The translations under genes were made by a program, and so were the position numbers. Of a stretch of 36,125 nt of DNA, positions 1 to 36,125 are shown piece after piece (the stretch's first letter is position 1; every line of letters starts with the position of its first letter). Source of the stretch: Alphaproteobacteria bacterium (GTDB lineage Bacteria; Pseudomonadota; Alphaproteobacteria; Rhizobiales; Xanthobacteraceae); NCBI GenBank assembly GCA_034668865.1, contig JAXDOO010000003.1, positions 1 to 36,125 of the forward strand. The letters run 5' to 3'. The notes below the pieces were generated by a model, which did not search any database, was not told where the DNA came from, and saw nothing but the letters and a program-made list of their open reading frames with translations.

Positions 1-325
1 ACGCCGCCTTGTAGCTGATCGCCAGTGAGCGGTGCAGCTGATGGGCACTGATGCCCTTCTTGCTGGACGACATGAGGTAGAAGGCCATCAGCCACTTATG
101 CAGCGCGATATGGCTGCGCTCCATGACCGTGTTCATGGTGACGGTGAAATCCTTGCGGCAGAGTTTTTCGGCACAGCGATACACGCCCGCCCGCTTAACG
201 GGGTAGGCATGGTTCACGACGCCACAATGCGGGCAGACCGGACCTTCCGGCCAGAGCACTTGCTCTAGGAAGGCGCGGGCTTCCTCGTCGGTCTGGAACT
301 TGGGGGCGTTCACTGTGCTTTGCAT
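1..325 (-). mobile_element. IS1595-family (ISXO2-like) transposase gene, first 108 codons only; the rest lies left of the window
   Basis: Absent from the ORF track because it runs off the edge. Reverse-strand translation from ATG at 325: MQSTVNAPKFQTDEEARAFLEQVLWPEGPVCPHCGVVNHAYPVKRAGVYRCAEKLCRKDFTVTMNTVMERSHIALHKWLMAFYLMSSSKKGISAHQLHRSLAISYKAA. The CPHCG...YRC..C zinc ribbon followed by H-x-x-L-x-KW is the N-terminal signature I associate with IS1595 transposases. Confidence 0.65.
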
Positions 326-540
326 CTTTGTTCTCTGGTGTTCTACGCCTTCGGCGTAACTTGCTAAAAACGCTCTGTTCTCAATTCGTACCGCTACTAC
401 AGCATATCGCGGTTGTGGTGTCAACGATATAATTGGGATTTATTTCCTGAAACGGAACTTAAACGCTAGCCGTCTATTCTTAATCTAATGGTCCGTTTGC
501 GGCGGGCGTCGCGGTAAACGGAAAGAGTGCGGTCGGGAAT

Positions 541-2499
541 GTGACAGCAAATGTGAGCTTTCCCTTGGTCAGCGGCCTGTCCGGCCAGCGGATCTACATC
601 GAAGACATCTATCCTGCCGTGGACTCTGGCCGTTTTCCGGTCAAGCGTATCGCGGGGGAGCCGGTCGAGGTATGGGTGGACATCTTCCGTGATGGCCATG
701 CGGTCCTCGCCGCCGAACTCATCTGGCGTGCCGAAGATTCCAAGAAATGGTCGCGCAATCCGCTGAGATTTCAACAGAACGACCGGTGGACCGGCAGCTT
801 CACGCCCAAAACGCCCGGTCGCTATCGCTACGCCGTCGAAGTCTGGACCGACGCCTTCGGCACCTGGCGTCGCGACTTTCTTGTCAAGCGGGATGCCGGC
901 CAGGATGTGACGCTCGAGATGCAAGAAGGCCGCCAGATCCTTGCCGGCCTCAAGCCGCGCAGCAAGGCGGACGCTTTCATCATCAGCGAGGTCTGCCGGG
1001 AATGCGAGGCCAGCAACGACCCCTCGCCGCTATTGTCAGAAGAATTATTGGCGGCCACCTCGAGAGTTCAGAATTCGGACCTCACCCGCGGCCCGGAGAT
1101 GCCCCTCGTCGCCGACCGCGCGCTTGCCCGCGCCAGCGCCTGGTACGAGATGATGCCGCGCAGCCAAAGCAGCGTCCCCGGCGAGCACGGCACCTTCGAC
1201 GATTGCATCGCTCGGCTTCCCGACATCGCAGCGCTCGGCTTCGACGTGCTTTACCTGCCGCCGATCCATCCGATCGGTCACACCAATCGCAAAGGACGCA
1301 ATAACGCCTTGCGCGCAGAGCCTGGCGATCCCGGCAGCCCTTATGCCATCGGCTCGGAAGCCGGCGGCCACGACGCCGTGCATCCCGAACTCGGGACGCT
1401 GGAGGATTTCCGCCGCCTGGTCGCTGCCTGCGCCACGCACGGCCTGGAGGTGGCGCTCGATTTCGCCATCCAGTGCTCGCCCGATCACCCTTGGCTGACC
1501 ACGCACCCCGAATGGTTCAAGCGCCGTCCCGACGGCTCGATCCAATACGCAGAGAACCCGCCGAAGAAATACGAGGACATCGTCAACCCAGATTTCTACT
1601 GCGCCGACAGCGAGCGGCTATGGGCGGCGCTGCGCGACGTCGTGCTGTTCTGGCTGAAGCAGGGAGTGCGCATCTTCCGCGTCGACAACCCGCACACTAA
1701 GCCGTTCGAGTTTTGGGCATGGCTGATCCGGGAGGTGCAGACAATTGACCCTGGCGTGGTTTTCCTGGCAGAGGCTTTCACCCGTCCGAAAGTGATGAAG
1801 GCGCTCGCCAAGCTGGGCTTCACCCAGTCCTATACCTATTTCACCTGGCGCACCGGCAAGCAGGAGCTGGAAAGCTACTTGCGTGAAATCACCGGCTATC
1901 CCGAACGCGAATATTTCCGGCCGAATTTCTTCGTCAATACGCCGGACATTCTGCCCTTCCATCTGCAATCCGGCGACCCCTGGATTTTCAAGTCGCGCGT
2001 CGCGCTCGCCGCCACCCTATCCGGCAATTACGGCATCTATAATGGGTTCGAGTTGCTCGAGCACGAACCGATCCCGGGCAAGGAAGAATATCTGCACTCG
2101 GAAAAATACGAGCTGAAGACCCGGAACTGGAACAAGCAAGGTAACATCAAGAATTATATCGGGCATCTCAACTGGCTGCGACAAAGCAATACGGCGCTGC
2201 AACAGACCAGCAATCTTCGCTTCGCGCAGGTGGACGACAACGACGTCATCGGCTTTGTGAAGGAATCCACGTCAGGCGATAACGCGGTCGCTGTTGCCAT
2301 CGCATTAAACCGCGGCGGCACGCGCCAGTTCTGGTTCCACTTCGGAGATCTCGAGATCGGTCCACAAGGGGGCCGGCGGCGTGTGCGCGCGATCGAAAAC
2401 CTAATCACGGGCGAGCAGCATATGATCGAATGGGGGGGCGTGCGGCTTCGCATCGAGCCCGACCAGGATCCGGCGCTGCTGTTCCGTTGCTTGTTGTGA
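541..2499 (+). CDS. glgE: alpha-1,4-glucan:maltose-1-phosphate maltosyltransferase (GlgE)
   Basis: 652-aa ORF. N-terminus GQRIYIEDIYPAVDSGRFPVKRIAGEPVEVW and GH13 core (IFRVDNPHTKP, VVFLAEAFTRP) are typical of GlgE. The GTG start at 541 is taken from the track and is uncertain. Confidence 0.85.
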   Translation: MTANVSFPLVSGLSGQRIYIEDIYPAVDSGRFPVKRIAGEPVEVWVDIFRDGHAVLAAELIWRAEDSKKWSRNPLRFQQNDRWTGSFTPKTPGRYRYAVEVWTDAFGTWRRDFLVKRDAGQDVTLEMQEGRQILAGLKPRSKADAFIISEVCRECEASNDPSPLLSEELLAATSRVQNSDLTRGPEMPLVADRALARASAWYEMMPRSQSSVPGEHGTFDDCIARLPDIAALGFDVLYLPPIHPIGHTNRKGRNNALRAEPGDPGSPYAIGSEAGGHDAVHPELGTLEDFRRLVAACATHGLEVALDFAIQCSPDHPWLTTHPEWFKRRPDGSIQYAENPPKKYEDIVNPDFYCADSERLWAALRDVVLFWLKQGVRIFRVDNPHTKPFEFWAWLIREVQTIDPGVVFLAEAFTRPKVMKALAKLGFTQSYTYFTWRTGKQELESYLREITGYPEREYFRPNFFVNTPDILPFHLQSGDPWIFKSRVALAATLSGNYGIYNGFELLEHEPIPGKEEYLHSEKYELKTRNWNKQGNIKNYIGHLNWLRQSNTALQQTSNLRFAQVDDNDVIGFVKESTSGDNAVAVAIALNRGGTRQFWFHFGDLEIGPQGGRRRVRAIENLITGEQHMIEWGGVRLRIEPDQDPALLFRCLL

Positions 2500-2503
2500 C
2501 ACC

Positions 2504-5500
2504 ATGAATGTTCTGACCGACATCAAAGCCGAAACGAGTCTGGCCGGCGATCAGCTCTGGTACAAGGACGCCATCATCTATCAGCTGCATGTGAAGGCTT
2601 TCGCCGACAGCAACAATGATGGCATTGGCGATTTTGAGGGCCTGACCCAGAAGCTCGACTATCTGCAGGACCTCGGCGTCACCACCATTTGGCTGCTTCC
2701 CTTCTATCCCTCTCCTGGCCGCGATGACGGCTACGACATCGCCGATTATCGCCAGATCAATCCCGACTTCGGCACGCTCTCGGATTTCCGCCGCTTCATG
2801 CACGAAGCCAAGCGGCGCAAGCTGCACGTCATTACAGAACTCGTGATCAATCATACCTCGGATCAGCATGCCTGGTTCCGGCGAGCGCGCCGCAGCAAGC
2901 CGACTTCCGATGCGCGCAACTGGTATGTCTGGAGCGACAACGACCAGCGCTATGCCGGTACCCGCATCATTTTCAACGACACCGAAAAGTCCAACTGGGC
3001 TTGGGATTCCACCGCCCAGGCCTATTACTGGCACCGCTTCTTCTCGCATCAGCCGGACCTGAATTTCGGCAATCGCCGGGTATTGCTTGCGCTGATGCAG
3101 GTGATGCGGCGATGGCTCGACTTTGGCGTCGACGGATTCCGGCTCGATGCCATTCCCTATCTCTGCGAGCGCGAGGGCACCAATAACGAGAACCTCCCGG
3201 AGACCCATGCGGTCATCAAGCAGATCAGGGCGGAGCTCGACTCCTATGCACCCGGCAAGCTGCTGCTGGCGGAGGCCAATCAGTGGCCGGAAGATGTCAG
3301 CGCCTATTTCGGAAACGGCGACGAATGCCACATGGCTTATCATTTCCCTTTGATGCCGCGCATCTACATGGCAATCGCCCAGGAAGACCGGTTCCCGATC
3401 GCCGATATCCTGCGGCAGACTCCGGATATCCCGGAGAATTGCCAGTGGGCCTTGTTCCTGCGCAACCATGACGAGCTCACGCTCGAAATGGTCACGGACG
3501 TGGAGCGCGACTATCTCTGGTCGACCTACGCCACCGATCCGCGCGCGCGTATTAATCTCGGTATTCGCCGACGCCTCGCGCCTCTGATGGATAACGACCG
3601 CCGCAAAATCGAGCTGATGAATTCGCTGCTGCTATCGTTCCCCGGCACGCCGATCATCTATTACGGCGATGAGATCGGCATGGGCGACAATATCTATCTT
3701 GGCGACCGCAATGGCGTGCGCACACCGATGCAATGGACGCCCGACCGCAACGGCGGGTTTTCACGCTGCGATCCCGCCCGGCTTTACGCGCCCATGATCA
3801 TGGATCCGGTCTACGGCTACGAAGCGGTGAATGTGGAGGCGCAGGCGCGCAGCCTGGGCTCATTGCTGAGCTGGACAAAGCGGCTGATCGCCGTGCGCAA
3901 GTCTCGCAAGGTATTCGGCCGCGGTTCGCTCTCATTCATTCGTCCGGCAAACCGGTCGGTGCTGGTCTATGTCCGGCAGTACCAGGGCGACGTGCTGCTC
4001 TGCGTGGCCAATCTCTCGCGCTCGGCGCAAGCGGCAGAGATCGATCTTTCTCCGTGGCGCGGGCGCACCCCGTTGGAACTGCTCGGCAACAAGGATTTCC
4101 CGCCGATCGGCGACCGGCCTTACGTAGTCACCCTCGCCCCTTATGGCTTCTTCTGGTTCCAGCTGTGTGAAAATCTCGAGAAGCGGACGGATACTCCCAC
4201 GACTCCCCCGGAACTGGAGACGCTGGTCGTCACCGACGGCTTGGCTTCGCTTTTGCAGGGCCGTTCCAAGCAGATCCTGGAATACGACGTGCTGCCGGGA
4301 TTCCTGTCGTCGCATCGCTGGTTCGCCGACCGCGGCAGCCCGTCGATCCTGACCCGGATTGCGGGTGCCATTCCGCTGAAGCCCGGCGACCCGGGCATGG
4401 AGCTGGCGCTGGTGGAGGCCACGGGTACGCGCGAAACCTCGTACTACTTCCTGCCGCTGACGGTGAAATGGCAGCGCATGGACCGCTCGCAGAGAAACCC
4501 GAACATGCTGGCCGCCGTGCGACGCGGGCCGCGCGAAGGCGCGATGTTCGACGTGACCGCCGACGCGGAATTTATTTCGGTCGTGTTGGATAAGGTGCAG
4601 GCTGCCGAAACGATCGAAGCCGGCGACCTCCGGCTCGAATTCCGTCCGGTCGGAGAATTCCCCGCGCTTGGACCCGCTACGGCGGAAAATGTTCGTGCCG
4701 TCAATGCCGAACAGTCGAACACCACTGCGCTGGTCGGTAACAATTACGTCGTCAAGCTCTTCCGCCGCCGCACGCCCGGCATCAACCCGGAGATTGAGAT
4801 CGGCCGCTTTCTTACGGAACAAGCGGCGTTCGCCAACACGCCGGCGTTGATCGGCACCGTCGAACTTGTCGAGGACGGCCAAGCCAGCGCGGTCGCCGTG
4901 GTTCATCGCTTCGTGGAAAATCAGGGTGACGCCTGGGCAGCAACCACTGCCTATCTCGACCGCTATGCGGAAGAGCAGCGCCTTCTTCCCCCCGATTCAT
5001 CTGGCGAAAGCCAGGAACAGGGCGGCTATCTGCGGCTGATGGGCCATGTCGGAAAACGCGTTGCGGAACTGCAGCTCGCGCTCGCCAGCCGCAGCGACAT
5101 TGCTGATTTCGCTCCCGAACCGGTCACCAAAGATGACTTGAAGACATGGATCAATCAGACGCTGGAACGCGCCCATCGCCTGTTTGAAGATCTGCTCCGG
5201 CGCCGCCCGGGTCTTTCTGAATCCGACCGGGCGTTGACCGACACACTTCTGGCCACTGCCGACCGTCTGCCAGAGAGGCTGAACGCGATGCTGCCAGCCA
5301 GCGTCGAGGCGATGAAGATCCGCCACCATGGCGATTTCCATTTGGGCCAGATGCTAATAGTGAGAGACGATATCTTCATTATCGATTTTGAGGGCGAACC
5401 CCGGCGCAGCCTACGGGACCGGCGTCAAAAAGCGCCGGCGGCGCGCGACCTCGCCGGTTTGATCCGCTCTGTGGACTATTCGGTCACCGCAGCGCTGGGC

Positions 5501-5788
5501 CGCGCCACGCGGAACACGCCGGATGAAAACGGCAAACTCGCGCGTGCGATGCACGACTGGCGTTCGCGCTCGGTGGAAGCCGTCCTTGCGGCTTACCGCA
5601 CCGCGATGACCGATGTGCGGCTATGGCCCGCCGAGTGGAATGCCGCCGCCCGGCTGCTCGATTTCTTCCTGCTGGAAAAGGCCTTTTATGAGATAGAATA
5701 TGAATTGGCGCATCGGCCGGACTGGTTGCACGTGCCGCTCGCGGGCACACTGCGCATCCTGTCCCGTTCCGAAGGGACTCCGTCATGA
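2504..5788 (+). CDS. treS: trehalose synthase fused to maltokinase (TreS-Pep2/Mak)
   Basis: 1094-aa ORF starting 4 nt after the glgE stop. The N-terminal ~560 aa are GH13 trehalose synthase ([48 protein letters not shown]). The C-terminal ~450 aa are a kinase-like Pep2 domain ([11 protein letters not shown]...IIDFEGEP). Confidence 0.9.
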
Positions 5789-7941
5789 GTAAACTCCCGC
5801 GCGAAGCTTACGCCATCATCGAGGGCCGGCATTCCGATCCATTCCACTATCTCGGCCGGCATATGGAGAAAGATGTCGCGGTGGTCCGCGCCTTTCTGCC
5901 TGATGCGGCCGAGGTCCGCGTCATCGACGAGCAAGGCCATGAGAGCAAGCTCAATCGTATCCACGACGCCGGGCTCTTTGCCGGACGTTTGCCTAACGGC
6001 TCGCAGCGCTATCAGCTGCGCGCGCGCTTTGGCCAGAACGTCGTCGAGCTGGAAGATCCCTATCGCTTCCCGCCGGTGCTGTCGGAATTCGACCTCTATC
6101 TCCTGTCCGAGGGCACGCATGTTCATCTTTATGAGAAGCTCGGCGCGCATCCGATGACGCATGAGGGCGTCCCTGGGGTAGCCTTCGTCGTGTTCGTCCC
6201 CGGCGCCAAGCGCGTGAGCGTGGTGGGCGATTTCAATTTGTGGGACGGCCGGCGGCATGCGATGCGCGTGCGCGGCAACGGCTTCTGGGAAATCTTCGTC
6301 CCGCGAGCAAGAGTCGGCGATCACTATAAATACGAGATTGTCGGAATGGACGGCCGGATGTTGCCGCTGAAATCCGATCCCGTTGCCTTTGCCTCCGAAG
6401 TGCGCCCCAGCACCGCGTCAATCGTCGTCGACCTTGATGCGGTGCCGCTCCCTGCTCCCGCGCCGGAAGGCGTCAATGCGCTGAGCGCGCCGATCTCGAT
6501 CTATGAAGTGCATCTCGGCTCATGGCGCCGGCGGCCGGAGGATGGCAACCGCTGGCTCACTTACCGCGAAATGGCCGCCGAGCTGCCAGCTTATGTGAAA
6601 GACCTCGGCTTCACTCATATCGAATTAATGCCGATAAACGAGCATCCATTCGATGGCTCCTGGGGCTATCAACCGACCGGCCTGTTCGCACCCACCAGCC
6701 GCTTCGGCACGCCGGAAGATTTTGCGGCTCTGATCGATGCCTGCCATCAAGCCGGCCTTGCCGTGCTCATTGACTGGGTGCCCGGGCATTTTCCCGACGA
6801 CCCGCATGGGCTTGCGCAATTCAACGGCACCGCACTCTACGAACACGCCAATCCGCTGCAGGGACGGCACCTCGACTGGGGCACCCTGATCTACAATTAC
6901 GGGCGCACGGAAGTGGCGAATTTCCTGCTCGCCAGCGGTCTGTTTTGGCTCGACCGTTATCGTGTCGACGGCCTGCGGGTGGATGCGGTCGCCTCCATGC
7001 TCTATCTCGACTACAGCCGCCCTGAGGGCGGATGGATTCCGAACAAAGATGGCGGGCGCGAAAATCTTGACGCCGTCGCTTTCCTACGCCGCTTCAACTC
7101 GGAAGTTTTCCTGCGCCATCCGAACGCGACCACCGCGGCGGAGGAATCCACCGCCTGGCCGATGGTGTCGCGCCCGGTGGATTGGGGCGGGCTCGGCTTC
7201 GGCTATAAATGGAACATGGGTTGGATGCACGACACTCTGGAATACATCAGCAAGGATCCGATCTACCGCAGACATCACCACGGTCAGATCCTGTTCGGTC
7301 TGCACTACGCCTTCTCGGAAAATTTCATCCTGCCGCTGTCGCATGATGAAGTCGTGCACGGGAAGCGCTCCATTCTCGGGCGCATGCCGGGGGACGAGTG
7401 GCAGCGCTTCGCCAGCCTGCGCGCTTATTACGCTTTCATGTTCGGGCATCCGGGTAAGAAGCTGATGTTCATGGGCAGCGAATTCGGTCAGGAGCGCGAG
7501 TGGAGCCACGACCATTCGCTCGATTGGCACCTGCTGGAAAATCCCAAGCACGCCGGCATCCAAGCGCTCATTCGCGATCTCAACAAGCTCTATCGGGACG
7601 TGCCGGCGCTGCACGAACTTGACTGCGATCATAACGGCTTTGAATGGCTGGTGATGCATGACGCCGACCGCAGCGTCTTCGCCTGGCTGCGGAAGGGACA
7701 CGACACACGTGACCGCTGCCTGGTCGTGGTCAATTTCACGCCGCAGGTCTATCGCGACTATCGCGTCCGCGTGCCTTTCGCCGGCGCGTGGCGGGAAGTC
7801 CTCAATACCGACGCGGCGATTTATGGCGGCAGCAATGTCGGGAACGCTGGAGCGGTGAAGACGTTGGACGAAGGCCCCATCCCCGAGGTCAGTCTTGCGA
7901 TTCCTCCGCTTGCTGCAATCTTTCTCGTCCCAGAGCAGTAG
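5785..7941 (+). CDS. glgB: 1,4-alpha-glucan branching enzyme
   Basis: 718-aa ORF with GH13 branching-enzyme motifs ([42 protein letters not shown]). The ATG overlaps the treS stop (ATGA at 5785-5788). Confidence 0.9.
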
Positions 7942-7942
7942 C

Positions 7943-10012
7943 ATGCGGCTTTCGGCCGGCGCTCCGCATCCCCTTGGCGCGACCTGGGATGGACGGGGCA
8001 CCAACTTCGCGCTGTTCTCCGCCAACGCGACAAAGGTGGAGCTCTGCTTTTTTGACAGCCAGGGCAAACGCGAGCTAGAGCGGATCACGTTGCCGGAGCG
8101 CACCGAAGACGTGTGGCACGGCTATCTCAATGACGTCGCGCCAGGGCAGCTCTATGGGTATCGCGTGCACGGCCCCTATCGCCCTGAGCAAGGCTTCCGC
8201 TTCAATGCGCATAAGCTCCTGATCGATCCTTATGCGAAGCGCCTGGCCGGACGCCTGGTGTGGAGTGATGCGCATTTCGCGTATCGCACCGGCACGCATC
8301 GCGAAGATCTGTCCTTCGACCGCCGTGACAATGCGCGCGGTATGCCGAAGGCCGTGGTGATCGACCAGGCCTTCACCTGGGGCGAAGAGAAACGGCCCTT
8401 CGTTCCGTGGGAAGACACGATTTTTTACGAAGCGCATGTGAAGGGATTGACGCAAATGCGTGAAGACGTGCCGCGCGCCTGGCGCGGCACCTTTCGCGGA
8501 TTGGCCGCGCCTTCAGTAATCGAGCATCTGCGCCGGCTCGGCGTGACCACGCTGGAGCTGCTTCCGATCCATGCCTTTGTGGACGACCGGCATCTGGTCG
8601 AGCGCGGACTGAGCAATTACTGGGGCTATAACACGATCGGATTCTTCGCCCCGGAGCCACGTTACGCCAACGACAACGGGCTCGATGCCTTCCGCTCCAC
8701 GGTTTCGCGCCTGCATGATGCCGGCATCGAGGTCGTCCTGGACGTGGTCTACAACCACACCGCCGAAGGCAATCACATGGGCCCGACGTTGATCTTTCGG
8801 GGTATCGACAATACGTCCTATTATTGGTTACGGCCTGGTGAGCCGCGCTACTATGACGACTTTACCGGCGTGGGTAACTCGCTGAATCTCAGCCATCCGC
8901 GCGTGCTGCAGATGGTGATGGATTCACTGCGCTACTGGGTCGAGGTCTGTCATGTCGACGGCTTCCGCTTCGATCTGGCCTCAACACTCGGACGCGGACC
9001 AAACGGCTTCGACAAAGGCTCGGCCTTCTTCGCCGCTATCCGGCAGGATCCGGTGCTGGCAAGCGCGAAATTGGTCGCGGAGCCCTGGGATATCGGCCCC
9101 GGCGGTTACCGCGTCGGCGGGTTTCCACCCGGCTGGTCGGAATGGAACGATCAATATCGCCAAACGATGCGGCGCTATACGCATGGCGCGGGAAACCTGC
9201 TGGGCGAGGTCAGCCGCCGCATGACAGGTTCCGCCGACCTGTTCAACCACGACGGCCGCAGTCCGCGCGCCAGCATCAACCACATCACCGTGCATGACGG
9301 GTTTACGCTCGCCGATCTGGTGAGCTACGAGCAAAAACACAACGAGGCCAACGGGGAGGATAACCGCGACGGCTCCGACGACAACCAGAGCACCAATTGC
9401 GGCGTCGAGGGACCGACCGAGGACCCGAATATTCTGCAAATGCGCCGTCAGCTGAGGCGCAATCACCTGGCGTCGCTGCTGCTGGCGCACGGGGTTCCGC
9501 TGATTCTCGCCGGCGACGAGGTCGGCAACAGCCAGAGCGGCAACAACAACGCATATTGTCAGGACGACGAGATCGGTTGGGTTGACTGGTCCGCGCTAGG
9601 CCGCGACGACGAGGACCTGACGGGCCTAGTGGCCCAGCTCACGGATATCCGCCGCCGCTTTCCGCAATTGCGCTCGCGCCATTGGGTGGACGGGCGTCGC
9701 GAGGACGACTCCTTCGGCGTCCTATGGCTCACGCCGCAAGCGAACGAAATGACCGAACAGGACTGGAATTTTCCGGAAGGACGCTTCCTCTCTTATGTGC
9801 TGGGGCCGCTTGACGGTCACGCCCCGCTCTTCATCGTGCTTAATTCCGCGCCGGAAGCGATCGAATTCACGCTGCCGAATATTCCGCGATACAACATATG
9901 GATCGCCATCCTTGACACCGGGCCGGAGGCGAACCTTGGACAAAAGCTGCCGGCGGGGTGGAAATCACAAGCGCCTGCGCGTTCTGTTCTTGTTTATTCG
10001 GGCTCGAAATGA
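7943..10012 (+). CDS. glgX: glycogen debranching enzyme GlgX
   Basis: The track ORF starts at 7895 inside glgB. I prefer ATG 7943 (MRLSAGAPHPLGATWDGRGTNFALFS), 1 nt after the glgB stop. GH13 motifs: VDGFRFDLA, AEPWD, HDGFTL. Confidence 0.88.
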   Translation: MRLSAGAPHPLGATWDGRGTNFALFSANATKVELCFFDSQGKRELERITLPERTEDVWHGYLNDVAPGQLYGYRVHGPYRPEQGFRFNAHKLLIDPYAKRLAGRLVWSDAHFAYRTGTHREDLSFDRRDNARGMPKAVVIDQAFTWGEEKRPFVPWEDTIFYEAHVKGLTQMREDVPRAWRGTFRGLAAPSVIEHLRRLGVTTLELLPIHAFVDDRHLVERGLSNYWGYNTIGFFAPEPRYANDNGLDAFRSTVSRLHDAGIEVVLDVVYNHTAEGNHMGPTLIFRGIDNTSYYWLRPGEPRYYDDFTGVGNSLNLSHPRVLQMVMDSLRYWVEVCHVDGFRFDLASTLGRGPNGFDKGSAFFAAIRQDPVLASAKLVAEPWDIGPGGYRVGGFPPGWSEWNDQYRQTMRRYTHGAGNLLGEVSRRMTGSADLFNHDGRSPRASINHITVHDGFTLADLVSYEQKHNEANGEDNRDGSDDNQSTNCGVEGPTEDPNILQMRRQLRRNHLASLLLAHGVPLILAGDEVGNSQSGNNNAYCQDDEIGWVDWSALGRDDEDLTGLVAQLTDIRRRFPQLRSRHWVDGRREDDSFGVLWLTPQANEMTEQDWNFPEGRFLSYVLGPLDGHAPLFIVLNSAPEAIEFTLPNIPRYNIWIAILDTGPEANLGQKLPAGWKSQAPARSVLVYSGSK

Positions 10013-11775
10013 ATGCGACAACAATCTTCGGGCCACAGCTGCATCCTGACGGCGTGACTTTCCGCCTTTGGGCCCCAGCCGCCAAAGGCGTCGAGCTGAT
10101 GCTCGAGCGGCCGCATCGCATGCAGGCGCGTGACGACGGATGGTATGAGAGCAGAATTCCCGGTGCAGGCGCGGGCACACTTTACAAGTTCCGCATTGAT
10201 GGCGAATTGGAGGTGCCCGATCCCGCCTCGCATTTCCAGCCGCAGGATGTATCGGGGCCGAGTGAAATCATCGACCATGATCAATTTGCCTGGCAGGCTA
10301 GCGATTGGCGAGGCCGCGCCTGGGAAACCGCTGCCTTCCTGGAATTGCATGTCGGCACATTTACCGCCGGCGGAACTTTCCGCGCCATCATCGAACGGCT
10401 CGATCATGTTGTGGAAACCGGCCTGACCGCGATCGAACTAATGCCGCTCGCCGATTTCCCGGGCGACCGCAACTGGGGCTATGACGGCGTGCTGCTCTAT
10501 GCGCCTGACAGCGCTTATGGACGCCCTGAGGATCTGAAAGCGTTGATCGACGCCGCGCATCAACGCGGGTTGATGGTGTTTCTCGACGTGGTCTATAACC
10601 ACTTCGGCCCCGAAGGAAATTATCTCGGCCGCTACGCTCCCGGCTTCTTTACCAAAGGTCAGACGCCCTGGGGCTCGGCGATCGACTATCGCCTGCCCGA
10701 GGTGCGCGCCTTCGTCATCGGTAATGCGCTGCACTGGCTTAAGCACTACCGCTTCGATGGACTCCGGCTCGATGCCGTGCACGCCATCGTCGAACCGGGC
10801 GAGCCGCATGTGTTGAATGATCTAAGCCGTGCGGTCGGCGATTTGGCCAAAGAAACCGGGCGGCACATCCATCTGGTACTGGAGAATGACGACAATCGCG
10901 CCAGCCTGCTTGACCCTCGCAGTACTCCCACCGGCGGAAAATACCGAGCGCAATGGAACGACGATTATCACCACGCTTGGCACGTGCTGTTGACGCGAGA
11001 AAAGAACGGCTATTATCGCGACTATCACGACAACCCGCGCGCCAATATTGCGCGCGTCCTATCCTCCGGCTTCGCTTATCAGGGCGAAGCATCGCCGCAC
11101 CGCGACGGCCGGAAGCGCGGCGAGCCTTCCGGGGTTTTGCCGCCGACGGCTTTCGTGAACTTCCTGCAGAATCACGACCAGATCGGCAACCGGGCGCGCG
11201 GCGACCGGCTGATAACGCAGGCGGACGAAGCAGCGCTGCGTGCTGCCAGTGCGATCACGCTGCTTGCACCCATGCCGCCCCTCCTATTCATGGGCGAGGA
11301 ATGGGGGTCGACCAAACCATTTCCGTTCTTCTGTGATTTTCACGGCGCGCTTGCCGAAGCCGTGCGCAAAGGGCGGCGCGAAGAGTTCAAGGCAGCCTAT
11401 GCGGAACTCGGCGATGACATTCCCGATCCGCTGGATGAAGAAACTTTCCGATCCGCCGTGCTTGACTGGGACGCGCGCAAAACGCCGCGCGGCCGGGAAT
11501 GGACGGCGCACACGCGCAGTCTGCTAACCGCACGCATAAAGGAAATCGTGCCGCGGCTCGCGCAATCCGCTTTCGGCTCGGCGCAATGGGAGCAGGATGT
11601 GCTGACCGCAGGATGGCGGCTGGGCGGTGGAGCGAGCTTAAATTTGCTCGCAAATATTTCTGCGGCCGAAGCAGCGCCGCCGCAAGAAATCTCCCTCGGC
11701 CGATCGATCTGGGGCGGCGCGGTTCCGGAAATGTTGCCACCATGGTCGGTTTACTGGGGTATCGGAGAAGCTTGA
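10009..11775 (+). CDS. treZ: malto-oligosyltrehalose trehalohydrolase
   Basis: The track ORF starts at 9958. The preferred ATG at 10009 overlaps the glgX stop (ATGA). Supporting motifs: MNATTIFGPQLHPDGVTFRLWAP, DGLRLDAVHAI, QNHDQIGNR. Confidence 0.85.
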   Translation: MNATTIFGPQLHPDGVTFRLWAPAAKGVELMLERPHRMQARDDGWYESRIPGAGAGTLYKFRIDGELEVPDPASHFQPQDVSGPSEIIDHDQFAWQASDWRGRAWETAAFLELHVGTFTAGGTFRAIIERLDHVVETGLTAIELMPLADFPGDRNWGYDGVLLYAPDSAYGRPEDLKALIDAAHQRGLMVFLDVVYNHFGPEGNYLGRYAPGFFTKGQTPWGSAIDYRLPEVRAFVIGNALHWLKHYRFDGLRLDAVHAIVEPGEPHVLNDLSRAVGDLAKETGRHIHLVLENDDNRASLLDPRSTPTGGKYRAQWNDDYHHAWHVLLTREKNGYYRDYHDNPRANIARVLSSGFAYQGEASPHRDGRKRGEPSGVLPPTAFVNFLQNHDQIGNRARGDRLITQADEAALRAASAITLLAPMPPLLFMGEEWGSTKPFPFFCDFHGALAEAVRKGRREEFKAAYAELGDDIPDPLDEETFRSAVLDWDARKTPRGREWTAHTRSLLTARIKEIVPRLAQSAFGSAQWEQDVLTAGWRLGGGASLNLLANISAAEAAPPQEISLGRSIWGGAVPEMLPPWSVYWGIGEA

Positions 11776-14591
11776 TGCCGCCGGTTGTCCCGATTGCCAC
11801 CTATCGCCTGCAGCTCACGCCGGACTTCGGCTTCGACCAGGCCGCGGCCACCGTGCCTTATCTCAAAGCGCTCGGCATCACGCATCTCTATGCCTCGCCA
11901 TTCCTGAAGGCTCGCGCCGGCAGCAGGCATGGCTACGACATCATCGACCACAACGGTTTTAATCCGGAGCTCGGCGGCGAGGCGGGATTCCTTCGCCTGA
12001 GCCAAGCGCTGACCAAGGCGGACATCGGTCTCATTCTCGATTTCGTGCCCAACCACATGGGCGTCCATCACGCCGACAATGCCTGGTGGCTCGACATGCT
12101 GGAATGGGGACCGAAATCGCCGCATGCCGATTCCTTCGATATCGAATGGGAAACCCTGCCGGAGCGGCCGCGTGGCGGGGTGCTGCTGCCGATCCTCGGA
12201 CGGCCTTATGGCGAGGCGCTGGAAAGCGGTGAGATCGAACTTCGCTACGATCCGCGCGAGGGCAGTTTTTCCGCCTGGTACTTCGATCACCGCATGCCGA
12301 TCGGGCCGAGCCGCTATGGCGAGATTCTGAGCAAGGTGGTCGCGCAGGCCGGCGCCGCCGATCAGCCGGCAGGCCGGCGGCTGCTGGAATTGGCGGCACG
12401 CACCAAGGGCCCGCGCAACCCGCCGCGCGACCAAGCTCCCCAGTTCAAGCAGGAGCTTGCTGCGATCGCGGGCGGAAGCGAGATAATCGAGCGTGGTCTT
12501 GTGGCCTTTCAGCCGAAGGAAGGAGTGCCAGGCGCGGTGACGGCGCTGCATCGCTTGCTCGAGCGGCAATATTACCGGCCGGCCTTTTGGCGGCTCGCGT
12601 CCAATGAAATCAACTACCGCCGCTTCTTCGACATCAATGAGCTCGCCGGCATGCGAGTGGAGGATCCTTCCACCTTTGTATCCATGCACCGGCTTGTCAG
12701 CCGGCTGATCGCCGCAGATCAGTTGCAAGGTCTGCGAATCGACCATATCGACGGCCTGCGCGACCCACAGCAATATCTGCGCCGTCTACAGACTCTGGTG
12801 CGCCACGCGCGGCCGCCCGGCCGCGCCGGCTTCTACCTCCTAGTCGAGAAAATTCTCGCCGAGGGCGAGCAGCTGCCGCGCTTTGCCGGCATCGCCGGCA
12901 CCACTGGTTACGAATGGCTGAACGTCATTTCCCACTTCCTGCTTGATTGGCGCGGGCTCGATACACTCGACCGCGCTTGGCGCGAGGCATCAGGCGACAT
13001 CCGGGATTTTGAACAAGTGTTGGCCGGTGCCAAACGGCGTGTGCTGGGCAACATCCTTGCGAGCGAGTTCACCGTGCTCACGCGCCTTCTGGCGCGCATC
13101 GCTGCCGGCCACTATACCACGCGAGACTATTCTCCCGAGCGGTTGCGAGCCGCGCTGGAAGCCTACGTCATCCATTTCCCGGTTTACCGCACCTACATCA
13201 CGCCCTCCGGTGCTTCGCCCAACGACCAAGCGGTGATTGAAGCGACCATCGCCGGCGCACGCGCGGAGTGGTTTGGCACGGACGCGGACATCTTCGACTT
13301 CCTGCAAGACGCCCTCACCCTTGACCTGATTGCGCCCGGCCGCAGAGGCCATAGCATCCGGCGCGTGCGCCGCTTTGCCTTCAAGGTGCAGCAATTCACC
13401 GGACCGATGATGGCGAAGTCAATGGAGGACACAGCCTTCTACCGCTACCACCGCTTGCTCGCGCTCAATGAGGTGGGCGGCGATCTTTCCGTCGGCGCGC
13501 TAACGCCGGAGGATTTTCATCGGCGCATGCTGTCACGGTCACAAAGCCAACCATATGGTCTCACCGCCAGCGCGACGCATGACACGAAGCGCGGCGAAGA
13601 TGCCCGCGCCCGCATTCTCGGGCTTTCGGAACTGGCTGACGAGTGGAGCAAAGTCACGCGGCAATGGCACGAGCTCAATGCCGCTGTAACGCAGGACCTG
13701 GTGGAGAATCCCTCGCCTGCCCACGAATATATGCTGTACCAGGCTTTGCTTGGCGCCTGGCCTGGCGGTATCGACCAAGATTTCGTCGCGCGCATGCAAA
13801 ATTATGCGGTGAAAGCGGCGCGAGAAGGCAAGGAACAGACCAGTTGGCTCGCACCGAACGAGAGCTATGAAAATGGCCTGAAGGATTTTCTGGCGCGCAT
13901 TCTCGACCGGACACGCTCCGCCGCCTTCCTGGATTCATTTGAAGCCATCGCACGGCGCGCCGCGCTGCTGGGCGCGCTCAATAGTCTCACTCAGGTCACC
14001 TTGAAGACGATGATGCCCGGCGTGCCGGATTTTTATCAGGGCACGGAGTTCTGGGATTTGGCGCTGGTCGATCCCGACAACCGCCGCCCGGTCGATTTCG
14101 CCGCTCGCCGCGCGGCGCTCGCAGAGACAGACGAAAACCCGGATTGGGCGGCGCTGGCCGAGGAGTGGCAAAGCGGCCGAATCAAACTCGCACTCACCCG
14201 CCGGCTGCTGGCGATCCGCAACCGATTCGAACACGTATTCACTCGTGGCAGTTACCAGCCCCTGCGAGTGGAAGGCCCGCAAGCGGATGAGATCGTCGCC
14301 TTTGCGCGCAGCGGCGGCCGCGATACCGTCGTTACCGTGGTGGGGCGATTGTTCGGCCGCGCCACCGAATACGGCCGCTTCTGGCCTTCACCGGAAGCAT
14401 GGAAGCAGACGTCGATAACGTTCGACGGATTTTCCGCGATTCGCCCGCTGCTCGGTCCGGCCCAGCCGGCAGAAGCATCGCAGCTCTCGGTATCACAGCT
14501 ATTCGGTCATTTGCCGGTCATGATCCTGCATGCGGAATTCGCAAAGGTACGCAAGCCGCGCGCGCTGGCCCCAGCGACTGAAAATTCCTAG
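11775..14591 (+). CDS. treY: malto-oligosyltrehalose synthase
   Basis: The track ORF from 11499 lies inside treZ. The preferred ATG at 11775 overlaps the treZ stop (TGATG at 11773-11777). Supporting motifs: MPPVVPIATYRLQLTPDFGF, GLRIDHIDGL, SATHDTKRGED. Confidence 0.88.
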   Translation: MPPVVPIATYRLQLTPDFGFDQAAATVPYLKALGITHLYASPFLKARAGSRHGYDIIDHNGFNPELGGEAGFLRLSQALTKADIGLILDFVPNHMGVHHADNAWWLDMLEWGPKSPHADSFDIEWETLPERPRGGVLLPILGRPYGEALESGEIELRYDPREGSFSAWYFDHRMPIGPSRYGEILSKVVAQAGAADQPAGRRLLELAARTKGPRNPPRDQAPQFKQELAAIAGGSEIIERGLVAFQPKEGVPGAVTALHRLLERQYYRPAFWRLASNEINYRRFFDINELAGMRVEDPSTFVSMHRLVSRLIAADQLQGLRIDHIDGLRDPQQYLRRLQTLVRHARPPGRAGFYLLVEKILAEGEQLPRFAGIAGTTGYEWLNVISHFLLDWRGLDTLDRAWREASGDIRDFEQVLAGAKRRVLGNILASEFTVLTRLLARIAAGHYTTRDYSPERLRAALEAYVIHFPVYRTYITPSGASPNDQAVIEATIAGARAEWFGTDADIFDFLQDALTLDLIAPGRRGHSIRRVRRFAFKVQQFTGPMMAKSMEDTAFYRYHRLLALNEVGGDLSVGALTPEDFHRRMLSRSQSQPYGLTASATHDTKRGEDARARILGLSELADEWSKVTRQWHELNAAVTQDLVENPSPAHEYMLYQALLGAWPGGIDQDFVARMQNYAVKAAREGKEQTSWLAPNESYENGLKDFLARILDRTRSAAFLDSFEAIARRAALLGALNSLTQVTLKTMMPGVPDFYQGTEFWDLALVDPDNRRPVDFAARRAALAETDENPDWAALAEEWQSGRIKLALTRRLLAIRNRFEHVFTRGSYQPLRVEGPQADEIVAFARSGGRDTVVTVVGRLFGRATEYGRFWPSPEAWKQTSITFDGFSAIRPLLGPAQPAEASQLSVSQLFGHLPVMILHAEFAKVRKPRALAPATENS

Positions 14592-14603
14592 CCTTTCTCG
14601 CCT

Positions 14604-14629
14604 GGAACCTGACCACGGGATTACCGGTT
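14604..14629 (+). promoter_or_regulatory. EcfG-type (ECF15) promoter candidate, GGAAC-N17-GGTT
   Basis: GGAAC at 14604-14608, 17-nt spacer, GGTT at 14626-14629. It lies 12 nt after the treY stop and 22 nt before ATG 14651. Confidence 0.4.
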
Positions 14630-14650
14630 GTTGTGCAGGAGGATGCGTCA

Positions 14651-14950
14651 ATGGACGACCGGGAAAAACGCGTGCGCGATCGCGCCTACAAGCTGTGGCA
14701 GGAAGAAGGCTGCCCCGAAGGCCGTGAAGATGTGCACTGGGAAAAGGCGCGCGAGTTGGTGGCGATCGAAGACAATATCGACCTCACTCTGAAACCGATC
14801 CCTCGGCCCGATGAATTCGGGCCCCATGGCGAGCCTATCGAACCGCTCGGACCAGCAGAAAATACCGGCGAAGCCCCCACCATGGTCGACCAGGGCGAAG
14901 AAGAGACCATTCCGCATCGACGCACCGACCAATTCGCCGACAAGAAATAA
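14651..14950 (+). CDS. DUF2934-family small protein
   Basis: MDDREKRVRDRAYKLWQEEGCPEGREDVHWEKARELV matches my recollection of the DUF2934 core (RAY-x-LW...G-x-P-x-G...W). AGGAGGA lies 7 nt upstream of ATG 14651. The track GTG at 14633 would lie upstream of the predicted transcription start. Confidence 0.6.
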   Translation: MDDREKRVRDRAYKLWQEEGCPEGREDVHWEKARELVAIEDNIDLTLKPIPRPDEFGPHGEPIEPLGPAENTGEAPTMVDQGEEETIPHRRTDQFADKK

Positions 14951-15003
14951 AACGACGCCATTGTTTTGGGGAGTGAATCCTAAAATTGTGATGCGACGCG
15001 CGC

Positions 15004-15041
15004 AAAAAAGGCCGCCCGGGATTTAAAATTGCCGGACGGCC
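15004..15041 (-). terminator. Rho-independent terminator on the minus strand with no CDS upstream of it
   Basis: Minus-strand RNA GGCCGUCCGG-CAAUUUUAAAUC-CCGGGCGGCC-UUUUUU: a 10-bp stem including one G-U pair, followed by six U. On the plus strand the same position is an A-C mismatch and there is no U tail. Confidence 0.55.
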
Positions 15042-15303
15042 CTGCGGCCCTCGTGCCGACCTACTCCTGGTCGGTTCCCTCCCTCCGCACTCGGGCGAGA
15101 TAAAGGAGTCGCCCTCGGAGGGCAACTTCAATTGCAGTTTCGACTCGATTTCGACCACGGCCACCATTGGACGACGGTGCAAAATAGGCTGGCAGCGCAA
15201 AAATAACTTCGCTAGATAGTAGCGCGTCAGCCTAATCGGGCCTTTTCAGCAGGTATCAGGGCAGCGGAAAAGACCGCAGCCTTCTATAAGCCTTTGAAAA
15301 TAC

Positions 15304-15377
15304 TGGGGAATAGTTCAACGGTAGAACATCGGACTCTGACTCCGAGAATCTAGGTTCGAATCCTAGTTCCCCAGCCA
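15304..15377 (+). tRNA. tRNA-Gln (anticodon CUG)
   Basis: Cloverleaf read by hand. Acceptor TGGGGAA/TTCCCCA, D stem GTTC/GAAC, anticodon stem TCGGA/TCCGA with loop CTCTGAC (CTG at 34-36), T arm CTAGG-TTCGAAT-CCTAG, discriminator G and encoded CCA. Confidence 0.92.
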
Positions 15378-15684
15378 GCCATCCGTCTTCACGGAGCCCG
15401 GATACCACAATTGCAGACATGCCCCCTGGTCGATTCAGGGCCGCAAGACTCCCTGAGTCACCAGAGCGACCCAAACTCCCGAAGTCCACAATAGTCTCTG
15501 TGCAATTCCCTTTTGCGTCGTCGCGATGCGGGGACGTAGCGCTGCGCAGCCCGCTGGCAAATTCACCGACCTTAAACTAACCTCGACCTGGATTGCGGCG
15601 TGAATGCCGTTCAACAGTCAGCCGGTTACGCGCTCGGCTCAAACACTTTCTGCGTAGCTTATAAAAAATTACGGAGAGGGAGCG

Positions 15685-17499
15685 ATGTCGAAGAGGAATC
15701 TGCCTATCCGCGGATGCGGCTTTCTCGCACTGGGCTTTTTCACAGCTGTGCTTGCGCAACAAGCCATCGCGCAGCCAGCGCAGACACTCGAGCAGCGCAA
15801 GGCGGTCTATGCTCCCTGGTCGCCGGATCAGATGGCGGAGCGGCGCAAACAGCAGGGCCTCGTCGGGCCGGGAACGACGCGGGCTGTGCCGCAACCGGCC
15901 TTCCCTTCGTATTTGAAAAAAGCGAACTCGGTGGAAGAGTTGATGCCGCAAGCGCGCGCCGCTGTGCGCCAGACCGGCGGACGCACACCGCTGGGCCTCG
16001 TGCTGCCGGGAAAGACCTTGCTCATTGTGGTCGGCGAGATCCGTGAGCCGAAGCCCAATTTCATGGTTCAGGAAGCTATCACGCGCGCGATGAAAGAGCG
16101 TGGCGCGAATGCCGTCGTCGTAACGACCTGGGATCTCCTGGGCGTCGATGAGAAAGATTATTTGGCGGTTCGCGAGGCTCTACGGGAATCCACCATCGGC
16201 GATGGGCAGCGCGAGCTTGAGTATTTCTTTACGGTGACGGGTTTGATGGTGAAGCCCGAGCGTGGTCGCGAATGGGTCAAGCAAAAAGATCCCGAACTTT
16301 TCGCGGCTACCTGGCCGGAGCCAAAAATTACGGATGAGAGGCTCGCGGCGCTCGCAAAAGACTACACGGCCCGCATCCCGAAGGCGCTGATCGCTTATCT
16401 TGATAAGCACCCGGAGATCGATTGGATCGTGTGGCGCAGTGGCGGCCGAGGCAACACCCGCAGGCTGCTCGAACAACACGCCGATAAATATCTAGGTAGT
16501 TACACGTATTTCGACCTGTACGACCTGATGAGCCAGGTGCCGGCTTTTCCCTCGGACGTCTGGCGTTTGGTCGAGACCAAGACGATCGAGCCAATCGCTT
16601 TCGTCGACAGGGTCGAGGTCACCGATCCCGAAGGGACCGCGTTCGGCTACGATGTCAGTGAGGATGACGCCAAGCGCTGGGCGGAAGGTGTTTATCAGCA
16701 GGGCCATCTCTACATGTTTCCGGCGCAGGGCACGGGCCGCTTTCCCTATTCGCTGATCGAATATCCGGCCTTGTCAAAATCATACGTGCCACCGGTACAA
16801 CCCGAGGTCACCGGCATCATCGCCTCGACCACGAGTCACGCGGCCACCCACCCGCGGATCGAGATCCAGGTAAGCAAGGGCCTGATCAGCAGCATCCGCG
16901 GTGGAGGGCTTTATGGCGAGGGCTTGCGGCTTCTGCAGAATTATCCGGGGACGAAGGAGCTGACCTGGCCCAACCAGAAGAAGGCGGGCTACTGGTGGCT
17001 CTACGAAGCCGGCATGGGCACCAATCCAAAATATTTCAAGCACCCCGCCGAAGTGCTGGAAGGCATCAACCTTTCGGAGCGCAACGTTGCTGGGGTGGTC
17101 CACTGGGCGTTCGGCGCCGAGGTTTCGATGGGCCCCGAAAAGCCGGGCGACTGGGCGCCGGAGACGGTGAAGTTTTCCGAGGAGCACGCGTTGCCGCGGG
17201 GCCACTCGATGCACAACCACAACACGCTGCCCACCTTCCAGGTGCGGATACGCGATCTCGACCAGTGGGTGACGCTTGTTGAGCATGGCGGCTTGATGGC
17301 GCTCGACGACGTCTATGTTCGGGCGCTCGCGTCCCGCTATGGCAATCCTTCGACCATCCTGCGCCGCGATTACATCAGCGCCATCCCCGGCGTGAACGCG
17401 GCCGGCAGCTATGACGAATATGCCAGGAATCCAGGCGCCTATTGGACCAAATGGGCGCAGAGCATCGAGCAAGGAACCTACCAATACTTCAAGCCGTAG
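15685..17499 (+). CDS. exported protein of unknown family (604 aa)
   Basis: Long ORF preceded by GGAGAGGGAG. Sec-type signal peptide MSKRNLPIRGCGFLALGFFTAVLAQQAIA/QP. I recognise no family with confidence. Motifs EAGMGTNP, HWAFGAE and HSMHNHN faintly recall M29 aminopeptidase/NicX-like metal sites. Confidence 0.75.
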   Translation: MSKRNLPIRGCGFLALGFFTAVLAQQAIAQPAQTLEQRKAVYAPWSPDQMAERRKQQGLVGPGTTRAVPQPAFPSYLKKANSVEELMPQARAAVRQTGGRTPLGLVLPGKTLLIVVGEIREPKPNFMVQEAITRAMKERGANAVVVTTWDLLGVDEKDYLAVREALRESTIGDGQRELEYFFTVTGLMVKPERGREWVKQKDPELFAATWPEPKITDERLAALAKDYTARIPKALIAYLDKHPEIDWIVWRSGGRGNTRRLLEQHADKYLGSYTYFDLYDLMSQVPAFPSDVWRLVETKTIEPIAFVDRVEVTDPEGTAFGYDVSEDDAKRWAEGVYQQGHLYMFPAQGTGRFPYSLIEYPALSKSYVPPVQPEVTGIIASTTSHAATHPRIEIQVSKGLISSIRGGGLYGEGLRLLQNYPGTKELTWPNQKKAGYWWLYEAGMGTNPKYFKHPAEVLEGINLSERNVAGVVHWAFGAEVSMGPEKPGDWAPETVKFSEEHALPRGHSMHNHNTLPTFQVRIRDLDQWVTLVEHGGLMALDDVYVRALASRYGNPSTILRRDYISAIPGVNAAGSYDEYARNPGAYWTKWAQSIEQGTYQYFKP

Positions 17500-17557
17500 T
17501 AGCGGACAGTGTTTCGCGAAAAACGCCGGCGGCATTGGCGCAAAAAACGATGAGGAA

Positions 17558-18262
17558 ATGACAGGAAACGGCGATAGCAAAACGAAGGCGTCGGCGCGGC
17601 TCGACAAAGTCTCGAAGATCTATCAGACCGCGGCCGCCCGCATCACGGCGCTTGAGGATATGACATGGTCCGTTCATGCCGGCGAAGCCGTTGCGCTGAT
17701 GGGCCCGTCCGGCTGCGGCAAGACGACCATTCTCAACCTGCTCGGCGGCATGGACCGGCCAAGCGGAGGCAACATCTGGGTCAACGGTGAAAATGTTGCA
17801 CAAATGACGGAGCGTCAACTCGAGCAGTATCGTCTGCACAAAGTCGGCTTCGTGTTCCAGTTTTTCAATCTGATCCCGAGCCTTTCAGCTATGGAGAATC
17901 TTCAGTTGCCAATGTTGATGGCGGGGGCACCGGCTGCCAAACGCCGGGCGCGGGCGGAAGCGCTGCTCGAAACCGTCGGGCTTAAGGAGAAGGGTTTCAA
18001 ACGACCCGAAGAGCTCTCCGGCGGAGAACAGCAGCGCGTCGCCGTATGCCTGGCGCTGGTCAATGATCCGCCGATCATCCTCGCCGATGAACCGACCGGC
18101 AATCTCGACAGCAACAATGCTCGGATTATCTCTGATCTTCTCTATGATCTCGCGAAGTCCCGCGGTAAGACAGTCATCGTTGCCTCTCATGATCCCAAGG
18201 TGGTCGAGCGCTTTCCCCGCGTCTTTCACATGCGGGACGGCGCCATCGAGCAGGCTGCCTGA
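17558..18262 (+). CDS. ABC transporter ATP-binding protein (MacB/LolD/FtsE type)
   Basis: The track ORF from 17411 overlaps the upstream gene. I prefer ATG 17558, preceded by GAGGAA. Walker [10 protein letters not shown], signature LSGGEQQRV, Walker [13 protein letters not shown]. Confidence 0.88.
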
Positions 18263-18299
18263 TGGGCTTTCTCCTTTTGGCTGAGTAGAGAAAACGAGC

Positions 18300-21275
18300 G
18301 TGCCCGCAAAGGGATCGATCATAACACTGCTGTTCAGAATATTGGGACGGCGGGTATTTCTGTCATTCGGGCTCGTCACTTTCCTCATCGTTTTTCTGCT
18401 CTCAGCGGTCACCGTTACGTCGCGCTATGCGATGCAGCGCTATGTAGCCGACCAGGTTGAACGGCTGCCCTGGGACCTGTCGGTCTACCAGACCGCTGAG
18501 GTGCCTCTTGCCGAACGCTTGAGTGGTTCGATAGCGGCTGTTTCGGGCATCGCGGCAGCTGAGCGCCTCTACTTCTTGCGCACGATCCCGCCTTACGCCG
18601 TCTCATCGGTGGTCGATGGCCAGCAGCTGCGCACGCCGTGGCTCTCGCTGCTCATGGCCACCGATCCAAATCTGCTCCCCCCCGATCTTCGCCCGAGCGG
18701 CGATGGAATCTCGCTTGTCTTGGTCGGCTCGAAAGCCCAGATGGGCGACGCCCTGTTGCGTTTGCAGAACCGGAAGCGTTTCGAACTGGTCGCCAAGCCG
18801 CGCGACGATCATGCCGAAGCCGACCACGATCATGACCATAGCCGCGGTCACGAACATCCCCTCGGGATCATTGCCGTCTCGGCGTCCATTCAACGGGTCA
18901 TCCGGGTGGATGCGAGTGAGATCAATCGCTGGTTCCTGGAGAAGACAAGCTCCCCAACACTGGTGCCCGAACTCGGCATGATCCTTGTCGGTTCATGGGA
19001 CCCGAAGCTGATTCTCAATTTCGATGCGGTGTCGCGCGGCTTCATGCATGACCATGGCCATGCCGACATACACGGCAGTCCTGGTGAATATTTTCCCGAG
19101 GTCATCCATCTCGCAAAGCTCGACCGGGCAAACCTGATTTCCGGATGGGACATCGACGGCTCGCTGCATCGGATCATCACCACCGGCAGCCGGATGACCG
19201 ATGACGTACAGGAAATCACCGCAAGCGCGGCGGTTGATCACAATCTTGGCGTCATGTTCCTGCGCATGAGCGATATTGCCAAACGGATCGCTTTGATCAG
19301 TCTTCTGGTGTCGCTTCCACTGCTGTTGATGGCCGGCATCCTGCTGTCCAACCTGTCGGCTTTGCTGCTCCTCAATGAACGTCGCAAGCTGGGCCTGTTG
19401 CGTCTGCGCGGCGTCGCCGGCGGGCTTATTGGCCGAACCCTGCTGCTCGCGGTCGGTATCGGTGGCCTGTTGGGTGGAATGGCAGGCGCCGTACTCGGAA
19501 CGGTCTTGCCGCTGCTGATCTATTTCGGCCGGATCCCGCCAATGGATCTCATCGGCAAAATCCAGGAACCGCTCTACCTCGGACTGTTCCTGGCGGTGGG
19601 TCTTGCGATCGCGCTGCTGACCGGGCGCGGCTTCATCGCGGAGGCCATGCGTGTATCGCCGCTCGACGCTTTGCGCCGTACGGCTGTTTCCCAGACTGGC
19701 TCGACGCAGGTCCAAGCGGGCCCTTTGCAGTGGCTCGCGTTCGTATTGGGAGGGCTGAAAGTAATCGGCTGGATCGCAGACTGGTCTCTCGCCGACATCA
19801 GCAGTGAGCCGTGGGTAGCGGATGCCGACCGTGCGTTAGACTTTGTCGCCTTCCCGCTTTTCATCTATGGGCTGGTCTCGCTTCTTGCCTCTTCCGAACG
19901 GCTGATGTCGGCGATCATGCAGCCGGCCACATGGCTGCTCGCCGGCTCGCTCAAGGAGGCGTCGCTTCGTCACATGACGACCCGGCGGCACCGGGCCGCG
20001 AGTTTCTTGCTCATCGTGGCGCTGATGACGAGCTTGGCGCTTTATCCGACGGTGATGATCGCGGTGTTCGACAACAAGACGGAGCGCGGCGCGCGCGTGC
20101 AGCTCGGTGGCCATCTGCAGGTGACGCTCAACGCATTGGATCTGATGCCGGCTGAGGCGCAGGCCAAGGGCGATTTGAGCGAGCGCCTTGCAAGCTTGCA
20201 GCAAAGGCTCAATCCGCTGCTGGCCGAACTCGGAAAACTGCCTGAGGTACGGCACGTCACCTATATGGTCGAGGGCCTGGTAGAAGGCCTCTATATGCCG
20301 GATCGCGGTTTCAGCGGCCTGCCAATTTATCTGACCGCCGAGCCGGACCGTTACCTGCAGTCGGTCTATCACGAACCGGAGCTGGGCCAGCTCGACTCAT
20401 TTTCTGCGCTCATACATCGCCTTGGCGAAGGCAAGGTGCTGAGTTCTACCTCGGTTGGCACGTTCTACAAGAAATCCCTGGACCAGCCGATGCCGGTGGG
20501 CCGCACCACGGCTGGCAGGCTTGAGCGGGCGCCGTTCGGCGGCGCTGTGCATTTCCTGCCGGGCGTTCCGCTGCGCACGGTGAATGAACGCGAAGGGTTC
20601 ATCAGCGCGCGCGTTGACTATCTCAATCACCTATTCACGAACAGCCCCTATTTGGTCGGCGACGCCAGAAACCAGTCCTTTGCAGATCTCGATGTGCTCA
20701 TCCCGCGCGTCGTTCTCACCATCACCGCCTCGGGCAACGGCATCGCCGGTGAATTCCAAGAACGCGTTCTGAAAACAATCGAAATCAAGCCGCTTGACGT
20801 TCACGACCTCAATACTGAAGTCGCACGCCTCGGGGGTGACATGTACATTTATCTCGCCAGGCAGAACGTGCAAATTTATCTGCTTGGTGGCCTCATACTG
20901 GCGCTGATCGGCATTTTCGCGGTGGCTTACGCCAATTACGTGGAAGACCGGCGAACGTTGGCGCTATTGCGCATCCGGGGGGCGGGCCCGCTTGCGGTCG
21001 TGCGCTTCTTCATGCCCAACATCATCGGGCCGTCGGTTGTCGGTTTCGTCATTGGCGCAATGATGGCAGTCGTCGGAGGTTTTGGCATCACCAGGCTCGT
21101 GTGGGAACTTCGGCAATTGCAGACGGTGCTGAACTATCTGCCGACCCATCTCGCGCTGTCGCAGCAGACGGCGGTCATCGGCGGCATATTGCTCCTGGCG
21201 GTGATTGGCATCGGGGTTGCCTTTGGGCGATGGGTGTTCACCCGAACCGCGCGACAAAGCCTGCTTGAAGACTAG
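18300..21275 (+). CDS. double FtsX-domain ABC permease (991 aa, about 10 TM, two large periplasmic domains)
   Basis: GTG start 37 nt after the ATPase stop. N-terminal TM, ~280-aa loop, FtsX-like TM block (LLSNLSALLLLNERRKLGLLRLRGV...). Then more TMs, a second ~270-aa loop and a second FtsX block (YVEDRRTLALLRIRGAG...). Confidence 0.8.
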   Translation: MPAKGSIITLLFRILGRRVFLSFGLVTFLIVFLLSAVTVTSRYAMQRYVADQVERLPWDLSVYQTAEVPLAERLSGSIAAVSGIAAAERLYFLRTIPPYAVSSVVDGQQLRTPWLSLLMATDPNLLPPDLRPSGDGISLVLVGSKAQMGDALLRLQNRKRFELVAKPRDDHAEADHDHDHSRGHEHPLGIIAVSASIQRVIRVDASEINRWFLEKTSSPTLVPELGMILVGSWDPKLILNFDAVSRGFMHDHGHADIHGSPGEYFPEVIHLAKLDRANLISGWDIDGSLHRIITTGSRMTDDVQEITASAAVDHNLGVMFLRMSDIAKRIALISLLVSLPLLLMAGILLSNLSALLLLNERRKLGLLRLRGVAGGLIGRTLLLAVGIGGLLGGMAGAVLGTVLPLLIYFGRIPPMDLIGKIQEPLYLGLFLAVGLAIALLTGRGFIAEAMRVSPLDALRRTAVSQTGSTQVQAGPLQWLAFVLGGLKVIGWIADWSLADISSEPWVADADRALDFVAFPLFIYGLVSLLASSERLMSAIMQPATWLLAGSLKEASLRHMTTRRHRAASFLLIVALMTSLALYPTVMIAVFDNKTERGARVQLGGHLQVTLNALDLMPAEAQAKGDLSERLASLQQRLNPLLAELGKLPEVRHVTYMVEGLVEGLYMPDRGFSGLPIYLTAEPDRYLQSVYHEPELGQLDSFSALIHRLGEGKVLSSTSVGTFYKKSLDQPMPVGRTTAGRLERAPFGGAVHFLPGVPLRTVNEREGFISARVDYLNHLFTNSPYLVGDARNQSFADLDVLIPRVVLTITASGNGIAGEFQERVLKTIEIKPLDVHDLNTEVARLGGDMYIYLARQNVQIYLLGGLILALIGIFAVAYANYVEDRRTLALLRIRGAGPLAVVRFFMPNIIGPSVVGFVIGAMMAVVGGFGITRLVWELRQLQTVLNYLPTHLALSQQTAVIGGILLLAVIGIGVAFGRWVFTRTARQSLLED

Positions 21276-21480
21276 TGTCCGCTGTTTGTAATGCCGACAT
21301 ACGTGCCGGTTGCAATCGCGCAGTTGGATGTCGACGTCGTGACGATCCGCGCCTGATTGATTATTTCGAGCGTTAAGGCACCTTTCGCGGACCGAGCTTG
21401 GCTAAGCTGGAAGCGATAGGGTGGCGGGCTTCGGCTATTTTTCCGTCATTCAGCTAACGGCACTCACGTGCGAGCCCTGA

Positions 21481-21489
21481 TGGTATAAT
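21481..21489 (+). promoter_or_regulatory. extended -10 element TGGTATAAT (housekeeping-type promoter candidate)
   Basis: A perfect TGnTATAAT in an AT-rich patch of the 413-bp spacer upstream of otsB. No good -35 was seen. Confidence 0.25.
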
Positions 21490-21545
21490 ACCTTTATTTC
21501 TGATAGATTTCTACCGTTTTCGGTGCTCCAGCCGCCTGTCTTAAA

Positions 21546-21571
21546 GGAAACATCGGGCTTGCTCGCGCGTT
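21546..21571 (+). promoter_or_regulatory. weak EcfG-type promoter candidate, GGAAA-N17-CGTT
   Basis: GGAAA at 21546-21550 (one mismatch to GGAAC), CGTT at 21568-21571, 117 nt upstream of the otsB start. Confidence 0.25.
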
Positions 21572-21688
21572 TCTTAAATAGGGTTCGACTTTCAAGGCGG
21601 CGCGGCAGATCACTGTACAAAGTCCCTTCGCTTCGTACGCTCGCAGCGCGGTCCGGCGCGGCGCTGCAATTTTATTTCAGGATAGCTC

Positions 21689-22459
21689 GTGAAACTTGAT
21701 TCCATTGATCCAAGCCAGGTCGCTATTCTCCTCGACGTTGACGGCACGTTGCTCGATATCGCGCTGACGCCGCATGACGTGCGCGTGCCATCCACACTGC
21801 GCAGGACCTTGGAGAAGCTGCAGGAGCGCACCGATGGCGCGCTCGCGCTGGTGAGCGGGCGTTCGCTAAGCGATATCGATCTCATCTTCGCGCCGCTCAA
21901 GCTTTCGGCGGTGGGCGGGCATGGCGCCGAGATCCGGGTGTCGCCGAACAGCAAGGCCAACGGCACCAAGTTGCGATTTCTGGACAAGAAAACGCGCTCC
22001 CGCCTGCTCGAGGTCGCGGAGTTCGACGAAGGCATCATCATGGAGGACAAAGGTTATTCGGTCGCATTGCACTACCGTCTCGCACCGGACAAGAAACGCG
22101 CCATTGAGGACGCCGTCACTGCGATTTGCGGCGAGCTGCCGGAGGGCGCGGTGGAGATCCTGCCCGGCAAGGCGGTAATCGAAATCAAGAAAAGCGGCTT
22201 TAACAAAGGCACTGCCTTGCGCGACCTCATGGCGCATGCGCCCTTTGCCGGCCGCAGGCCGATATTTGTCGGTGACGACGTGACCGACGAGGCGGCTTTC
22301 GCAGTAGTGCCGGAATTCGACGGAATGGCAATCTCGGTCGGACGCATGGTGCCGGGCGTGGCGCAGCGTTTCGAAGCACCGAGCGACGTGCGGCGCTGGC
22401 TTGAGCACATCGCCAGGGACGGGGCAGGACGGCCCGAGGGCAGACAACCGGGAGGATAG
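21689..22459 (+). CDS. otsB: trehalose-6-phosphate phosphatase
   Basis: 256-aa HAD-family ORF with ILLDVDGTLL (DxDGT), LVSGRS and FVGDDVTDE. Directly followed by otsA. GTG start from the track. Confidence 0.85.
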   Translation: MKLDSIDPSQVAILLDVDGTLLDIALTPHDVRVPSTLRRTLEKLQERTDGALALVSGRSLSDIDLIFAPLKLSAVGGHGAEIRVSPNSKANGTKLRFLDKKTRSRLLEVAEFDEGIIMEDKGYSVALHYRLAPDKKRAIEDAVTAICGELPEGAVEILPGKAVIEIKKSGFNKGTALRDLMAHAPFAGRRPIFVGDDVTDEAAFAVVPEFDGMAISVGRMVPGVAQRFEAPSDVRRWLEHIARDGAGRPEGRQPGG

Positions 22460-22462
22460 TTA

Positions 22463-23887
22463 TTGGCCCGCCTCGTAGTGGTGTCCAACCGCGTCGCGGT
22501 TCCGACGCGCGACGGTAAGAGCCAGGCGGGAGGCCTCGCAGTCGCCCTCCGCTCAGTGCTGAAAAACAATTCCGGCCTTTGGTTCGGCTGGAGCGGCGGC
22601 ATCGCTGCGAGCGCCGCAGAAAAGCAGACCCGTACAGCGCAGCATGGCTACATCTCTTACGTGGTCACCGACCTCGTCCATGATGACTACCAGGAATATT
22701 ACAACGGTTTCGCCAACCGGATGCTGTGGCCGATCCTGCATTATCGCCTCGACCTTGCGGAATTCTCCCGCCGCGATCTGGGTGGTTACCTGCGGGTGAA
22801 CGTCCATTTCGCCGAAGAGTTGGAAAAAATTCTGCGACCGGACGACGTGGTTTGGGTGCACGACTATCATCTGATTCCCTTTGCGAAGACACTACGGGAG
22901 CGTGGCCATCGCAATAAGATCGGCTTCTTCCTGCATGTTCCCTTTCCGCCTCCTGAAATCCTCACCGCCCTGCCCAACCACGACCGTTTGATTCCGGACT
23001 TGATCCATTACGACCTGGTGGGCTTCCAGACCGCGAACGACGCCGCCAATTTGGCGCGCTACCTGAGCAAGGAATGCCTCATACCGCGCCGCGACGCCGA
23101 CACCTTCCAGGCTGGCGAGCGTGTCATGCGGATTGGGGTCTTCCCGATCGGCATCGAGACAGTGGAATTCAACCGGTTGGCGCAACGTTCGGTGGTCTCC
23201 CCATTCGTTACCCAGACAGTCGCAAGTCTCGCCGGCCGCGACATGATTATCGGCGTCGACCGGCTGGATTATTCCAAAGGCCTGCGGCTGCGGATGGATG
23301 CATTCGAGGACTTTCTCACCACCCACCCCGATTGGCGGGGAAAGGTGACCTATTTGCAGATCACACCGAAAAGCCGTTCCGCCATCCGGGAATATGAGGA
23401 CATGGAGCGGCAGATCAGCGAAGCAGCCGGACGCATCAACGGCGCTTTTGGCGAAGCCGCATGGACCCCGATCCGTTACGTCAACCGTGCGCATAGCCGC
23501 ACGGCGCTCGCGGGTCTTTACCGCTCGGCGCGGGCCGCGCTGGTCACGCCGCTGCGCGACGGCATGAATCTCGTGGCAAAGGAATATGTGGCGGCGCAGG
23601 ACGAAGAAAATCCGGGCGTTCTTATCCTGTCGCGCTTCGCGGGCGCTGCCTGCGAGCTTGACTCCGCCCTGGTCGTTAACCCGTACGACAGCGAGGGCGT
23701 CGCCGCCTCCATTGCGCGAGCGTTGTCGATGCCGCTCGAAGAGCGCCGCAGCAGACACGACAAAATGTTCCAGGTGTTGCTGGCCAACGACGTCAAATTT
23801 TGGGGCGAGCGCTTCATGACAACTCTGACGCGGCCGCACGCCCTGCCGACCTGGATCGTACGCTCAGGCACCTTCCTCAATGACTGA
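22463..23887 (+). CDS. otsA: alpha,alpha-trehalose-phosphate synthase (UDP-forming)
   Basis: 474-aa GT20 ORF with RLVVVSNRV, WVHDYHL, GFFLHVPFP, DRLDYSKG and RDGMNLVAKEY. TTG start with GGAGGA 6 nt upstream, 3 nt after the otsB stop. Confidence 0.9.
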   Translation: MARLVVVSNRVAVPTRDGKSQAGGLAVALRSVLKNNSGLWFGWSGGIAASAAEKQTRTAQHGYISYVVTDLVHDDYQEYYNGFANRMLWPILHYRLDLAEFSRRDLGGYLRVNVHFAEELEKILRPDDVVWVHDYHLIPFAKTLRERGHRNKIGFFLHVPFPPPEILTALPNHDRLIPDLIHYDLVGFQTANDAANLARYLSKECLIPRRDADTFQAGERVMRIGVFPIGIETVEFNRLAQRSVVSPFVTQTVASLAGRDMIIGVDRLDYSKGLRLRMDAFEDFLTTHPDWRGKVTYLQITPKSRSAIREYEDMERQISEAAGRINGAFGEAAWTPIRYVNRAHSRTALAGLYRSARAALVTPLRDGMNLVAKEYVAAQDEENPGVLILSRFAGAACELDSALVVNPYDSEGVAASIARALSMPLEERRSRHDKMFQVLLANDVKFWGERFMTTLTRPHALPTWIVRSGTFLND

Positions 23888-25705
23888 CGTGGACCCCGGG
23901 TCCCAGGCGGGCGTCTGCTCCGCCCGCTGCTCGGCCGGTTTCACCGCGGCGGTCAGGTTGAAGGCACTGTTGACCAGCGCGACATGCGAGAAGGCTTGCG
24001 GAAAATTCCCAACCAACCTCCCACTGCGAGGATCATATTCTTCGCTCAGCAGCCCAACGTCATTGCACAAGCCGAGCAGCCGCTCGAATAGCTTACGGGC
24101 ATCGTCATGGCGTCCCAACAGGATGTAAGCATCCACCAGCCAGAAGCTGCATGCGAGGAAGGCGCCCTCGCCCGGCGGCAAGCCGTCATCGGTGCTTTCG
24201 GTTGCATAGCGCAAGACGAAGCCGTCGACCGTGAGATGGCGTTCGATGGCTTCGACGGTGCCGCCGATGCGAGGATCTTGCGGCGGTAGGAAACCGACTT
24301 CGGCAAGCAGGAGCAGGCTGGCGTCAAGCTCCGTACCGTCATAGGCCTGCACGAAGCTGCCGAGCTCTGCGTTGTAGCCGCGTTGGCAGACCTCGGCATG
24401 AATTTGCGTGCGCAATTGGCGCCAGCGCTCCTGCGGTCCGGGCAAATTAAATTTTTCCGCGCTCTTGATGGCGCGATCGAAAGCAACCCAGGCCATGACC
24501 TTGGAATAGGTGAAATGCCGGCGCGGGCCGCGCACTTCCCAGATGCTTTCGTCCGGCTCATGCCATGCGTTCTCGAGCCTGCGCAGCATGGCAATCTGCA
24601 AATCCCAGCCTGACTCCAAGGCCGCCAGTCCGCCCAGCCTAGCTTGGTGGAAAGCGTCCATCACTTCGCCATAGACATCCAGTTGCAGCTGGCGATGCGC
24701 GTCATTGCCGATGCGGACAGGCGAGGAATTTTCGTAACCCGGCAACCAGGGGACCTCCCATTCGGTCAGTCTTCGCTCGCCCGCGATGCCATACATGATC
24801 TGAATCTGGTCGGGACTTCCCGCCACCGCGCGGGCAAGCCATGCGCGCCAGTCTTGCGCTTCCTGGTAATAGTCGGCGTTCATCAACGCCAGCAGCGTCA
24901 GAGTTGCGTCGCGCAGCCAGCAGAAGCGGTAGTCCCAATTCCGTTTCCCGCCGAGATGCTCCGGCAAGGACGTGGTCGGCGCCGCCACGATGCCGCCGGT
25001 CGGCGCGTAAGTGAGGGCCTTCAGTGTCACCAGCGAGCGCACCACCGACTCGGGGCAGGATCGCCCGCCGCGGCAGCGCGCTGACCATTCGGTCCAGAAT
25101 TTTTCCGTTATGTTCAAAGCCTGCTTCGGATCCACCGATTTGGGCGCCGGCAGATGAGAAGGCGCGTAGGTGAGCACAAAGGACACACTCTCCCCCGCGC
25201 TGACGGTGAAATCAGCGACGGTGGTGAGGTTCTCGCCATGCAGTTTCACCGATGAGCAGAGCAGGACCATGTCGGGGCCGGCAATGGCGCGGATGCCGCC
25301 GTCCGGGAGCCGCGTTACCCAAGGCACGATCGCGCCGTAGCCGAACCGCAGAATCAACTCGGTGTGCATCGCGACCTTGCCGCGTTCGCCCGTAACGATG
25401 CGTACGACGTCGGACCTGCCATCGCGCAGCGGCATGAAATCGGTGAGCTTGACCGCGCCCTCTTTAGTTTCAAACGTCGTTTCAAGGATGAGCGTGTCGC
25501 CGCGGTATCGCCTGCTGATGCGCGGAGACGGCTCGCGCGGGCTGATCAGCCAACGCCCGTGCTCGCGCGTACCGAGCAGCGCCGCGAAACAGGCATCGGA
25601 GTCGAAGCGCGGCCAGCACAACCAATCCATGGACCCGTTGCGCGACACCAGCACCGCGGTTTCGCAGTCGCCAATTAGGGCATAATCTTCGATGCGTTCG
25701 GCCAT
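23864..25705 (-). CDS. glycoside hydrolase family 15 (glucoamylase/trehalase-like)
   Basis: 613-aa ORF. MAERIEDYALIGDCETAVLVSRNGSMDWLCWPRFDSDACFAALLG is the typical bacterial GH15 N-terminus. The 3' end overlaps the otsA 3' end by 24 nt (convergent). Confidence 0.85.
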   Translation of the reverse strand: MAERIEDYALIGDCETAVLVSRNGSMDWLCWPRFDSDACFAALLGTREHGRWLISPREPSPRISRRYRGDTLILETTFETKEGAVKLTDFMPLRDGRSDVVRIVTGERGKVAMHTELILRFGYGAIVPWVTRLPDGGIRAIAGPDMVLLCSSVKLHGENLTTVADFTVSAGESVSFVLTYAPSHLPAPKSVDPKQALNITEKFWTEWSARCRGGRSCPESVVRSLVTLKALTYAPTGGIVAAPTTSLPEHLGGKRNWDYRFCWLRDATLTLLALMNADYYQEAQDWRAWLARAVAGSPDQIQIMYGIAGERRLTEWEVPWLPGYENSSPVRIGNDAHRQLQLDVYGEVMDAFHQARLGGLAALESGWDLQIAMLRRLENAWHEPDESIWEVRGPRRHFTYSKVMAWVAFDRAIKSAEKFNLPGPQERWRQLRTQIHAEVCQRGYNAELGSFVQAYDGTELDASLLLLAEVGFLPPQDPRIGGTVEAIERHLTVDGFVLRYATESTDDGLPPGEGAFLACSFWLVDAYILLGRHDDARKLFERLLGLCNDVGLLSEEYDPRSGRLVGNFPQAFSHVALVNSAFNLTAAVKPAEQRAEQTPAWDPGSTSVIEEGA

Positions 25706-25706
25706 G

Positions 25707-26756
25707 TCAGGCTGCGATGTCGATGATTACTTTGATATCGCCGCGGCGGTGTTCGAGCGCGTCCTGCCAACGCTCGAGCGGCACCCGCCGGGTGATCAGC
25801 CGGCGCAGCCACGCCTTGTCGGCCTTGGCGAGCGCCTGTGCGGCTGCTTCATAATGCACGCGATTGCCGTTGACGCTGCCGAAGACGACCTGATTGTTCA
25901 GGACCATGGTGCGGTTCCACGCGCCCACGTCGAATTCGGCCGCATGCCCCGCCGGCGAAACCCCGGCAAGGCAAACGATACCACTTGGCGCAACACGCTG
26001 GAGCGCTCCGGTGATCACTGGAACGGCGCCCGTGCACTCGATCAGGATATCCGGCTGCAAATCGACCGCGCCGATATCGCTGGTGTGATATTCTGCGCCA
26101 AGGCCGCGCGCGAGCTCGGGCTTGGGCCCGGTGGCATTGCGGTCGAGAAGATGGACCTCCAGCCCTCGTTGCACCCCGATCAGCGCGGCGAGTAGCCCAA
26201 TGGGACCCGCACCGGTGACGAGAACAATTTTCGGTGGCCATGAACGTGACCGCCGGCCGACGGCTTCGATGTGATCCCATGCCTTGGCAACCACGCTGGT
26301 CGGCTCGATCAACACACCCAGAATCTCCAGGCCGGGATCGACCTTGATGGCGAATTCGGGCTCGATGCGGAACAGCTCGGCGCCGAAGCCGTTGCGCGCT
26401 TTTATGCCGTGCTCGGTATATTCGCCGTTGAGGCACATGTCCCATTCTCCCGCCGCACAGGCCGGGCATGGGACGGGGTCAGGATGGCGCACAAAGCCGA
26501 CGATCAAATCTCCGGGAGCAAAGCCGCTGTCCCGCGGCGCCTGCTCCACCCGCCCTAGGGATTCGTGGCCGAGGATAAGCCGCTCCTGCCCCACGGGTGC
26601 AGCTCCATATTTTCCCGCCATGATCTCGCGGTCGGTGCCGCATACGCCTAGGACGATGGCGCGAGCCAGGACCGAGCCTTCCGACAGCGGCGGCTCCGGC
26701 ACCTCGTCAAGTCGCAGCGAATTCGCCACGCCTGGCAGGACTGTCAGCGCACGCAT
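25707..26756 (-). CDS. Zn-dependent medium-chain dehydrogenase, glucose 1-dehydrogenase-like
   Basis: 349-aa ORF. GVCGTDREI and the GroES-like/Rossmann layout (VLVTGAGPIGLL) resemble archaeal-type glucose dehydrogenases. The stop lies 1 nt before the GH15 start, so an operon is likely. Confidence 0.75.
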   Translation of the reverse strand: MRALTVLPGVANSLRLDEVPEPPLSEGSVLARAIVLGVCGTDREIMAGKYGAAPVGQERLILGHESLGRVEQAPRDSGFAPGDLIVGFVRHPDPVPCPACAAGEWDMCLNGEYTEHGIKARNGFGAELFRIEPEFAIKVDPGLEILGVLIEPTSVVAKAWDHIEAVGRRSRSWPPKIVLVTGAGPIGLLAALIGVQRGLEVHLLDRNATGPKPELARGLGAEYHTSDIGAVDLQPDILIECTGAVPVITGALQRVAPSGIVCLAGVSPAGHAAEFDVGAWNRTMVLNNQVVFGSVNGNRVHYEAAAQALAKADKAWLRRLITRRVPLERWQDALEHRRGDIKVIIDIAA

Positions 26757-26859
26757 GCCTGTTGCTCCCGGAAACCAAAGCTTTCGGGCATGGTTGTTTG
26801 GTGTCCTTTAAAGAGCATGACCTCGTTGGGCTGCAGTCGCGAAAGGCAGGAGATCACGC

Positions 26860-27231
26860 ATGGAAGCCATTGGAAAAAAACGATGGGCAATACCCGAAGG
26901 TTACATCCCTTCTGAGAGCTGTTCGAACGAACGCGCACTGATTTCGCATGAAACGGCCTGCATCCTGAATGCCGGCGACGCCGAGGCGCATATTACGCTG
27001 ACGGTCTACTTTACCAATCGCGAGCCGGTGACTTACCAAGTCGCCGTGCCGGCGCGCCGCACCCTTCATCTCCGCTTCAACGACTTGAAGGATCCCGAAG
27101 CCGTTCCCCTGGACACCGATTTTTCTTCGGTATTTGAATCTGATGTGCCCATCACGGTTCAGCACACGCGGCTTGATTCGCGGCGCGCGGAAATTTCGCT
27201 GCTCAGCACGATCGCCTATGCTCAGGATTAA
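26860..27231 (+). CDS. sensory rhodopsin transducer (ASRT) family protein
   Basis: 123 aa. KRWAIPEGYIP...ISHETACILNAGDAEAHITLTVYF...VPARRTLHLRFNDL...DTDFSSVFESDVPITVQHTRLDSRRAEISLLSTIAY matches my recollection of the ASRT (PF07100) consensus nearly along the full length. AGGAGA lies 7 nt upstream. Confidence 0.7.
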   Translation: MEAIGKKRWAIPEGYIPSESCSNERALISHETACILNAGDAEAHITLTVYFTNREPVTYQVAVPARRTLHLRFNDLKDPEAVPLDTDFSSVFESDVPITVQHTRLDSRRAEISLLSTIAYAQD

Positions 27232-27336
27232 ATCCCTTCAACTCTAAGGGGACGCCGGACGGCTTTCCGTCGGGGAGGGAGGGGTATGAAGGCCGTCCGG
27301 CGTATTTGACGCGACCGAGGGGGAAGTCGCGTCTTA
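27225..27336 (-). ncRNA. candidate GsrN-like small RNA (about 110 nt, three hairpins, C-rich loops)
   Basis: Predicted minus-strand RNA: hairpin 1 GACGCGAC-UUCCCCCUCG-GUCGCGUC (27333-27308). Hairpin 2 ACGCCGGACGGC-[CUUCAUACCCCUCCCUCCCCGACGGAAA]-GCCGUCCGGCGU (27303-27252). Hairpin 3 CCCUU-AGAGUUG-AAGGG (27250-27234) followed by AUUUAAU. An EcfG-like motif lies directly upstream and there is no ORF. Confidence 0.4.
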
Positions 27337-27342
27337 AAGGCA

Positions 27343-27368
27343 AACACGCGGAGCCTTGCGAATGTTCC
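27343..27368 (-). promoter_or_regulatory. EcfG-type promoter candidate, GGAAC-N17-TGTT
   Basis: Minus-strand GGAAC (27368-27364), 17-nt spacer, TGTT (27346-27343). It lies 28 nt downstream of the DUF2188 stop and about 10 nt before hairpin 1 of the sRNA candidate. Confidence 0.35.
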
Positions 27369-27395
27369 GTGGTTGCCGCCGGGCGTTTGGAACAA

Positions 27396-27632
27396 CTACG
27401 CGCGAGGAAGATAAGGCCCCTGCCCGTATGTCCATTCGGGCCGGAAATGGCCGTTCTCGCCCATCACGCAGACTTCAGCCTTCCGGTCACCCTGATCGCC
27501 CAGCTTCTGGGCTGCATCGATGGCGAAAAGCATGGCCTCGGACTGGGTGCGATAAGGCCCATATTCCTCATCGTCGAACTTGATCAGCCAGTTGCCGTCG
27601 TGCTGAACGACAAAATAGCGGGCCTGGGCCAT
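27396..27632 (-). CDS. DUF2188-like small protein
   Basis: I prefer ATG 27632 (MAQARYFVVQHDGNWLIKFDDEEYGPYRTQSEAMLFAIDAAQKLG) with GGAGA 6 nt upstream. The track start at 27710 overlaps otsA2. The family assignment is from memory of the motif pattern. Confidence 0.55.
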   Translation of the reverse strand: MAQARYFVVQHDGNWLIKFDDEEYGPYRTQSEAMLFAIDAAQKLGDQGDRKAEVCVMGENGHFRPEWTYGQGPYLPRA

Positions 27633-27690
27633 TCGTAATCTCCTGCCGCAACAGGTGAGATAAGCAGCTTGCCCAAGTTTCGCGACGAAA

Positions 27691-29187
27691 TTAATGCCGG
27701 GAATCGCCATTCACTAGATTTTGACCGGCCGAGGCGGCGGTGCGATTGCCAATTTCGCGGCGGCGCAGCTGGAACGGCAGCAAGGTGGCGCTCTCTGGAA
27801 CGACCGCCGGCTCTGGGTAAGGCATGCGCAAGGCGGTGACGAAATCCGAGAACCAGGCCTGCAAAGGCGCGGCGATCAGCGCCTTCATCATAGCGTCCCA
27901 GCGTTCGCGCCGCTCGTCTTGCGGCATGCTGAAGGCCTCGGCTATGGCGCTGGAGAGCCCTTCGATATCGTGCGGGTTGACCAGGATTGCCGCATCCAGC
28001 TGCTGGGCGGCGCCCGCGAACTTGGAGAGCACCAGCACTCCCGGATTGGAGGGATCCTGTGCTGCAACATATTCTTTGGCGACGAGATTCATGCCGTCGC
28101 GCAACGATGTTACCAAACCGACCTGCGCTATGCGGTAGAAGCAGGCCAGCCTGCCCTGGGAAAAGCCCTTTGTAAGGTACCGAATGGGCGCCCAATCAAT
28201 CTCCCCATGGCGGCCGTTGATTTCGGTCACTTGGCCTGCGAGCTGCAATTGAAGTTTTTGATAGGCGTCGACGTGAACGCGCGAGGGCACGGCGATCTGC
28301 AATAGCGCAACCGTGCGCTTAAGCGCCGGATGATGTTGCAGCAGCTGGTCGAAAGCTTCCAGGCGGTTAGTCAGCCCTTTCGAATAGTCGACGCGGTCCA
28401 CGCCGATCGCCAGCCGCGCACCTTGCAAACTGGCGCGCAGGCGGGCGGCTTCCGGGCGCCCCGCCGCTTTGACGGCGCGCGCCGCGAAACTGACCGCGTC
28501 AATCCCGATCGGGAAGGTGCCGATGCGAACGGTGCGCTTGCCGACCTTATAGACATCGCCGTCGCTCTTTAGGCCCAGTTCGTTCTCGAGATACTTAGCC
28601 AAATTGACGTGGTCTTCGTCGGTTTGCACCCCGATCAGATCGTAGGCGAGCATCGCATGGATCAATTCGCGATGATGCGGCACGCTGGAGAACACGCCGC
28701 GCGTCGGGAACGGCGTGTGCAGAAAGAAGCCGATCGGTTGGGTGATGCCGAGCTTGCGCATATCCGCGCCGAGCGCGAGGTAGTGATAATCGTGAATCCA
28801 GAAGGCCGCATCCGGTTTAGCAAAGCGGATCAGTACCCGCGCCATTAGAGTGTTGATTTCCCGATAGGCGGCGTAATCCTCACCCGACGTGCGGATCAGA
28901 TCCGGGCGCGAATGCAATGCCGGCCAAAGTGCGGAATTGGAGAATCCATCGTAAAAGGCGCGATACTGCTTTTTAGGCAAATCGACGGTGGCGATGCTGC
29001 CGGCGCCATAAGATTTTATCGTTGCGAAGGGCTCCTTCGCTGGCACTTCCAGCGGGCACTGGCTGGCGCCAACCCAAATGGCCCCGCAAGTCTGCACGGC
29101 AGGAAGTAACGCAGCCGCCAATCCTCCTTCGATCGGTTCGTCCGCCACTGGGCAGGCGACGCGATTCGAAACCACGACCAATGTCAT
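27691..29187 (-). CDS. otsA: second trehalose-phosphate synthase paralog (GT20)
   Basis: 498-aa ORF with MTLVVVSNRV, WIHDYHY, GFFLHTPFP, DRVDYSKG and RDGMNLVAKEY. Clearly diverged from the otsA at 22463-23887. Confidence 0.88.
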   Translation of the reverse strand: MTLVVVSNRVACPVADEPIEGGLAAALLPAVQTCGAIWVGASQCPLEVPAKEPFATIKSYGAGSIATVDLPKKQYRAFYDGFSNSALWPALHSRPDLIRTSGEDYAAYREINTLMARVLIRFAKPDAAFWIHDYHYLALGADMRKLGITQPIGFFLHTPFPTRGVFSSVPHHRELIHAMLAYDLIGVQTDEDHVNLAKYLENELGLKSDGDVYKVGKRTVRIGTFPIGIDAVSFAARAVKAAGRPEAARLRASLQGARLAIGVDRVDYSKGLTNRLEAFDQLLQHHPALKRTVALLQIAVPSRVHVDAYQKLQLQLAGQVTEINGRHGEIDWAPIRYLTKGFSQGRLACFYRIAQVGLVTSLRDGMNLVAKEYVAAQDPSNPGVLVLSKFAGAAQQLDAAILVNPHDIEGLSSAIAEAFSMPQDERRERWDAMMKALIAAPLQAWFSDFVTALRMPYPEPAVVPESATLLPFQLRRREIGNRTAASAGQNLVNGDSRH

Positions 29188-29217
29188 TTGTCATGTTTCT
29201 CCGCACACCAGAAACCT

Positions 29218-29242
29218 AACGATCCGTTCATCTAATGGTTCC
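29218..29242 (-). promoter_or_regulatory. EcfG-type promoter, perfect GGAAC-N16-CGTT
   Basis: Minus-strand GGAAC (29242-29238), 16-nt spacer, CGTT (29221-29218), 31 nt upstream of the otsA2 ATG at 29187. Confidence 0.65.
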
Positions 29243-29273
29243 GATTGGAGACGCCGAAATCGCGGCCGAGCTC

Positions 29274-29301
29274 AAAAAAACGGCCGCCAAAAGGCGGCCG
29301 T
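29274..29301 (-). terminator. Rho-independent terminator of the DUF992 gene (also has a T-rich tail on the plus strand)
   Basis: ACGGCCGCC-AAAA-GGCGGCCGT stem-loop (29280-29301). It is flanked by A7 on the left (U run on the minus strand) and TCTTTTCTT on the right. Confidence 0.6.
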
Positions 29302-29324
29302 TCTTTTCTTACATCTGATCAAAT

Positions 29325-29792
29325 TTACCGCGCCGCGCGTAATTGCAACCCGGACACGCCCACCGCGAGATTCAAGCCTGACTGCCCTTGCACCGATAAC
29401 GGTTGCAAGCTGATCGTGCGATCCGAGCCGCCGACCAGGACGTTGGCGCCGAGCCCGGCACCGACCGTTGCTTCTGCAGTAGCGCCGGTATAATTGCCGG
29501 CTAAGGCGCCGGCCTTGCGGCTGGTAGGAGCAAAAACCGCCCAGGCCATGCGGCCTTGAGTCGTCGCGCCAATATCCAGGCCGAACTTATTGATGGTGCC
29601 TACATAAACTTCTTTTGCCCCCTTGGAGGGAGCGAAGTTGCAGGTCATCGTCTTCTGGGAGGTAACAATCATCCCGATCCCACCAGAAATGTTACAGGTC
29701 AGGGTACCGACCTTGGCAGGCTGCTGCGCCGATGCCGGCCCCGCTACCGCGGCAATCAGAACGGAAGCAATCACAACAATCGATTTTTTCAT
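29325..29792 (-). CDS. DUF992-family exported protein
   Basis: 155 aa. Signal peptide MKKSIVVIASVLIAAVAGPASA/QQ, then GTLTCNISGGIGMIVTSQKTMTCNF...GLDIGAT...GATAEATVGAGLGANVLVGGS, the pattern I associate with DUF992. Confidence 0.7.
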   Translation of the reverse strand: MKKSIVVIASVLIAAVAGPASAQQPAKVGTLTCNISGGIGMIVTSQKTMTCNFAPSKGAKEVYVGTINKFGLDIGATTQGRMAWAVFAPTSRKAGALAGNYTGATAEATVGAGLGANVLVGGSDRTISLQPLSVQGQSGLNLAVGVSGLQLRAAR

Positions 29793-29818
29793 GCACTACC
29801 TCCTCGCGCGACCCGCAA

Positions 29819-29843
29819 AACGTCCCGGTTAATGGTTGGTTCC
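29819..29843 (-). promoter_or_regulatory. EcfG-type promoter, perfect GGAAC-N16-CGTT
   Basis: Minus-strand GGAAC (29843-29839), 16-nt spacer, CGTT (29822-29819), 27 nt upstream of the DUF992 ATG at 29792. Confidence 0.65.
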
Positions 29844-29881
29844 GAAATCAGCAAAAATTCATCTTTCGCACGGCTTGGAGA

Positions 29882-29906
29882 GGAACTTTCTACTGTGGTG
29901 AGTATT
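29882..29906 (+). promoter_or_regulatory. weak EcfG-type promoter candidate, GGAAC-N16-TATT
   Basis: GGAAC at 29882-29886, TATT at 29903-29906, 49 nt upstream of the DUF3309 ATG. The -10 deviates from CGTT at two positions. Confidence 0.25.
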
Positions 29907-29954
29907 GAGCCCGTGCCTGAACGGCATTTTTTAATTTTAAGAGAGAATTACGTC

Positions 29955-30113
29955 ATGTCACTCGGCACCATTCTTATCATCGTCCTGATCCTGGTCCTCC
30001 TGGGCGTTATCCCGACTTGGCCGCATAGCGCTGGCTGGGGTTATGGTCCCTCGGGACTGGTCGGGGTAATCCTCGTCATTCTGCTGATCCTGGTCCTGCT
30101 CGGACGGATCTAG
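29955..30113 (+). CDS. DUF3309-family small membrane protein (52 aa)
   Basis: MSLGTILIIVLILVLLGVIPTWPHSAGWGYGPSGLVGVILVILLILVLLGRI: two TM helices around the conserved PTWP...GWGY core. Only the last 52 codons of track ORF 29556..30113 are credible. Confidence 0.7.
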   Translation: MSLGTILIIVLILVLLGVIPTWPHSAGWGYGPSGLVGVILVILLILVLLGRI

Positions 30114-30137
30114 CTTCGGTTCAGGCCGCCAAAAGCC

Positions 30138-30177
30138 AGCCATGCCGTAGCTCGCGCCGCGGCATGGCTGTGGTTTT
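30138..30177. terminator. bidirectional stem-loop terminator between convergent genes
   Basis: AGCCATGCCG (30138-30147) pairs with CGGCATGGCT (30160-30169). It is followed by GTGGTTTTCC on the plus strand and GGCTTTTGG on the minus strand. Confidence 0.55.
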
Positions 30178-30196
30178 CCGGCAGAAGGATCGGATA

Positions 30197-30523
30197 TCAG
30201 GTAAGGCACCGGCTGGCGAAATTGTTCTTGGCTGACGCCATCAGCGGACTGAATGCAGGATCGCAACCCTCAAGGATTTTCGGTTCCTTGGCCGCCGCAG
30301 GCTTGCGCTTCTCGTTCGCAGATGTCGGGACGCGTACGTCGCGAGCCGTGAGTTCACGGTCGCCTTTAATCATTCGGTTCACGATGGTGGTTTGCGCCGC
30401 CCCAGCGGGTTCGATGACAGTAGGCCGGAAGGCACTAAGGCCGCTCTCGGCGGAGACGGCGACGTAAGCGGTCATCAGAAGCGCGGCGAGGCCGCCGGCG
30501 GAATAACGCAAAAGTGCGCACAT
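30197..30523 (-). CDS. exported hypothetical protein (108 aa)
   Basis: I prefer ATG 30523 (MCALLRYSAGGLAALLMTAYVAVSA/ESG, signal-peptide-like) with GGAGAG 5 nt upstream. The track TTG at 30583 is less likely. The C-terminus carries a Cys pair, GCDPAFSPL...RCLT. Confidence 0.55.
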   Translation of the reverse strand: MCALLRYSAGGLAALLMTAYVAVSAESGLSAFRPTVIEPAGAAQTTIVNRMIKGDRELTARDVRVPTSANEKRKPAAAKEPKILEGCDPAFSPLMASAKNNFASRCLT

Positions 30524-30600
30524 CGGATCTCTCCAATATACCAGCAACGGCGCTCCGGGCGCAGATGGGGGCGCTGAGGGCAAGGAAGATTTGGCGGGTC

Positions 30601-30625
30601 AACGTGCGCAGTAGCAGCAGGTTCC
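30601..30625 (-). promoter_or_regulatory. EcfG-type promoter, perfect GGAAC-N16-CGTT
   Basis: Minus-strand GGAAC (30625-30621), 16-nt spacer, CGTT (30604-30601). It lies 20 nt after the kinase stop and 78 nt upstream of ATG 30523. Confidence 0.6.
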
Positions 30626-30644
30626 GGCCGCAAGCAGTCAACTC

Positions 30645-32054
30645 TTAGCGACCGACCGACAATTGAACGACCGGGATGACAATCCGGCAGCGTACCCCGG
30701 CGGGGGTGAAGTCCATGGTTACCTCGGCGTCCAGGGAGCGCGTAAGATTTTGCTCAATCACCATGCTGCCGAAGCCGCGCTGCTTGGGCGGCTTGACCTT
30801 GGGTCCGTGCTCCTCGTCCCAGCAGATCTCAACTCCGTGACCTTCAGTTGCAGGCATCCGCTTCCAGCAGATGGAAACATGTCCCTTCGGCACGGAAAGC
30901 GCTCCGTATTTTGCTGCATTGGTAGCCAATTCGTGCAGTGCCAGCCCTAGGCTTTGCGCCGCTTCCGGCTTCAGCACGACGGTCGGGCCATTGAGCGAAA
31001 CCTGGGTGCTGACCCTATCAAGGTAATGCCCAAGTTGGGATCGCACCAACTCATACAGCGAAACACCGTACCAGCTTTCCTGCACCAGAAGGTCGTGCGA
31101 GGTCGCCAGCGCCTGCAAGCGCGCACCGAATTGCATGAGAAAGCCGTCGATGGAGCCGACGTGCCGTGCCGTCTGCCGCGCCATAGCCTGGATCACGGCG
31201 AGCAGATTCTTCGAGCGATGCGTCAATTCGCGCATCAATAGGCGCAGATGCGCTTCCCCCTCCTTGCGCTCAGTGATGTCAACCGCTGCGCAGCTCAGGC
31301 CGACGATGGCGCCCATGATGTCTCGCAGGGGCTCAATGTGCAGATCATGCCAGCGTTCGCCGGAAGCTGTCTGGATGCAGACCTCGCTATCCTGCGGGCT
31401 GCCGGTTTCCAGCGCGGCACGCTTCAAGGCGATGATCGCCGAGCGGCTGGCCGCCGGGAGTACATCCTCGTCGGTATGACCGATGATCTCATCGATCTTA
31501 CGCTCGAATATGGGATTGCTGATGGAGGTGTAACGCAAGTCGCGATCTTGCGTATAAACAGTGACATTCGATCCGCGTAGCGCGGTCTCATAGCGCTGCA
31601 AGGTGCCAGCCAGTTGCTCGCTCAGATCGCGGTGTTCGCTCTCCAGCGAGCGTACACGGGAAATATCAATGGCGGTGGTGGTGATGCCGACGACTTTGCG
31701 GTCGGGCCCAAGGATTGGATGCACATGCAAGGCGAAGAGCTTGCGGCCTTCCGGCAAGGTATAAGATACCTCGCAATCCGCCGGCACGCCGCTCTGCAAC
31801 ACCCGTTGCTTGACGGCGACCACGGCCTCGCGTTCGCGCGATGGCAAGAGCTCCTCATCGGTGCGGCCGGTGAGGCCATCGCCGCCAGGGGGGCCGTAAA
31901 CCCAGGTGTAGCGAAGATCCTCATCCTGGCGGAAGACATAGATGTTCGCTTCCGCGAGGGCAGCTTCCAGCTGCTCAGGCGGAAATTGGCCTGCTGGCGC
32001 GCTGTCTTTGCGGGAGGATGCTGTCGTCAATTGTTTCTCATATGGCCGCACCAA
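30645..32054 (-). CDS. cytoplasmic PAS-PAS HWE/HisKA_2-type sensor histidine kinase (GSR kinase candidate)
   Basis: 469 aa with no TM segment and two PAS-like repeats (YVFRQDEDLRYTWV, VYTQDRDLRYTSI). H-box LTHRSKNLLAVIQAMARQT and C-terminal HELATNAAKYGA. Adjacent to phyR. The start (TTG 32054 or GTG 32051) is uncertain. Confidence 0.85.
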   Translation of the reverse strand: MVRPYEKQLTTASSRKDSAPAGQFPPEQLEAALAEANIYVFRQDEDLRYTWVYGPPGGDGLTGRTDEELLPSREREAVVAVKQRVLQSGVPADCEVSYTLPEGRKLFALHVHPILGPDRKVVGITTTAIDISRVRSLESEHRDLSEQLAGTLQRYETALRGSNVTVYTQDRDLRYTSISNPIFERKIDEIIGHTDEDVLPAASRSAIIALKRAALETGSPQDSEVCIQTASGERWHDLHIEPLRDIMGAIVGLSCAAVDITERKEGEAHLRLLMRELTHRSKNLLAVIQAMARQTARHVGSIDGFLMQFGARLQALATSHDLLVQESWYGVSLYELVRSQLGHYLDRVSTQVSLNGPTVVLKPEAAQSLGLALHELATNAAKYGALSVPKGHVSICWKRMPATEGHGVEICWDEEHGPKVKPPKQRGFGSMVIEQNLTRSLDAEVTMDFTPAGVRCRIVIPVVQLSVGR

Positions 32055-32097
32055 GCATTCTCACAGAACAATAACCAATTATCTGATGTGGTGTCGC

Positions 32098-32123
32098 AAC
32101 TGCGGCGACACCACTGCGGTTCC
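32098..32123 (-). promoter_or_regulatory. EcfG-type promoter candidate, GGAAC-N17-AGTT
   Basis: Minus-strand GGAAC (32123-32119), 17-nt spacer, AGTT (32101-32098), about 45 nt upstream of the kinase start. The spacer is part of a perfect 10-bp hairpin (32088-32097 / 32105-32114). Confidence 0.35.
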
Positions 32124-32480
32124 GTACGATAGAACCAAGATGATCAAGCGCGTGGTTGCGGCGGAACCTTGATTGCTGCCCGCGCATTGAAATTGAGGAT
32201 CGGCCGCATCCCCTCCCCTTCGCGCGGCCTTCAATTAGGCGTAGCTGGCCATCTGCCGGCTGCGCCTCTTTGCGTCGAACGCTTGCGACTGCCCCCCATT
32301 TCGCTGCCGTGCCGCAGGGAAAGCAATTTTCCTCATGGCAGCAAAAAGCAAGTCTCGGAGCGATGACATCGCTGCCGTCGAAGAGCGGATGCAAGATTTG
32401 GAGTCGCGACTGCGCCGCGTTAATGCCAAGGCAAAGGCAAATGTAGACGGCGGTGCGACAGCGCGGCGGAGGTAGCGGCT

Positions 32481-33284
32481 CTAAGCCGTGGCGCGGTGCT
32501 CGCGGCGCTTGGCCTTGCGCTCAAAGAACAGCGCCTGGCTGAGCACGGCCGAAACGGTCGCCGGCTGGAACGGCTTGGCGATTAGGAAGGCCGGCTCCGG
32601 CCGCTGCCCGGTGAGGAATCTTTCCGGATAGGCGGTGATGAAGATCACCGGCACTTCAAAAAGCCGCAACAATTCGTTGACCGCGTCGAGGCCGGAACTG
32701 CCGTCGGCCAGTTGGATGTCGGCAAGGATCAGACCGGGGCGCTTGGCCTTGGCCAGCGCGATCGCTTCCGAATGGGTGCGCGCGACACCGAGCACGCGAT
32801 GGCCCAGGCTTTCGACGAGGCCCTCCAAATCCATCGCGATAAAAGTCTCGTCTTCGATGATCAACACGTCAGTGGCGATCTCGGCTGCCAGCTCACGGCC
32901 CGATTCCTCCACTAACCGCCGCAGGGTGGGCACATCGACGTCCAGGACCTTCGCTGCGTCATCTTCCGACAACCCCTCCAAGGCGACAAGCAGGAAAGCT
33001 TGGCGGGGCTTCGGGGTGATATGCGAAAGCCGCTGCTCCACCGGCATATCCCGGCTCGCCGGCTCGGTGGCGTCGTTGACGGGTACGGAATTCCAGATCT
33101 TGGTGAAAAGTCGATAGAGCGCGACTCGGGTGGAGGCCGCCTTTTCCAGCACGCTGGGGTCCTCGATCAGGGCCTCCAGGGTCGTGGCCACATAGGCATC
33201 GCCAGAGCTCTGGCTCCCGGTCAAGGCGCGGGCATAGCGGCGGAGATAGGGCAAATGTTGCGCTACGGCTTGAGACGTCGACAC
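32481..33284 (-). CDS. phyR: PhyR anti-anti-sigma response regulator (sigma-like domain + receiver)
   Basis: VSTSQAVAQHLPYLRRYARALTGSQSSGD is the canonical PhyR N-terminus. C-terminal receiver: VLIIEDE...LILADIQLADGSSG...KPF. I prefer GTG 33284 with GGGAGGG 6 nt upstream over the track TTG at 33341. Confidence 0.88.
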   Translation of the reverse strand: MSTSQAVAQHLPYLRRYARALTGSQSSGDAYVATTLEALIEDPSVLEKAASTRVALYRLFTKIWNSVPVNDATEPASRDMPVEQRLSHITPKPRQAFLLVALEGLSEDDAAKVLDVDVPTLRRLVEESGRELAAEIATDVLIIEDETFIAMDLEGLVESLGHRVLGVARTHSEAIALAKAKRPGLILADIQLADGSSGLDAVNELLRLFEVPVIFITAYPERFLTGQRPEPAFLIAKPFQPATVSAVLSQALFFERKAKRREHRATA

Positions 33285-33366
33285 GGAAAACCCTCCCAGT
33301 TCGATTCGGAAAACCCCCGGCGACCCCCTGAGGGCATACAATAATTCAAATCCGCTCTAAGGCAAT

Positions 33367-33391
33367 GGAACCGCTCATTGCCAAAAAAGTT
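33367..33391 (+). promoter_or_regulatory. EcfG-type promoter of nepR-ecfG, GGAAC-N16-AGTT
   Basis: GGAAC at 33367-33371, 16-nt spacer, AGTT at 33388-33391, about 98 nt upstream of the nepR ATG. Confidence 0.55.
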
Positions 33392-33393
33392 CC
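33369..33393 (-). promoter_or_regulatory. EcfG-type promoter of phyR, GGAAC-N16-GGTT
   Basis: Minus-strand GGAAC (33393-33389), 16-nt spacer, GGTT (33372-33369). It overlaps the nepR promoter face to face. Confidence 0.55.
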
Positions 33394-33488
33394 CCTAACT
33401 ATGGAACGAAACCTGCAAGTGAGACTTTTACTCCGATGACGCAAGGGGGGCCGGCCGCTTTTAAGCAAAAAGGGCCGGTGAGGGACGC

Positions 33489-33701
33489 ATGAAAGACGCC
33501 AAATCAACCGGAACCCGTTCGCAGATGGAAACTGGAACTAGCCCAGGCAAGCCCGACGCGAAATTGGGTCGCGATATTCAAGCAAAGATCGGCCAACAGC
33601 TCCGCGCCCTGTATGACGAAGTGCTCAATCAGGGAGTACCGGACCGCTTTGCGGATCTCTTGAATCGCCTAGATAAGCCGGATGACAAGGAGTCGCGGTA
33701 A
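33489..33701 (+). CDS. nepR: NepR anti-sigma factor
   Basis: 70 aa. IGQQLRALYDEVLNQGVPDRFADLLNRL is the conserved NepR core. The stop overlaps the ecfG start (TAATG). Confidence 0.8.
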   Translation: MKDAKSTGTRSQMETGTSPGKPDAKLGRDIQAKIGQQLRALYDEVLNQGVPDRFADLLNRLDKPDDKESR

Positions 33702-34252
33702 TGGCTCTGGACGCGTCCGTCCGAGATGCTGTCCTGGCAGCAGTCCCCAGCCTGCGCGCCTTCGCCATTTCATTGTGCGGGAACGTCGACCGCGCGGACG
33801 ACTTGGTGCAGGAAACGCTGTTGCGCGCCTTGGCCAATATCAATTCGTTCCAGCCCGGCACGAACATGTCCGCTTGGCTGTTCACCATTCTGCGCAATCA
33901 TTTTCGCTCGGAATATCGCAAGCGCCGGCGTGAGGTCGAGGACGGCGACGGCAGCTATGCCGAAACGCTGAAATCGCATCCGGAGCAGTATGGCCGGGTT
34001 GAATTTGAAGAATTCCGCACGGCGTTGGCCAAGCTGCCGCCGGATCAGCGAGAAGCGCTGGTGCTGGTGGGGGCCTCAGGATTTTCCTACGAGGAAGCGG
34101 CAACGATCTGCGAGTGCGCTGTCGGCACCATCAAGAGCCGCGTCAATCGGGCCCGTACCCGCCTGTCAGAGTTGATGTCGGTCGAAAGTGTCGATGATTT
34201 CGGCCCCGACCGCACCACCCGCGCTATTCTCGCCCGCACCGAAAGAGCCTAA
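33701..34252 (+). CDS. ecfG: ECF sigma factor EcfG (ECF15 group)
   Basis: 183 aa with region 2 (DDLVQETLLRA, WLFTILRNHF) and region 4 (LPPDQREALVLVGASGFSYEEAA). Sits in the nepR-ecfG / phyR arrangement. Confidence 0.9.
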   Translation: MALDASVRDAVLAAVPSLRAFAISLCGNVDRADDLVQETLLRALANINSFQPGTNMSAWLFTILRNHFRSEYRKRRREVEDGDGSYAETLKSHPEQYGRVEFEEFRTALAKLPPDQREALVLVGASGFSYEEAATICECAVGTIKSRVNRARTRLSELMSVESVDDFGPDRTTRAILARTERA

Positions 34253-34269
34253 TTCGTCCTCCCAATGCA

Positions 34270-34300
34270 AAGGGCCCGCCGGCTTGCGCGACGGGCCCTT
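34270..34300. terminator. stem-loop between the convergent ecfG and DUF1328 genes
   Basis: AAGGGCCCG (34270-34278) pairs with CGGGCCCTT (34292-34300) across a 13-nt loop. There is no clear U tail on either strand. Confidence 0.4.
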
Positions 34301-34322
34301 CTGCACTTGGCCCTCCCGCAGC

Positions 34323-34502
34323 TTAAGAGACTGTCGGCGACCGGCCGCGCAACAGCGCGACGACCGCAGAGATCGCGAAAAGGACGATCGCGACGAAGAA
34401 CACAAGTTTAGCCGCTTCGACTGCCACGCCTGCGATGCCGCCGAATCCGAGAAGCGCGGCGATCAGGGCAACGACAAGAAAGGTAAGAGCCCAGCCTAAC
34501 AT
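34323..34502 (-). CDS. DUF1328 (UPF0391) small membrane protein
   Basis: [53 protein letters not shown] is the typical family sequence. AGGAGA lies 6 nt upstream of ATG 34502, and the track start at 34517 falls inside that SD. Confidence 0.75.
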
Positions 34503-34538
34503 GGGACGTCTCCTCATTGTTGTAACTGCTGGAGAATA

Positions 34539-34564
34539 AACTCTGGGCGTTGGTGAATTGTTCC
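34539..34564 (-). promoter_or_regulatory. EcfG-type promoter candidate, GGAAC-N17-AGTT
   Basis: Minus-strand GGAAC (34564-34560), 17-nt spacer, AGTT (34542-34539), 37 nt upstream of ATG 34502. Confidence 0.5.
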
Positions 34565-34583
34565 GGCGGCAATGGAGCCGCGA

Positions 34584-34608
34584 GGAACCACAGATTGTCT
34601 ATGACGTT
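34584..34608 (+). promoter_or_regulatory. EcfG-type promoter, perfect GGAAC-N16-CGTT
   Basis: GGAAC at 34584-34588, 16-nt spacer, CGTT at 34605-34608, 30 nt upstream of the ligD ATG at 34638. Confidence 0.65.
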
Positions 34609-34637
34609 GCAATTTCGTTGTAATCAGACGCGGACCA

Positions 34638-36125
34638 ATGGCTCTTCAGACCTACTGGACCAAACGCCGCTTCGGGATCACGCCCGAGCCGCGCGGCAAA
34701 ACCGGAAAGCGCGGGGGCAATGCCTTCGTCATCCAGAAGCATGCGGCGACTCGGCTGCATTACGATCTGCGGCTTGAACTCGACGGCGTGATGAAGAGCT
34801 GGGCGGTGACCCGCGGCCCGAGCCTTGTTCCTGGTGAAAAGCGGCTCGCGGTTCATGTGGAAGACCATCCGATCGAATACAACAAATTCGAGGGCACGAT
34901 TCCGCAGGGTCAATACGGCGGCGGTACCGTAATGATCTGGGACCGAGGCACCTGGGAGCCAGAAGGTGATCCACACCGCGGTTACAAGAAAGGTCATCTC
35001 AATTTTCGTCTCGAGGGGACGAAGCTGCACGGCAGCTGGCATCTCGTGCGTATGCATAAACGTCCGGGCGAGAAGCGCGAAAATTGGCTCTTGATCAAAT
35101 CCGATGACGAATTTGCCCGCGGCGCCAAAGACCCTGACATCCTCGAGGAAGAGAACCTTTCGGCTGCGACCGGCCGGAGCCTGGATGAGATCGCCGGCGC
35201 CGAAGGCGCCGTGTGGCAGAGCAATCGCTCGGTGAAAGAGAATGCTGCCGGCTTAAAGCGGGCGCGTAGCGCGAAGCCGGCGCAGAAGATTGCCAAGAAG
35301 ACCGCCAAAGCCAAACCGAAAGCCGCAACGCGCGCGCGCCACGGCAAAAGTCTCAGCAAAGCCGGCAAACGCAAGGCGAAGACCAAGAAGGCAAAGGCCG
35401 ATCCGGTCCCAGGCGCGCGCCTCACTTCCCTGCCCGCTTTCATCCCGCCGTCTTTGGCACTTCTCGGCGTCACCGCGCCGGACGGCGCCGACTGGCTTCA
35501 TGAAATCAAGTTTGACGGCTATCGCATGCAGGCGCGGATTGACAACGGCGACATCCGACTCCTGACGCGCAAGGCGCTCGACTGGACCGAGAAATTTGCC
35601 CCGATCGCGGAGACACTGGAGAGCCTGCCGGTGGAGCAGGCGGTTCTCGACGGCGAAATAGTTTCCGAGAACGACAACGGGGTCGCAACCTTCTCGCAAC
35701 TGCAACAGGACTTGAAGAAAGGCCACAGCGAAAACTTCGTCTACTACGTCTTCGATCTGCTGTACCGCGACGGTTACGACCTCACGGCCGTGCCGCTGGA
35801 AACGCGCAAGCAGGCTCTGGCCGATTTGCTAGAGGGATCCGATCTTCCCCAAGTACGCCTGAGCGAGCATTTCACCGAATCCGGAACGACGCTGCTCAAG
35901 CATGCGTGCAAGATCGGGCTGGAAGGCATCATCTCCAAGCGTCGCAACGCGCCTTACCGTCCCGGGCGCGGCGGCGATTGGATCAAGGCCAAATGTTCCG
36001 ACCGGCAGGAATTCGTCGTGGCGGGCTACGCACCATCGACCGTTGACCCGCGCGCGATCGGTGCTTTGATTCTTGCGTATAATCGGGACGGAAAGCTGCA
36101 TTACGCCGGCCGCGTCGGCACCGGC
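34638..36125 (+). CDS. ligD: ATP-dependent DNA ligase D (phosphoesterase + ligase domains; 3' partial)
   Basis: Absent from the track because it runs off the right edge. MALQTYWTKRRFGITPEPRG...FVIQKHAATRLHYDLRLELDGVMKSWAVTRGPS is the LigD 3'-phosphoesterase domain. The adenylation motif EIKFDGYR has its Lys codon at 35508-35510, followed by ligase motifs (LDGEIV, FVYYVFDLLY, EGIISKR, WIKAKC). Confidence 0.88.
   Translation, partial: MALQTYWTKRRFGITPEPRGKTGKRGGNAFVIQKHAATRLHYDLRLELDGVMKSWAVTRGPSLVPGEKRLAVHVEDHPIEYNKFEGTIPQGQYGGGTVMIWDRGTWEPEGDPHRGYKKGHLNFRLEGTKLHGSWHLVRMHKRPGEKRENWLLIKSDDEFARGAKDPDILEEENLSAATGRSLDEIAGAEGAVWQSNRSVKENAAGLKRARSAKPAQKIAKKTAKAKPKAATRARHGKSLSKAGKRKAKTKKAKADPVPGARLTSLPAFIPPSLALLGVTAPDGADWLHEIKFDGYRMQARIDNGDIRLLTRKALDWTEKFAPIAETLESLPVEQAVLDGEIVSENDNGVATFSQLQQDLKKGHSENFVYYVFDLLYRDGYDLTAVPLETRKQALADLLEGSDLPQVRLSEHFTESGTTLLKHACKIGLEGIISKRRNAPYRPGRGGDWIKAKCSDRQEFVVAGYAPSTVDPRAIGALILAYNRDGKLHYAGRVGTG

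Follow-up and report, generated by a model that had tools for sequence, protein, structure and literature searches.

The PhyR-NepR-EcfG general stress response of the Alphaproteobacteria has been well mapped at the level of transcription, and to our knowledge nearly all experimental evidence on its post-transcriptional arm comes from GsrN of Caulobacter. In Caulobacter crescentus GsrN is a sigT/EcfG-dependent general-stress sRNA of about 100 nt, which acts through an exposed C-rich loop that contains CCCCCCGAC (PMC5869019). It is processed to a stable 5' isoform, is stabilised by Hfq and activates katG by means of its C-tract. Homologs of GsrN were defined by BLASTn (Tien et al. 2018, PMC5869019), and GsrN-like genes elsewhere in the Alphaproteobacteria have been proposed from their position near ecfG-nepR-phyR (PMC5869019), among them genes of R. 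palustris and B. diazoefficiens drawn in Fig. 9 of that paper. The cuckoo/CcsR/ar14 RNAs are described as having hairpins of 24-50 nt, loops of 9-27 nt, linkers of at most 10 nt and helices of at least 6 bp (PMC4615179, PMC8034643). Among them the CcsR sRNAs, whose loops are C-rich, are co-transcribed with the DUF1127 protein CcaF1, which binds them and affects their maturation (PMC8034643).

The element considered here lies in the 164-bp spacer between the converging ASRT and DUF2188 genes of a 36-kb window, by which we mean the whole stretch of DNA analysed (36,125 nt). We confirm that this spacer element is real. All the sequence details of the original prediction proved correct, coordinates included, and the general stress response locus does lie about 5 kb away as it had proposed, phyR being 5.1 kb from the RNA; the linkage between the RNA and phyR recurs in loci L124, L118 and L138. 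The statement that the spacer has no ORF holds in a biological sense, but there are mechanical ORFs (46 and 55 aa) that overlap it. The features of the locus are as follows.

26860-27231, plus strand: ASRT gene (PF07100 match, 1.8e-50), convergent with the RNA
27234-27250, minus strand: hairpin 3, CCCUU-AGAGUUG-AAGGG, specific to the window and unconserved
27241-27251, minus strand: pyrimidine-rich 3' tail CCCCUUAGAGU
27252-27303, minus strand: hairpin 2, 52 nt, with a 12-bp GC-rich stem ACGCCGGACGGC / GCCGUCCGGCGU
within hairpin 2, minus strand: loop 2, 28 nt, UUCAUACCCCUCCCUCCCCGACGGAAAG
27269-27284, minus strand: candidate seed of loop 2, CCCCUCCCUCCCCGAC (family consensus CCCUCCCCCGAC)
27288-27286, minus strand: CAU just upstream of the loop-2 seed
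27304-27307, minus strand: short A/U-rich linker AAAU, 4 nt, between the hairpins
27308-27333, minus strand: hairpin 1, 26 nt, with an 8-9 bp stem GACGCGAC / GUCGCGUC
27325-27316, minus strand: loop 1, 10 nt, UUCCCCCUCG
27343-27368, minus strand: EcfG-type promoter, with -35 GGAAC at 27368-27364, a 17-nt spacer and -10 TGTT at 27346-27343
27396-27632, minus strand: DUF2188 gene, 78 aa (PF09954 match), the same-strand upstream neighbour of the RNA
27691-29187, minus strand: otsA2, with its own canonical GGAAC-N16-CGTT at 29242-29218

We consider it likely that the minus strand from 27368 to 27241 is the gene for a structured small RNA of about 90-97 nt which is EcfG-dependent, acts in trans and pairs with its targets through the loop-2 motif CCCUCCCCCGAC, and that this RNA probably represents a new family of stress-response regulatory RNAs in soil Hyphomicrobiales. 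Comparison of the copies shows a promoter motif kept at fixed spacing, a conserved and covarying structure, selection on the minus strand, loop conservation, terminator tails in more distant members and the linkage to DUF2188; transcription itself, EcfG dependence, the 5' and 3' ends, the base-pairing mode and the targets we infer.

Folding of the minus strand gives -48.2 kcal/mol (z = -6.0), with 0 of 200 shuffles as good, and the loop-2 seed is predicted to be unpaired. Three hairpins had been proposed, with C-rich loops in the first two; hairpins 1 and 2 are indeed strong, conserved and C-rich in their loops, but hairpin 3 lacks conservation and probably does not belong to the element. The AAAU linker might serve as a site for Hfq. 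Hairpin 2 probably doubles as the terminator hairpin of the RNA. The 10 nt that follow it hold 3.7 U on the sense side versus 1.8 on the antisense side, and U-rich tails (5-9 U in 10 nt) are found after it in L006, L104, L087, L127, L128, L130 and L134, with 8-9 U in L127, L128 and L130. The tail in the window, CCCCUUAGAG, is weak (2 U in 10 nt), and a simple terminator scan called no terminator at the window's hairpin 2. As the U tail is weak (CCCCUU) in the window's clade, the 3' end of the RNA is uncertain; it would be expected within the pyrimidine-rich tail at 27241-27251 or after hairpin 3, and the ASRT stop codon is about 10-20 nt from the predicted end.

More than 35 homologous copies were recovered from MAGs and metagenomes. 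Four of the homologs are genome loci anchored on ASRT, 29 come from a metagenome pattern scan, and of eight DUF2188 proteins that were looked up, six led to nine more loci (L127-L130, L132-L134, L137 and L138). The carriers belong to several soil Hyphomicrobiales genera (Xanthobacteraceae MAGs, Pseudorhodoplanes and Bauldia). A repeat or mobile element was rejected as an explanation, the covariance model giving a single copy per locus, and with this model no extra copies were found in the window or in fetched loci totalling about 0.9 Mb. In alignment A5, 98.6% of alignment cells are paired in hairpins 1 and 2, and compensatory changes occur in 9 of the 20 pairs: five of the eight in hairpin 1, and four pairs that covary in hairpin 2. 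None of 500 shuffles reached the observed pairing or covariation, slid controls were paired in just 22-47% of cells, and RNAalifold returned the same two hairpins from an independent MAFFT alignment. The most conserved unpaired block is CCCCCGAC in loop 2, which is nearly invariant. Because the pattern used for the metagenome scan fixed CCCCTC, TTCAYA and CCCGACGGAA, loop conservation in the 29 homologs found by it is partly ascertainment, but CCCCCGAC is kept also in the homologs reached through DUF2188 rather than through a DNA pattern. Loop 1 is C-rich in most homologs, the C-run being lost in the divergent L138 and L128.

The minus-strand GGAAC-N17-TGTT (27368-27343) of the original prediction is present, with the hairpins beginning 9 nt later and transcription predicted to start near 27337-27334. 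Relatives that keep the hairpins without the promoter motif had been named as evidence that would speak against the prediction; instead the relatives keep GGAAC-N16/17-NGTT at fixed spacing. Of the distinct homologs, 27 extend far enough upstream to be judged, and every one has the motif 33-35 nt from hairpin 1, 11 of them with CGTT as the -10; the sequence between -35 and -10 varies freely. Divergent copies carry the canonical GGAAC-N16-CGTT. Among all copies the exceptions are the rearranged L126, and L132 with CATT at the -10. In the window as a whole there are eight occurrences of GGAAC-N17-GTT (0.64 expected) and four of GGAAC-N18-GTT (0.8 expected), and general-stress-type genes stand behind most copies of the GGAAC/GTT motif. 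The window's own combination of TGTT and a 17-nt spacer, as opposed to the canonical CGTT and 16, counts against the EcfG reading. The phyR and nepR promoters of the same window have AGTT and GGTT as their -10, so that the TGTT of the RNA is not disqualifying.

In comparison with GsrN, the name GsrN-like can be kept for the RNA as a functional analogy, but homology is undetectable, the fold differs and Rfam gives no match. Both RNAs are about 100 nt, both have an EcfG-type promoter at the level of the motif (GGAAC-N16-CGTT for gsrN, GGAAC-N17-TGTT in the window) and both expose a C-tract, GCCCCCCGAC in GsrN and CCCUCCCCCGAC in the DUF2188-linked family; CCCC(CC)GAC, which C. crescentus GsrN carries in its exposed loop, is the sole sequence that they share. 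The locus also resembles the GsrN-like genes proposed by position, being near ecfG-nepR-phyR and having a near-consensus EcfG site and a C-rich loop. A nhmmer search of the C. crescentus gsrN locus (taken from supplementary file 12, the gBlock table, of PMC5869019) with the A5 family profile gave no match at E <= 1000 with filters off (--max). Whereas in GsrN the 5' end closes a 5' multiloop that holds the C-tract, with a separate plain terminator after it, the RNA described here has two simple hairpins, independent of each other, of which the probable terminator hairpin carries the main C-tract in its loop, and fixed linkage to DUF2188 is not a feature of GsrN. The katG gene is not in the window.

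With the cuckoo/CcsR/ar14 RNAs (PMC4615179, PMC8034643) the element shares its hairpin modules, the drive by a stress sigma factor (predicted to be EcfG for the window RNA) and a place directly adjoining a small gene of unknown function, possibly within one transcript. The loops of cuckoo RNAs carry the C-rich anti-Shine-Dalgarno motif CCUCCUCCC, but its exact sequence is absent from both window loops, which carry CCCCUCCCUCCCC and UUCCCCCUC. The cuckoo limits accommodate hairpin 1 (26 nt, 10-nt loop) and the linker of 4 nt, and hairpin 2 (52 nt, 28-nt loop) is just beyond them unless weak inner pairs are counted. The sigma factors are RpoHI/HII there and EcfG (predicted) here, the partner gene is DUF1127 there and DUF2188 here, and the host lineage of the window is outside the reported cuckoo families. 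The Rfam ar14 model had no match to 27100-27500 even at E <= 10, and ar7, whose gathering score is 60, reached just 10.7 bits (E = 9.6). Rfam 15 as a whole returned only chance-level matches to this interval at E <= 10 (6C, ErsA, MH_s10 and ar7), and of the entire window only a tRNA passes the gathering thresholds. The best sub-threshold matches, to 6C (RF01066, 23.5 bits) and ErsA (RF01719, 16.6 bits), are far under the respective cut-offs of 47 and 50 bits (E = 0.5-0.8). The 6C RNA of Actinobacteria also has two hairpins with C-rich loops, and ErsA of Pseudomonas is driven by an ECF-type stress sigma factor, but the phyla are unrelated, and the resemblance is a convergence of design, not membership.

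If the function lay on the plus strand, with the hairpins acting as the terminator or 3' UTR of ASRT or as a bidirectional terminator and the minus-strand features arising as by-products, this would suit the observations that the plus strand folds too (z = -3.4) and that in most loci 20 nt separate the end of ASRT from hairpin 2. It is very unlikely in view of the strand on which pairing has been maintained. Read on the minus strand, the aligned stems contain 517 Watson-Crick pairs, 35 wobbles and 8 mismatches; read on the plus strand they contain 517, 3 and 40. The 35 one-sided changes are thus G-U wobbles on the minus strand and mismatches on the plus strand, which indicates that the structure was selected in a minus-strand transcript. 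The same substitutions, together with the lack of a U-rich tail on the plus side, speak against the earlier suggestion of a dual use as ASRT terminator, as does the presence of the RNA in L127, L128, L134, L138, L102, L090, L098 and L103 with no ASRT nearby; in these comparisons ASRT is a neighbour of the RNA and not a required partner. A tiny plus-strand ORF (ATG at 27287, MKAVRRI) behind the strong Shine-Dalgarno-like GGGAGGGAGGGG is extremely improbable as the functional unit. The conservation of GGGGGAGGGAGGGTATG would agree with it, but this sequence is conserved as the complement of loop 2, and substitutions track RNA pairing and not codons. The window copy ends after 7 codons, and the ORF was rejected because among homologs neither its length (7 aa to >37 aa) nor its frame is kept.

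It might also be argued that the hairpins are merely the 3' UTR or terminator of the otsA2-DUF2188 operon, a cis element for stability or termination, and that the GGAAC is incidental. This operon is probably EcfG-driven, and read-through from it would also cover the RNA. The RNA constantly follows DUF2188, hairpin 2 with its pyrimidine tail resembles a terminator, and in a simple terminator scan no terminator-like site was found between DUF2188 and the RNA promoter, the DUF2188 stop codon being followed by the hairpins without one. The reading is nevertheless improbable, since wherever the upstream DNA is intact the promoter motif stands at a fixed spacing (with CATT in one copy) while its spacer drifts, and since what terminators conserve is structure and not, from genus to genus, a stretch of 12-20 nt in the loop. 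The operon and sRNA explanations can each hold in part, as sRNAs of the type-I 3'-UTR kind, transcribed from a promoter of their own, are known. That the RNA is real and acts mainly via protein, being bound, matured or sequestered by DUF2188 or sponging some other RNA-binding protein, is in our view unlikely. CcaF1 (DUF1127) with the CcsR sRNAs offers a precedent (PMC8034643), and the DUF2188-RNA pair is found in at least four gene neighbourhoods (ASRT, proS, DUF992/phyR and otsB). The stem core of hairpin 2, CCGG.C/G.CCGG, is nearly invariant while other pairs covary, which exceeds structural need and may point to protein binding instead of or besides base pairing. Against it, the exposed C-rich loops are typical of a base-pairing seed, two DUF2188 homologs (L131 and L135/L136) have no RNA, and comparison of DUF2188 with NCBIfam and PDB sequences gave no functional lead, the one relative of solved structure, 5jn6 (E = 0.03), being itself uncharacterised.

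Constant same-strand linkage to DUF2188 is the strongest contextual feature of the RNA and was absent from the original prediction. In every recovered locus the RNA is directly downstream of DUF2188, even where ASRT and otsA are lacking. Literature searches on DUF2188, and on sRNAs that depend on EcfG in the Bradyrhizobium lineage, turned up no account of the RNA. A doubtful but conceivable extension, drawn by analogy with CcaF1/CcsR, is that the general stress response includes a conserved protein-RNA module made up of DUF2188 and the RNA, in which DUF2188 would bind the hairpin-2 stem and govern how the sRNA matures, how stable it is or which targets it selects.

As an EcfG-dependent, trans-acting base-pairing sRNA, the RNA would be made under stress, when PhyR frees the sigma factor EcfG from NepR and the EcfG-RNA polymerase would initiate at GGAAC-N17-TGTT, just past the DUF2188 stop codon, with additional transcript probably coming from read-through of the otsA2-DUF2188 operon. 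The RNA would fold into its two hairpins, the second having both the large C-rich loop and the role of terminator hairpin, and would expose CAUACCCCUCCCUCCCCGAC in loop 2 and, in most members, also UUCCCCCUC in loop 1. These tracts may pair with G-rich stretches of mRNAs encoded elsewhere, in Shine-Dalgarno/start regions or in G-tracts of leaders, and the pairing would alter translation or stability of the targets, so that the general stress response would have a post-transcriptional arm. Neither the 36-kb window nor the syntenic neighbour genes yielded a convincing target. When the loops of each locus were set against the start regions of ASRT, DUF2188, otsA, GDH, GH15, ecfG, phyR and the HWE kinase, duplex energies were those of the background; the DUF992 start region was scored in a single locus, and that of nepR gave a duplex z of about -1.5 to -2 in three loci only. 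Within the HWE kinase gene, GAGGGGGAAG (31262-31253, minus strand) is a perfect 10-nt complement of loop 1, and was rejected as a target because in L118, the sole locus that allows a comparison, these codons are G-rich too, as coding constraint can explain. A further candidate, GGGGAGGGGATG in the phyR-kinase spacer, is not conserved.

The RNA is, in one sense, one more candidate base-pairing sRNA of familiar design. What is new is a second, predicted sRNA family, unrelated in sequence to GsrN, which shares its promoter type, closely resembles it in the C-rich seed and is backed by covariation, strand-specific wobbles and promoter conservation over several Hyphomicrobiales genera. The covariance model provides a means of finding members in cultivable strains. 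The strict linkage to DUF2188 provides a testable lead on a protein family without known function, and if the module proposed above is true, RNA binding would be the first function assigned to the widespread DUF2188 family. For the general stress response of the Alphaproteobacteria, the sequence comparisons suggest that an EcfG-driven C-rich sRNA is a recurrent, and perhaps convergent, component.

The spacer between the convergent ASRT and DUF2188 genes carries, on its minus strand, GGAAC-N17-TGTT followed by hairpins with C-rich loops, exactly as the original prediction described, and the core idea of a conserved, structured minus-strand RNA gene with an EcfG-type promoter was borne out. We regard such a gene, with its conserved promoter, as very likely to be real. 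The evidence fits best with an EcfG-dependent sRNA of ~90-97 nt whose C-rich loops would recognise G-rich stretches of mRNAs from other parts of the genome by base pairing, and we infer that it probably acts in trans in this way.

Features of the RNA locus and its general stress response (GSR) neighbourhood in the window
21689-22459, otsB, trehalose cluster
22463-23887, otsA, trehalose cluster
23864-25705, GH15 trehalase-like gene, trehalose cluster
25707-26756, glucose dehydrogenase gene, trehalose cluster
26860-27231, plus strand, ASRT gene (PF07100 match, 1.8e-50)
27232-27395, spacer between convergent ASRT and DUF2188, 164 bp
27303-27252, minus strand, hairpin 2, 12-bp stem, loop UUCAUACCCCUCCCUCCCCGACGGAAAG
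27333-27308, minus strand, hairpin 1, loop UUCCCCCUCG
27368-27364 and 27346-27343, minus strand, putative RNA promoter (-35 GGAAC, 17 nt, -10 TGTT); hairpins start 9 nt later
27396-27632, minus strand, DUF2188 gene, 78 aa (PF09954 match)
27691-29187, minus strand, otsA2, second otsA of the trehalose cluster, precedes DUF2188; EcfG-type promoter
29218-29242, minus strand, EcfG-type motif before otsA2, canonical GGAAC-N16-CGTT (29242-29218)
29819-29843, minus strand, EcfG-type motif before DUF992
30601-30625, minus strand, EcfG-type motif before a 128-aa ORF
30645-32054, minus strand, HWE kinase, core GSR gene
32098-32123, minus strand, EcfG-type motif before HWE kinase, GGAAC-N17-AGTT, within the 32055-32480 spacer
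32481-33341, minus strand, phyR, core GSR gene
33367-33393, both strands, EcfG-type motifs before divergent phyR and nepR, overlapping promoters, -10 AGTT and GGTT
33489-33701, plus strand, nepR, core GSR gene
33701-34252, plus strand, ecfG, core GSR gene
34539-34564, minus strand, EcfG-type motif before a 64-aa membrane protein
34584-34608, plus strand, EcfG-type motif before a LigD-like gene

The core GSR genes lie 3-7 kb from the spacer. GGAAC-N17-GTT occurs eight times in the window against 0.64 expected, and GGAAC-N18-GTT four times against 0.80; most EcfG-type copies precede typical GSR genes, and from 21 to 35 kb the window resembles a single GSR island. A trehalose cluster, with ASRT also among its genes, sits inside this neighbourhood (21689-29187). 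The -10 elements of phyR and nepR indicate that the first -10 base is free in this organism, in which the N17 spacer is also used elsewhere, and the TGTT with N17 of the RNA is a plausible EcfG site.

Homologs were gathered in three ways. Scanning genomes with the ASRT protein yielded 80 loci, largely from Xanthobacteraceae and Hyphomicrobiales MAGs, and just three of them (L001, L002, L006) have the homologous spacer; these share the order ASRT> <DUF2188 <otsA and, with the window, formed the four-sequence covariance model R1. With this model, neither the 80 loci nor the rest of the window showed an additional copy. A metagenome scan with a pattern fixed on the loop sequence only, stems left free, gave 46 loci, and R1 scores 29 of these at 65-110 bits. 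The contigs of eight DUF2188 homologs (64-74% identity) removed the ascertainment bias on the loops: R1 places the RNA directly downstream of six (32-82 bits), carriers including a Bauldia MAG (L127) and Pseudorhodoplanes contigs (L128-L130), and did not find it on L131 and L135/L136. GGAAC-N16/17-NGTT precedes the RNA in all 27 distinct homologs with enough upstream sequence (CGTT in 11, TGTT in 10, GGTT in six), with 33-35 nt from the start of GGAAC to hairpin 1, while the 16-17 nt between -35 and -10 vary freely. Such a pattern, with both elements held at a constant distance while the DNA between them drifts, is what a promoter in use would leave. Four of the six DUF2188-anchored copies have the canonical GGAAC-N16-CGTT, L134 has N17-GGTT and L132 has CATT.

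The hairpins themselves are under selection. Against dinucleotide shuffles the minus strand folds with z = -6.0 and the plus strand with z = -3.4. When 28 distinct sequences were aligned to R1, standard pairs filled 98.6% of cells and changes on both sides affected nine of 20 pairs; none of 500 shuffles matched the observed percentage paired or covariation score, and pairing in slid controls reached only 22-47% of cells. The same two hairpins, with nine compensated pairs, came out when RNAalifold was applied to a separately built MAFFT alignment of 14 diverse members. The third hairpin originally proposed, weak in the window after hairpin 2, is not conserved. Changes on one side of a pair settle the strand. 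Read on the minus strand, the columns give 517 Watson-Crick, 35 wobble (at nine different pairs) and eight unpaired cells; the plus-strand reading of identical columns gives 517, three and 40. RNA tolerates G-U but not its complement C·A, so the structure under selection is that of the minus-strand transcript. The hairpin-2 stem has a nearly invariant core (CCGG.C / G.CCGG) next to pairs that covary, and structure alone is insufficient to explain this.

The same wobble data weigh against a dual use of the hairpins as the ASRT terminator, as does the gene neighbourhood. In every locus that includes upstream sequence, the rearranged L126 apart, DUF2188 is the gene immediately upstream of the RNA and on its strand. 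Most loci have a convergent ASRT, and the other neighbours vary: proS lies downstream in Bauldia and Pseudorhodoplanes, the RNA adjoins DUF992, phyR, nepR and ecfG in L138, and otsB and GH15 in L137. ASRT is thus a frequent neighbour, not a partner. In L126 a GC-rich repetitive stretch of GCAGGTGC repeats (1677-1740), without GGAAC, replaces the DNA upstream of hairpin 1; this copy sits close to the end of its contig, so the change reflects either a rearrangement or an assembly chimera. No terminator was found in the window between the DUF2188 stop codon and the RNA promoter, and read-through from the EcfG-type otsA2-DUF2188 operon would also yield the RNA, as a 3' UTR. The 10 nt after hairpin 2 hold a mean of 3.7 U on the sense side against 1.8 on the antisense, and the divergent copies have obvious terminator tails (GCUUUUUCUUUGC and GCUUUUCUUUUUA); the clade of the window has just CCCCUU as its tail, which leaves the 3' end there uncertain. 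In L127 (3395-3680) and L128 (3408-3720) another hairpin, with flanking A-runs and T-runs (AGAGCAGGGCC..GGCCCTGCTC), comes after the sRNA terminator, and then a conserved-looking leader of ~250-300 nt before proS.

Among unpaired positions, conservation is strongest at CCCCCGAC of loop 2, which follows a C/U-rich run. Copies outside the pattern selection (L127, L128, L130, L134, L137, L138) retain this block, the lone exception being L132 with GGC instead of GAC. Loop 1 is UUCCCCCUC in most members, the C-run being lost in L138 and partly in L128. Because CAU sits 1-2 nt upstream of its C-run, loop 2 is the exact complement of a strong Shine-Dalgarno sequence and the following AUG. Read on the plus strand (27271-27310), this complement, GGGGAGGGAGGGG, resembles a very strong Shine-Dalgarno sequence and immediately precedes an ATG at 27287. 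The ORF that begins there, 7 aa in the window and 7 to >37 aa in relatives, is not coding. A mimic of a ribosome-binding site, complementary in full to the sRNA, would nevertheless be part of the ASRT 3' UTR.

No convincing conserved target was found in the window or the syntenic neighbour genes. Within the HWE kinase gene, GAGGGGGAAG (31253-31262, minus strand) complements loop 1 perfectly over 10 nt (duplex energy -21.8 kcal/mol); a random 10-mer would have ~0.07 such matches in 72 kb. Locus L118 is also G-rich at these codons (KEGEGHL), and the site may represent either a feedback target or no more than Gly/Glu codons. The 426-nt spacer between phyR and the HWE kinase gene (32055-32480), without a convincing ORF, contains GGGGAGGGGATG (~32218, minus strand), which complements loop 2 and is not conserved in L124 and L118. 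The nepR leader (GGGCCGGUGAGGGACGCAUG at ~33440-33490, plus strand, in the window; GCGGGGGCGAGCG in L118 and L124) has the best neighbour-gene duplex score for both loops (z ~ -1.5 to -2); with only three loci involved, this hints no more than weakly that the RNA could feed back on the anti-sigma factor.

At gathering thresholds, Rfam 15 has no match for the RNA; the sole family passing in the window is a tRNA (15304-15374, plus strand, 71 bits). At E <= 10 the RNA region resembles 6C (23.5 bits), ErsA (16.6 bits) and ar7 (10.7 bits) at chance level only; each is a hairpin RNA whose loops are C-rich, and each score is far below the cut-off. The original prediction's account of GsrN is accurate: this sigT-dependent RNA of ~100 nt pairs with the katG leader through an exposed C-rich 5' loop, and its homologs are usually encoded near the GSR locus; outside the Caulobacteraceae, 'GsrN-like' genes have been put forward solely on position and promoter (PMC5869019). 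Literal kinship was not upheld. The C. crescentus gsrN locus, taken from the supplementary gBlock table of PMC5869019, has GGAAC-N16-CGTT and an exposed GCCCCCCGACUUGAG, and the profile of the present family, with all filters off, had no match in it. GsrN folds as a 5' multiloop closed by its 5' end with a separate terminator, whereas the present RNA has two plain hairpins with the candidate seed inside the probable terminator hairpin. The cuckoo/CcsR RNAs, stress sigma factor-driven hairpins with CCUCCUCCC loops, adjoin and are co-transcribed with the gene of the small DUF1127 protein CcaF1, which binds them (PMC8034643, PMC4615179). The design and the layout of a small protein gene plus a C-rich sRNA are strikingly alike, but motif, Rfam model, sigma factor, partner protein and host lineage differ.

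The only sequence common to GsrN and the present RNA, CCCC(CC)GAC, is of interest as the functional seed of the former and the most conserved loop block of the latter, although a 7-9-mer common to two C-rich 100-mers is not evidence of homology. The RNA would be a functional analogue of GsrN rather than a demonstrated member of its family; conserved and structured on the minus strand, it probably represents a new family of sRNAs whose functional kind is already known.

Follow-up and report, generated by a model that had tools for sequence, protein, structure and literature searches.

A Xanthobacteraceae locus encoding PhyR, NepR and EcfG with a dense cluster of candidate EcfG-type promoters

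The window analysed here, a stretch of 36,125 nt of Xanthobacteraceae DNA, carries phyR, encoding an anti-anti-sigma response regulator (32481–33284, minus strand; Pfam PhyR_sigma2, PhyR_sigma-like and Response_reg) that matches the solved PhyR structures 4g97, 4qic and 3n0r over its full length. Divergent from it lie nepR, encoding an anti-sigma factor (33489–33701, plus strand; Pfam NepR, E = 1.3e-16), and ecfG, encoding an ECF sigma factor (33701–34252, plus strand; Pfam Sigma70_r2, Sigma70_r4_2 and PhyR_sigma2), the nepR stop codon overlapping the ATG of ecfG. The gene for a PhyK-like PAS-HWE histidine kinase (30645–32054, minus strand; Pfam HWE_HK and PAS_4) follows phyR, as it does in 72 of 80 related Xanthobacteraceae loci that served as the comparison set (PhyR identity 76–99%). 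The phyR promoter (GGAAC-N16-GGTT; 33369–33393, minus strand) has a -10 box ending 85 nt before the GTG start at 33284. Of 79 relatives, 74 have a GGAAC(T)6-rich site in this position, and in 68 of the 79 the -10 box is CGTT, making the motif perfect. For nepR-ecfG, an earlier sequence-only reading of this DNA had proposed a site, here termed P1 (GGAAC-N16-AGTT; 33367–33391, plus strand), which is present and forms a face-to-face palindrome with the phyR promoter that it overlaps, but is found only in the window and in loci L001 and L002. A second candidate, P2 (33403–33428, plus strand), has a non-consensus -10 box (ACTT/CTTT) ending 61 nt before the nepR ATG and a GGAAC, kept in L001–L003, that sits 9 bp from the phyR -35 box in a back-to-back arrangement. 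Among relatives, a relaxed motif lies upstream of nepR in 68 of 76 cases, 60–70 nt from its start, and back-to-back phyR and nepR -35 boxes 7–10 bp apart occur in 64 of 77 pairs. This conserved geometry places the nepR promoter position at the GGAAC at 33403 rather than at P1. Of the two candidates, between which the assignment is ambiguous, P2 holds the conserved position. The proposed kinase promoter (GGAAC-N17-AGTT; 32098–32123, minus strand) likewise exists as a motif, but it is not kept in the closest relatives, L001 having CGAAC as its -35 box and L002 a different spacing, so it must be considered doubtful; a conserved hairpin (32088–32114) has the -10 box in its loop. A variant site (GGAAC-N17-CATT; 32163–32188, plus strand) upstream of a truncated small ORF (32335–32475) is kept in L001 and L002, where the counterpart of the ORF spans its full length of 117 aa and a 118-aa membrane ORF comes after it; L003 shows a perfect CGTT site in the corresponding position.

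Further sites of this type precede genes of trehalose synthesis, DNA repair and the envelope. A second trehalose-6-phosphate synthase gene, otsA2 (27691–29187, minus strand; Pfam Glyco_transf_20, E = 4e-108), has a perfect motif (29218–29242, minus strand) 31 nt from its ATG at 29187, which probably drives both otsA2 and a DUF2188 gene (27396–27632, minus strand; Pfam DUF2188). In L001 this site is identical in spacer and boxes except for the base after GGAAC, in L002 it is perfect with a near-identical spacer, and in L003 it is a TGTT variant. The canonical otsB-otsA1 operon is without an EcfG motif here. The DUF992 gene (29325–29792, minus strand; Pfam DUF992) is preceded by a perfect motif (29819–29843, minus strand; 27 nt to the ATG at 29792) that is perfect in 26 of 34 relatives. 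Back to back with it stands a variant site (GGAAC-N16-TATT; 29882–29906, plus strand) before a DUF3309 gene (29955–30113, plus strand; Pfam DUF3309, E = 3e-22); its GGAACTTTCTA...GTATT is kept in L001 and L002, and perfect sites precede the DUF3309 orthologues in L048, L052 and L062. The ORF for a small exported protein (30197–30523, minus strand), for which no Pfam family was found, has a perfect motif (30601–30625, minus strand) 78 nt from its ATG, perfect in 16 and present in relaxed form in 19 of 20 relatives. Upstream of the DUF1328 gene (34323–34502, minus strand; Pfam DUF1328) lies GGAAC-N17-AGTT (34539–34564, minus strand; 37 nt to the ATG at 34502), a site present in 30 of 32 relatives and perfect in 26. 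Another GGAAC-N17-GGTT (14604–14629, plus strand) is located 22 nt from the likely ATG (14651) of a DUF2934 gene (Pfam DUF2934; Shine-Dalgarno AGGAGG at 14637–14642), whose orthologues in L111 and L117 follow a perfect motif. Finally, ligD (Pfam LigD_N and DNA_ligase_A_M), which extends past the window end, is preceded by GGAAC-N16-CGTT (34584–34608, plus strand; 30 nt to the ATG at 34638). This site is perfect and correctly placed, as had been claimed, but its conservation is confined to nearer relatives (6–10 of 35 loci, among them L001, L002, L003, L024 and L033).

One site, GGAAC-N17-TGTT (27343–27368, minus strand), has no ORF after it and lies directly upstream of a candidate small RNA of ~85–100 nt (27239–27340, minus strand). 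The promoter is kept in L001 and L002, and perfect GGAAC-N16-CGTT sites precede the homologues in L003, L044 and L017. The predicted fold (MFE -43.7 kcal/mol, z = -4.7) comprises hairpin 1 (27333–27308, minus strand; loop UUCCCCCUCG) and hairpin 2 (27303–27252, minus strand; loop including CCCCUCCCUCCCC). A covariance model retrieved six homologues, an EcfG-type promoter before each; three compensatory pairs were found, and the long outer stem of hairpin 2 is without any broken pair. The homologues with their promoters and the compensatory changes back the earlier suggestion of an sRNA behind 27368–27343, and this candidate, with its two conserved hairpins and their C-rich loops, resembles GsrN. 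Two weaker or less conventional sites concern glycogen metabolism. A variant GGAAC-N16-TATT (454–478, plus strand) lies 63 nt upstream of glgE (541), where relatives carry GGAACCAAAG-N-GGTT 50–64 nt upstream in 10 of 19 loci. The other, a perfect motif (7841–7865, plus strand), lies within glgB at its 3′ end, 78 nt ahead of the glgX ATG at 7943, and is perfect in 34 of 45 TreZ-anchored relatives.

In the whole window six matches to GGAAC-N16-CGTT were counted, compared with 0.34 expected from dinucleotide shuffles (0 of 100 shuffles reached six), close to the ~0.28 estimated in the sequence-only reading. Intergenic DNA, put there at ~3.1 kb, amounts to 2.9–3.4 kb depending on gene calls and holds four perfect sites against an expectation of 0.037, and ten GGAAC-N16/17-NGTT sites against 0.20, as judged by 2000 dinucleotide-preserving shuffles of the intergenic DNA alone, none of which reached four or ten, respectively. 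Perfect motifs thus number 1.2 per kb of intergenic DNA in the window and 0.06 per kb of its coding DNA, the comparison that had been proposed as a check. The looser published form GGAAC-N18/19-TT accommodates 14 of the 16 GGAAC pentamers in intergenic DNA, versus 5 positions in 33 kb of coding DNA. The four perfect intergenic sites are all correctly oriented with a gene 27–78 nt downstream, and 13 of the 14 intergenic sites have a start codon 22–148 nt downstream, the exception being the sRNA site. All sites listed in the sequence-only reading were found at their coordinates and on their strands, four perfect ones are indeed far above chance, and Pfam agrees with its naming of phyR, nepR, ecfG, the HWE kinase, otsA2, DUF992, DUF1328, DUF2934 and ligD; its list missed the variant sites of DUF3309, the truncated small gene and glgE as well as two perfect matches in coding DNA, the one in glgB and one antisense in a glucose dehydrogenase gene (26369–26393, plus strand). 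The latter, without conservation in relatives, was rejected as a chance match. Several -10 boxes deviate from consensus (AGTT, TGTT, GGTT, TATT, CATT, ACTT), and a fixed -35 with a flexible -10 box is documented (PMC7083833, PMC6599016). The sites share no extended repeats and therefore are not copies of a mobile element.

That the enrichment merely reflects chance or the composition of AT-richer intergenic DNA, the sites being non-functional, could draw on the lower intergenic GC content (0.56 versus 0.61 overall) and on the chance match at 26369. It is refuted, and its probability is negligible, since the shuffles of intergenic DNA fall far short of the observed counts and since, over the 80 loci, the GGAAC and CGTT boxes of phyR, nepR, DUF992, the exported protein and DUF1328 are fixed while the spacers diverge. 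The relatives contain a median of five perfect motifs per 20.8 kb around phyR, mostly within ~6 kb of it; clustering of EcfG-type sites around phyR is a property of the clade. Pfam assignments, intergenic enrichment and orientation, and box conservation support the earlier view that the regulators sit amid their own targets. Taken together, the identities of PhyR, NepR, EcfG and the kinase and the enriched, conserved motifs point to a general stress response (GSR) locus of a Pseudolabrys-like soil bacterium whose motifs would be promoters read by EcfG RNA polymerase, a reading held at a probability of about 0.85. The enrichment and placement of the motifs, their conservation, the identities of the genes and the signals of RNA structure are observed; from these we infer that EcfG reads the sites and that the sites fire under stress. 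Only 36 kb of the genome are visible, AAC-containing -35 and CGT-containing -10 boxes are common to many ECF sigma factors, and half of alphaproteobacterial genomes are reported to have two or more EcfG-like genes (PMC3892343, PMC7083833), so the sites might be read by an EcfG paralogue or another ECF group of GGAAC/CGTT-like specificity encoded elsewhere. This is quite improbable, given that the motif precedes phyR and nepR-ecfG themselves, the autoregulatory signature of a primary EcfG (PMC7083833), and that the target set agrees with published EcfG regulons.

For the glgB-internal motif, the alternative is that protein or codon constraint on a Gly-Asn...Thr-Leu peptide, or phylogenetic inertia, preserves the sequence and that glgX-treZ-treY are read through from upstream. 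The G-N and T-L residues are indeed conserved in the relatives' GlgB, the glgX ATG lies one base after the glgB stop, which suits an operon, and codon inertia across the region is high (median top-codon share ~0.7), which precludes a clean P value for an internal promoter. However, the four motif codons are fixed at 81–95%, two of them on rare codons (GGG in 36 of 41, background 16%; TTG in 30 of 38, background 12%; AAC in 39 of 41; ACG in 34 of 37), while adjoining Gly codons are GGC and the adjoining Asn codon is AAT in 33 of 41, and no other highly conserved glgB column uses so rare a codon. As the glgX-treZ-treY cluster is moreover EcfG-dependent in S. melonis (PMC6599016), mere constraint or inertia appears possible yet clearly less likely, and the motif, retained through rare synonymous codons, probably serves glgX-treZ-treY as an internal promoter. 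The sRNA region could similarly be no more than a terminator acting in both directions, or a 3′ UTR, where the convergent ASRT and DUF2188 genes meet: hairpin 2 lies 20 nt past the ASRT stop, the element always occurs after DUF2188 or near ots genes, and no clear U tail follows hairpin 2 in the window. All 7 copies, including those at loci without ASRT, have an EcfG-type promoter directly before them; together with C-rich loops conserved beyond the needs of a terminator and compensatory changes in hairpin 1, this makes such a reading unlikely and favors the candidate small RNA.

According to the established model of the family, stress would lead an HWE/HisKA2 kinase to phosphorylate PhyR, which would expose its sigma-like domain and bind up NepR, and the freed EcfG would transcribe from GGAAC-N16/17-(C)GTT promoters. 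Predicted targets are phyR and nepR-ecfG themselves, creating positive feedback, otsA2 with DUF2188, the small envelope proteins DUF992, DUF3309, DUF1328 and the unclassified exported protein, DUF2934, the NHEJ ligase LigD, the two-hairpin small RNA and, probably, glgX-treZ-treY from the promoter embedded in the end of glgB.

The system is a textbook one, already described in Bradyrhizobium, Sinorhizobium, Sphingomonas and Caulobacter, and only few details are new. Regulators and layout, with nepR-ecfG divergent from phyR and the HWE kinase alongside, are those of the ECF15 GSR of Bradyrhizobium diazoefficiens, Methylobacterium, Caulobacter and Sphingomonas, as are the consensus GGAAC-N16/17-CGTT with invariant -35 and flexible -10 boxes and the autoregulatory promoters (PMC7083833, PMC6599016). 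The present locus differs in belonging to an uncultured Xanthobacteraceae lineage, in its drifted nepR -10 box and in the unusual crowding of the regulators by candidate targets (~10 sites within 7.3 kb, 14 in the window). GsrN and GsrN-like sigma-EcfG-dependent sRNAs occur near GSR loci (PMC5869019) and share with the candidate here this location, the EcfG-type promoter and a 5′ hairpin whose C-rich loop is predicted to be exposed, whereas no sequence relationship to them was detected; the two C-rich loops also resemble the architecture of 6C RNA and CcsR1, with all Rfam scores far below threshold. In Sinorhizobium meliloti, the RpoE2-dependent, EcfG-type regulon includes ku3-ku4 and ligD4 (PMC6379672); here, too, an EcfG-type promoter lies directly upstream of a ligD gene, but no ku gene is found within the window and the ligD motif is restricted to nearer relatives. 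As in B. diazoefficiens, whose EcfG regulon includes otsA, otsB (otsCB) and treS (PMC8092242), genes of trehalose and glycogen metabolism seem to belong to the GSR targets and a trehalose-6-phosphate synthase gene has an EcfG-type promoter, in this case the second, stand-alone otsA2 with DUF2188 instead of otsB-otsA1. Glycogen debranching and TreYZ genes are also under GSR control in Sphingomonas melonis Fr1, whose EcfG regulon includes Ku and the treY-malQ-treZ-glgX cluster; no good motif was found for that cluster, which was classed as a putative indirect target (PMC6599016), in contrast to the perfect motif seen here inside the preceding glgB, apparently kept by synonymous-codon choice. If this site is a promoter, stress could convert glycogen to trehalose independently of the upstream glgE-treS-glgB genes.

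The perfect form of the EcfG-type promoter motif, GGAAC-N16-CGTT, occurs six times in the window against an expectation of 0.34, and none of 100 dinucleotide-preserving shuffles reached six. The sequence-only reading had listed four of these sites, and all of its sites, perfect and relaxed, are present in the sequence at the positions and on the strands it assigned to them; two further perfect matches, both within coding DNA, had escaped it. One of these lies near the end of glgB (7841-7865, plus strand), the other antisense within the glucose dehydrogenase gene (26369-26393, plus strand). As a promoter, the latter was dismissed as a chance match, its −35 or −10 element being mutated in the PhyR-anchored related loci L002, L044, L028, L062, L048, and L026. 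When intergenic DNA was shuffled alone, neither the four intergenic perfect sites (0.037 expected) nor the ten relaxed ones (NGTT with N16/17; 0.20 expected) were equalled in 2000 shuffles. The literature also describes a looser form of the motif, GGAAC-N18/19-TT, to which 14 of the 16 intergenic GGAAC pentamers conform. Within the window, these 14 intergenic −35 positions compare with five in 33 kb of coding DNA. With the exception of the site preceding a small RNA (sRNA) candidate, every intergenic site has a start codon 22-148 nt downstream. No repeat family or extended repeat joins the sites, and the idea that a repeated or mobile element gave rise to them was therefore rejected. Upstream of otsB-otsA1, the GH15-glucose dehydrogenase operon, and the gene for the ASRT-family protein (Anabaena sensory rhodopsin transducer), no GGAAC-type site was found, and these genes are therefore not counted as targets.

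The gene order, as established with Pfam, begins with the N-terminal part of an IS1595-type transposase (2-325, minus strand; Zn_ribbon_IS1595, E = 1.4e-16) that runs off the left edge, followed by glgE, treS-mak, glgB, glgX, treZ, treY, a DUF2934 gene, and tRNA-Gln, the single Rfam hit at gathering thresholds in the whole window. Next come two large ORFs on either side of an ABC ATPase, otsB-otsA1, the GH15 enzyme and glucose dehydrogenase genes (minus), the ASRT-family gene (26860-27231, plus; E = 1.8e-50), DUF2188 and the stand-alone otsA2 (minus), DUF992 (minus), DUF3309 (plus; missing from the earlier gene list), and a small exported protein (minus). The order closes with the PAS-HWE kinase gene and phyR (minus), nepR-ecfG (plus), DUF1328 (minus), and ligD (plus), which runs off the end. 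The transposase fragment immediately precedes the region of the glgE promoter and may have altered this promoter relative to other lineages. The segment at 15378-21688, following tRNA-Gln in the window, carries a 604-aa ORF, the ABC ATPase, and a 991-aa ORF; Pfam returned no match for either ORF. It is missing in the related locus L003, where tRNA-Gln adjoins otsB, and may represent an insertion at the tRNA gene. The ASRT gene is flanked by the sugar-metabolism genes and the sRNA candidate, and a rhodopsin gene is absent from the window.

The regulators were proposed to form a general stress response (GSR) system, an assignment with which domain composition and a structural match agree. EcfG contains sigma-2 and sigma-4 domains (Sigma70_r2, E = 8.8e-16; Sigma70_r4_2, E = 1.2e-16), and NepR (Pfam NepR, E = 1.3e-16) is encoded by a small gene directly upstream, as is characteristic of ECF15 sigma factors, with the nepR stop codon (33699-33701) overlapping the ecfG ATG at 33701. 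PhyR, encoded in the same locus, combines an N-terminal sigma-like with a C-terminal receiver domain (PhyR_sigma2, PhyR_sigma-like, and Response_reg) and aligns with known PhyR structures along its entire length (4g97, residues 2-263, E = 1.9e-88). The kinase is of the HWE/HisKA2 type (HWE_HK, E = 1.3e-25, with PAS_4) and is syntenic with the locus in 72 of 80 loci. By the established partner switch, the kinase would phosphorylate PhyR, PhyR~P would bind NepR, and EcfG would thereby be freed. EcfG probably reads the promoters described here since they match the published consensus, sites of the GGAAC-N16/17-CGTT type precede both phyR and nepR-ecfG as in autoregulated systems, and the target set resembles known regulons. 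These regulons include otsA, otsB, and treS in B. diazoefficiens (PMC8092242), ku and ligD4 in S. meliloti (PMC6379672), and treY-malQ-treZ-glgX and Ku in S. melonis (PMC6599016). Less probably, a paralogous sigma factor encoded elsewhere in the genome reads the sites; the placement of sites before phyR and nepR-ecfG is among the evidence that points to EcfG.

Conservation was assessed in 80 loci anchored on PhyR (76-99% identity), the nearest public ones belonging to Xanthobacteraceae and Pseudolabrys-like soil MAGs; L001 and L002 share about 89% DNA identity with the window and L003 about 72%. Across this set, GGAAC and CGTT are fixed upstream of orthologues while the spacers are free to change. 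Perfect sites are found before DUF992 in 26 of 34 relatives, before the exported protein gene in 16 of 20, and before DUF1328 in 26 of 32; the ligD site is present in 6-10 of 35, and the otsA2 site is near-identical in L001 and a TGTT variant in L003. Full-length loci carry a median of five perfect sites per 20.8 kb, most of them within ~6 kb of phyR, and the order ligD, DUF1328, ecfG-nepR, phyR, kinase, exported protein, (DUF3309), DUF992, otsA2, DUF2188 recurs throughout the clade. The DUF992 gene and its promoter (29310-29845) are present in L002 and L003 and missing from L001, indicating gain and loss of the cluster's small target genes among close relatives. Past ligD, beyond the right edge of the window, L001-L003 carry a divergent pair of perfect motifs (4729-5929 in L001; near 5270-5370 in L002 and L003), and the cluster therefore probably extends further. 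This pair would drive a DUF892 (YciE/YciF-like) gene and a PF04120 'low affinity iron permease'-like gene.

The promoters of the regulators themselves deviate in part from the perfect form. The phyR site reads GGAAC-N16-GGTT in the window; 68 of 79 relatives have CGTT and a perfect site, and 74 of 79 a relaxed one. A relaxed nepR site, mostly with GGGTT, is present in 68 of 76 relatives. The sequence proposed as the nepR promoter (P1, 33367-33391, plus) does exist, but the position conserved in the clade is a different one, with GGAAC at 33403 (P2, 33403-33428, plus). P1 overlaps the phyR promoter as a palindrome and is found only in the window, L001, and L002, whereas back-to-back −35 boxes of phyR and nepR, 7-10 bp apart, constitute the clade-conserved arrangement (64 of 77 pairs). 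The −10 element of P2 is ACTT/CTTT rather than GGTT and thus non-consensus in the window; nepR transcription could start from either candidate. The site suggested for the kinase gene (32098-32123) did not hold up well: L001 has CGAAC and a different spacing, and the spacing also differs in L002. In most relatives, the kinase gene directly follows phyR. Just upstream of the kinase gene, a perfect 10-bp inverted repeat, GTGGTGTCGC-N7-GCGACACCAC (32088-32114), is kept in L001 and partly in L002, and its loop contains the −10 element of the doubtful kinase site; the repeat may serve as an operator or form an RNA hairpin.

Elsewhere, the DUF2934 site proved to be properly placed because translation most likely begins at the ATG at 14651, preceded by AGGAGG, and L111 and L117, two relatives, have a perfect site at the equivalent place. 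Three variant sites had been overlooked: GGAAC-N16-TATT before glgE (454-478) and before DUF3309 (29882-29906, conserved in L001 and L002), and GGAAC-N17-CATT before a 46-codon ORF (32335-32475, plus). Validated EcfG targets include such −10 variants (PMC6599016; PMC7083833). The 46-codon ORF represents what is left, at the N-terminal end, of a 117-aa gene still complete in L001 and L002; the window has lost ~600 bp at this place. In the intact region (L001 10808-11520, minus), the product is a coiled-coil, tail-anchored protein, and its gene is followed in L001 and L002 by one for a 118-aa membrane protein; Pfam assigned no family to either protein. A by-eye resemblance of the ORF and its full-length L001 homologue to DUF883/ElaB lacked Pfam support, and the name was dropped.

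The perfect match at 7841 is located within glgB codons Gly-Asn...Thr-Leu, 78 nt upstream of the glgX ATG, which itself comes after the glgB stop codon. It is perfect in 34 of 45 soil-metagenome relatives (TreZ identity 64-78%), where its codon usage is unusual: Gly is GGG in 36 of 41 sequences compared with 16% of glgB Gly codons, and Leu is TTG in 30 of 38 compared with 12% of Leu codons. Asn is AAC in 39 of 41, whereas another Asn, three codons further upstream, is encoded by AAT in 33 of 41; Thr is ACG in 34 of 37. General codon inertia is substantial among the 118 conserved-residue columns, yet no strongly fixed codon elsewhere is as rare. The site is probably an internal EcfG-type promoter for glgX-treZ-treY. 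The last ~15 codons of glgB (7894-7941) include the rare A/T-ending codons CTT, GCT, GCA, ATT, TTT, and GTT in the window and relatives alike, a shift that would fit constraint imposed by the translation-initiation region of glgX or by an internal transcript's 5′ UTR. If the promoter is genuine, the GSR could turn on glgX-treZ-treY, and with it the conversion of glycogen to trehalose, apart from the upstream glycogen-building genes, which would also account for the Sphingomonas cluster having looked like an indirect target.

The sRNA candidate (27239-27340, minus) is preceded by a near-consensus EcfG-type site, GGAAC-N17-TGTT (27368-27343). Downstream of this site, the minus strand forms two hairpins, each with a C-rich loop (−43.7 kcal/mol, z = −4.7). 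The region is kept in L001-L003, and a covariance model retrieved additional copies in L044, L052, and L017, all with an EcfG-type promoter directly upstream; this promoter is perfect in L003, L044, and L017 and has GGTT in L052. The predicted, exposed loop of the 5′ hairpin, UUCCCCCUCG, is kept as (U)CCC(C/G)UC in seven sequences. Three stem pairs, including pairs of the 5′ hairpin, show compensatory changes, and the long outer stem of hairpin 2 has no broken pair. The element mostly follows DUF2188 and lies 5.1 kb from the phyR stop codon in the window and ~3.5-6 kb from phyR in six related loci. A permissive Rfam scan of the region yielded sub-threshold resemblances to 6C RNA (RF01066; 23.5 bits, gathering threshold 47), CcsR1/cuckoo RNA (RF02791; 14.8 bits, gathering threshold 65.3), and ErsA, and no match to GsrN; the candidate is therefore assigned to no known RNA family. 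It shares the two-hairpin, C-rich-loop architecture of 6C RNA but not its family membership, and is likened to GsrN, a Caulobacter sRNA with homologues predicted for Bradyrhizobium and Rhodopseudomonas, by its EcfG-type promoter, its position near phyR, and its C-rich 5′ loop rather than by sequence. Immediately ahead of the sRNA promoter in L044 (14418-14570, minus) and L017 (near 12190-12240, minus) lies the end of a small ORF with the C-terminal residues ...LLGIW(S), which has no counterpart in the window. If the candidate is real, an EcfG-driven sRNA family characterized by two C-rich loops occurs alongside the trehalose and GSR genes of Xanthobacteraceae and probably acts on G-rich ribosome-binding regions.

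The regulators, the motif, autoregulation, and most target classes are already known from model Alphaproteobacteria, and the understanding of how the GSR system works is unchanged by this finding. Compared with known PhyR-NepR-EcfG systems, the locus adds an uncultured lineage and an unusually dense cluster of sites. There is about an even chance that two features are jointly new, namely an EcfG promoter built into glgB on selected rare synonymous codons in many soil Hyphomicrobiales and the EcfG-driven two-C-loop sRNA family. The former can be checked by synonymous mutation, and the latter provides a covariance model of a new GsrN-like RNA. Together, these observations amount to a comparative map of the GSR regulon core in an abundant, uncultured Pseudolabrys-related soil lineage, in which the stress sigma factor appears tied to trehalose supply, end-joining repair, small envelope proteins, and a small RNA.
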